Shown here: piece after piece, positions 1 to 64,000 of the stretch
Layout: each line of letters begins with the position of its first letter
Position numbering within the stretch: the stretch's first letter is position 1
Assembly (NCBI RefSeq): GCF_018977255.1
Contig: NW_024704742.1
Span: 68,698,001-68,762,000 of the forward strand
DNA: 64,000 bases
Direction: 5' to 3'
Source: Callorhinchus milii
Taxonomy: Eukaryota
The notes under the pieces: model-generated
What the model saw: the letters and a program-made list of their open reading frames with translations, nothing else
Told to the model about the DNA's origin: nothing
Databases searched by the model: none
Program-made: the position numbers and the translations under genes

Positions 1-94
1 AATTTACCACAATTTTGTGCATTCTTAATTTTTCAGATAATGTAGCTTTACCATCTTAGATTAGTTGGAATTTCAGGCCTCTGATCCATAGTGT

Positions 95-330
95 TAGAAG
101 GATGAGCTGTGAGGAACAACTAAGATAAGCCTTGACAACCCTGAACAGACGTGTCTTAGAGGGGAGTTTATAGAGCTGTATAAGATGCTTAACTGGAAAG
201 AGAATGTAAAACCAGATAAATACCTTAAGAAACACTATAAGCAGAAGGATAAGAGGTTATAAATTCAGAGCTCCAAAAGGTCAGCTTTCAGAGAAAACAT
301 TTGGTCAAGAATTTCTCATAAAAAGAGTTA
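95..330 (+). mobile_element. Degenerate CR1 LINE 3' ORF2 fragment
   Basis: Similar to the CR1 C-terminal region (L-E-x-R-R-L-R-G-D/E-x-I-E-x-Y-K-like) seen in better preserved copies at 30500-30720. Confidence 0.6.
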
Positions 331-649
331 TGTTTATTATTATTAAATTATTAAAACATTTCATACACAAAATATATAGTCAATTCACTTTATAGAATAT
401 TCTGTAAAGTGCTTTGAAACATCTTAACAACATGATAAGGTGCTATATTAAATGCAAAGAGTATCTATTATTGATCAGGTCTCTCAAATTAAAAGTGAAT
501 TTACGATTTTTCCAAAATTCGGCCCAATCTTACATTTTAAAAAGATGGTCTGTCTGTACACTCAGGCTGTCAATGGATTTTTGATTATGGGAAACAGTTC
601 TTCACACAGAGAGGTGATCTAACAAGTCAGGAAGTCTGGGGGAGACTGT

Positions 650-1078
650 ATCCCCATCATACCAGCTCTAGACAACCTCCACTGGCTCCCTATCACCGAA
701 CGAATTGATTTTGAGATCCTCACAATCGTCTACAAATCCCTTCATACCCAGGCACCTCCTACTTCTCTGATCTGCTTACTCCCCAACACACTACCTGTTG
801 CCTCCATTTGACTGGCTCCGGTCTTCTGCTTGTCCCTCGTGCCCTCCGTTCCACCATTGGTGGCCCCATATTCAGCCCAAACTCTGGAACACCCTCCCTC
901 TATCTCTCCACCTTGTCCCCTCCTTCCCCATTTTCAGGTGGGGTTTGAAGATCTTCCTCTTCGACCGCGGTTAAGATCACCTCTCCTCTCCCCCCGGCTC
1001 GGCATTGTGCTCCGCTACTGGCAAGTGCTCTGGAATGCTACACTATGTGAGGGATGCTATATAAATGCAAGTTGTTGA
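650..1078 (+). mobile_element. L2 LINE 3' fragment
   Basis: CTCCACTGGCTCCC (LHWLP) motif and terminal ...GCTATATAAATGCAAGTTGTTG. Confidence 0.8.
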
Positions 1079-1502
1079 TTAATAAACTAAGTTGTCTAAT
1101 AAACTGGTGGAACAGGCTCAGTAGTTGAATGGCCTCCTTCTACTTCTATTTTCCTGTATTCCTAAATGGATTGAAAGTTCTTCTTCAGCCAAACCTTTCT
1201 TGCAATCTTGTCCAACAATTCTCCAGATAAAATGCTCATTGATATTGTAGTTGTTTACAGGATTTTCCTATGTGCAAAATGGCTGCCATATTTGAAGCCA
1301 CTTTGCATACAGCAAGGTCTCACGTAGAGCTACAAAGTCAATGCATTTGACAACACGTCCTTGTGAAGTGCTTTGAGACGTTTCAACATTGTAGGCACTC
1401 TATCAAACATAAAGATTCTTATATTATGTGGCCGTACCTTCAGGCAGGAAAGGGAACTGGAGAATAAACCTCTAATGCCTCACCTTTCTTCCTCCTGTCC
1501 AG

Positions 1503-1654
1503 TTATGCCTCGTTTTGCTGAACAAGTGGAAGTTGCGATCGAAGCACTCAGTGCCAACCCGCCACAGGCTTTCGAGGAGAATGAGTTCATTGATGCTTCT
1601 CGTTTAGTTTACGACGGCGTGCGTGACATCAGGAAAGCAGTGCTGATGATAAGG
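1503..1654 (+). CDS. CTNNA2: Alpha-N-catenin (catenin alpha-2) internal coding exon, 152 bp, M domain: (V)MPRFAEQVEVAIEALSANPPQAFEENEFIDASRLVYDGVRDIRKAVLMIR
   Basis: Peptide recognised as alpha-catenin; pyrimidine tract and AG at 1501-1502; donor GTAAGT at 1655; ends in phase 0, matching the next exon. Confidence 0.96.
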
Positions 1655-1703
1655 GTAAGTTTTTCAGCTGTCCAGTTTATTCAGACATTTCAGTGCACAA
1701 ATC

Positions 1704-1935
1704 TTTTTTTTTAAGTCAGCCGATTGTCTGACTCATGCGGCAACCCATCACCATGCTTAAGGGTATCCGAACCAAACTGAGAATTCCATGCACCTACACA
1801 TGGAAATTGCAGAGATAGGATTGTTGGAATGGACTGCGCACTCTCTCCCTGGAGGGGCACATCCTGCTTACCTAATTCTGGAATGTATTAGGCTCAGGTT
1901 GGCAAGAGCCAAGGCTTGGGGACCCCAGAGTGTGC
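1704..1935 (-). repeat. Unclassified ~250-bp interspersed repeat (other copies 5970-6177, 16776-16994, 56555-56742 same strand; 61437-61695 and fragment 63122-63164 opposite strand)
   Basis: Shared core CAAACTGAGAATTCCATGCA...CCCTGGAGGGGCACATCCTGCTTACCTAATTCTGG...ATTAGGC; T-run at the left end read as an A-tail on the minus strand. Confidence 0.85.
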
Positions 1936-3094
1936 CCCAAATGGCTCAAAAGTATCTCTTTCAAAGTCAGCGTTTATTAAAAACTAGAGTTCTGGGGTCT
2001 AATGTGCAATGACTTTGAAAAAGATTCCTTTTATAAGGAAACCAAGGTTGGATTCCTGGCTTCTTGATGTCCAATGTGGCAGCTTAGGAGAAGTTTTTCC
2101 CATAATTTTCCCCAGTTGGCCTCATGTACTTGTGGTTTTCTTTTTACGGAAACTGGGTGAGGAGGCATCAGTTTTGCACTGTTTCCTAACAATGTACGTA
2201 TTGCGTGTATCAGCCTGGATCAATTGGTAGCACTCTTGCCTCTGAGTCAGAAGAATGTGGGTTTATGCCTCAGAACTTGGAACTCATATAGTCTAATGCT
2301 GATACTCTAATGCAGTGCTAGGGATGTCATGCATTGTCAGAGGTGCCACGCTTTTCAATGTCAGAGGCATTAAACTGATCTTTAACATCTGCCTAATCGG
2401 GCGTGTGGAGTAAGGAAATTTGTCTAAGGTTTGCCCCACCCGGAAAACAAACCTGGGTCCTCTCGCTTGCGAGGCGAGCATGCTAATCACTACGCTACGG
2501 GACTCCATTATAAAGGTTGCAGTGTTGTCATTTGTAAAGTAATATACCATGAAGATAAGTGAGATTTGCATTTATGATCTGATTTCAGTGCTCAAAACCA
2601 GGTTCATCGCGAGTTCATCACATACCTGATTAGCTCTTATTCATACTGAATGAATATTCAGATAGCACATTTGAGCAGATTTATGGAGCAGAACCCCTCT
2701 TCCGCACAATGTATCTCCTGATTTCTGTTATTGCTGCTGTTTAACAAATGACAAGTTCAAAGCTACATGCATGGAGACCATTTTTACATTTCTGAGCAAT
2801 CCTCTGGTCCAATTAAGAATCTGCAGGGAATTGTGTGACAGAGAATCCTAATTAAGAGAGCACTGTCTATGTAAGAAAGTCATTTGCAAACTTGTTTTTT
2901 GTTGAAGAAGAGAGAAAATTATAATTCTGTCACCAGTGTTCTACGAAGAATGCATAAAAAGAAACATTTCTGCTGTGAAAGAACTTATTGGATTGTGTGC
3001 TGCTTACCTTGTCACAAGATTACAATAGATGTTCATTGGCAAAAGCACCTTAAGATCATAATTGTTTTTAGTCATTTGGATGTCTGACACATGG

Positions 3095-3375
3095 GAGCAT
3101 AGGAACAGGAGTAGACCATTCAGCCCCTAGAGCCTGTTCCACCATTCTATAAAATCATGGCTAATCTGTCCCTCAACTCCAATTACCCACCTTTGCTTTA
3201 TATCCCTTGATACCTTTACCTAACAAAAATCTATCGACCTCAATCATATAAATGTGAATGGATACATCATCCATAGCCTTTTGGGGAGAGTGTTCCAGAT
3301 TTCCACTATCCTTTATGTGGAAAAATGTTTCCTGATTTCACTTCTAAATGGCCAAGCTCTAATTTTAAGATAATG
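3095..3375 (-). mobile_element. CR1 LINE 3' end
   Basis: GGAACAGGAGTAGACCATTCAGCCCCTAGAGCCTGTTCC 3'UTR motif, repeated at 61965-62140 and on + strand at 43490-43560/44277-44320. Confidence 0.7.
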
Positions 3376-5232
3376 GTAGAGTGAGTGTTCTGAAAGGATG
3401 AGATCAAATGGGTTAAAATGCATTGCAAATGCATTATCAAAATGCAAATGCAAGGATTATTGCAAGATATCAAGATATTTCATCTGAACCTCTCGAGGCA
3501 TCTTGAGATCACATATTACTTAGTGAGCAGTTTTTTCATACAAAGCTCTGATAAAATCTCACAATACTTTGAAAGCTAGAATCCCAACACCCCCACCCAT
3601 TAGGGCTTTGAGTTGTGAACATGTCAAGACCTCCAGGTCTCACTGATGTGCCAGACAATCACTTATCCACTCTTATCTCCCTGCTAAAGAGGACTTTTGA
3701 GAAGTACTGTACTCATTTCATTGCCCAGGAAAGGGTGAAGAGTTTGATACCTGTAGTCTGAAAGAGTTTGAAATGCTGTACTCTGTCCAGGGCCTTGGGA
3801 TGTCCTCCCGACGTGAAAGTCGCTATACAAATGTAATCTTGTTGTTGTTGATTGAACCGTTCAAACCAAGAACCTTTGGGCCCCCAAGTATAGGGCTCAA
3901 CCTATTGAGCAGACCAAGATATCAATTTCAAGCATGTTCACTTGAAATTAAATTAAATTTGCTTTCTTCAATTGAGCAGATATGTACAGTGGCAGAGGGC
4001 TCCATGGCAGTTTGAATGCACCAGGCAAAGTGAAAAGACATTATACCATTTCACCTTGCCCACAATATATACAGTCAATTCACTTTACAGTATATCCTGT
4101 GAAGTGTTTTGAGACATCTCGAAGACATGATAAGGCGGTATATCAAATGCAAGGATTATTTTTTTTACTCTGTAAAGGCGACAGACAAGTAACCCCAATG
4201 TTGTAATAATAATAATAATAATCCTTGCATTTGATGTAGCGCTTTATCATGTTGTTGAGACATCTCAAAGCGCTTCACATTGTAAAAGTATTTGACTGTA
4301 TATTTTGTTGGCAAAACAAAATAAAAGCTGTAGTCATACTGATGGATTTGAACATCTGGCAACCTCACTGTTTATAACGTCACTTGAACCCATTGATAAG
4401 ATGAGTGCCTTTTCGATTCACTCCCGTATAGCAATTGCTCCAACACTGCTCTCAGAATAATCTGCCCGTTAATGAAACTAAAACCGATGTTTCCCGTAAT
4501 TTTGTGATAATGACACCATTTAATGATCAGCTCCTCAGCTCCTGCAGAAATACGGTGTAACCTTGGATCCGAATAAATGAAAAGGGTCATCGTCACGCTT
4601 GAAAACTGTTTTGCTGCAAATCTTTTCATTTGTTTGACAGCCACACACCACAACAGCTCAGAACCGTACAGTACTTTTCACATTGAAGAAATGCCTCAAA
4701 GCGCTTCACAGAATGAGGTTGACATAAAATTAAACAGGTCAAAATTGTGGTATTTCTAAAGGCAATTCCTTCCTTAATTATCACCAGGAGAGGGGAGAAG
4801 TGATGCTTAATCTGCTGGACACTGCGTATGGTAATGACCATTCCCTCTATGGTATTTGTAGCACACAGGAGGGTCATTTGGCTCATAAAATCCCAACCTG
4901 TGCTATATTGGGGCTGATCACTGGAGAGTACATTTGTGTCGTGACGTCACCTATCACAGGACATGTAACATCACTGGACACCTACACAGGAAGTGACGTC
5001 GGCAGTGATCTTATGACCTTATTTGTTAGACAAGGGAAGCCAGCCAGTCTGCACATCAAACCAGCAGTGTGTCAAACCACAGGACACAGGACTTATAAGC
5101 AAAACAGCCTTATGAGGGGCCACTTTATAATAATAATAATAATAATCCTTGCATTTGATATAGCGCTTTTCACGTCTTCTAGACATCCCAAAGCGCTTCA
5201 CAGAATATGCTGTAAAGTGAATTGACTGTATA

Positions 5233-5686
5233 TTCAAGATCCTCATCCTCACCTACCTCTCTGACCTACTATCCCCCTACCTACCTGCCCTACCCTCCGT
5301 TCCTCTGGCTCCGGTCTGCTCCACATCCCCCGCCCCAACCGCCCTACCATTGGTGGTCGGGCCTTCAGCCTCTCAGCCCCGAGGCTCTGGAACTCTATCC
5401 CCCAGTGCCTTCGCCGCCTCCTCCCTTTCCTCCTTCAAGGCCGGTCTCAAGACCTTTCTCTTTGACCGTGCCTTCAGCTCCCCTCTCAACTCTCTACCCC
5501 CTCCTCCCTCCCTCCCTTCCCTCCCCTCACCCTGACCATTTCCCCCCTCCTCGCTCCCTCCCTCCCCTCCCCTCACCCTGACCATTTCCCCCCTGCTCGG
5601 GTCCTGACCCAACTGTACAGCGCCTTGGGACGTCCTCCCGACGTGAAAGGCGTTCAATAAATGGAATCTTGTTGTTGTTGTTGTTG
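5233..5686 (+). mobile_element. Young L2 LINE 3' end nested in a minus-strand SINE (5127-5232 and 5687-5748)
   Basis: Near identity with 8564-9000 and 49690-50180 (reverse complement); (TTG)n tail; SINE sequence GACTGTATATT|TGTGGGCGAAC resumes after the tail. Confidence 0.9.
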
Positions 5687-6580
5687 TATTTGTGGGCGAA
5701 CGCGGCAGCCAATTGCACGCAGCAGTGTCCCACAAACAGTCGTAGAACGGAATTTTACTGCAACATCTTTCATATTAATCCATGTGAACCTACTCTGTAC
5801 TCTTTCTATTAGCTTTGACGTCCTCTCAATAACAGTGTGCCGAGAACTGCATGCGGACCAACAGTGGATTAACCAAAGTCTTGTTTTAGGGTCTCATAAT
5901 TAAGCTTTGCTTGTGAAATTTGCCGTGAATATTAATTAAATTGAAGACATTATTCCACTTAGTATGGGCTTTTGTTTTGGACAGCCAGATGTCTGACACA
6001 TGCAGAAACCCATCCCCATGTTTAACAGTATCCAAATCAAACTGAGAATTCCATGCATCCCACCTACACATGGAAATCCCGGAGATAGATTGTTGGATGG
6101 AATGCGCTCTCTCCCTGGAGGGACACATCCTGCTTACCTAATTCTGGGAAGTATTAGGCGCAGGTTGGCAAGAGCTGACGGATATCTGCCTTCAGTGATG
6201 ATGGGAGGACCTTTACAGTACAGCTTGTGAGCCACTTTGATGTTCTTGAGGTCCAAGTCCAATGCTGCGTACCAGGCTTTCTCAGCACCAGTTGCTTAAT
6301 CCAGGTCCTCATGCGAGAGACCTTGGCAAACAGATGTGCCCGCTGTGAAGAACTGGCATCTATACTAGAAGATCATAGAACATATTATATTCTTTCAAGG
6401 TACAGTTTTCGTCTCCCACTCTGTTCAAATCCAACACTCCAAAGCTCAAGGGAGATGCATCTTAGAAACAAACATAAGATTCATTTAATTCAAATTGTCA
6501 GGATTTAGACATTTTGTTACATTCCTTTAGAGTGCAGAAACATTCTGTTTTTATGTAAATGGAGTGTAATTGGATTTAGT

Positions 6581-6895
6581 GGAGTCCTGTAGTTCAGTGG
6601 TTAGAGCGCTCGCCTCGAAAGCGAGAGACCTGGGTTCGATTACCGGCAGGGCGAAACCTTGGGCAAGTTTCCTTAGTCCACACGCCTGATAATAATCCCT
6701 CAAGAAAATAAATAAATAAAATAATAATTTGGTCACGCAATCCACGACTGTTTGTGGGACACTGCTGTGCGCAATTGGCTGCCGCATTTTGCCCACAAAT
6801 ATACAGTCAATTCACTTCACAGTATATTCTGTGAAGCGCTTTGAGACGTCTACAAGTCGGGAAAAGCGCTATATCAAATACAAGGATTATTATTA
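6581..6895 (+). mobile_element. tRNA-derived SINE, short (internally deleted) form
   Basis: A box TAGTTCAGTGG, B box GGTTCGATTACC, GGGCAAGTTTCC block, L2-like tail and (TTA)n. Confidence 0.9.
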
Positions 6896-8563
6896 TTTAT
6901 TTCTCTTGAACATCTATATGAAAAGAAGAGAACAATAATTATAAAGAAAATTGAGCTCAATTCTTGATTAAAAAGAAGGAAGGTTCGAACTGTGTCTCGG
7001 GAAAACTTAGGAGCATGTTTAATTTTGATCCAAACGCTCCCAGCATCATTACCGAGTTCAATAACTGAAGCAAAGCTTCCCTGTTTTTCTCCATAATAAT
7101 CCTTATATTTGATATAATGCCTTGTCATGTTGTTGAAATGTCTCAAATGTCTCAAAGCGCTTCACAGAATATACTGTAAAGTGAATTAAAATATAATTGA
7201 AATACAGAATATACTGTAAAGTGAAGTGAAACGTGGCAGCCAATTGTGCATAGCAGTGTCCCACAAACAGTTGTGAGTTGAGTGACCAATTTTTTTCGAG
7301 ATTATTAACCCCGCAAAGCGATATCCCAAATTACGAACGGTCGGGTTCCTATTTACAGCTTGCCTTCAAAGCCCGCCACTGCCTTGCTCCTTCCTACCTC
7401 TGTGACCTACTAATGCCATATCAATCTGTCCACTTCCTCCGCTCAGCAGGCCTGCTCCACATTCCCTGCCCGGCTTGCCCCACCATCGTTGGTTGCCCCT
7501 TCAACCTCTCTGCCCTCATCCTTTGGAACTCCATCCCAAAGTCTCTTTGCCGCGCTGTTGGCCACCCACCTACCCCTACCCTCCCTGCCCTCCACCACTC
7601 CTGATCCCAACACCCTGCTCAGGTCCAAATCCCTAACTGAACAGCGCCTTGGGACGTCCACCTGACGTGAAAGTTGTTACACAAATGTAATTTTTTGTTG
7701 TTGTTGTTGTAGGTAAACAGCTGTGAGGCGTAAGGAAGCTTGCCTAACATTTTTCCCTGCCCAATAATCGAACCTGGATCCTCCAGGACGACATAATGTT
7801 ATGAATGCAAGTTGTTGCTACACATTAACAGATCTAAACAAAATTAAACATCACAATTTTAGCGACACATTGTTTGAGGTACAGGAGTTGGAGAGAATAT
7901 CCTCATCTTCAGCTGATAAAGTAGCAATTTTCGTAGGAAGAGCAACTGCTTGGGAACTTGGATTAAATCTGAAGCATTTTACAACTCAACAATGGTAAAA
8001 ATATCCCTAAAGTGTAAGCCATGAGCCAAAGCAGATCATAAAGGCAAGGGAGGGGAAGGGTAGGTTAGATTAGACATGAACACAACATAATCATTAAGAA
8101 AGCATATTATCTAAATCCTGTTTAGCTAAGATAAAAGAAGATGTTGATCACATCAGCTCAGCAAGTAATCCGAGGTTCGACCACATATTCACTGGGTACC
8201 GTATTACTATTTTACATCAGTGTTGCATACATTTTTGCAGTTTTTTTTCACTGAAATATAAATGACTCAACATGAGAAACCGTTGAACTTAGACCATGGA
8301 ATCCATCCAGTTCAACAAAAGGTAACTTCCCCCCGATTACAATTTTTAAATAAATAATCCTTGCATTTGGTACAGGGCCTTTCACATCAGGAGGGCATCT
8401 CAAAGCGCTTCATAAGATTTACTGTAAAATGTAGTGACTATGTATTTGTAGACAAAGCATCAACCCATGTTACACACATCAATGGCCGGTGTGAAACCTT
8501 AGGCAAGGTTCCTTACTCCAGACGCCTATGTTCACCTCGCACTAAGTAGGAACCTGACTGCTG

Positions 8564-10723
8564 CAACAACAACAACAACAAGATTCCATTTATAGAGCGC
8601 CTTTCACGTCGGGAGGACATCCCAAGGCGCTGTACAGTTGGGTCAGGACCCGAGCAGGGGGGAAATGGTCAGGGTGAGGGGAGGGAAGGGAGGGAGGGAG
8701 GAGGGGGTAGAGAGTCGAGAGGGGAGCTGAAGGCACGGTCAAAGAGAAAGGTCTTGAGACCGGCCTTGAAGGAGGAAAGGGAGGAGGCGGCGAAGGCACT
8801 GGGGGATAGAGTTCCAGAGCCTCGGGGCTGAGAGGCTGAAGGCCCGGCCACCGATGGTAGGGCGGTTGGGGCGGGGGATGTGGAGCAGACCGGAGCCAGA
8901 GGAACGGAGGGTACGGGCAGGTAGGTAGGGGGATAGTAGGTCAGAGAGGTAGGAGGGAGCAAGGCCGTGAATGGCCTTGTAGGTGAGGATGAGGATCTTG
9001 AATTCGATCCTCTGGGGGATGGGGAGCCAGTGGAGGCGAGCGAGGGTGGGAGTGATGTGGTCCCGAAGCCTGGTGCGGGACAGTACACGAGCTGCAGAGA
9101 GGTGATAAAGGCGTGGACCAGAGTTTCAGCAGCGTGAGGGGTGAGGTAGTGCCGTAGTCTGGCGACATTCCGGAGGTGATGGAAGGCGGTGCCAGTTGTG
9201 GCGCGGATATGAGGGAGAAAGGACAGCTCAGGGTCGAACAGAACCCGAGGTTCCTGACTGGCTTTGAGAGGTGGAGAGTGCAGCCTTGGATGCTGATGCT
9301 GTCAGCGCCTGAGGTGCGGAGGCGCTGACGTGAGCCAATCAGGAGGGCCTCAGTTTTGCGCACGTTGAGCTGAAGAAAGTTGTCTCTCGTCCAGGACTCG
9401 ATGTCGGACAGGCAGCTGTCAGGACATCGGTGGTCGTGGAGTTGAGGGTAGAGGAGGAAAGGTAGAGTTGGGTGTCATCCGCATACATGTGGAAGTTAAC
9501 CCCATGTCTGCGGATGATGTCACCAAGGGGGAGCATATAGAGGGTGAAGAGGAGGGGACCGAGGACAGAGCCCTGAGGGTCACCACACGAGACAGTGCGG
9601 GGGCCGGAGGAAAAACCATTTGTGGAAACAAAATGAAGACGGTGGGAGAAGTACGACCTAAACCACTCAAGGACAGGGCCTTGAAGGTTGAGGTGGGAGG
9701 ACAAGCGGTGGAGGAGGATAGCGTGGTCGACCGTATCGAATGCTGCCGATAGGTCGAGGAGGACGAGGAGGCAGAGGGAGCCCTGGTCGCAGATGGTCAG
9801 GATGTCATTGGTGACCTTGACCAGGGCAGTTTCTGTGCTGTGGGCAGCACGGAAACCCGACTGAAGGGGTTCGAATAATGAATGGGTGGAGAGGAAAGAG
9901 CGCAGCTGGGAGGCGACAACTCTTTCGAGGACCTTGGACAGGAAGGGGAGGTTGGAGATGGGCCGGTAGCTTGATAGCTTGATAGCCGGTAGCTTGATAA
10001 CGCATCAAGGGAGGTTTTTTCAAAGTGGGAGTGATGGTGGCAGTGTTTAGGGGAATGGGAACAGAGCCAGAGGAGAGGGACAGGTTGACGATGTCTGTGA
10101 TATGTGGGGCAAGGAGGTGGAGCTGAGAGATAAGGAGTGGAGTGGGGATGGGATCAAGGGAGCAGGTGGTGGGTTTCAGGGATAGGATGAGTTTGGTGAC
10201 AGAGGGTGGGGAAACGGGTATGAAGGTGTGTAGGGGAGGATGGGTAGGAGTCGGAGTGTGGGAGGGAGGGGGTGGGGGGTGGGTGGAGGTTGGAGGGGAA
10301 GTGACTAAGGAGCGGATTCCCTTGATTTTGGATTCAAGGAAATCCAGCATCTCCTCACAGTGAAGGTTGGCGGCGTGGTGGGGGGGGATGGAGGAGTCGG
10401 GATATGGTAGAAAACAGAAGCCTGGGGTTGTTCTTCGCCTCCAGGATTATCCTGGAGTAGAAGGACAACTTGGCCGAGGCTAGAGTGGAGCGGTAGATTT
10501 TGAGAAGGTCCAGCCAGATTTGTTGGTGGACCGTTAGGCCAGATTTGAGGCAGGTGCGTTCAGCGGCCCGCACCTGGCTCTTCAGTGAGCGGAGGTGGGT
10601 GGTGAACCAGGGGGAGGAGCGAGAGTAAGAGACAGTACGGGAGGTGATGGGGGCAAGAGTGTCGAGTGTGGAGGAGAGGGTGTTGTGGAGGAGGGTGAGA
10701 GGGGAAGAGGGGTCAGTGAGGGC
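8564..10723 (-). mobile_element. 5'-truncated L2 LINE (~2.15 kb, decayed reverse transcriptase) nested in a + strand SINE
   Basis: RT motifs [15 protein letters not shown] and [10 protein letters not shown] in ORF 9339-9704; KPTTCSLDPIPT; (CAA)n at 8564; host SINE resumes at 10724. Confidence 0.93.
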
Positions 10724-11569
10724 TAGTCGATTGGCGGATCACTTTCTGAGGATAATAATCCCTTCAAAAACAGAAAAATTAAAAAATAATAATAATGTGT
10801 TCACTCAATCCATGACTGTTTGTGGGAACAATGCTGTGCACTATTGGCTGCCGCATTTCACCCACAAAATATACAGTGAATTCATTTTACAGTATATTTT
10901 GTGAAGCACTTTGAGACATCTCGAAGAGGTGATAAGGCGCTTATCAAATGCAAAGATTTTTATTATTATTATTCTAAATTGAGACTTAGGAATTTTGCAC
11001 AATTCTGCACGATCTTGAATTTAAATTCTAAATTATTCAAATGCTGACGTCTTTGAAAATAGGATTTGTTTAAAGACTTAGCTGACAAGTGGGTTTCTCT
11101 TCATGCTTTCAGAAGCACTCTCTCCAAGTCCCAGTTTGTGATCTTGTTCTGCTATTCCTCCTACTTGTCTCTACAACTATAAAAACTTGCATTTATTCAC
11201 TCTCTTCATGCAGGATAGTATTTCAGTGCGCTACACAGTTTGGGGGTTGGACACTGAGCAAGGGGGAGGGAAAGTTGACAATATGCACAGTCAAAGAGAT
11301 AAGTCTTCAAGTGGGATTTAAAGATAGATAAAGAGGGAGTGAAGTGGAGGGACTGAGGCAGGAAACTGGGGGAGGCAAAGTAGTTTTGTGTGTCGTCCTC
11401 GTACATGTGGAAGTTTTACCCCGTGTCTGCTGTTTACATCGTCAAGAGTGAGCATATAGATGAGGACCTAAAGGAACACAGTATATTCTGTGAAGGTATT
11501 TGACATGTCCACTTGGCATGAAAAGTGCTATATAAAATCCAAATATTATTATTATTATTTAGGCTTCAA

Positions 11570-11830
11570 GTCACGATAGGATAAATCTCATAGTCAGATA
11601 GGCTTTTGAACACTCGCCGAACTCAGTGCATGTTAAAGGCCCATTCGGTTAAAGGTACCAAAAGTTGAACCTGTTGATCCGTGTCCACATTGTAGAGTCC
11701 CATAGGGTAGTGGTTAGAGCACTCGTCTCACAAGCAAGAGGACCCAGGTTCAATTTCATGATGGGGTAAAACATTAGGCAAGTTTCCTTACTCCACACAC
11801 CTCTGTTTATTTAGCAGTAAGTAGGAACCC
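11570..11830 (+). repeat. 261-bp segment identical to 36062-36322
   Basis: Base-by-base comparison showed no mismatch and a constant offset of 24492 bp. Confidence 0.95.
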
Positions 11831-13634
11831 GGTTGTTAGTCAATTGATGCATCGCTTCCAGGGGTAATTATCCCTCCAGAAAAGAAATGCAGTCACTCTA
11901 TCCACGAATTTTTGTAGGACACTGCTGTGTGCAATTGGCTGCCACATTTCGCCCACAAACACTGTCAATCCATTTTATAATATATATTTTGAATCGCTTT
12001 GAGACATCTTAATGATGTGATAAGATGCCATCTCAAAATGCAAGGATTTATTATTGAGCCTAACCCTTTGGGAGAGCAGTGGAGAAAATTGGAAGGTAGG
12101 ATAGAGACAATAATAAATTCTTAACAAGGTGTTTATATAACAAAACTTTCTTGGAGTCTTAACACTGAATCTTTGAGAGTGTATTATAGGTAACAAGAGC
12201 CTTACAAGTAGGATAAATTCTCAAAGCGCTTTACAACTATGGATGGGGTTGGATATTGAGCGAGGGTGGAGTGGTAGGAAGGAGAAAGTCACCGTCAGTG
12301 CAGTCAGAGATAGGTTTATGGGCAGGACTTAAAGATAGATAAAGAGGAAGTGAGAAGGAGAGGTAAGGGAGGGAGTTGCAGTGGTTAGGGCATAGCAGTT
12401 GAAAACTCAGGGTGAATTACTCTTATAGAAATGGGAGATTAACTCTCCCTTGAAATGATACGTGCCATGAAATAACTGCGGAAAATTGCCTTCCCAGTTA
12501 TGCCTTGATTTAAGATTTATCCAAAATTCCACACAAACTTAAAGTTTGAAATGATGACCTTGAAAATAAGAGCATGGGGATTTGGGGTCTCTGATTTCTT
12601 CTGTCCCATTAATAAGGTTACAGATCTTGATGGATGTGAAGCTGATTCATTATATTCTCTAATCTCGTAATTTGAATTTGCTTTGAAAATTGGGTTTCTT
12701 CCAGGATGTCTGTCTCCACTGAATTTTTCCCTCTGTATCCCCTTAATAACCCGAGAAATCACTGGTGAATCAAGACATATTCCATTTTATAGGCTTTACT
12801 TAGAAAGTAGAATAAATCAAACTCACAGGAGGCCCAGAGAGTGAAGGAATAATAATAATAATGATCCTTGCATTTGATATAGTGCTTTATCACGTTGAGA
12901 TGCCTTAAAGCTCTTCACAGAATATTGTATATTGTATAGCCAATTATGCACAGCAGTGTCCGACAAACAGTTGTGGATTGAGTGACCAAGTTATTATTTT
13001 TTTGAGGGAGTATTACCCCCGGAAGTGATCCGCCAATCGACAAACTACCAGGTTCCTACTTATTGCTAGGTAAACTGAGGCATGTGGAGTAAGGAAACTT
13101 GCCGAAGGTTTCGCCCTGCTTGGGAAGGATGGTCTCCATGAAGCTGACATTCCATTACCAAGCATGTCACGTTGAAGCTGAACTGGCTCCAAGGTCACAT
13201 GCCTGGCAATGAAATATCAGAACCAAGTCAACCCTCCGGTCTTCTCTCGTCCGGCTCCTGAGCCAGACATGTCCGCAGTACTCCAGGGTACTGCTGATGA
13301 CAGAGCAGCCAGCCTGGCTCATCTGCAGGACTTGGAGGGACAGAGGGAGCAGCATTCTTCCTACTCAGCTCCTATAAGCATTACATACCAAAGCCCTCCC
13401 TGCTTTTACCCACACATCTGATGACCTGAATCAAATTCTGAAAAAAAACATATGAGTTTATGACCTAATGCAGTGTAGCCACAAGACCTCTTTATCCATC
13501 TCAATCTAGATTCACTATATCATTTTTGACATGCACAATTTAATCTCCTCCAACTTCCTTGCTCACATTTGTTGCAATCATGCTTTAGTGTCAGAAGATA
13601 ATACATAGGTTGATAGAATGTAGAACCATAGAAA

Positions 13635-14005
13635 GCCACGACATAGTAGGGCCCATTATATTCGTGCTGGTATTTGCTCCTCCAATGAAACCATATGTGG
13701 AGTCCTGCAGTGTATTGGTTAGAGCACTCGACTTGCAAGCGAGAGGACCCGGGTTTGATTCCAGGGCAGGGGAAAACCTCAGTCAAGTTTCTTTACTCCA
13801 CATGCCTCTATTTACCTAGCAGTAAGTAGGAACACGGTTGTTAGTCGATTGGCAGATCGCATTCTGGGGATAATAATCCCTTNAAAAAAGTAATAAGAAG
13901 AATTTGGTCACTCAATGCAAGACTGTTTGTGGGAAACTTCTATGCGCAATTGGCTCCTGCGTTTCACCCACAAAATATACAACCAATTCACTTTACTGTA
14001 TATTC
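13635..14005 (+). mobile_element. tRNA-derived SINE, long form with the central TTTACCTAGCAGTAAGTAGGAAC block
   Basis: Head GTGGAGTCCTG...TTAGAGCACTCG...GCAAGCGAGAGGACCCGGGTTTGATTCC; similar copies at 11692-12055, 25090-25457, 40205-40570, 45275-45640, 48480-48850. Confidence 0.85.
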
Positions 14006-17000
14006 TGTAATTTTTTGAGGCATTATTATCCCTGGAGAGCATTCTGCCAATTGACAAAAAAAGTATTATTATTGTTAATAATAACAGGCCTTTTGACCTT
14101 CCCAAATATGGTTAAATGTAAAAGGATGAACCGCATGAGATAACAGTCAACATTTCTGTTTCAATCAAAGTTTAAAAGCCAATAAAAAAGAACTGTTGGA
14201 AATAAGTATAACTAATCTCCATCGTTACTCTTTAATTAACAGCATGCTCTGCACTTAGCTCTTTGTCAAAGAGAATAAATTTAACCATTATTTTTTGTCA
14301 CTTAACACAGCAACCCAATTCCTTCCACTTAGAAATAGTCTGATGTAATGATCTTTGCTCACACTCACTGAGAGGAGCGACACTTTGCAACTTGGAGGCT
14401 CAGAGAATAAGGCTAAACAGACTATAATAATAATCCTTGAATTTGATATAGTACCTTATCACGTCGTTGAAGCATCTCAAAGCGCTTCACAACCACTTTA
14501 ACCACAATATGTAAGAGGATGAACACAAATACGTTGTAAAATGGAGTGACTGGGTATTTTATGGAAGAAACGCGACAGCCAATGGCCTACAGCAGTGTCT
14601 CACCAACAGTCGTGGATTGAGTGACCAATGATTTTTTTGAGAGGGATTATTACCCCCAGAAAGCTATCTGCCAATCAACTAACAACCGGGTTCCGATTTA
14701 CTGCTGGGTAAACAGATTAAATAAGGATAAGAGAAGGCAGGTAAATCTTAATCTCCCTGTGTCTCTCTCTGTCATCAGGATGACTCTAGTATGGAACTAC
14801 CATAAAGTGTGTCCATGACTCAGTTGGTGGCATTCTAGCATTTGGTTGTACGTTCAAAACCCTAGACTGTCAAAAAGAACAACAACAACAAATTACATTT
14901 ATACAGCGTCCTTGATGCCGGAAGGACGTCCCAAAGCGATGGAGAGTCAAGGGTTTGGACCCAAGTTGGGGATTGGGATCAGGAGGGGTGGAAAGCAAGC
15001 AGGGTGGAGATAGGAGGGTGCCCGTAGACGCGGTTGAAGAAGAGGGTCTAGAGATGTGCCTTGAAGGAGACATATTTAACCAAGGTACTGTCTGTTTATT
15101 TGATCAACAACAAGTTGCATTTATATTGCATCCTTCACATAGGGGAATATCTCAGAGCACTTTACAAGGACTTAACAATGTCTTTCTGAGATGGACATTA
15201 AAGATCTCATGCTAGTAATTGAAAGAAGAGAGAATTTCTCCCAATGTCCTAGTGAACAATCCTGCAGCTTAATGGGCCTATCTGTTTGTAGGAATCTATG
15301 TTTAGAGTAGTTGACACTTAAACCGACAAAAACAGTTGCTGCACTGGACAGCAATTATTGTGAAGAATTTTGAGTCCTTTTGAAGTTATAACACGCTATA
15401 AAAATGCAATTGTTTTTCTTCAAGTGGGTAATATAAGTGGACATGTGGGTTGAGTGAGCACAGCTATCAAGAAGGATTGGACAGGTCGATATGAGTTTTT
15501 CTCTGTAGTTATATATTCACTGGAATGCACTTGGAATGAGAAGGTTGGTGGAAGCAGATTCTATAGTAGCTTTCAAAAGGGAATTGAATATCTACTTGAA
15601 AAGGAAAAATGTGCAGGGCTATGGGGTGAGAGCAGGGTAGTGGGACTAGTTGGGTAGCTATTTCAAAGAGTCGGCTCAGGCATGATGGGCCGAATCGCCT
15701 CCTTCTGTGCTGTAACTCCATGATTCCAAGTGGTGGACGTCTTAAACCCTAACAATGCTGCCTGGACATCTGAGTTGGGAGTGAGAACTGAAGGAAGTGG
15801 GATAGGAAAGTTCGGACAAATAGGTATGTCTTAGGAGGGAGGGAGTCGGAGTCAGAAGGAGTGAGGGATGGAGTTCCTGGGTGAATATGAATGACAGAAA
15901 GTCTACTCACCAATGTAAGATTGCTTCTAAATGCATTGATAATTGTTTTACATTTGGTAGTGCAGTGAGATTTAAGCCTGTATCCAAGCACCACCCAATA
16001 ACAGGTAATAGTGGCTGGTCGGGTGCAGAAACATTGCATTGCAAATAATAATAATAATAATTTTGTCACTCATTCCGTGAGTGTTTGTGGTACAATACTG
16101 TGCACAATTGACTGCCATGTTTTGCCCACACAATATACCAAAATTCCTTCACAGTATATTCTGTGACCTGATTTGAGATGTCTCGAAGACGTGATAAGGC
16201 ACTGTAACAAATACAATGATTATCATTATTATTATTATATCCTGAAATGCTCCTGAATGTTGCTGTTTGCCAGCCAGCTTGTAATTTGATGTTGTTGTTG
16301 AATGCTTAATCAAGACACACTGCCAATCTAATAATGGAGGAACAGCTCTGCTCTCATGACCTCTTATGTATTTCAAGGTGAGAAGATATTCCCTCCACCT
16401 CCTCCTCCGAGTATGTATTTGTCTAAGTGCGATTAAATAATAACATGTTAATATTTAATGCATAAAGCACTAGAAAGAGCATGGGAACTCATACATAATA
16501 ACATAACAACATAAGAATGTGCAGGCGAAAGAAGACCAATGTCCATCCAGTTCGCCTTCCACCAATCTGTCAGTCACATGCACATGTCATATCCAAAACG
16601 AAATAACAACATAACATTGTTATGCATATGGAGGCATGCAAAAGCCTCTAAGTAGATGTGTACATGTTTTGAGTTCAGTTGTGTGAGTAGATCAGATTTC
16701 TGAGTCTCCCATGGAGTTCACCTTGAGACCTTCCTTTGTCCGAAAATTTAAGATTTTGCAGAGTATTGGAAAAGTTGTTTTTTGGTCGGCCTGGTGTCTG
16801 ACATATCACCAAGCTTAAGAGTATACAAACTAGACAAAGTTCCATGCATGTACCTTACACATGGAAATTCCTGTGTATTAGAATGGAATGTATCTCCCTG
16901 GGTGGACGCATCCTGCTTAACTAATCTCAGAGTATTAAGCAAGAGCTAAGAGTTGGAGACCCCAGAATGTGTGTTGGGGTACTGCTGGAGTCTATACAGC

Positions 17001-17199
17001 TAAATCCACATAGCTTGTCATTGGTAGCACTGTCTGACAAGGTTCCTGCACTTTGTTCAGCTGGAACCACCCTATCCGTTAGGGCTTTGTCTTGCAAGGT
17101 TAGCAGAAGTCAAGTGGGAAGACAACTTCCCTCTCCCTCATACGTACCCTCCCCAACTCTCCACTACCCCCATACTCCACAGCCATCTCCTCTGTACCC

Positions 17200-19258
17200 T
17201 CTAAAATCCTGTCCGTATCACTCTCTCCTCCCACCAGCAAACCCACCCGCATTTCCCTTCAAAATGTCCATTCCCTCACAAACAAAGCCCTCACCATCCA
17301 TGACCTCATCCTGGATGAGCACCTTGACATTCTTGGGCCCACAGACACCTGGCTCTCCCCCAATGACCCCGTCCACCTAGTTGAAGCCTGCCCTCCAGGC
17401 TACTCCTTCCACCGCAACCCCTGTCCAAACCAATGTGGCGGTGGGGTGGCCCTCATCTCCAAAGCTTCCCTTGGTCTTTCCCCCTATTCCTATGGCTGGT
17501 TTCCCTCTTTTGAGCACCTCACCCTCTTCCATCCCTCTCTCCCACTGAAAATCCTGCTGGTCTACCGTCCGCCTAAGCCCCCTGGCTTGTTCCTCTCTGA
17601 CATCTCTACTCTCCTCTCTTCCCTGTCCCTCTCCGAATACCTGCTTATAATGGGCGATTTCAGCCGTCATCAGGTCCTACCACGACCCCCGTCCTACATT
17701 CCTTCCTCCCCATCTCTCCTTCCTCCCTCTCACTCACCATCATTTTGATGAAACCCACCACCTGCTGCCTCGACCCCCTCCCCATTAACTTGCTGGTCAC
17801 CCAGCTCCCCCTCCTCTGCCCACTACTGGCTGATGTCATCAAGCAGTTCCTCTCCTCTGGAGCAGTCCCTGCCCCCCTCAAAGCTGCTGTCATCAGCCCC
17901 CTTCTGAAAACACTCTCCCTAGATCCCTCAAACCCCAACCACTACCGCCCTATTTCAAACTTGCCCTTCCTTGCCAAGGTCCTAGAACACATTGTTGCCA
18001 ATCAACTCCGCGCACACCTCTCCTCCTACTCCCTCTTCGAACCCCTCCAGTCCGGCTTTCGCCCTGCCCACTCTACTTGTGAAAGTCTCAAACGACATCC
18101 TCGCTATCTGTGACCAGGGTTCCCTCTGCCATCTTGTCCTTCTAGACCTCTCCACCGCTTTAGACACAGTCAATCATGCCATCCTCCTCCACCGCCTTTC
18201 CTCCATATTCCACCTCAGTGGAACCGCACTTGCCTGGTTCGAGTCCTATCTCCCGAACCGCCAGCAGTACATCTCCACAAACGGCTTTTCCTCCCGCTCT
18301 CACCTGGTTACCTGCGGGGTACCCCAAGGATACATCCTTGGCCCCTTCCTCTTTCTAATCTATATGCTCCCTCTTGGGGATGTCATCCGCAGACATGAGG
18401 TACACTTCCACATGTATGAGGACGACACCCAACTCCATTTTTCCATCTCACTTTGCAAACCCCAGATGCCTGATGTTCTGTCAGTCTGCCTGTCAGACAT
18501 CAGGAGCTAGATGAGCGTGAATTTCCTTCAACAACAACAACAACAACAAGATTACATTTGTATAGTGCCTTTCACGTCGGGAGGACGTCCCAAGGTGCTG
18601 AAAACTTCAACTAAATGTTGAAAAGATGGAAGCCATACACTTTGGCTCTCGTCAACATCTTAAATCGCACGGTTCTCACCTCCTCCACATACCCGAACTC
18701 CCTCTACAACTCTCCGAACCCGTACGCAACCTAGGCGTCAGGTTCAACCCCCAATTATCCTTCCTCCCACACATCCGATCCCTCACCAGCACCGTTTTCT
18801 TCCACTTCCGACGCATCCAACGATTACCCCAGTCCTTGCCAGACTGCACTGGCTGCCTGTCCCATAGAGGATCGATTTCAAGATCCTCACTCTTGTCTTC
18901 AAATCCCTCCATTCCTCTGCACCCCTCTACCTCTCTGACCTCCTCTCTCCTCACAACAGTGCCCTTTGCCTTCGCTCCCCCGGGTCTGGCCTCCTCCTTG
19001 TGCCCCGAATCCTCCGCTCCACCATCGGCGACCGTGCCTTCAGCCACTCTACCCCGAGGCTCTGGAACTGCCTTCCTCACTCCCTTCACCTCACCCCCTC
19101 TCTTCCTATTTTCAGGTCTTGGCTAAAGACCTTTCTTTTCGACTGCACTTTTAGTCACCTTCCTCCCCCTCCCCCTGGCTTGGCCCCGGGATCCGTTTAT
19201 TGTGAAACACCGTCCGGCTTGAAGGGCACTGTATAAATCCTAGTTGTTGTTGTTGTTG
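17200..19258 (+). mobile_element. Decayed L2 LINE with APE endonuclease remnant, internal deletions, RT and (TTG)n tail
   Basis: SLQNVHSLTNK...LDIL..TDTW, VYRPP and LIMGDF (APE); [29 protein letters not shown] (RT); 3' tail at 19200-19258. Confidence 0.92.
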
Positions 19259-21482
19259 AAGAATTCCTGCTCTCATTAACTGGTCTGTCTCTTCAATCTC
19301 TGCCCCTCGAAGTCCTGACGATGAGCTAGGCTGGCTGTGCTGAAGTACTGCGAACCCGCCTGGCTCAGAAACCGGACTACCAAGACCACAACAACAGCAA
19401 CTTGCATTTACATAGCGACCTTCATGCCGGGTAGCATACCCAGAGCGCTTAACAAATGATCACAGAGGGTGACTCAATTCCGATATTCCATTGCCATTCG
19501 AGTTACCTTGGAGCCAGTTCAGCTCCAAAAACACCCCGATACCTCTCCATATTAACTAGCCCCTCCTCTACCTGGAGAATGGTCTTAAAGAGTTGAGTTG
19601 AAAAGTACACAAAAACTACTCCATTTTCTGGACTTATCACATTCTGCAATTTCAGCCATCCCTTTAAGTTAGAATTTCTATTGTGAAATAAGTTGGGCCA
19701 CAACTTCTATAATTAAACTGACCTCTGCAGGACTCCCTGGAAGGGGTGCTCACTGAATCAGAATTAGCAAGCCCCTGGTGGAGACAGATTTACTGGAGCC
19801 CAACATGGAACCTCTATTCAAATTGAGCCTGTTATTAATTCTTCTCAAAAAAATTTGCAAGATAAAAGTGACGTGTGATGGCCAGGGATTTGCTCTGATC
19901 TCAGCGCTGCTGAAGAAAGATGAAGACCCACCATACTGCAATATATGCTGTCCTATTTAATTATTATAAAGCCTAAATACAGAAGTCACAGCTGTAGAAA
20001 CTGCCCAAGGTGCCCCAGGTAGTGTACATTAATGAGCAGTGGGTCTTTGTCGACCTTATGTGAGATCACAAGCAAGTTGTAAAATTTAACATTGTCACGT
20101 CTCAGCAATGCCCAAAACATTTGCAGCACAAAAACGCATTTCTTAATTGAAATAAATCGTCTTGTTTGGCGGTCGGGAATCCAGTCACCTGTGCGCAATT
20201 GGGCTGCCGCGTTCGTTCACCTACAAATACACAATCACACTAAATCTCTACTTCACAATAAGTCATGTGAAGCGCTTTGCTATGTCCTCCTAGTGTGAAA
20301 GACCTTGTACCAAATGCAAGGATTATGGTGTGACATTGCTATGCGCAATTGGCTGCCTTGTTTTATCCCCTTTCGCATCTGATGGAAGGCACCTCCAACA
20401 ATGCAACACACTCCCAACACTGATTGGAGTGTCAGCGTAGACTATTTGGGTTCCAAGTCCTGATGTGGGGCTTGAACATGTAACCTTCTGACTCAGAGGC
20501 AAGAATGCTACTGACTGAGCCAGGCTGACACACAATTGTGCATAGGGGAGGACTGGTAATCCCTCTTAGTATTCTTCTTAAGTTGCTTCTCGAGGGTCAT
20601 GGAGACATGTCAGCATTTTGTCTCTTCCGAGATTTTCTCCACAGTTACTCATGTGCCTCAGGAGTTTTACGGGCACATTTTGGAGTGACTGTGGCAAGCT
20701 AAATTGCCCGTAATGTGTTGGAGTGAACATCTCGATAGGCTGCCTACCCTTTGCTCATTTCATACTTTGTTACTTTTTATGTTTTTTTATGCAATGTAAA
20801 GCCGACACTTTTATTAGATTAAAGTAAGGTCTTTGCGGGAAACCACGAGTGTGTGAAAAGTGCTGAGTGGACAGTATTTCATTCATTGTGATAATGAAAG
20901 GACAGTTCTTACAATACAAGAACTTATGTTTGCATCTGTCTTATTATTTAACATCTTGCTCGTATTATACCCGGGACTGCAATTCAGTGAAATGGAAGGG
21001 AAAAGACATGCAATTCGACAATGTGCTTGAAGTGTTTCGGAGTCTGTGGTCAGACTCTCCTCACAAGCGAGAGACCTGGGTTTGATTCCCAGTAGGGCAA
21101 ATCCTTGGGCAAGTTTCCTTAGTCCACATGCCTGATAATAATCCCTCAACAAATAAAATAAAAATAAAAATATATAACTTGGTTACTCAATCCATGACTG
21201 TTTATGGGACACTGCTGTGCACAATTGGCTGCTGTGTTTTGCCCACAAATATACAGTCAATTCACTTTACAGTATATTCTGTGAAGTGCTTTGAGATGTC
21301 TAGAAGACATGAAAAGCCGATATCAAATGCAAGGATTATTATTATTTATTATAAGTAGAATCCATAAGCAGCTTTTAAAAAGGGAATTAGACAAATATTA
21401 AAGCAAAGGAAAACTAAAGCAGAGTGAAGAATTGAGTCTAAGTTGATAATTCTCAGAGAGATGGAGTCCTTTGAGAGTTCTT

Positions 21483-21638
21483 GTGGAGTCCTGCAAGCGA
21501 GAGACCTGGGTTTGATTCCCAGCAGGGTGAAATGTTGGACAAGTTTCCTTACTCAACACACCTCTGTGAAGCGCTTTGAAACGTCTAGAAGACGTGAAAA
21601 GCGTTATATCAAATGCAAGTATTTTTATTTATTATTAT
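21483..21638 (+). mobile_element. Doubly deleted mini-SINE (partial head fused to tail)
   Basis: GGAGTCCTG|CAAGCGAG and CACACCTCTGT|GAAGCGC junctions, the second through TCTGT microhomology. Confidence 0.75.
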
Positions 21639-22293
21639 AGAGATGAAACACATATGGTAACACTGTGGTCTCCTTGTCAAATGTTATGTTTCTGTCCATC
21701 TGCACAATCAGTGCTCAATAGTAATGATAATAATCCTTGCATTTGATACAGCACCTTATCATGTTGTTAAGACTGCCCAAAGTCACAAAATAAACTGTAA
21801 AGTGAATTAACTGTATATTTTGGGGGAGAAACGCAGCATTCAATTGCATACAGCAATACAATGCAATGATAGTGGTATCCTTTCGCAAGTGAAACTCCTC
21901 AGGCCCTAAATTTCTGATTTTCTTTGACTGAAGACTATTGTCATACAATTTAAAGTGGTCTGAATTTTGGTGAATGGCCTTCCAATGCAGTCTTAATTTG
22001 AAATTTAAGAAAATGCAAGGATTATTATCATTATTAATTTGAAAAACTGTACAGGGCAGTTTGTTTTTTGTTTGACAGTTGAAGGATCTATCTCATAATT
22101 CAGTGCGAGAATATATGGTAGAGATGGAGCATTATTATCTCTGGTGTCCTGGCAGTGACCTGACCTAGAAGCAGGCTATTTTTCTCACAAACCTGTTTTT
22201 TGGGGATCTGAAGTAACACAGGGATGGGTCACTCTGTACTGTGATTTTTCGCAAAGCTTGAAAGGCTTGCTGACTTTTCTCTGTGTTTTGCAG

Positions 22294-22407
22294 ACTCCTG
22301 AAGAGCTGGAGGACGACTCTGATTTTGAGCAGGAAGACTACGATGTGCGCAGCCGAACGAGTGTCCAGACTGAAGACGACCAGCTGATTGCAGGACAAAG
22401 TGCTCGG
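22294..22407 (+). CDS. CTNNA2: CTNNA2 internal exon, 114 bp, acidic phospho-linker: TPEELEDDSDFEQEDYDVRSRTSVQTEDDQLIAGQSAR
   Basis: Acceptor TTTTGCAG at 22286-22293, donor GTACGT at 22408; phase 0/0. ELEDDSDFEQEDY matches alpha-N-catenin as I recall it (alpha-E has ELDDSDFETEDF). Confidence 0.96.
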
Positions 22408-25400
22408 GTACGTCAGTCAGACCCACACGCCTCAGGCTCTGATACAACGACAACAACATTTATATAGTGCCTTTCACATAGGATGAACATGATACCAATA
22501 ATAATCCTTGCATTTGATACATTGCCTTATCATGTCATTGTAATGTCTCAAAGAGCTTACAAAATATATTGTAAAGTGTATTGACTGCATTTTGTGAGTG
22601 AAACGAGGCAGTCAATTGAACGCAGAAGTGTCCCACAAACAGTTGTGGGACTACATTTATTTTTGGAGGGATTATCACCCCCAGAAAGCGATCCGCTAAT
22701 TGACTTTGACCAGGTTCCTACTTACTACTCAGTAAACCAAGGTGGTTGGAGTCAGTTAACTTGCTTACGAATTTAACCCAGTCCTCTCGTTTGCGAGGCG
22801 AGTGCTCAAACTGATGCACTGCAAGGACTGCATCATCTAATCTCACAACACTTCACCATCTAATCGCATAACATTTCACAGAGACCATAGGGAGCACTGA
22901 ACATTGTGGAATTGAAGGGTATTTGATCAAAAGCAAAGATATGTGTTTTTAAAAGGGATTTGAAAGCAGGGATAGAAGGTGCAATTTGGGATTTAAGATC
23001 TTTTTTTTAATTTAACATTGAGCTGAATTTTAGATATTCTTAAATTCCCTCTTCAATTATGCAGTTTTCAAGCTGTTTCTGTGAAGAAAAGTCTGCTTCA
23101 AAATGATGGCTAAACAAAGAATAATCCTTGCATTTGATATACAGTATTTGAAAATATAAGTATTATTATAAAGACTTATCATCTCATCAAAATATCTCAA
23201 AGCACTTCACAGGATTTACTGTAAGGTCTAAGTGATTATTTGAAGGCAAATGCAGCAGCCAATGGACACACAACAAAGTCCCACAAATGGGAAATGCCAT
23301 GAATCAACTTTTATCTGGAGGGATTATTGGTAGAATAGCACAATGGGATCTTGAACATCGACTTGTGCAGGCAGACAGGACCTCAGTTTAACATCTCAGA
23401 AGAAGGACAGCACAACTCTCCTCAATACTGCATTGGAGTCAACTCTGAGTCCTGACGTGGGGCTTGAACCCACAACCTTCTGACACAGAGTCAAGAGTGT
23501 TATCCACGGAGCCAAGTTGACACAATTGCTGAAGCATCAAATAGACATTACAGCAGCCCCCCCACCACAGCAGCGTTCTCAAGGCTGATAATAATAATCC
23601 TTGCATTTGATATAGCACTTTATCACGTTGTTGCGACATCTGAAAGTGCTTCACAGAATATACTATAAAATTAAGACTATTATTATGGTGCTCCATGAAG
23701 TCACATTTTTGTCTTTCAACTTAAGATCACTTGAGTAAGGCTTACCGCAGCTTTTTGCTAAAAAAAATCACAGAGTAAAGCCGCAATCCAGGCTTGACTT
23801 ACCTTCAGTTGATACAATACAACATTTTGTTTCCCACTTCAAAAGCCACAGGCACAAACAAAACGTCTCTTTGAAGGACTGGAAATCAGACTTTTGGCAG
23901 CTGTGATTTTGACAAGGTTAACTGCAAGGACAGAGTTCAATTGAACATGGAGTGAACGGCCAGGTTATTGATGAGTGTGTCAAGCACCGGCACCACACAG
24001 CAGACTGCACACCACAACTTCTCACTTTTATTTGGCTATAACTTTTATGGTATGCTGCCACCAGGGCAGTCACTACACTACAGAGCTAACACAGGGAGGA
24101 CGGTCTGCTTTTTCCCATGGGTATGATAAGAGAATCAGCTCCTTGCTACATTACAAAAGCTAAATCACCCCCTCAATCTGTGAAGTGGGATATAGCACAC
24201 AAAGAGACTCAAAAAGCATAAATCGACCCCACCAGTTGCTCCCAAACCAGTTGAGTACTAGATATGTGAACTGTATGAAGCAGAGGGAATCGCTTGGGAT
24301 CTTGCAAATGTTGTGAAACCTTAACCTCTGAAAAAAGCCATCATTCCACCTTATAATAATTCCTGAAATGCTTTGAGATGCCTTGACAATGTGATTAGGC
24401 ATTTTATCGAATGCAAGGATTATTACTATCTTCAACTCCTGCAAAAGTTTCAGGATAAGATAGATAAAATTGCCAAGATAAGACGGGGCTTATTTTACAA
24501 GAGCTGAGAAGATTAAGGAATGATTTGGTAGAATTTTGGAGATTGTGATGGGGTATTCGAAAGCAATTGGTTATTTCCCCAGTCGACAAGATGCTAATAG
24601 TAGGGCACACATTTAACACAATCATATAGAATCATTTAGAACTTTACAGCATTGAAGCAGGTCCTTTGGCCCAATTAGCCCATACCAGCACAACTCCGCA
24701 CAACTCCCTATTTCTCAGGATACAGTTCAAGATCCCGGTCCTCACCTTCAAAGCCCTCCATGGTCTTGTTCCCCTCTATCTTTGTGACCTCTTAATCCCC
24801 TACCATCCTGCCCGCTCCCTCGGCTCTACGGGATCCATCCCACAATCTCTCCGCCTCGCCTCCTCCCTTGCCTATTTCAAGACCGACCTCAAGACCCTCC
24901 TCTTTGACAATGCTTTTGATCTCCCTGCTTCTGCCCGCCCTCCACCTTCCCCGATCCCGGCCACCAGCTCAGATCTGAAACTCTGTCTGGCCAGCACCTT
25001 AGGACGTCCTCCCGATATGAAAGGTGCTATACAAATGTAATTTTGTTGTTGTTGTTGTCCTATTATCCTGATAGGAGTCCTGTAGAGTATTGTGGAGTCT
25101 TCTAATGTAATAGATAGAGCACTCGCCTCACAAGTGAAAAGACTCAGGCTTGATTCCCGGGCAGGGTGAAACCTTAGGAAACTTTCCTTACTCCACATGT
25201 CTTTGCTTACCTAGCGGTAAGTAGGAACCCGGTTGTTAGTCAATTGGCGGATCGCTTCCTTGGGATAATAATCCCTTCAAAAATATAATTTGGTCACTCA
25301 CTCCATGGCTGTTTGTGGGACACTGCTACGTACAATTGGCTGCCACGTTTTGCCTACAAAATACACAGAATACTTTGCAGTATATTCTGTGAAGCACTTT

Positions 25401-28031
25401 GAGACATCTCCATGAAGTGATAAGGCGCTATATCAAATGGAAGGATTATTATTATTATCCCTCTGTTCCCTTTTCCCTCACGTAACAAAAGCAATTGAAG
25501 GGAGAGGTTAAAAAAAACTGTCTTCACACAGAGGATGTTTGGGAAGTGAAATTCTGTGCCACAAAGCATTGTCAAAACAGAGCCCATGAATTATTTTGAA
25601 AGGGAATTAGATACATGCTTGAAGAGGAGGAATATTAAAAGGTATGTGGATCGAGAAAGAGAGAAGGATTAGATGAGGAGACTCATGTGGAGAAAAACAG
25701 GAGTACAGACTTGATGGGCTGAAAAGTCGGTTTATGGACTATAATATTCTAGGATTCTGTGTTTCTGCAGGGCCTCCAGCTGTGTTGTGCTTCAATCAAA
25801 CAAATACACTTCCAAAAGGGATAAAATCACACATGGTTTAAAACTAATCATTAAAAATCCTTGCATTTGGTATTTGCATTTGGTGTCGGGAGGACATCTC
25901 AATACACTTCAGAATTTTTTTATGAAATGAAGTGACTGTATTTGTAGGCGAATGAGGCAGCCCAGTGTCACACAGCAGTGTCCCACAAACAGCCATGAAA
26001 GAATGGCCAATTTTATTTGGGGGATTGTTGGCTAGGACACCAGGAGAAACTCCCTTCTCTTTTCAAATAGTGCAATGGGATCTTCAACGTCCACCCGAAT
26101 AAAAACAGCTGAGCAAAGAGACAAGACACTATTAACAGGGCACAGATTTAAGATAATCATATAGAATGAATTGGAACTTTACAGCATTGAAGAAGGCCCG
26201 TTGGCCCAATTAGTCCATATTTTATATTCCACACAATCTCCCTGTTTCCTCTCTATTCCTTTTTCCCTCACATAACAAAAGGAAAAGATTTTTTAAAAAA
26301 ACTGTAAAACTGTCTTTACACAGAGTGTGGTTGGGATATTGAATTCCCTGGGTTATAGGGTTGCAGGAGGTCACACGGGTTGCAGAACCTGGGAGAATAG
26401 TGTATGTTAATAATAATCCCTCCAAAACAAAAAACAATAATAAATTGGTCATTTTCAATCTACATTTGTGGGACATTGCTGTGCATAATTGGCTGCCGCG
26501 TTCGCCCACAAATATAGTCAATTCACTTTACAGTATATTCTGTGAAGCACTTTGGGACATCTAGAAGACGTGAAGAGTGCTATATCAAATGCAAGGATTA
26601 TTATTATTATTATAGAAGGCACGGGCTACAGAGTTCTGGATAGTGAGAACAAGAGAAATCAAATCAAGATAAATCCAGGTTGTAAATCTCACATTTTAGC
26701 ATCAGCCTGGCTCAGTGGGAGCGCTCGCACCTCTAAGAGTGCTACCACTGTGGGTTCAAACCCAATGTCAGACTTGAACTCACATAGTCTAAGATGACAC
26801 TCCAATGCAGTGCTGGGGTTGAGTTGCGTTATTGGAGGTATTCTTTGGATGAGACGTTAAACTGAGTTTTTTTGCGAAGAAGAGAGAATGGACCTACTTC
26901 AAGTCCCCAGCCTGATCCACCCCATTGTTAGTGGGTGAGCTTTCAGCCTTTCTGACCCACTCTCTGGAACTCCATGCGGGAATCCCTCCAACTCCCTTCC
27001 CTTTCAAAGCACATCCTAAGACCGAGCTTTTTGACCATGCATTGTCACCTTCCTCTCATCCCATTTCTCAGTCCTGCCTCATTCCCCGCCCAGCCCAGGC
27101 TCCCAGTCAGCAGCGTGAAATGATTTGAGATGACCTCCAGACATGAAAGGCACTGTATAAATGTAAATTGTTGTCTTAATTCTGACTGATTTGCAAAATG
27201 CACTGTGATATTGATGAACAGCAAATCCTGAATCCAAATTGATCTTGGTCGAAAACAACCCTCTTTTTCACACACTTTCCTGGCTTGGAATTCAGTATTA
27301 TATTTTAGACCCAATGTCTGTCATTCTAAAACTTTGCATGATCAGCTGTAGGATCAGGTGGAATTTATAGCTGCAGTTTGACAGCCTCCCATTGTATCAC
27401 ACCCAGTGGTCCACTCATAATTGACTCCGCACAACAATAGAGACCTTCACACAAGATAACGTCTCTGTATGCTGTACACTGGTGAGTTAGACGCCAAGTA
27501 GGGGAGGAGAGGGAGGTGATTATCGGAGTGGTACTTTAGGAACCGCCAAGACAATAGGTCAACCACCCGCTTGGACAGGCCAACCTCCTCTGGACAGGCC
27601 AACAAAAAAAATTGTTCACAAACCCACAACTGTTCATGGGACATTGCTGTGTGCAATTGGCTGCCCCGTTTTGCCCACACAAAAATGCAGTCAATTCATG
27701 TTATTGTGTATTCTGTGAAGTGCTTTGAGACATCTCAATGCTATGATAAGGCACTATATCAAATGCAAGAATTATTATTGTTATTATTAAATGGACCAAA
27801 GGGCCTTCTTCATCCAAACAAACCTTGTGATGAGAGGCTAATTCATTTGAATTTGGGGATGAATATAGATGAAGTGGGAATCGAAACCAGAAGAAAGACT
27901 CCACGTTTCTTTGAAATAGCATCAAGGTTCAACATCTGTTCATTGTTAATGGGGGAGAATGGTTGGGAAAGGTTGAAGATTCGATGGCTGAGTTACAAAG
28001 GTTGAAGTTCTTCATCTCTTGTCCTCGGCAG

Positions 28032-28213
28032 GCCATCATGGCCCAGCTGCCACAGGAGGAGAAAGCGAAGATCGCAGAGCAGGTGGAGAGCTTCCACCAA
28101 GAGAAGAACAAGCTGGACGCCGAGGTAGCAAAGTGGGACGACAGCGGCAATGATATAATTGTCCTGGCCAAGCAGATGTGCATGATCATGATGGAAATGA
28201 CTGATTTCACCAG
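28032..28213 (+). CDS. CTNNA2: CTNNA2 internal exon, 182 bp, start of actin-binding domain: AIMAQLPQEEKAKIAEQVESFHQEKNKLDAEVAKWDDSGNDIIVLAKQMCMIMMEMTDFT(R)
   Basis: CAG acceptor at 28029-28031, donor GTAAGG at 28214; conserved KWDDSGNDIIVLAKQMCMIMMEMTDFTR motif; ends with a split codon AG. Confidence 0.97.
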
Positions 28214-28419
28214 GTAAGGGAATGTAGCAGATGAGTTTGCTACTCGCCTTTGGAAAGTGCACCAAATGACAGATTCAGGCTTGGATGTTAAGAACGAATG
28301 TGCTATTTTTGTAACAAGGAATCTGATTCATGTTGATGAGCGAGATCTTTCCATTAACTAGGATTACCTCAGTGAGCCAAGGAAACACCATTCCCTAATA
28401 AGTTCTCAAGCAAATTCAA

Positions 28420-28776
28420 CTAAATGTTCGTTAAATGGTAAATAAGGAGAAACGGTTTCCTCTGGCAGATGGGTTGGTAACCAGAAGACCCAGATTTAAG
28501 AGAATTGCCAAAAGAACCAAAGGGGAGACTAGGAAAAAAAAATGTTGCCCAGAGAGTTGTTATGATCTGTAATGACTACCTGGAAGGGTGGTGGAAAGCA
28601 GATTCGATAGCAGCTCTCAAAGGCAAATGGATATGTACTTAGAAAGGAAATATTTGTAGGGCTATGGGGTAAGAGTGGGGGAGCGGGACTAAATGGTTGC
28701 TCTTTCAAAGAAGCGGCACAGGCATGATGGACCGAATGACCTCCTTCTATGCGGTAAAATTTCATGATTCTATGAA
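28420..28776 (+). mobile_element. CR1 LINE 3' end
   Basis: Resembles 30580-30910; ends in CATGATTCTATGA. Confidence 0.8.
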
Positions 28777-29295
28777 ATAACAATCTGTACTGAAATAGTG
28801 TACTGAAGAGAGAGTGTGTCTGTGCGCGAACGTAAATGACATCAAGTCAACCAACTCTCTCTCTCTTTATTTGTCTCCCTCATAATGAAATCGTCACAAA
28901 CCCCAGGGGTTTAGTCCATATATAGTTACATAGATAGATTTACATAGTTGTCAGGGAAGTGACAGTATTCCATGCACAGTTCTTCAGTCGCAACCTTGTT
29001 CACACCAGGGAACACAGTGACAAAACTCACAAGGGAGTCTAATCCTGGCATTGGCAAAGTGCCTGGGGGCTGCAATGCTATTGATGCAGCAGACATGTGT
29101 ACAGAGAGATGCTATCCTTTCTCTCTGTTTGGATATGATCCTTTGTGGCTACTATGCAGATAATAATTCTTGCATTTGATAGAGTGTCTAAGAATTTACT
29201 GCAAAGTATAGTGATTGTTTATTTTGACGGCAAATATGGCAGTTTCTCTGCGCAGGAAGTTGGCCTGTTTGAGGAGGAAGTTGGCTTATCTGGCA

Positions 29296-30910
29296 GGAAG
29301 TGCAGTTGATGTAGCTTGTATGGATTTTCAAAAGGCGTTTGATAAAGTGCCACATAAGAGACTTGTAAGCAAAATAGAAGCCCACGTTAATAATAATCCT
29401 TGCATTTGATATAGCGCTTTTCACGTCGGGAGGACGTCCCAAAGCGCTTCACAGAACACACTGTAAAGTGAATTGACTGTATATTTGTGGGCGAACGCGG
29501 CAGCCAATTGCGCACAGCAATGTCCCACAAACAGTCGTAGATTGAAAATGACCAATTTATTATTGTTTTTGGTTTTGGAGGGATTATTATTAGGCTCTGT
29601 GTGGAGTAAGGAAACTTGCCCAAGGTTTCGCCCTGACCTGCCTGGAATTGAACTCAGGTCTCTCGCTTGCAAAGCGAGTGCTCTAACCACTGAGCCACAG
29701 GACTCCACAGATATTATTATCTCCACACGTTATTAAAAAGACCGTGGCAGCATGGATAACAACAACAACTTGCATTTATATAGCGCCCTCCACGTTGGGC
29801 GGCGTCTCAAAGCACTTAACAATGGTGGAGCCCAAGGCCGAGCCGGGGGATACAGAACTGGCTGGGAGACAGAAAGCAGAGAGTGATGGTGAACAGTTGT
29901 TTTTCTGACTGGAGGGAAGTGTGCAGTGGTGACCCCCAGGGATCAGTATTGGGACCACTGCTGTTTTCGATCTATATAAACGACCTAGACTTGGGTATAG
30001 GGAGTACAGCTTCCAAGTTTGCAGATGATACTAAGCTAGGAAAAAATAATAAACAGTGAGGAGGATAGTAGCAAACTGCAAATGGACATAGACAGACTGG
30101 TAAGATGGGCAGACACGTGGCAGATGAAGTTTAATGCTGAGAAATGTGAAGTGATGGTATTTTGGGAGGAAGAATGAGGAGAGGCAATATAAGCTGATGG
30201 TACAATCTTAAAGGGGGTGAAGGAACAGAGAGACCTGGGGGTTCATATCAGTAAATCTTTGAAGGTGGCAGGACAGGGAGATAAAGCTGTTAAAAAAGCA
30301 TATGGGATACTTGGCTTTATAAATAGGGGCAGAGAATACAAAAGTCAGGAACCTTTATAAAACACTGGTTGGGCCTCAGCGAGAGTATGTGTTCAGTTCT
30401 GGGCCCCACACTTTAGGAGGAATGTCAAGGCATTGGAGAGGGTGCAAAGGAGATTTACCAGGATGGTACCAGGAATGAGGGATTTCAGTTATCAGGAGAG
30501 GTTAGAGAAGTTAGGATTATTCTCCTTGGAGCAGAGAAGGTTAAGAGGAGACTTAATAGAAGTTTTCAAATTATGAGGGGATTCGATAGGGTGAACAAGG
30601 AGAAACTATTTCCACTGGCGGGTGGGTCAGTAACCCGAGGACACTGATTTAAAATAGTTGTTAAAAGAAACAGAGGGGAGGCGCGGAGAAATGTTTTCAC
30701 ACAGCGAGTTGTTTGGATCTGGAATGTATTGCCTGAAAGGGTGGTGGAAACCTATTTGATAACAACTTTTAAGAGAGAAGTAGATAATTATTTGGGGAGG
30801 ACAAGTTTGCAGGGCTATGGGAGAGAGTGGGGGAGTGGGATTGATTTGAATAGCTCTTTTCAAAGACACAATGGGCTGAATGGCCTCCTTCTGTGCTGTA
30901 TAATTCTATG
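29296..30910 (+). mobile_element. 5'-truncated CR1 LINE (decayed RT), interrupted by a SINE (29387-29708) and a ~90-bp L2 tail (29758-29850)
   Basis: [37 protein letters not shown] motifs; ATTCTATG terminus; GGATA duplication flanks the L2 tail. Confidence 0.92.
29387..29708 (-). mobile_element. Young short-form tRNA(Ala)-like SINE
   Basis: Near-identical reverse complement of 55493-55813; CACGTTA on both sides is a likely target-site duplication. Confidence 0.92.
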
Positions 30911-30919
30911 ATGATCTAT

Positions 30920-31050
30920 GAAGTTGACCTGTTTGAGGAGGAAGTTGGCCTGTCCACACAGATAGTTGGCCTCTCTGCAGGGGAAGCTGTCTGTCCATGT
31001 AGGAAGCGTATTTGTCTGCACAGGAAGTTGGTTTGTCTGCACCTGAAGCT
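30920..31050. repeat. Degenerate ~21-bp tandem repeat (AGGAAGTTGGCCTGTCTGCAC-like); more units at 29250-29300, inverted units at 27570-27603
   Basis: About six diverged units visible by eye. Confidence 0.75.
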
Positions 31051-31119
31051 GAAGACACTGAAAGTAAAATGAGGTTTGACTTTACAATGACGACTGGTGG
31101 CCAATGTTTCACAGACCCA

Positions 31120-31687
31120 TGATGTCGGCCTCCCCAACTCCTCCCTCCACAGATCATCCAAAACTCTGCAAGCCGTGTTCTCTCCCACGCCAGGCTCCGT
31201 GACCCTATCACCTCATCCTTGCCCGGCTCCACTGGCTCCCCATCCCTCAGAGGATAGATTTCAAGATCCTGGCCCTCACTTTCAAAGCCCTCCATGACTT
31301 GCACCTCCCTACCTCTGACCTCCTAACCCCCTACCAACCTGTCTGCTCCTTCCGCTCAGAGGGCTTTAGCCTGTTTCACGTCCCCCACCTTGCCCACCCA
31401 CTATTGGCAGATGGGTTTTAAGCCTCTCTGCCCCCACCCTCTGGAACTCCATTCCACAGTTCCTCCGCTTCGCCCCCTCCCTTGGCTCCTTCAAAACCCA
31501 TCTCAAAACCCTCCTCTTCGACCGTGCCTTCGGTCACCCTCCTACTTCTATCCTCCTCACCCTCCACCCCTCCTGAACACAACCATCAGTTCGGGTGCAG
31601 ATTCCTGACTGTCCAGCACCTTGGGTTACGTCCTCCTGATGTGAAAGGTGCTATGCAAATATAATTTGTTGTTGTTTGGTGTTGTTG
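31120..31687 (+). mobile_element. L2 LINE 3' fragment
   Basis: IIQNSA / LHWLP region and TTG-rich tail. Confidence 0.85.
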
Positions 31688-32789
31688 CTTAATATTATGA
31701 ACCCAAAACACTGCTTTATCACAGAGTTGCTCTCCATATGGCTCGGTATCACTCTCCAGAACAGCTTTACCACCTGAGTCATGGGAGATTATGTGTTATA
31801 CAATATTGTATTCAACAACAACAGCAACAACAAATTCCATTTGTACAGTGCCTTTCATTTCAGGAAGACCTCCAAAGGCACTGGACATTCAGGGATTTGC
31901 ATCTGAGCTGGAGGGTGAGATTAGGAGGGATCGAGGACAATGTGGAGTGGGGGAAGGAGAGTGACCGAAGGCGTGGTCGAAGAGGAAGGTCTTGAGGCGG
32001 GCCTTGAAGAAGGGAAGAGAGGTTTGTTGTATTCCAGAGATATTTTATTTTCCTTTGGTTTCCATTTTTGGGGGATGGGGGAGTTGGCAATTTATTGAAA
32101 TATGAAAAAATATATAAAATTGCATATTTATAAAATATAATATTTACTTATAAAATTGTACTTGACTTGCGAGTCTGCTAGGCTGAACATGTTCAGACTG
32201 TGGATGGCTTTCTTTTGTTGTTTGTCATTTATTCTGAAAATATATTATTCACATAAAGGAAGAATAAATAGGAAAACAAGGCATGGGCATGGGATGTATG
32301 CAATGGCCCATGTAATATCAGCCTTGAAATAATTATAGTGTGTCAGACGGGGAGCGCAGTATTGATGAAATGCATACTGCAAAGGAAATTGAGTGTTTTA
32401 AAGGTCACCTGTGCAGTAAAGCAGCACTGACTATTAACAATATCCTCAGAGCAAATCCCAGCTTCAGTTTCAACCAGCCCTTTCTTACCAAGGCTGCATC
32501 CTTAGATTATTATATTGTGTGGTGTGTTGTGCCATTGAATTGGTAATTTAGTAAATAGGAACCCAGTTGTTGGTCTATTAGCAGATGACTTTCTGGGGGT
32601 AATTGTTCCTTCCCAAAAAAAGGTATTCTGTAAATAATCCATAAAAATAATCCTTGCATTTAATATAACAGTTTATTTGAGAAGTCTCAAAGAGCTACAT
32701 AAAATATACTACAATGTGCTAAAGCGCTATATCAAATGCAAGGATTATTATTATTTTTTTTAACTAATGAAGATTTTATCATAAGATAA

Positions 32790-33270
32790 ATAACAATCCT
32801 TGCATTTGATATAGCGCTTTTTATGTCAGGAGGATGTCTCCAATCGTTTCACAGGATTTACTGTAAAGTGTGCTGATTCTGTATTTTGTAGGCAAGCGCG
32901 GCAGCAAATTTGCACACAGCAATGTCCCACAAACAGTCTTGAAGTGAACGACCAATTTTTTATCTTGAGGATGATCATCCAGGACAGCAGGAGAATTTCC
33001 CTTCTCTTTTCGAGCAGTGACACAGGATCTTTAACATCCATTTGAACAGGCAGACGCAAATTAACTTCTCAATGTAGCTGCAACCTGCTTTTTAAATGAG
33101 TCGCAGCTTTGATTTAACGTCTTATGTTAAGGATGGCACCTCTAACATTGCAGTGCTCCCCCCAGCGCTGCACTGGAGTATCAGCTTAGGCTTTGTGCGT
33201 TCAAAGTTCCAATGTGGGGCTTGAACTTACATCCTTCTGACTCAGAGGTGAGACTGCTGCCAGATGAGTG
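32790..33270 (-). mobile_element. Deu-domain SINE (SacSINE1/AmnSINE1-like), near full length; related copies 2210-2400, 20330-20527, 23120-23520, 41095-41395, 47878-48250, 53360-53792
   Basis: tRNA-like head (...CACCTCTGAGTCAGAAGG...GTTCAAGCCCCAC), central GTCTGCCTGTTCAAATGGATGTTAAAGATCC...GAAAAGAGAAGGG...TGTCCTGG block that matches the Deu domain as I recall it, and L2-type tail. Confidence 0.75.
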
Positions 33271-33276
33271 AAACTT

Positions 33277-33607
33277 ATAATAATATATAATAATAATAAT
33301 AATCCTTGCATTTGATATAGCGCTTTTCACGTTGGGAGGACGTCCCAAAGCGCTTCACAGAATATACTGTAAAGTGAATTGACTGTATATTTGTGGGCGA
33401 ACACGACAGCCAATTGCGCACAGCAATGTCCCACAAACAGTCATGGATTGAAAGTGACCAATTTATTATTGTTTTTTTTTTTTGGAGGGATTATTATTAG
33501 GTGTGTGGAGTAAGGAAACTTGCCCAAGGTTTCGCCCTGCCTGAAATTGAACTCAGGTCTCTCGCTTGCAAAGCGAGTGCTCTAACCACTGAGCTACAGG
33601 ACTCCAC
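33277..33607 (-). mobile_element. Young short-form tRNA(Ala)-like SINE
   Basis: Highly similar to 29387-29708 and 55493-55813. Confidence 0.92.
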
Positions 33608-36061
33608 TTGCACATAATGCACAGAGTTATAAATAAGCCATGCGTCTTTAGGTTCCTTACTCACCCCCACCCTCACCCAGCTCCACTGGCTCCCCATCCT
33701 CCAGAGGCTAGAGTTCAAAATCCTCGTTCTCGCCTTCAAGGCTCTCCACGGGCTTGCGCCTCCCTACCTCTACGACCTGCTGACCACATATCAACCTGTT
33801 CGCTCTCTCCACTCAGCAGGCTGTGACCTGCTCCACGTCCCCCGCCCAGCCCACCCCACCATCGGCGGTCAGACCTTCAACCTTTCTGCCCCCACCCTAA
33901 CACCATCCCACATTCCGTTGCCTCGCTCCCTCCCTTGCTTTCTTCAAGGCACGTCTCAAAATCCTCCCCTTGACCAAAACTTTGGCCACCCTCCTACCTT
34001 CCTTACCCTCCACCCTCCCCAATCCCAACCCCCAGCTCAGGTCAAAGTCTCTGACTGTCCAGGGCCTCGGGACGTCCTCCTGACATGAAAGGCACAAAAC
34101 AAATGTGATTTTGTATTGTATTGTATTGTATTACTTGGGCAGGTGGAGTGGAACTTGAAATCAGCCCTTCCTGGTTTAAATTGGATTTGAAATACAATAC
34201 TGGAATTCAGACTGCCTGCATTTAACAAGCTGGACTGAGGAAAATCATTCAGCTTGCACCACACTGCCAGACAAGCCCACAGCTACAGAATCAAAGAGTT
34301 ACCAGTAAAGGTTTCTGGGACTCATTTACGACCCTGCCTGATGCTGTACTGGAAAGTCAGTCAGGTGTGTATTTTGGGAGGATAAAAATCTCATGGGCCC
34401 AAGAGTCTACTTCACCTACACCTCCCTCGTGATCCTATGTTTTAAGAGGTATAAAACAGTGAGTGTGTTAAGTGATTCTGCCTATCCACATGAATGTTTA
34501 AAGATTCCATGACACTATTTGAAAAAGAGAAGGATGTTTTCCCTTGTGTCTTAGCCAGTAATCTTCCAGATAAATTGTTCATTCCTTCCATGGCTGTTTG
34601 TGGACCATTGCTGTGTACAAATTAGCTGCCACGTTTGCCTACAAAATGCAGTCGCTATACTTTACAGTAAATGTGTAGTGTAGAGTTCTGTAGCATATGT
34701 AGACTCTTGTAGCATATTTGTTAGAGCAGTCACCTCACAAGCAAGAGATCCCAGGTTTGATTCCCATGCAGGGTGAAACCTTCAACAAACAAACAAAATT
34801 ACATTTGTATAGCGCCTTTCACGTCGGGAGAACATTCCAAGGTCCTGGAAAATTAGTGTTTCGGACCCAAGCTGAGGGTCAGGATTGGGGAGGATGGAAG
34901 GCACGGGGGAGAAGGTGGATGATCGAAGGCATGGTCGAAGAGGGGGGTCATGAGATGGGTCTTGAAGAAAGCAAGGGAGGGGACCCGTGCGATGAGAAGC
35001 CAGTGGAGTTGGACAAGAATGGGGGTGATGGGGTCGAGGAGCCTGGTGCGGGAGAGGACATGGGCTGCAGAGTTCTGGATGATCTGCAACCGATGGAGGG
35101 AGGAGTTGGGGATGCCAACAAGCAGGGAGTTTGCATAGTCGAGCCTGGACGTTATGAATGCAATAAATTTATATAGCGCCCCTCACGGAGAGTAGCGCTT
35201 GACAGTGGTGGAACACAACACTCCTCTGTTTACCTAACAGTAAATAGGAATCCGGTTGTTAGTCGATTGGTGGATCACTTTTCCGGGAGTACCAATCCCT
35301 CAAAAACAATCATAGAATCTTACAGCACAGAAGGAGGCCATTCGGACCATTGTGCCGGCTCTTTGAAAATGCTATCCAACTAGTCCCAGTCCTAAATAAT
35401 TAATCCATGACTGTTTTTGGGACCTGATGTACGTATTCGGCTTGAACTCAGCAAGCCAGCCCAGCTGAGCTGCCACAGTCTCTCAGTATTGCTGATAAAG
35501 CATTAATAAAACACTGATGGATGTGCTTGTTATTTACTGAGGTCTTTGTTAGTTTAATACATTTTGATTTATTGCTTTGCAAACTTTTAGAGAAGGAAAA
35601 TCAGGAGCTTGAGGAGGGAGAAAGGAGTGGCTAATGTCATTATGGCTGCAAATGGTTTCATGCTTTCATTAATAACTGCCAACTTGAAACCCATCTTCAT
35701 AGAGTTGAGTTTTATTGCTTACGCTACTAGAATTATTCACTATTTGTGGAACGTTGCTGCCAGGAAAGTGACTTCCCGGTCCCCCAACAAAATAACAGTC
35801 ACTACACTTGTAGTGCTTCACAGGATTTACAGTAAAGCGTAGTGACTGGATTTTGTAAGTGAATGTGGCAGCCAATTTGCACAGCAGTGACTCACAAACA
35901 TCCATGAAATGAATGAACAATTTTAATTTGGGGATTGCTGGGCGGGATACAGGGAGAAACTCCCTTCTCTAAGCATGGGGTTAATGGAATAGGATAGTAG
36001 TTGATGCAGTCGCCTCGCAAGTGAGAGGACCTGTTTTTGATTCCCAGGAAGGGTGAAACCT

Positions 36062-36322
36062 GTCACGATAGGATAAATCTCATAGTCAGATAGGCTTTTG
36101 AACACTCGCCGAACTCAGTGCATGTTAAAGGCCCATTCGGTTAAAGGTACCAAAAGTTGAACCTGTTGATCCGTGTCCACATTGTAGAGTCCCATAGGGT
36201 AGTGGTTAGAGCACTCGTCTCACAAGCAAGAGGACCCAGGTTCAATTTCATGATGGGGTAAAACATTAGGCAAGTTTCCTTACTCCACACACCTCTGTTT
36301 ATTTAGCAGTAAGTAGGAACCC
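36062..36322 (+). repeat. Identical copy of 11570-11830 embedded in a SINE (about 35985-36540)
   Basis: Host SINE head ends ...GGGTGAAACCT at 36061; the duplicate follows and brings in a second SINE head. Confidence 0.95.
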
Positions 36323-39069
36323 AGTTGTTTGTCGATTGGCGGATCGCTTTGTGGGGATAATAATCCCTCAAACAAAAATTGGTTCCTGTTTGTCAGATAT
36401 TGCTGCGGGCAATTGACTGCCACATTTCTTTGAACAAAATACAGAGTCAATCCACTTTACAATGTATTCTGTGAAGCGCTTTGAGACGTCTCAACGATGT
36501 GATGAGGTACTATATCAAATGCAAGGATTATTTATTATTTTGGGTGGGGTAGTGGGCTTGTTTGAACATCTTGCTCTGATATCTGATGCAGGCTTGATGA
36601 GCTGAAAGGCATCCTTCTGTTTTGTACGTTTCTATGATCCTAAACTTTAGAGAGTAAAAGTTTGCTTCAGACTCCATACTTGCTATATAGATATTCTGTT
36701 TCTCCCACATGAACTCTTAATGACCTTCATTTGTCGAAATACTGCACCAAAACAGCAGAGCATGCATGATAAAGTGAGGCATTGAGGGGGAAGTCTGCAA
36801 ACCTCATGTCTATTCATGTCTTGTAGATGAGAACCCATCAGGAAAAGAATAGCAGCATGTGTATGCCAATTAATTTCTGGTTTACGGCTAGTTTTATGGT
36901 TCAGTACAATATCCGAGATCAAGTGTTTTCGCTGAAGGCTTTGCTAATTTATTGGCAAGTTAGAAGACAATAAGATAGAGGCAGCTGTGTATTAAAACCT
37001 TTCTGCATTAGTGGGAGTTATAAAAATACTTGCATTTGATATAGCTCCTCTGGTTGTGGGTTCAAGCCCCACAGCGGGACTTTAAATTCACAGCCAAGAT
37101 TGACGCACCAGTGCATTGCGTCCTTCGGATGAGACTTTAAACCGAGGCTCCATCAGGAAGATGTTACTAATCGCATGACACTATTTGAAAAGAGAAGGGC
37201 GTTTCTCCCAGTGTCAATCCAACATGTAAAATTGACCATTCACATCAAGGCTATTGATGGCGCATTACTGCACAAAATTGACATGATAAGGTGCTATATC
37301 AAATGCAAAGATTATTATTGTTACGTCATCGAGGCATTCCAAAAAACTTCACAGGAATTACTGTCAAGTGCAGTTACTATGCATTTGCAGGCAAACAAAG
37401 CAGCTATTTTGCATGTAGCCAATGTCCCAAAGCAACCATGAAGTGAATGATCAGTTTTATCTGCCGGATTGTTGGCCAGGGAGAGAAATTCCCTTCTCTT
37501 CTCAGTGTTTGTGGTCAGCCCAGCCCTTATCAAAAAATAGCTAATTATAGACAGGATTCAATAACACTTTAATACTAACATAATAATCACATGAGAGAAT
37601 CATATAGAATTGTTCCAATGTATAATTAAAGTGGAAGTAGAACACTCAGCTAAATAGGGCAGTGGGGAAAGAGTCCATTGTGGCTTTCAAAAAGGAAATA
37701 ATAATAATCTTTGCATTTGATATAGCGCCTTATCACATTGTTGAAACATCTCAACATACTTCACAGAGTATATTGTAAAATGAATTTGACTGGATTTTGT
37801 GGGCAAAACGTAGCAACCAATTGCCCCCAAACAGTCTTGGATTGAGCGAACAATTAAACTTAACAATTTTTGGAGGGATTGTTACATCCAGAAAGTGATC
37901 AGTATACAGGTATTTGAAAGAAAGGGCTTGAAGGAGTATGGTAATAAAATGTGGCAATGGGATTGAATTGATCTCCTTCCTCTGGGAGCCAGTGCAAACT
38001 CTCTGGACTGAATGGCCTCCTTCTGCGCTGTAGATTTCTATGCTTCTATGCTCTAATCCAAATGGAGGGTTGTGAGAGGCACTGCTCAGCCTCTCACACC
38101 CCTCCATTTTGTTGCCACATAGCGATCTAGATTCCTCATGTATTTGCTGACACAATCACAATAAGAAGGGTTCATACAAGTTACACATGCGATAGCAGTT
38201 ATAAGATTTGATGTCTCATTTATTGCCATTCAAAGATTGATTTGATTTGAAACTCCCTTGCAAAATTCTGATTTGGCCTTCATAGAGTAAGCTCATACAT
38301 GCCAGCATTGTAAAGGTTAATGCTAGATTTGCAAAAACCTGCATAAATGAACAATAAACTGATAGCATTATGATTATCAACGTGTTCTTCGCAGTCACTG
38401 CAATGTTCCAACTAGCTTAAAAATGTACTCTGTCTCGGTGCTGTATTATGAAAGGCCCATTGTGACAGGCAGCCTACATTAGCATTAACAATCCCCATAA
38501 AAATTCGATGAATGGGCCAAGTTGTCATAAGTTGCAGTGAAATAATAGGAAACGAAAATAGCTCACGTTGCATTTGGCACTCATTCATCCTGTTTACAGT
38601 CTGGATATTATAAGTAAAGTAATGAGTTTCCTCCCACTCTTTCCTGCCAACCCCCACCCCCCCCCCCCGCCCCAAACTCTTGCGTGATGGGCAGCTCACT
38701 GAGACAATGTCAATCCATTGAAAATCTTCACTAAATTGTCAGCGCAGCAGAATAGTAGCAGAACAAGATAACATTCATGAACTTGTCCCGGTTGTTAAAT
38801 TTCTTCCTATTGCTTGCTAACAAAGTGTTCCAGAAACTGTGACAGATAACTCCTGACTTTTAACTCTCCCCAGTTAGTGACAGTCAGGTTTTTGTTCATT
38901 TTTTAACCTGATGATTAAGTTTGTAGTCGACAGGGTTTGTGTGTGAACAAAAAAATGACTTTCCACGTAACAAATCATTGTGTAAATATCTTGTATTTGA
39001 TATACAGTTCAGCCCCTTTATAACATATTTCTTTACACTGTTGACAGGGGCAACTAAATTGGCATATTT

Positions 39070-39244
39070 TCAGGTCATTCGGCTGTTGATGTCACTTCCT
39101 GCAGTGCACATTGCGTGAAGTCGATGAAGACCTGACGGCCCGGAAAGTCGGCCATTTTAGCTTTCTGTGTGTTAAAAATGGCTGACTTCCAGGTTATTAG
39201 ATCGCATGTGCGGTACACAGGAAGTGACGCTAGCGATGACCTGA
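39070..39244. repeat. ~175-bp imperfect palindrome (MITE-like fold-back)
   Basis: Paired arms TCAGGTCAT/ATGACCTGA, GTCACTTCCTG/CAGGAAGTGAC, GCACATTGCG/CGCATGTGC, AAGTCGGCCATTTT/AAAATGGCTGACTT. Confidence 0.85.
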
Positions 39245-41423
39245 TAACCCCTTTTTTTTGGACTGGAACCATCAGGCTCACATGGAGTGATTTGGTTGGC
39301 TGCATACATGCACAACAACACCAACTATCATGTCCTTATTATAGCATGGGTTGGGATTTTATTTATGCCAATCACAGTGTTATAACGAGGCTTACTCCAG
39401 CACTGGAATGTTTCAAAGTGTTTCAAGAGAGTTTTCTGTGAAGTTCAGTGACTGTGTATGTGTAGGTAAACCCAGCAGCTAATTTGTAGCTGAATACGGC
39501 AGCCAATTTCCACACAGCAATGTCCCACAAGCAGCCAAGAAGTGAATAATCTTTTTTTTCTCTCTGGAGAAGCTGGCCGGGAGAAGCTCCCTTCTCTTTT
39601 AATAACAAGGGATCTTTAACGTTCACTTGAACAGCCAGATGGAACTTTGGTTTAACCAGAGGACAACACCTCTGACGATGCATCTAGAATTACATATATC
39701 TCTACCATCGGTGGCCATGCTTTCAACCACTACTCCACAGAACGCTGGAAAACCCTTTCTCTATCCCTATAAATGTTGTTCTTGTTGTTCCCCCTGGACT
39801 GGACTGTCAGCCTGTACTGTGAGCTCAGAGCCTCATGGTGGTTACAGGAACCTACGCCTTCTGACTCAGAAGCAGGAATGTTACCAAGTGAGCATAGATG
39901 AAGAAAATGCTTTATGCTTTTTGTGGGTCAAATTCTAAAGAGGCAGAAATAATGACTTTACAACCTTGGGGATGAAAAAAAAATTCAGAGTCAGTTTTGA
40001 GTCAATCAAAAGCCCTCCACCATCATCAGTAATGGGACTACATCAACAGAAAGTCAATGTACTTAGTATTGAGAAATCTAGTGGTTAATACATAACATGA
40101 CAAAAGTCATTGGTCAGTGTATTTTGAGAATACAGGAGCAGGAGTCTCATCAGCTATTAAATCCATTACCACTCTCTTGGATTCCATTTTCCTGCATTTA
40201 TAATGATAATAATAATAATCCTTGCATTTGATATAGCACCTTATCACTTCATTGAGATGTTTCAAAGCACTTCACAGAATGTACTGTAAAGTGGATTGAC
40301 TGTATATTTTGTGGACTAATTGCACACTGCAGTGTCTTACAAACAGTCGAGAATTGAGTGACCAAATTAGTATTTTTTTAAAGGATTATTACCCCCAGAA
40401 AATGATCTGCCAATGGACTAATAACCAGGTACTAATTACCTATTTACTGCTAGGTAAACAGAGGTTTGTGGAATAAGGAAACTTACCTAAGGTTTTTCTC
40501 TGGTTGGGAATTGAACTCGGGTCTCTCACTTGCGAGGCGAGTCCTCTAACCAATATGCTACTGGACTCCCATTTGTTTTTAAAAATGCTGCTCAATAATC
40601 ACAAAGGAGGTTTGGATATAGCTAATACAGTTTTGGCCCATCTGATCTCATGCTTACACAATACCCAACCTACTGTCCTCACGTTATAGCTTCACGCTGT
40701 TTGTTAAATGAGTCCAGTGTCCTGGCCTCAGCTACCCTCCTCGTAATCCTGTTCAAGCCATTGATATGTGTGCAATGTAGTTCCTGGTGTCTGACTAAAG
40801 CTTGCCCTTCACATCCCTGAACTTACCATAGAACCATAAAAATTGACAGCACAGGAAAAGGCCGTTCAGCCTATTGTGACTTGTGCCCTCTCGCCTTGCT
40901 CCTCTTAATACGTCTAGAACTACATAAAGTGGTACAACACAGAAACAGGCCATTCAGCTAAACTAGTCCCTACCGGTGTTTATACTTCACATGAGCTTCC
41001 ACTCCTCCTAATTGCTTCTCCAAGATGCTAACCCATGTGAAGGGTGCCATATAAATGCAAGTTGTCTTTGTTTTCTCTTTTCCCTGAATAGCCATCAGCC
41101 TGGCACAGTTGGTAGCACTCTCACCTCTGAGTCAGGATGTTGTGGATTCAAGCCCCACATCAGGACTTTTACCTCACAGTTCAGGCTGACATCCAGTGCA
41201 GTGCTGGGGTTGTACTGATTTGTTCGGGGGTGCTGTCCTTCAGATGAAATATTAAACTGAGGACCAGTCTTTATGTTTTGGTGGTTAAAGATCCCATTAC
41301 ACTATTTGAAAATAGAAATGAGTTTCTCCTGGTGTCCTGAGCAGCAATTCTCCAGATAAATTGGTCACTCACTGGCTGTTTGTGGGACATTGCTATACCT
41401 TCAGGTAAGGATATCAAGGGATA

Positions 41424-43470
41424 TCATAGAATCATAGAATTATATAGCACAGAAAGAAGCCATGCGGCCCATCGTGTCTGTGTCTGCTCTTTGAAAAGAG
41501 CTATTCAAATCAATCCCACTCCCCCACTCTCTCCCATAGCCCTGCAAACTTGTCCTCCCCCAAATAATGATCTACTTCTCTCTTAAAAGTTGTTATTGAA
41601 TCAGCTTCCACCACCCTTTCAGGCAATACATCTGAACAACTTGCTGTGTGAAAAGATTTCACCTCACCTCCCCTCTGTTTCTTTTAACAACTATTTTAAA
41701 TCAGTGTCCTCGGGTTACTGACCCACCCGCCAGTGGAAATGGTTTCTCCTTGTTCACCCTATCGAATCCCCTCATAATTTTGAAAACTTCTATTAAGTCT
41801 CCTCTTAACCTTCTCTGCTCCAAGGAGAATAATCCCAGCTTTTCTAACCTATCCTGATAACTGAAGTCCCACATTCCTGGTAAATCTCCTTTGCACCCTC
41901 TCCAATACCCTGACATCCTTCCTAAAGTGTGGGGCCCATAACTGAACACATTCTCTCGCTGAGGTCTAACCAGTGTTTTATAAAGGTTCATCATAACTTC
42001 CTGACTTTTGTATTCTAGGCCCCTAGTTTGAAAGCCTAGTATACCACATACTTTTTTAACAGCTTTATCTACTTGTCCTGCCACCTTCAAAGATTTGCTG
42101 ATATGAACCCCCAGGTCTCTCTGTTCCTTCACCCCCTTTAAGATTGTACCATCAGCTTATATTGCCTCTCCTCATTCTTCCTCCCAAAATACCATCACTT
42201 CACATTTCTCCACATTAAACTTCATCTGCCACGTGTCTGCCCATTTTACCAGTCTGTCTATGTCCATTTGCAGTCTGCTACTATCCTCCTCACTGTTTAT
42301 TATTTTTTCCTAGCTTAGTATCATCTGCAAACTTGGAAATTGTACTCCCTATACCCAAGTCTAGGTCGTTTATATAGATCGAAAACAGCAGTGGTCCCAA
42401 TACTGATCCCTGGGGGACACCACTGCACACTTCCCTCCAGTCAGAAAAACAACCATTCACCTGCTCTCTCTGCTTTCTGTGTCCCAGCCAGTTCTGTATT
42501 CATGCTGCCACTGCCCTTTAATACCATGGGCTTCTATTTTGCTTACAAGTCTCTTATTTGGCACTTTATCAAATGTCTTTTAAAAATCCATATATTCTAC
42601 ATCAGCTACACCACCTTCATTCACCCTCTCCGTTACTTCATCAAAAAGCTTTATCAGGTTTTTTAGACATGATTTGCCTTTAACAAATCTATGTTGGCTG
42701 TCCTTTATTAACCAATATATTTCTAAGTGAAAATTTATTTTGACCCACATTATAATCTCTAGAAGTTTTCCCACTACCGACGTTAGGCTGACTGGCCTGT
42801 AGTTCCTGGGTTTATCCTTCTGCCCCTTTTTGTATAGGTGAGTAACATTTGCAACCCTCCTGGCACCACCCCAGTGTGCAAGGAGGATTGAAAGATTGTG
42901 GCTAGAGCCTCCATTATTTCCACCCTTACTTGCCTTCAGTAACCTAGGATGCATCCTGTCCAGACCGGGTGACTTATCTGCCTTGAACACCAACAACCGT
43001 TTTAGTACCTCCTCTCGATTTATTCTTATCCAATTTCTCTACCCTCTCCTCCGATACTGTGGCATTGGCAGCATCCTCTTCTTTTGTGAAGACAGATGCA
43101 AAGTACTCATTCAGTACGTCAGCCTCCACAAGAAGATTTCCTCTTTGGTCCCTAATTGGCCCACCCTAGCTTTGACTAAACTTTTATTCTTTATATGCTT
43201 ATGAAATACCTTAGGGTTCCCTTTTATGTTACCTGCTAATCTTTTCTCATACAGTCTCTTTATTTCTCTTATTTCCTTTTTCAGTTCTCCTCTGTACTTT
43301 CTATAATCTATTTGATTACCTTCTGTATTTTGGACTTGACATTTATCATAAGCCTCCTTTTTCTGTTTTATTTTAATCCCAATTTCCTAATTCATCCAGG
43401 GAAGTTTGGATGCCCTACCTTTTCGCTTTGTGGGAATGTATTTGTTCTGTCCCCGAACTATCTCCTCCTT
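41424..43470 (-). mobile_element. 5'-truncated CR1 LINE (~2 kb, decayed RT)
   Basis: DKSPGLDRMHPRLLK, NYRPVSLTSVVGKLLE, LFSLEQRRLRGDLIEVFKIM; terminal (CATAGAAT)2. Confidence 0.93.
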
Positions 43471-43561
43471 CCCATCGTTCATTAGCTGTTATGGGGCTAA
43501 GGGGCAAAGGTGGATATTTGGAGTTGAGGTACAGATCAGCCATGATCGAATAGAATGGCGG

Positions 43562-44277
43562 AACAACAACAACAACAACTTGGATTTATAGAGCACCCTC
43601 AACGCCGGACGGCATTTCAGAGCGCTTCACAGTAACGGATGCCGGGGCCGAACCAGGAGGAGGGGGAAGAAGGTGACCAAAGGCGAGGTCGAGAAGAAAG
43701 GCCTTCAGCCGAGACCTGAAAATAGGAAGAGAGGGGGCGAGGCGAAGGGAGTGAGGAAAAGAGTTCCAGAGCTTCGGGGCGTAGTGGCTGAAGGCACGGC
43801 CGCCGATGGTGGAGTGAAGGATTTGGGGGACAAGGAGGAGGCCAGACCCGGTGGAGCGAAGGCAAAGGGCACTGTTGTGAGGAGAGAGGAGGTCAGAGAG
43901 GTAGGGGCTTGCAGAGGAGTGGAGGGATTTAAAGACAATAGTGAGGATCTTGAAGTCGATCCTCTCTGGGACAGGCAGCCAGTGCAGTCTGGCGAGGACT
44001 GGGGTAATCGGGGAGCGGATTTTGGTGCGGGTAAGAATACGGAGGGCAGAGTTCTGGATGACCTGGATTTTATGAATGGTAGTGGAGGGGAGACCGGCGA
44101 GGAGAGCATTTGAATAGTCCAGCCGAGAGGTGACAAAGGCATAGACCAGGGTTTCGGCAGCTTTTGGAGTGAGGTATTGGCAGAGACGGGCGATGTGTCG
44201 GAGGTGGAAGAAAGCGGTGCTGGTGAGGAACCGGATGTGGGGGAGGAAGGTTAATTGGGGGTCGAACCTAACGCCTA
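43562..44277 (-). mobile_element. L2 LINE 3' part (second tail type) nested in a CR1 3'UTR
   Basis: Similar to 57155-57880; host GAATGGCGGAACA|GCTCGAGGGGCTGAATG is split by the insertion. Confidence 0.88.
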
Positions 44278-46077
44278 CGCTCGAGGGGCTGAATGATCTA
44301 CTCCTGTTCCTATGTTCTTATGACCAAATTGGTTGCTGTTTCTGCCTACAAAATACACAGTGACTGCACTTTGCAGTAAATCCTATGAAGCTCTCCGAGA
44401 TGTTCTCCCGACGTGAAAGGCGCTGTGTCAAATCCGCGGATTATTTTCATGTTACAGTATTTCAGATATCTGAAAATATTGAACCAGCCTAGAACCAGTG
44501 CATTGATTGGCACGATCACTAATCCAAAGAAATCCCCCAAACCAGACTGTTGCTCTTTCTTTCTCCCCACCAAAAAAAAAACAGCTTGGATTTGCTACTA
44601 CAGAGTGCAGCTGTTCGCTGGCTGCCTCGCATTGTTGTATGGACTACCTAATCCTTGCCTGAGTACAATGTGAGTCAGTGTCAGTCAGTATGGGCAATGA
44701 TGTGCTGTTGAATAAAATTCTACATCTCGACCTGCAGCTCTGAGTCAGAATCCAACTCCTTTGTTAGTCTAGTGCAATCAGTTGTTGAGAATCTTTGCGA
44801 CTGGAAAATTGACCTGGAGCGAAATGAATGAGCACGAAATGACAGAGCATGCTGAGGCTCGGGCTATTTTTCCTGAGCTCATGTCTTTTTACAGCTGGCT
44901 TTTGTAAGATGCCCAACCGGTGAGAAATGTGGTCACAGTATGGAGTTTTATGCTCTGTTGATGAATAAGGGCTGCACTCAGCGCCTGCAATAGAGACTGA
45001 AATTACATCGGTGAATGAACTGCTTGTCAGTGGGGAGCCTCCTGGTCGTGCTTCACTATCGCACTCGTGACCTTTCCATCGCACGCGCTGTGGATTCATA
45101 AAACATCCCACTTACAGCCTTTCTTGTATGTCCTCTTGTACAACAATGACGTGCAGCTCATACCATCAGAATCAATACTATTCAGCATCTTCTATCACAG
45201 TCAGGGAGAAAAACATCAAGTGTCTGCCCATTGCCTCACCATTTATCTTCTGTCCTTTTCTTTAGTGGCTTTTTAATAATAATAATCCTTGCATTTGATA
45301 TAGCACCTTATCACACTGTTGACATGTCTCAGAGTGCTTCACAGAATAAACTGTAAAATGAATGGACTGTATATTTTTGGGGCGAAACATGAAAGCCAGC
45401 TGCACACAACACCATCCCACAAACAGTCATGGATTCAGTGACTAAATTACTATTATTATTTTTTTATAAGCGATTTTTATCCCTGGAATGCAATCCGCCA
45501 ATCGACTAACTACTGGGTTCTTACTAGGTAAACAGAGGCCTGTGGAGTAAGAAAACTAGCCAAAGGTTTCGACCCACTTGGGAATCAAACCTGGGTCCTC
45601 TCACTTGCGAGGCGCATGCTCTGAGCAATACACTACAGGACTTCCTGGTACTCACTATTGCCAGCCAACTTAATGTAGCCGACTGACTGAATGCATTGTA
45701 CCTTGCATGGGAAGCTTTCCCATCTTGCATGGGAAGCTTTACCGAATTCCTGTTTTACTGGATCCCGAGGTTTGATTAGTTGCGATGCTTTTTGTTTGTA
45801 GCGTAGCCCGTACTGGTCTGCTTCCCAGACTGCTGCCCGAGCGATCAATGGCTGCAGATTGTGGAGAAGTGAGGCCTCCATAGTTAGCTGGAATGTGCTA
45901 AGGGCAGCCTGCCTCCTGCACTGTGGGGCAGTTGCTAAGATGAAAGGCAGGTTTGGAGCCAGAGTTGCCATAGGTTCCATCTCAGATAATTTTTAATATC
46001 TCCATTAATATGTTTGGGCACGCCACGCAAGCTAAGTTTGTACATTCTCCACCCAATCTTGTACCTAGCAGGAAGTA

Positions 46078-46258
46078 GGAGTGGGATTGATTTGAATAGC
46101 TCTTTTCAAAGAGCAGACACAGACACGATGGGCCGCATGGCTTCTTTCTGTGCTATATAATTCTATGATATCCCTTGATATCCTTACCAGAAGATATAGC
46201 AATGTCCCACAAACAGCCAGTGAGTGACCAATGTTATCTGGAGAATTGCTGCTCAGGA
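46078..46258 (-). repeat. Inverted copy of 41335-41522 inserted in a SINE fragment
   Basis: Reverse complement differs by 2 substitutions, one 1-bp indel and one 8-bp unit; CAGGAAGTAGGA occurs at both junctions. Confidence 0.92.
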
Positions 46259-47224
46259 AGTAGGAATCTGGTTGTTAGTCAATTGGCGGATCACTTACTG
46301 GGGGTAATAATCCCTTCCAAAAAAAATAATAATTATTTGGTCAATCAATCCATGACTGTTTGTGGGACAGCAATGGACTGCATGTTTTGCCTACAAATTC
46401 ACTTTACAGTGTATCCTGTGAAGGTCTTTGAGGTGTCTAAACAGCATGATAAGATGCTATATCAAATGCAAAGATTATTATTTTTATTATACTTGTCTAA
46501 CCTGTATAATAATGCATGATGTGAATGAAGCATGTGACACGCATGAAGTGTATTAAAAGTGAAATTAAGACCGCGCAGAAATGTGCAAAAATTCTTGCAA
46601 TCGGTCATATTTACAAAGCAGAAAACTAGACTCCAAATTAAGAATTGGTGTAAGGATTACTCACAACTCTGCCAAGCTTAAATTTTGAGACATAATTGTC
46701 TCACGGACTAAGTCTAGGAGGAATTGTTCGCCCAATGATTTGCCTTGCAGGCCTAAGGCTGAGACCACCAATGAAATAATGTTTTACTGTTAAAGCCACA
46801 CACAGTGTAAATCCAGAGCAAGGGAATTGATCCAGTCTCCATTCAAAAGTACAACACCCCGAGGCAGTTCTGTAATTGGGTAAAAATTCCGCCAGGATCT
46901 AGAATTATGCTGTTAACTTTAGCATTTCAGAGCGTGTGGAATTTGACAAATTGTTGGATTCAGTTTTAAGCCTGAAGACCATTCTCTTCGACCGTGCTTA
47001 CGGTCACCTCCCAACTCCCCCGCAAGGAGAAGTGCTCAGCCACTGTCAAGCGCTCTGGGACGCTACCCTGCATGAGGGGCGCTGTACAATTGTAAGTTGT
47101 TCTTGTTCAATTTGAAACCCATTTTGTTTTCTGCCATTCTTAAAAGAAACTACAGAAAAATGCCTTGAAAATGAAAGGCTGTGTTTAAGAATTTGGCAAA
47201 TTTTGGACACTTTGTGTTAGTAGA

Positions 47225-47870
47225 GTAAATCAAGACCTGAGTGGAATTTTTAGGGTTACGTGGATGATACCAGGGCTGGCAGGTTACTGCTATCAGGATA
47301 GACTCGATAGGTTGGACCTTTTTTCACTAGAGAAGAGATGTTTAAGGGAAGGATCTAACAGAAGTGTTGAAGGTTAACATGAATAGGCTGTTTCCACTGG
47401 TTGGGGAGTCCAGAACCAGGGGACACAACAACAACAACAGGATTCCATTTATAGAGCGCCTTTCACGTTAGGAGGACGTCCCAAGGCGCTGTACAGTTGG
47501 GTCAGGACCCGAGCAGGGGGGAAATGGTCAGGGTGAGGGGAGGGAAGGGAGGGAGCGAGGAGGGGGTAGAGAGTCGAGAGTGGAGCCGAAGGCTCGGTCA
47601 AAGATAAATATAAGATAGTGGCTAGGGTAACAAAAAGAGAAATTAGGAGGAACTACTTCACCCAGATGGTGGTGAGATTGTGGAACTTGCTGCCTGAAGC
47701 TTTGGTTGAATCAGATAGTGTAGATGTATTCAGAAGCAAGCTAGACCTTCACCTGAGGGAGAGAAAAATAGAAGGATATGGGAGGGTGTGAGGAGTGAGT
47801 GAAGACGTGTGTGGAATATAAACAGTGGCATGGATTGGTTGGGTCGAACGGCCTGTTTCTGTGCTGTACA
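47225..47870 (+). mobile_element. CR1 3' fragment interrupted by a young L2 tail (47426-47603, minus strand)
   Basis: LFSLEKR-like region and 3'UTR; (CAA)n-led L2 tail inserted after GGACACAA. Confidence 0.8.
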
Positions 47871-49625
47871 TTAAAATAATAATAATCCTTGAATTTGATA
47901 TAATGCTTTATCAGTTCAAGACATCTCAAACTACTGCACAGGATATACTGTAAACTGGATTGACTGTATTGTGTGGGCCAAATGCGACAGCAAGTTTGTG
48001 CACAGAAATGGCTCACAAACAGCCATGAAGTGAGTGACCAATTTTATTGGGGGATTGTTGGCCAGGATACCAGGAGAGAAACTCTCTTCTCTTTTCAACA
48101 ACTGCCATGGGATCTCTAATGTCCAACTGAACAGGCAGACAGGACCTTGGTTTAACATCTTATCCAAAATACTGCATCTCTGACAATGCAGATTCCCCTC
48201 ACTACTGCATTGAAGTGTCAGAATAAGCTATGTGGATTCTGGCCTCACAACCACTGGGAGGTGAATAACCCAATTTATTTGCAGTGCTGTATTATTTGGG
48301 GGGCAGGACATCAGAAGAAACTTTCTTCTGCAATAGTGTCATAGGATCTTTAATATTCACTTCAACAGTTAGATGGAAAGTCACTTTAACATACCATCCA
48401 GAGGATAGAACCTTGAAAGCCTGTGAAAGCACTCCACCACGCTCCCCCATCAGTACGATACTGGAGTATCAGCTTAGACATAATAATAATCTTTGCATTT
48501 GATACAGCGCATTATCACATCCTGAAAATGTCTCAAAGCGCTTCACAGAATATACTGTAAAGTGAATTGATTATATTTTTGTGGGCGAAAAGCGGCAGCC
48601 AATTGCGCACAGCAGTATCCCACAAAGAGTTGTGGATTAAAGTGACCAATTTATTATTTTTTTTGAAGGAATTATTACCCCCAAAAAAGCGATCCACCAA
48701 TCGACTAACAACTGGGTGAATATGTACTGCTAGGTAAACAGAGGCGTGTCCAGTAAGGAAACTTTCCCAGCATTTCGCTCTGCCTGGGATCGAACCCAGG
48801 ACTCTTGCTTTGCAATGCGAATGCTCCAACCACTAAGCTACAGGACTTCACAGGAATTACATGGGAATTAATTCCTCAGCTATCCTGCTCAGAGGTGAGG
48901 TGCTTACCAACTGAGTCAAGTCGAGCCCTAGGTGAAGACAATATGACATTTACAACATTTGAAACTCACACATGTGTTGAAGATTTGCTGGTAATATTAA
49001 TAATTCTTGTATGTGAATCCATGACACCATCTACCTATTAAGGAACCCATGGCACAACTCCAAAAGTGAAGTCGTTTACCCTGGTGTCCTGGCCAACAAT
49101 GCCACAGATAAAATTGCTCACACATCTCATTAGCTCTTGTGGGATGTTGCCGTGTGTGAATTGGCTGCTACTTTTCCCTACAAAATTCACAGTCACTACA
49201 CCTTGCAGTAAAAATCTTGTGAAGCACTTTGAGACATTCTGATGTGAAAGGCACTGAATCAAAATGCAGGGTTGATTTATATTTAAAAATTCCCACAATT
49301 CTGCGCGATTTAAAATTTTAAGGTAAATGTTTTCACAGGCTAAAAAGGAGTGGAATTTCAGGCACCCGATTATGAAAAGAAAATAATCGTTTGAACTAAT
49401 AAGGGGAGAAAGTGACAGAAGAGTATATGGCAAAAATAAAGATCGATTTAAAGATGGCCAAGGCAGCAAACTGCGCAGTGGGTTTGGCAAGACATTAAGT
49501 GAGCAGCGAAAAGGTAACTTCTTTCTTCACGGGAATCAGTTCTGAGCTGACAGAATTTTCAGTTTGATCGAGTCCAATGCTGCAAGGCAGCAGCCCATCG
49601 AATCTTATACGTTGGCATCGTAATG

Positions 49626-50855
49626 CAACAACAACAACAACAACAACAAGATTCCATTTATAAAGCGCCTTTCACGTCAGGAGGACAACAACAACAACAA
49701 CAACAAGATTCCATTTATAGAGCGCCTTTCACGTCAGGAGGACGTCCCAAGGCGCTGCACAGTTGGGTCATGACCCGAGCAGGGGGGAAATGGTCAGGGT
49801 GAGGGGAGGGAAGGGAGGGAGAGAGGAGGGGGGAAATGGTCAGGGTGAGGGGAGGGAAGGGAGGGAGCGAGGAGGAGGAAGAGAGTCGAGAGGGGAGCTG
49901 AAGGCACGGTCAAAGAGAAAGGTTTTGAGACCGGCCTTGAAGGAGGAAAGGGAGGAAGCAAGGCGAAGGCACTGGGGGATGGAGTTCCAGAGCCTGGGGG
50001 CTGAGAGGCTGAAGGCCCGACCACCGATGGTAGGGCGGTTGGGGCGGGGGACGTGGAGCAGACCGGAGCCAGAGGAACGGAGGGTACGGGCAGGTAGGTA
50101 GGGGGATAGTAGGTCGGAGAGGTAGGAGGGAGCAAGGCCGTGAATGGCCTTGTAGGTGAGGATGAGGATCTTGAATTCGATCCTCTGGGGGATGGGGAGC
50201 CAGTGGAGGCGAGCGAGGGTGGGAGTGATGTGGTCCCGAAGCCTGGTGCGGGACAGTACACGAGCTGCAGAGTTCTGAATGACCTGCAGTGTGGAGGGAG
50301 GTGGCGGGAAGGCCGGCGAGGAGAGAGTTCCCATAGTCCAGCCTTGAGGTGACAAAGGCGTGGACCAGAGTTTCAGCAGCGTGAGGGGTGAGGTAATGCC
50401 GTAGTCTGGCGATGTTCCGGAGGTGGTGGAAGGCGGTGCCAGTTGTGGTGCGGATGTGAGGGAGAAAGGACAGCTCAGGGTCGAACAAAACGCCGAGGTT
50501 CCTGACTGGCTTTGAGAGGTGGAGAGTGCAGCCTTGGATGCTGATGGTGTCAGCGCCTGAGGTGCGGAAGCGCTGACGTGAGCCAATCAGGAGGGCCTCG
50601 GTTTTTCGCACGTTGAGCTGAAGAAAGTTGTCTCTCGTCCAGGACTCAATGTCGGACAGGCAGTCTGTCAGGACATCGGTGGTCGTGGAGTTGAGAGTAG
50701 AGGAGGAAAGGTAGAGTTGGGTGTCATCCGCATACATGTGGAAGTTAACTCCATGTCTGCGGATGATGTCACCGAGGGGGAGCATATAGAGGGTGAAGAG
50801 GAGGGGACCGAGGACAGAGCCCTGAGGGACACCACATGAGACAGTACAGGGGGGT
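49626..50855 (-). mobile_element. Young 5'-truncated L2 LINE with a duplicated 3' tail
   Basis: ORF 49910-50902 contains [54 protein letters not shown]; high similarity to 8564-9610. Confidence 0.94.
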
Positions 50856-51322
50856 GGAGTGCTACAATGGAGTAGCAATGCAATGCTACTCTCGAGGACC
50901 ACGAGGCACGTAGACAGATAAAGTGGATGAGATTATGGAAAGAGGCTTATAGAGAGCTGGCTGGTTACTAGCCAAGTGACGCGTCAAAGCACAAGACTGA
51001 GTGTGGACTTAATTGCTTAGAGGTGCACAGCTCTGATCAAATATGTATGTGGCTTTAGGAAAAATATTCTCCTCTGGAGCTCTGAAAGTTCACCTAGTCT
51101 TAGCTAATTTGTTTAGTCTCAGTCTATAAGGCTATTTTGTCTAAAAATGTCTCTCCCTCTAGCCCCTCCGCCTTGCCCCCTCCTTCCACATCTTCAGGTC
51201 ACACCTGAAGACCCTCCGCTTCGACCATGCTTACGGTCACCACACCCCGCTCAGCATCGTGCTCGATCACTGTCAAGTGCTCTGCGTGAAGGTGACATAT
51301 AAATGCAAGTTGTTGTTAAAAT

Positions 51323-51550
51323 TTAGGGTTCTGCAGAAGGGTAGAAAATTCTTAAATTCACCCCGAATTTGGAAGCTGGTTTCTTCTGCAATTCTTATAA
51401 AGAAAAATTGGGAAATGTATTTTAGAGTTTTTCTCTATTCTGTGCCGTTTAAAATTGTAATACAAAGTGATTGGGTCTCATACAACTGGTTGACCAAAAA
51501 AAGACACAGTGATCTTACTGGTTAAGACTTAGTGAAATTTCAGGCTTCTG
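51323..51550. repeat. AT-rich dispersed repeat, possibly a non-autonomous DNA transposon remnant (related pieces at 1-85, 10975-11075, 46555-46975, 49285-49370)
   Basis: Recurring CACAATTCTGC(A/G)CGAT, AAATTCTTAAATT and G(G/A)AATTTCAGGC motifs; termini not established. Confidence 0.45.
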
Positions 51551-52090
51551 GAGAGGTTGATAATAATAATAATCATAATAATCATAATAATCATAATGAT
51601 CTCTGCATCTGAACCAGCACTTTCACTTGGGATGCAGGTCTCAAAGCTCTTGATCAAAGCACTTCACAGGATTTAATATAAAGTGGAGTGACTATGTGTT
51701 GATGAATGAATAAATTGGCAGCCAATTTGCACAGAGCAATGTCCCACAAACAGTCATGAATGATCAATTTTATTTGGGGGATTGCCAGCCAGGACACTGG
51801 GAGATGGAAACTCCCTTCTCTTTTCGCATAATGCCATGGTATCATTAACTATCCATCTGAATGGGCAGATGGGACCTCAGTTTAACATTTGGGCGGTCCC
51901 AGGTCGGAGTTGGACCGGTGGGAGGTGATGGTTGGCTCGGGAAGGCCGCAAGATTTCCGGGCCGCGGTCTAGCCGGAAGAGGTGAAGCTTGGGGCTCGAG
52001 TTGGGGCCCCATGTGGGGTTGGGGGGTTAGCCCCTCCCTCTCTATTGTTTAGCTCCTCACCCTCCTTATGTATATAATTGTATATAATAA

Positions 52091-52230
52091 TCTATACGAA
52101 TAAAGGTGCAATGTCTGTCTGTGTGTCTGTCCGCCAATAACACAATAACTGATTGACATAGACATAATTTATACCTCACCGGAAAGGTCTTTCATGGGAG
52201 AGTGTCATGGGCATACTTCTTTTGAGGGGT
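52091..52230 (+). mobile_element. Possible non-autonomous Helitron 5' end
   Basis: A|TCTATACGAATAAA start followed by GTCTGTCTGTGTGTCTGTC microsatellite, a layout typical of animal non-autonomous Helitrons; no 3' hairpin-CTAG end found. Confidence 0.45.
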
Positions 52231-54773
52231 AGCTCCTATCATTGATGAGCTGTGACCTAAACAAGCTCATCACACATGTATGGCAGTTTGGGTTAAGGTG
52301 TGTACACAGGGTTTATGGCATGTTAAATGCTTTGTGAGTTGTATCACTGAAATCTACATTCCCTATTGGATCCTTTGCTTGCAAGCACAGCTGTAACGGT
52401 TATAGCTTATGCATTATAAAATGCCGCAAACTTCGCCCCATTATTTCTTGAGTTGTTACTTCTTTAAAGGAGCATCTTAGAAATCTATTTCGAACTTCGG
52501 GAGTGCGGTACCAAGGCTGGCCAGCCGGAGAGAGGCCAACAACATTGTGTATGTGTAAAGGGCCCATTGCCATGGTAACAAGAAACAACAACAAGATTGC
52601 CTCAACTGTCAAAAACGTCACTGGCCACCACTGAAAATGAATATTATAATGCAATTTGCATTCATATGGCGTCTTTCATGTCGGGAAGATGTCTCAAAGT
52701 CCTTAACAATGCTTGGTGGGCGCCCGAGCTGGGGGTGGGAGCTGCCAGAGGTGGAGGGCAAGGGGGGGGGGTTGGAGGAGGGAAGATGACCGAAGGCACA
52801 GTCCAAATGGAAGGCCTTGAGACAGGCCTTGAAGGAGGCAAGAGAGAGGCTGAGGTGGAGGGGCTCTCGGATGGAGTTCCAGAGGGTGCCGACGGCCGAT
52901 AGTGGAGCAGCCAGGGTGGGGGATGTGGAGCAGGCCAGTGCCTGTACAGTGGAGGGAGCGGACAGGTTGGTGAAGTTTTAATAGGACACAGGATCTTACG
53001 GCTTTCAGGACTCTTTTAGGTAAACAGGGAGGGAGAGTGTGTGTATTCCACTCCAGACATGAGGAATTCTCCATGTATGGAGGTAGCATACATATGGAAC
53101 TCAATCTGGTTTGAATACTCGTAAGAATTGTGATGGGTTGCTGTGTGTATCAGACATCCCGCTGACAAAAAAAGGAAAAGTCCCGGAGTTCCAAAATGCA
53201 GCATTGTATCCACATTGGAAAGGAAATCCAGAACAATACTCGCAGATACATCCGATAGAATTGGTCATTCATTTAATGCTGTTTGTGGGCAAATGGGTTG
53301 CCGCATTCTCCTATAAATACAGTCACTACACTTCGCCATAAAATCCTTCAAAGCACTTTAATAATATTAATCCTTGCTTTGATATTGCGCGGTATCACAT
53401 CATCAAGACAACTCAAAAGCGCTTCCCAGATATATTGTAAAGTGAATTGACTGTATTTTGTGGACGCAGATGGCAGACAGTTGCACACAGCAGTGTCCCA
53501 CAGACAGCCATGGAGTGAGTGACCAATTTTATTTTGGGGATTTATTAGCCAGGACACAAGGAGAAACTCCCTTCTCTTTTTGAATAGTGCCATGGGGTCT
53601 TTAACAACCACCTGCAGGTAGACGGGACCTTGGTGTAACATCTCATCCGAAAGACTTCAACTCGACATGCAATACATCCCCAGCACTGCATTGCAGTGTC
53701 AGCTTAGACTATGTGAGTTCAAGTCCCAGCGTGGGATTTGAACCCCCATACTTCTGACTCAGAGACGAGACTGCTATACCAAGTACAAGGCTTATTATAA
53801 TATGAAAGCGGTAAAATTCATTTGCCCTTTTGATGAAACACAGTGTTCAAGTGCGGCCTTTTTGCTGGGATACCTTTGATTCTATAATTCCCACATTGGA
53901 CCAGCTGTGTATGAGGATCAATGGATGACGCTTAAAGACTGGTTAACATCAATAGAAAAAAGAAAGTTAGGCTTGGTTACAAAGCCACCAATTTGCTATT
54001 GCACAGTTGGAGCATGATACAGTTGGCACAACATGAGTGGAAACAGCATATACATTAGATGGCAGGAAGGTGATAATTTTCAGTGCTTACTGATTTTCAC
54101 TCTCCGAATCGTGAGCTGTCTGTGCAGCCACCCAACATCTGAATATGTTAAACAGCAGAGCAAGAAAAGTTAAGCAATGAAATTGCAAACTCGTTCATCG
54201 ATCCCATCTTGGTGGAGTCCTGTACTGTGTTGATTAGAGCACTCGCCTCGCAAGTGAGAGGACCTGGGTTTGATTTTAAACCGAGGTCCAGTCTGCCTCT
54301 TCAGGGGGATGTTAGTGCCTGTGGCACTATAATAATAATAATAATCATTGCATTTGATGTAGCGCCTTATCACGCCTTCTAGACGACTCAAAGCGCTTCA
54401 CAGAATATACTGTAAAGTGAATTGACTATGTTTTGTGAGCGAAACGTGGCAGCCAATTGCTCGCAGCAGTGTCCAACAAACAGTCATGGATTAAGAGACC
54501 ACATTGTTTTTTGAAGGAATTATTACCCCCAGAAAGTGATCCGCCATTCGACTAACAACCAGCTTCCTATTTACTGCTCGGGAATGGAACCCTGGTCTAT
54601 CGCTTGTGAGGCAAGTGTTTTAACGACTAACCTATGGCGAAAAGAAAAGGGAGTTTGATGTGATAAGGCATTACAGCAAATGTAAGGATTATTATTTTGT
54701 GATATTATGAGAACACAACATTTTTTAACAAGGAGATTTATGTGCTTTTATGTGTCATTCTTATATTTTGTAG

Positions 54774-54879
54774 GGGCAAGGGACCACTAAAAAATACATC
54801 CGATGTGATCAATGCAGCCAAGAAGATTGCTGAGGCTGGGTCCAGGATGGATAAGCTGGCTCGAGCTGTTGCTGACCAG
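54774..54879 (+). CDS. CTNNA2: CTNNA2 internal exon, 106 bp, actin-binding domain: (R)GKGPLKNTSDVINAAKKIAEAGSRMDKLARAVADQ
   Basis: Translated by hand (correct frame is absent from the ORF track); acceptor TTTTGTAG at 54766-54773; first G completes the AG|G Arg codon from the previous exon; donor GTGCTG at 54880. Confidence 0.96.
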
Positions 54880-55492
54880 GTGCTGTATTAATGGAGTTAT
54901 TGAAATGCTTTTCACAGGGTATTCAGTGATGATTAATCCAAGTGGCTTAAAGAAACAGGTAATGAGAGAGTTTATGAGTGGAGCATGCGATAAGATGCTT
55001 CCCCCTTGGTTTATAAAGATTTATAAAGAATATGCAGCACGGAAACAGGCAACTCGACCCATTTGGTCCATGCAGGTGTTTATACTCCACCCATCTCTCC
55101 GCCAACTGCTTACCCCCTACTATATCCTTTTCCCTTCTCCCTCATATATGTATCTACCTTCCTCTTAAATGTATCTCATTACCCTCTGTGTGAAGTAGTT
55201 CCTCCTATATTCTCTTTTAGATCCCCTAGTCGCTATCGTATTGCCAACAAGTGGGAACCGCCTATTTATTAATAACCTTAGCGAATTTTGAATAGCTCTA
55301 AGAGATTTAAACGTCTCTCTTAAACGTCAACAATCTTCCAGATAAAGTTGCATATGCACCTTATGGCTGTTTGTGGGACACTGCTGTGTGCAGATTGGCT
55401 GCAGCGTTTGCTACAAATCCTCAGTCACTACGGTTCACTGTAAAATCTTGTGAAGCACTTTGAGATGTCTCAAGACATGATAATGGAGTCTC

Positions 55493-55813
55493 GTGGAGTC
55501 CTGTAGCTCAGTGGTTAGAGCACTCGCTTTGCAAGCGAGAGACCTGAGTTCAATTCCAAGCAGAGGGTGAAACCTTGGGCAAGTTTCCTTACTCCACACG
55601 CCTAATAATAATCCCTCCAAAACCAAAAACAATAATAAATTGGTCATTTTCAATCTACGACTGTTTGTGGGACATTGCTTTGCGCAATTGGCTGCCGCGT
55701 TCGCCCACAAATATACAGTCAATTCACTTTACAGTGTGTTCTGTGAAGCGCTTTGGGACGTCCTCCCGACGTGAAAAGCGCTATATCAAATGCAAGGATT
55801 ATTATTATTATTA
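55493..55813 (+). mobile_element. Young short-form tRNA(Ala)-like SINE nested in the tail of an older SINE
   Basis: A box TAGCTCAGTGG, anticodon arm CTCGC-TTTGCAA-GCGAG, B box GTTCAATTCC, (TTA)n tail; TAATG on both sides. Confidence 0.93.
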
Positions 55814-56749
55814 ATGTGCTATATCAAACGCAAAGTTTATTATTATTATTTCAAAGCACAAGGATTAACATGAAAGATTCTTGGGAAGTAAAGTTTATAA
55901 AGACTTGGGAGCAAAGACATTAAAGGGAGTAAAGAAAAGACAAAGGGGATGAAAAGAGCTGCCATGTACTAATAAACTGGTGAAGGAGGCTCGACAGGCT
56001 GAATGACTTCCTGTTTCTGTTATAAACGAAGATCTTTGTACTCGTACTCTTGTTTAATCCACTCTTGTTATGTGCACAAGGCATTTAATACTGTTGGTCA
56101 GAGGCAGCCTGGAAGCGGATCTGTTCTATCGATTCTCCTGTTCAGTAATGTCACTGCTTTAATGTAGCCTCTATCCCACATGTCATTGGAGATAGGACTC
56201 TGCATAAAATACATGCTCCCAATTTGTCACTGAGTAAACCACAGGACCCAGAGTAGATAAGACTGAGAGACACTGTGGAGGTTTATAACATTGTGGATTA
56301 GGCGGCAATTCGGAGGACTAAGTGTTCCCTTCAGTGAACAATTGTTTAGGTCATTCAATGTGTCTAGAGATCAAAAGAGAGATGTTCAGAGAAATATTTT
56401 TACACAGAGGATTATTAGGACATTGACAAATGCCTTATGAAAAACTGGTTGGAACATAATCCATAAATAGCTGTTGAAAGGAAGACAATGAAAAAATATA
56501 TAAGAGTATGGGAAAGGGCAGGGAGTGGCACTAAACTGATCGGTCAGACAGAGATTTTTTTTCAGTCAGTTGGGTGGCTCACACAGGCAGAAACCCATCC
56601 CTATGTTTAAAAGTATCCAACCCAGAATGAGAATTCCAAATATGTACGTTACTGACAAATTTTGCTGTGTCTAGAATGAAATGCAGACTCTTCCTGGAGG
56701 GGCGCACCCTGCTTACCTAATTCCAGAGAGCATTAGGCATGTGTAATGC

Positions 56750-57153
56750 TTTACAAGCAGCCATCATCCCCCCCATCCTTAAAACACCCTCCCTGGACCC
56801 ATTCCTGCTCTTAAATTACCGCCCCATCTCTAACCTCCCTTTCCTCTCCAAGGTCCTGGAATGAGTTGTTGCTTCCTCTCCCGCCACTCTCTTCACGAAC
56901 CCCTCCAACTGGGTTTCTGTGCCACCAACAGCACAAAAACAGCTTTGGTCAAGTGACAAATGATATTTTATCCATCTGTGACCAGGGCTCCCTCTGCCTC
57001 CCCGTCTTCTTTGACCTCTCTGCTGCCTTCAATACCGTTGACCACTCTATCCTCCTCCACTACCTCTCCTCTCACCTTAACCTCCATGGTTCTGTCCTTG
57101 ACTGTATCAGTTTCTACCTCTCACGCCATCTCCACTTCATTTCCACAAATAGC
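56750..57153 (+). mobile_element. L2 RT fragment, left half; right half resumes at about 59688-59935
   Basis: [27 protein letters not shown]; continuation [16 protein letters not shown]...[10 protein letters not shown] lies after the nested element. Confidence 0.85.
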
Positions 57154-57154
57154 T

Positions 57155-59687
57155 AACAACAACAAAAACTTGGAGTTATATAGCGCCCTCTACGCCGGAC
57201 GGTGTCTCAGAGCGCTTTACAGTTTAGGATCCCGGGGCCGAGCCAGGGGGAGGGGGAGGAGGGGAGGGGAAGATGACCAAAGGCGCGGTCAAAAAGAAAG
57301 ATCTTCAGCAGAGACCTGAAAATGGGAAGGGAGGGAGCGAGACGAAGGGAGTGAGGAAGGCAGTTCCAGAGCCTCGGGGCATAGTGGCTGAAGGGCATGG
57401 CCGCCGAGGATGGAGCGGAGGACTCGGGGGACGAGGAGGAGGCCAGACCCGGAGGAACGAAGGCAACGGGTACTGTTTTGAGGAGAGAGGAGGTCAGAGA
57501 GGTAGTGGGTGCAGAGGAGTGCAGGGACTTGAATACGAGGGTGAGGATCTTAAAGTGGATCCTCTCTGGAACATGCAGCCAGTGCAGTCTGGCAAGGACT
57601 GGGGTGATCGGGGAGCGGAGTTTGGTGCGAGTGAGAATGCGGGCGGCAGAGTTCTGAGTGAGTTGGATTTTATGGATGGTAGTGGATGGGAGACCGGCGA
57701 GAAGGGCGTTGGTGTAGTCCAGCCGAGAGGTGACAAAGGCATGGACCAGAGTTTCAGCAGCTTTTGGCGGGAGGTATTGGCGGAGACAGGCGTTGCGACG
57801 GAGGTGGAAAAAGGCGGTGCTGGTAAGGGACCGGATGAGGAAGGATGATTGGAGGTCGAACCTGATGCCTAGGTTGCGTATGGGTTCGGAGAGTTTTAGG
57901 GGGAGGTCGGGTAGGTGGAGGAGGTGAGAACCATGAGATTTTAGACGTTGACAAGAGCCGAAGAGTATGGCTTCCGTCTTTTCAACGTTCAACTGAAGGA
58001 AGTTTGCGCTCATCCAGCCCCTGAGGTCTGACAGGCAGACTGACAGAACATCAGGGGACTTGGGGGTCGCAAAGAGAGGTGGAAAAGTAGAGTTGGGTGT
58101 CATCTGCATACATGTGGAAATGTACCCCATGTCTGCAGATGACATCCCCAAGAGGAAGCATGTAGATCAGAAAGAGGAAGGGTCCAAGGATGGATCCTTG
58201 GGGTACCCCACAGATGACCGGATAAGAGCGGGAGGAGAAGCCGTTTATGCAGATGTACTGCTGGCGGTTTGTGAGGTAGGTCTCGAACCAGGCGAGTGCG
58301 GTCCCACTGAGGTGGATGACGGAGGAAAGGCGGTGGAGGAGGATGGCGTGATCAACTGTGTCGAACACGACGGAGAGATTCAGGAGGACAAGGAGGCAGA
58401 GAGATCCCTGGTCACAGATAGAGAGGATGTCTTTTGTGACTTTCACAAGCGCAGTCTCTGTACTGTGGGCAGAGCAGAAACCAGACTGGAGGGGTTCGAA
58501 GAGGGAGTGGGAGGAGAGGTGTGCACGGAGTTGGTTGGCCACAACCCGTTCTAGAGCTTTTGAGAGAAAGGACAGGTTAGAAATAGGGTGGTAATGGCTG
58601 GGGTTTGAGGGATCTAGGGAAGTTTTTTTCAGGAGGGGCGTGATGACAGCAGTTTTGAGGGAAGCAGGGACTGATCCGGAGGAGAGGGACAGATTGATGA
58701 TGTCAGCCAGTAGTGGGCAGAGGAGGGGGAGCTGGGTGACCAGTAAGTTGGTGGGGAGTGGGTCGAGGCAGCAGGAGGTGGGTTTCATGGAGGTGAAGGT
58801 GGGTGAGAGGGAGGAGGGAGAGATGGGGAGGAAAGAGTGTAGAAAGGGGGTGGTGGTAGGAGCAGATGATGAGGGTGACAGAGAGGGTGTGGTGGAGGGT
58901 GACAAGGGGCAGGAGGATGAGGCTGCCTGGCGGATGTTGAGTATTCTAGCAGAAAAGAAATCCATGACCTCCTCGCACTTGGCATTTCATACAAAGATTG
59001 AGGAGGCCTGAGGGGGGGCACGGAAGAGGTAGTGGGTGGTGGAAAAAAGGATTTGGGGATTGTTTTTGGCCTCCAAGATGATGTTGGAGTAGAAGGCTGT
59101 TTTTGCGCGTCAAAGAATGACGGTAGCTGTGGAGGTGCTCAAGCCACAGTTGGCGGTGAACTGTCAGGCCAGTTTTCCTCCATGTGCGCTCGAGCAGACG
59201 GGTTTGGGATTTTTGGCGGCGGAGATGGTTGTTGTACCAGGGGGCTTGGGTAGGTTTGGAGATGGTCCTAGATTTTAGGGGGATGAGGGAGTTGAAAGTG
59301 GAGGAGAGACGATCATGGAGCAGCTGGACGGCTGCTTCAGGATCTCCACGGGTGGAAGGCCAGACGGATAGGATATCTTATGATGAGAGGGCCTTTGTGA
59401 GGGTCTCAAGGGGTAGCCTTTTTCAAAGGCGATGGTTGAGGGCTTGGTGGAGGAGAGAGGGATGTGAGAGGAGAAGGAGATGAAAAAGTTGTCCGAGATG
59501 GCCTTGTCCACTATGCTGAGGTTGGAAATGTCAAGGCTGTGGGTGATGATGAGGTCAAGTGCATGACCACGGTTGTGGGTGGGTGAGTTTATATGTAGGG
59601 TAAGATTAAGGGAGGAGAGGAGCGCAGTGAAAATCAGCAGAAGTGGTGCAGGGGGAGTTTAGGTGGAGGTTGAAATCGCCCATTATG
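57155..59687 (-). mobile_element. L2 LINE (~2.5 kb; APE remnant, RT, 3' tail), frameshifted, nested antisense in another L2
   Basis: ORFs 58051-58965 and 57207-58151 give overlapping RT pieces; IMGDFNLH and THNRGHALDL endonuclease motifs on the minus strand near 59550-59687. Confidence 0.93.
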
Positions 59688-62600
59688 AGTTCCTCCTCTA
59701 GCTCCTGCACATTCTTGTGCAGCGTTCCTCAGGGCTCTGTTCTTGGTCCCCTCCTTTTTAGTATCTATATGCTCCCTCTTGGTGACATCAGCCACAGACA
59801 TGGGGTCAACTTTCACATGTATGCGGATGACACTCAACTGTACCTCTCTGCCTCCACCCCCGACTGTTGGACCACTGCTGTCCTGAAGGAATGTCTGTCA
59901 GACATCAAGTTTTGGATGAGAGCTAACTTTCTATGATTTTATTTGACGATCTGGAATGCACCGCCTGAAATGGTGCTGGAAGCAGATTCGACAGTAGATT
60001 TCAAAATCGAATTCGATAGTTACTTGCAAAGGAAAAAATTGCAGGGTTATGGGGTATGAGCGGGGGAGTGGGACTAGTTGAAAAAACCAGCACAAGCACA
60101 ATTGGTCTCCTTCTGTGCTGTAAGATTTTATGATTCTATGATTTCAAGGTATCATATGTTCTCACAATTCTGATACAAGATAATTAATTCCAAACTTTCC
60201 TAGGAATCTACTTGAGTTAATTTTTTACATTGCATTTTAAACAACAACAAATTGAATAGTACCTTTCACGTCAAGAGGATGTCCTAAGGTGCTGGGAAAG
60301 ATATAATAAATAGAATATATTTTAATCAGAGGTGAGATACGATTTGGACCACAGATTGCTGGAAACAGACCATACCATCCATTAAAAGTCTGCGCTGGTG
60401 TTTTTCTCCTTGTGAGCCACCAAGTTCCTCCAACTTGTACCGTCATTCAGATGAGACATTAAACCGATGTCCTGTGTGCCTGTCCATGTGCACATTAAAG
60501 ATGTTGTGGCTCTACTTGAAAAGAGAAGGGAGTTTCTCCTGGCAAACAGTTATCTAAATAAATTGACTGTTTGTGGGATATTGCTATGCACCACATCCAT
60601 CTACACATTAGATAGTCACTATACCTTACAATTTGTGAAGCGCTTTAAGCCATCCTCATCATGTGAAAGACACCATATCAAATGCAAGGAATATTATTAT
60701 TATTTATTATTATCATCACAAGGCTGCATTTCCCCACTAATATTCCAGTGAGGCCTTTTGTATGTGTTATTCTGCATAATGTTAAACATTTTCAAACACA
60801 GTACAGCACGGCAACAAGCCACTCGACCCAACCAGTCTGTGCCAGTGGTTTTACTCAACATGGGCCTCCACCCATTCCTTACTCCCTCCCATGCCCGTCT
60901 ATTCCCCTGTAATCCAGTGTCTTGTATATGCAAACCCAATATTTGATTAGCCTTATTAACAACAGCCTGGAATTCTCAAGATGCTTTTAGTGGATGATTG
61001 ATAGTCCCATCAAGCTGTTTTCTTTTTCCACCTGTGTAAATGGCCAACCATCCATTGCATGCACATGATTGATATTTGCTGCCAGTGTGAATTATCCTGC
61101 ATTTTCCCATATTAAATGCATCTGTTATTCCATGGGCTGCCCACTCAATTTGTCAAATTCTCTCTAAATAATCTAATTTCCTCCACACCAGTCACCTGGT
61201 CGCACAGATTGATATAAAATCTGATGATGTTCAGTGAACAAAGTCCTTACGACATTGATAAAAAGTCTCACAGCGCTTCACAGGATTTACTGTGCGTAAA
61301 TTGGCCCCACGTTTGCCTACAAAATAACCAGTCAAACACTTTACAGGAAATCGTGAGAAGTTCTTTCAGACATCCTCCCAAACATGAAAGGCACTGTATC
61401 AAATGCAAGGATTATTATTAATATTTAGTTAGATATTAGACTCCAACAGCTACTCCAACGCACACTCTGGGGTCCCCAATCTTTAGCCCTTGCCAACCTG
61501 TGCCTAATACTTTCCAGAATCAGGTAATCAGGCTGTGGCACTCCAGGAAGAGAGAGCACATTCCATTACAACAATCTATCTTTGGGATTTTCCATTTGTA
61601 GGTGGGCTGCATGGAATTCTCAGTTTGGTTTGGATATCCTTAAGCATGGGGATGGGTTTCCACGTGTCTCAGATACCCAGCTGACCAAAATAAAGCCTAA
61701 CTTCGAGAAACAAGAGTACGTTCTGTTTAGACCCATGTCCCCACCAGCCATTTACGATGTCATTTTCTCAAAAAAAGTGCTTGCCACCAAGTTTAATGTA
61801 TTTATTGACCAACAATAAGTAATACATGCATATCGGCTACTGATGAGCAGAAAATAACCTCCTTAGAGTTTTGAGCTTCATTCTACACAAATATACTTTG
61901 GCTGACACTCCACTGCAGTCCTGGAGGAATGTTGCAATGTTGGTGGTGCTGTCCTTTAGAAAAATAGAAACAGGAGTAGGCCATTCGGCCCCTCGAGCCT
62001 GTTCCACTATTCTATTAGATCATGGCTGATCTGTTCCTCAAATCAATTACCTTCTGTTGTCCCGTATCCCTTAATACATTGACCTAACAAATGTCTATCC
62101 ACTTCATTATTGAAGATATGAATTGAGCCAGCATCCATTCACGAGACGGATGAGATGTTAAACCGAGTCGCCTGTTGGGTGTGGATGGTAAAGATCATGT
62201 TGCACAATTTGAAAAGGGAAGAGAGTTTCTCTTTGTGTCCTGGCCAACAACCACTCCCCTAACCCCCACATAAAATTGGTCTTTAACTCCATGATTCTTT
62301 GTAGGATACCACTGTATGCAAATTGGTTGACGTGTTGGCCCACAAAAAACACAATCACACCATTTTACAGTATATTCCGTGAGTCATCTCAATGCAGTGA
62401 TAAGGTGCTATATCAAACACAATGATTGTTATTACTACTTTATTCTTCACAGATTACGATGTGTGGTTTGGGAACTAAAAGCTTGGAAGATTCTCCCTTA
62501 AAAATGCATTAACAGTTGAGAGTTAGAGCTAGCCAGGCTGCAGTGATTCCACCCAGTCACATTATTAATCCCAAAGACACAATAACTGGAACAGAGTGCA

Positions 62601-63164
62601 GAGATAATGCAAGTTCATTATGTTGCTGAGGTTTCAGAAGACATGAGTTATGGCATTATTGATTGCACTGCCCCGTGAATACGTCCTTTGTTTCCAGTTT
62701 ACGTGATTGAGTACCTGATTAGCAATGATACAAAACAAGCATTATCCAATGAGATTAATGCCTCATCCTCTAGAAATCCTGGAGTCAAAATAAGGTACAT
62801 GGGGTGATAATTATCACATTAATAATAACGGCAATCCTTACATTTGAGATAGAGCCTTTTGCATCAGCAAGACATCTCAAAGCACTAAACAGGTTTTAAT
62901 GTAAAGTGACTGTTTACTTTATAGGCAAATTCTCATGGATATATTACAGACACTAATTTTCTTAGCTGAATATGAAATGTGTACTGTTAAACGGGTTACT
63001 GGTGGCAAGAATTCTTCCCACTCATCTCCCGTTAATGTTACATGCCAAAGCCCTAATTGGTAGGGTGGTCCTAGCTGGACAAGCAGTGCCTGATGGTGCT
63101 TCCAATGACAAGCTGTGTACTTAAACTTAAACTCAAGCAATACTCCAACACACACCCTGGGGTC

Positions 63165-63575
63165 CTTCTGAAAGCTACTATCAAATCTGCTGCCACCAAC
63201 CTTTCAGGCAGTCGATTCCAAATCGTAACATCTCCCAGGGTAAAAAAATTCTCCTCGTGCCCCTCTGGTTCTTTTTGCCAATTATCTTAAATCTGTGTCC
63301 TCTGGTTACTGACCCACCCACGAAAGGAAACAGTTTTACCTATCAAAACCCCTCATAATTTTGAACACCTTTATTAAATCCCCCCTCAACCTTCTCTGCT
63401 CTAAGGAGAATAATACCAGCCTCTCCAGTGTCTGCTTAACTGAATCCTTCATCGCTGGTACCATTCCGATAAATCTCTTTTGCACCCTCTCCAAGGCCCT
63501 GACATCCTTCCTAAAGTGTGGTGCCCAGAATTGGACACAATACTCCAGCTGAAGCTTAACCAGCGATTTGTAAAG
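63165..63575 (-). mobile_element. CR1 LINE C-terminal fragment
   Basis: LEYCVQFWAPHFRKDVRALERVQKRF...LFSLEQRRLRGDLI in ORF 63336-63596. Confidence 0.88.
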
Positions 63576-64000
63576 CTTGTACGGCTTCAGACACAAATTG
63601 CTGTTTATAATGATTTCATATCATTTCTAAACTAGCTGCTGCACGTACATGCTCTCAGAGCTGAACACACAAGATAAACTTTTTTGCCTTTGTTCTCTCG
63701 TGTATAGGCGCTGATATCATGCCAGCTACTCTGAGGCATTTGGTAGGAATTCATTTTATTCAGATGTGTGAGCAATCCCACGGCAGACAAACATTTACCC
63801 GATCCAAGCACATAATTGAAATCTACTCAGCAACCTCCCACTCATTCACTTTATACAAAACTTTGATCTTGAACTTAGATACAGAAATCACATCAAACAG
63901 TAAAGCGTTGTGTGTTATTTATTTTTTAACGGCCGACACAGAGGCTCACTTAAGTGGTCTAATTGCTCCTATAAACTAAACGTGTTTCCTCTTGAAGTTA

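Follow-up and report, generated by a model that had tools for sequence, protein, structure and literature searches.

One-sided invasion in break repair was reportedly treated by Belmaaza and Chartrand in 1994, and work by Tremblay from 2000 is said to have dealt with break repair from homeologous endogenous LINEs. In the account given in PMC9369344, one-sided invasion leaves one junction made by HR and another made by NHEJ. Rearrangements between dispersed repeats follow related rules: AAMR microhomologies are mostly shorter than 25 bp and the deletions measure less than 57 kb in 75% of cases in the figures quoted from PMC6071635, and TEMR-HR has a median microhomology of 17 bp at about 80% similarity (as reported in PMC9675761). 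A human junction insertion of 861 bp had its template in nearby DNA and involved one Alu/Alu-mediated switch (case described in PMC6902434), and templated junction insertions are attributed to FoSTeS/MMBIR in PMC6902434 and PMC4888836. Alu-flanked insertions are far rarer than deletions, 80 versus 3,260 in the human survey summarized in PMC12350158. For repair templated by RNA, unspliced templates usually leave no scar, according to PMC12065846.

Here we describe a double-headed SINE in Callorhinchus milii that is joined homologously on one side and non-homologously on the other. The analysis covers one 64-kb stretch of DNA, hereafter the window. A sequence-only reading had presented this arrangement as a route by which SINEs move unique intronic DNA; such a route is not new, SINE-seamed templated insertions being already known from human rearrangements.

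Results

Identity and genomic context of the copy

Exact-repeat comparison across the 64-kb window shows that all 261 bases of 36062-36322 are identical to 11570-11830, at an offset of 24,492 bp. The match is maximal, with no extension possible at the left or the right, and it is the longest exact repeat of the window; the runner-up measures 156 bp and lies between young LINE copies. The features of the locus are as follows.

36062..36322, + strand: acceptor, a templated copy of 11570-11830 that matches it over all 261 bp
36062..36181, + strand: 120 bp of single-copy intronic flank within the copy; the X4 contig has C>T at CpG 36110
36182..36322, + strand: donor SINE A head within the copy, spanning consensus 3-143 with 23 differences
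36304..36322, + strand: homologous seam, 19 bp, consensus 125-143; the switch from donor to host falls here if the host had consensus bases
35978..36061, + strand: original head of host SINE B, consensus 7-87, ending at the blunt left junction; T5 run at 36034
36323..36538, + strand: remainder of host SINE B, its body plus tail, consensus 144-379
11570..11830, + strand: donor segment, 120-bp flank plus SINE A head
11690..12056, + strand: complete donor SINE A, undamaged in the assembly
22294..22407, + strand: CTNNA2-like alpha-catenin exon between donor and copy, 114 bp, AG/GT boundaries, alone without a Pfam match
28032..28213, + strand: CTNNA2-like alpha-catenin exon between donor and copy, 182 bp

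The copied segment is a composite of 120 bp of flank and 141 bp of a tRNA-headed SINE, which bears out the make-up that the sequence-only reading had given, along with its claim of an exact copy 24.5 kb and two exons away. At the donor site an older tail ending near 11559 is followed by 10 bp, the 120-bp flank and the full SINE A. Within the window the flank has no other match longer than 22 bp, and it has no match in Rfam. On these results, together with a single contig over 36093-36153 in each conspecific run, we rejected the possibility that the 120 bp are part of a multi-copy element or an RNA gene.

The SINE part was compared with a consensus built from 13 other copies in the window. The longest exact run among the 36 pairs of nine long SINE copies is the 141 bp shared by SINE A and SINE B; the next is 41 bp and the rest are 13-30 bp. 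Sharing through a young subfamily is ruled out by these short runs in other pairs (41 bp at most), by the 23 private differences of the copied head and by the unique flank inside the run. Beyond the copied part, the bodies of SINE A and SINE B are 79.5% identical. The single N of the window, at 13883, falls within the A-rich central part of a SINE copy, distant from both junctions.

The window is part of an alpha-catenin gene on the + strand, in which three ORFs match the Pfam family Vinculin and one exon has catenin alpha-2 as its best solved-structure match. AG/GT exon boundaries were found for an exon ending at 1654 and for 22294-22407, 28032-28213 and 54774-54879, so that donor and copy are two exons apart. 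The donor is indeed a paralogous SINE of the same gene, as had been claimed. The 24.5 kb between donor and copy, with the two exons, are single in the assembly. The copy lies 7.8 kb and 18.5 kb from the closest exon boundaries, and a simple scan detected no new consensus splice site at it. The secondary structure of the copied head is nothing notable (z 0.50). A new Pol III read-through element at the acceptor is unlikely because T runs are present at 36034, in the first head, and at 36096, in the flank. Most likely, 36062-36322 is a neutral intronic scar, with no sign of function.

Anatomy of the two junctions

At the right junction the assembly is continuous across consensus 143|144, i.e. 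the donor head passes in register into the host body, as the sequence-only reading had noted. The last donor-diagnostic bases are 36291, 36302 and 36303 and the first host-diagnostic base is 36323, so the switch would be confined to 19 bp if the host matched the consensus. Positions 36291 and 36303 also differ from most paralogous SINE contigs. Nine other places come within three mismatches of the seam; the donor is the only exact one, a comparison that is partly circular.

At the left junction the host head stops at consensus 87 exactly where the copy begins. Microhomology with the consensus continuation is 0 bp, with the host bases taken from the consensus, in agreement with the earlier description of this end as lacking homology. 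A nearby TTAGG/CAAGT resemblance is not significant as microhomeology, since 9-22% of control positions equal it. By a consensus-based estimate, the host would have lost about 37-56 bp and gained 242-261 bp, a net change of +205. With neither an empty allele nor an orthologous site found among the listed contigs, the estimate of lost bases and the reading of the left join as blunt depend on the SINE consensus, which counts against the proposed event.

No target site duplication was found (the longest word common to the 20-bp flanks is 2 bp), no tail at either end of the copy, and no second SINE body after 36540. Retrotransposition or transduction (class 1 TSIP, TPRT) is ruled out, as the sequence-only reading held, by a copy that has neither a SINE 3' end nor a TSD nor a second SINE body, and by the 14% divergence of the SINE B body.

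Contigs from independent samples

We compared the region 35300-37100 with contigs from X1, X2 and X4, three conspecific samples of one study, and from X14 (organism B). The comparison rests on contigs only, in 32 listed pieces with a further 250,318 outside the listing, which show presence rather than absence and whose depth gives no copy number; a junction counts as bridged when a contig runs 31 letters past it. The fraction of words contained in four same-organism runs, X1, X2 and X4 among them, is 0.69-0.83.

In X4, a 376-bp contig matching 35854-36229 bridges the left junction (208|168) and reaches 48 bp into the second head. It carries one C>T at CpG 36110, possibly an error at a depth of 4.97. 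In X1, a contig over 35857-36091 stops 30 letters inside the copy (205|30), one short of what the rule demands, while another contig, 168 bp long, begins exactly at 36062. This pair has the pattern of a collapsed two-copy repeat, and the start at 36062 implies two different left neighbours. The depth of the 168-bp contig is 13.7 against 10.3-13.5 in the flanks, i.e. not doubled. In X2, a contig of 425 bp fits 36062-36229 and then continues with 257 unlike letters, presumably the donor flank; among the listed pieces 35846-36061 is covered in this run only by a paralogue. The left junction is therefore present in two of the three conspecific runs. Because X1 and X4 come from separate samples and both depart from the window sequence in the flanks, one of them at least does not depend on the assembly. 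Its presence in the X4 and X1 contigs shows the left junction to be genuine and rules out that it is a mis-assembly.

Of the two junctions that the sequence-only reading had proposed to span, 36061/36062 is thus bridged (in X4, one of three conspecific runs), and 36322/36323 is bridged in none of the four runs among the listed contigs. Nor do the listed pieces of the conspecific runs contain an empty, single-headed allele, which the same reading had suggested looking for. Over 36093-36153 each of the three conspecific runs has one contig; the 120 bp are hence not multi-copy at 90% identity or above, whereas a multi-copy flank would have spoken against the earlier account. Among the listed pieces of X4 there is no separate donor piece over this bin; this, the undoubled depth in X1 and the unbridged right seam count against the copy, within the limits that contigs set on depth and absence. 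The X14 contigs do not cover the unique flanks at 90%, which gives no ancestral state and is not evidence of absence. A joint from 36031 to 36266, with a side of 22 letters in all four runs including organism B, was rejected as an empty allele because we read it as paralogous SINE contigs.

Two further differences were noted in the surroundings. The left-flank contig of X2 continues for 71 letters unlike the window past 35845, which reflects either structural variation between alleles or a contig that joins onto a SINE paralogue, and all three conspecific runs have nine extra letters relative to the window within 36513-37067.

Direction and age

The copying probably ran from 11570 to 36062, i.e. 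from SINE A to SINE B, because the copy starts on the left just where the host head is truncated and on the right keeps the register of the host body, for which one event suffices. Divergence itself is uninformative on direction, as both heads are 23.5% from the consensus up to position 87. The opposite direction would make the 36-kb site ancestral, with an old truncated head, the flank and a full SINE, and 11570-11830 the copy. The host head, with 19/81 differences against 30/215 in the host body (Fisher p 0.055), is compatible with this. However, heads are more diverged than bodies across the SINE family (0.82-0.84 versus about 0.9), the two heads here are equally diverged, and the end of the copy would have had to hit the exact truncation point of the old head by chance. 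We regard the reverse direction as extremely unlikely.

The sequence-only reading had called the event recent. The absence of differences over 261 bases does bound the divergence between donor and copy at less than 1.1%, but this is a bound only. The flanks differ between the window and the runs at 3/1320, 0/1214 and 5/1406 positions (0-0.36%), a rate that predicts just 0-0.9 differences per 261 bp; one difference, the CpG C>T, is seen in the X4 contig. With so low an expected count, the event may be as old as the ordinary polymorphism of the species, and it may be fixed.

Proposed DNA-templated copying in cis and its alternatives

We propose, with a probability of about 0.68, that DNA-templated copying, with SINE A in cis as the donor, mended a break in host SINE B. 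A germline break or a collapsed fork would have arisen inside SINE B. The end bearing the B body could then have paired with SINE A, which lies 24.5 kb upstream in cis, by means of some 80% homeology and a perfect stretch of 19 bp. Copying would have proceeded leftward for 242-261 bases, through the head of A and then 120 bp past the SINE, until the extended end left its template and joined the other end bluntly at consensus position 87. A single event of this kind explains the exact 261-bp identity between old SINE copies that are otherwise 79.5% alike, and also the positions of both junctions. SINE A is not the copy closest to the B body (79%, versus 77-85% for seven others), which favours its nearness and the 19-bp match as the likely reasons for its use. 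SINE A is unaltered in the assembly, the contig comparison having spanned the acceptor region only. A replication fork that switched template twice could give the identical product. The one-sided strand-invasion repair put forward by the sequence-only reading thus holds as regards a copy with homology on one side. As regards the pathway, one-sided invasion at a two-ended break and a replicative double template switch have the same product and are indistinguishable from sequence.

The template may instead have been RNA. The right broken end, a minus-strand 3' end, would anneal to SINE A in the unspliced transcript of the gene and be extended by a LINE RT or a translesion polymerase before end joining. 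Donor and acceptor lie within one + strand transcription unit, the window contains LINE RT fragments and young LINE and SINE copies, and the seam is on the right, the side that a sense RNA could prime. RNA-templated break repair has been demonstrated in human cells (PMC12065846), and class 2 TSIPs have been proposed to be RNA-derived (PMC5110952). The repair described in PMC12065846, as far as that account goes, uses a transcript of the same place and not of a paralogous repeat. Here, moreover, the patch is entirely intronic, hence no splice signature is possible, and the donor intron, two exons upstream, would have to survive or stay at the break. The sequence-only reading had taken the preserved orientation as a sign of pre-mRNA, an argument that fails: a sense RNA can give direct copies when primed from the right and inverted ones when primed from the left, and invasion of DNA makes no distinction between orientations. 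Information comes from the seam's side alone, probably by a factor of about 2, since the same polarity is expected half the time with a DNA template. We consider an RNA template, from annealing to end joining, unlikely. In its general form, the idea is that germline repair of intronic SINE breaks in this genome uses the nascent transcript of the gene itself, where a paralogous SINE serves for priming; this is in our view unlikely as well. It would be of interest because repair from unspliced templates is usually scarless (PMC12065846). If it were true, unique intron DNA would be copied from RNA under the guidance of SINE homeology across tens of kilobases, and a normally invisible unspliced-RNA-templated repair would become countable in a vertebrate genome.

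The arrangement might in part be a haplotype mosaic or an assembly product, in which the left junction is real and either the donor flank is missing or polymorphic or 36230-36322 was filled from the wrong SINE. It would account for the acceptor context alone in X4, for X2 showing only a piece that continues unlike the acceptor, for both contexts in X1 without doubled depth, and for the unbridged right seam. De Bruijn contigs can, however, drop a path when the graph is simplified near high-copy sequence, and at the low depth of about 5-13 next to very high-copy sequence either path can be lost. The 48 bp by which the X4 contig enters the second head mean that the double head exists, and the X1 contig starting at 36062 implies two left neighbours; we consider a mosaic or assembly product of this kind improbable. 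Two successive events would predict exactly the same two junctions, namely a tandem duplication of 24.5 kb, bluntly joined at 36061|11570, and a later deletion between SINE A and SINE B that left 261 bp. Both event classes are common (in the surveys of PMC6071635 and PMC9675761), and the duplicated exons, 296 bp in all, would be out of frame, so that reversion would be selected. Yet the deletion must have used the SINE nearest to the junction on each side, and recombination between perfect 24.5-kb copies would probably have reverted cleanly far more often. We therefore hold this sequence of events to be very improbable and favour DNA-templated copying from SINE A.

The SINE family and other local rearrangements

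The SINEs fit the CmiSINEs SINE2-1_CM and SINE2B-1_CM of Callorhinchus milii, as these are described in PMC5499810, in the tRNA-Ala-like heads of young related copies and in very high copy number. The body divergence of 14-16% observed here compares with averages of 12.6 and 17.2% given there for the CmiSINEs (PMC5499810). The family is accordingly a putative CmiSINE. Young, shorter SINE copies at 6578-6901, 29388-29711, 33288-33607 and 55489-55813 are 88-97% alike, have tRNA-like heads by Rfam and ARAGORN, and lack about consensus 116-178 of the older family; tRNA-Ala heads were called on three of four young related copies. Consensus 85-143 of the older family may resemble the CORE domain.

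The intron contains another local templated copy, which also speaks for the proposed event: 46081-46253 (173 bp) is an inverted copy of about 41335-41522, 4.6 kb upstream; the blastn alignment has 189 columns with two mismatches and two gaps. The segment is a composite of a LINE-like 3' end, presumably CR1-like, and its flank. The insertion (46069-46265) sits in another SINE copy at consensus 128-139, the same stretch as the main seam, and shows a 12-bp target duplication with a private base and microhomologies of 3 and 5 bp. With one direct and one inverted case, local templated copying here does not look tied to one orientation.

Other SINE copies are interrupted by LINEs at 7360/7710 (consensus 126), 8554/10724 (142-150) and 34782/35213 (88-103). 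Counted with the two templated events, five SINE interruptions fall within consensus 87-150, an apparent clustering. Just before the exon at 54774, the SINE cluster 54212-54696 consists of a + strand head (consensus 5-68), a - strand body (120-381), a reversed diverged head and a short + strand tail, possibly the result of an inversion between two copies. In addition, 29850-30921 and 41424-42499 form a 1.1-kb inverted CR1-like pair with 90.7% overall identity and exact runs of 113, 76, 74 and 73 bp, which are either young copies or products of partial conversion.

Discussion

A single intronic scar is of little importance alone. The present one is a clean, read-supported example of how old SINEs, only about 80% alike, continue to guide repair and to transport unique DNA in a fish genome rich in SINEs. 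Its shape, a double head with one seam, is countable genome-wide, and the polarity of the seam could separate DNA from RNA templating. A literature search that lacked most subscription journals returned no report of a chimeric SINE copying unique flank in sharks.

Among known systems, one-sided invasion or abortive SDSA with end joining shares with this locus the combination of one homologous and one non-homologous junction, and, in the assembly, the intact donor. The present case differs in having arisen naturally in the germline, in a cartilaginous-fish SINE, with copying that extends 120 bp beyond the repeat and along a putative pathway. The LINE break repair ascribed to Tremblay is alike in having a paralogous repeat as donor.

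Class 2 TSIPs resemble the locus as intronic patches at a break, without TSD or poly(A), with a small target loss and a donor that is intact in the assembly; unlike them, in the description of PMC5110952, our case has a donor in cis and a homologous right junction instead of end joining at both sides. As to the polymorphism by which class 2 TSIPs are recognized, the junction occurs in two of three conspecific runs and the empty allele in none of the listed pieces. With RNA-templated break repair the locus shares the polarity of the priming end, an agreement expected half the time by chance.

The likeness to AAMR and TEMR lies in a directly oriented SINE pair tens of kilobases apart and about 80% alike, and in the in-register chimeric element, an A head on a B body, with 19 bp of microhomology. 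In contrast to those rearrangements, the intervening 24.5 kb are neither deleted, duplicated nor inverted in the assembly, and the blunt junction returns to the original site. The human case assigned to FoSTeS/MMBIR is alike in being a nearby-templated insertion with one Alu/Alu switch. The segment 36062-36322 is a real, well-defined repair scar of a kind already known from studies of DNA repair.
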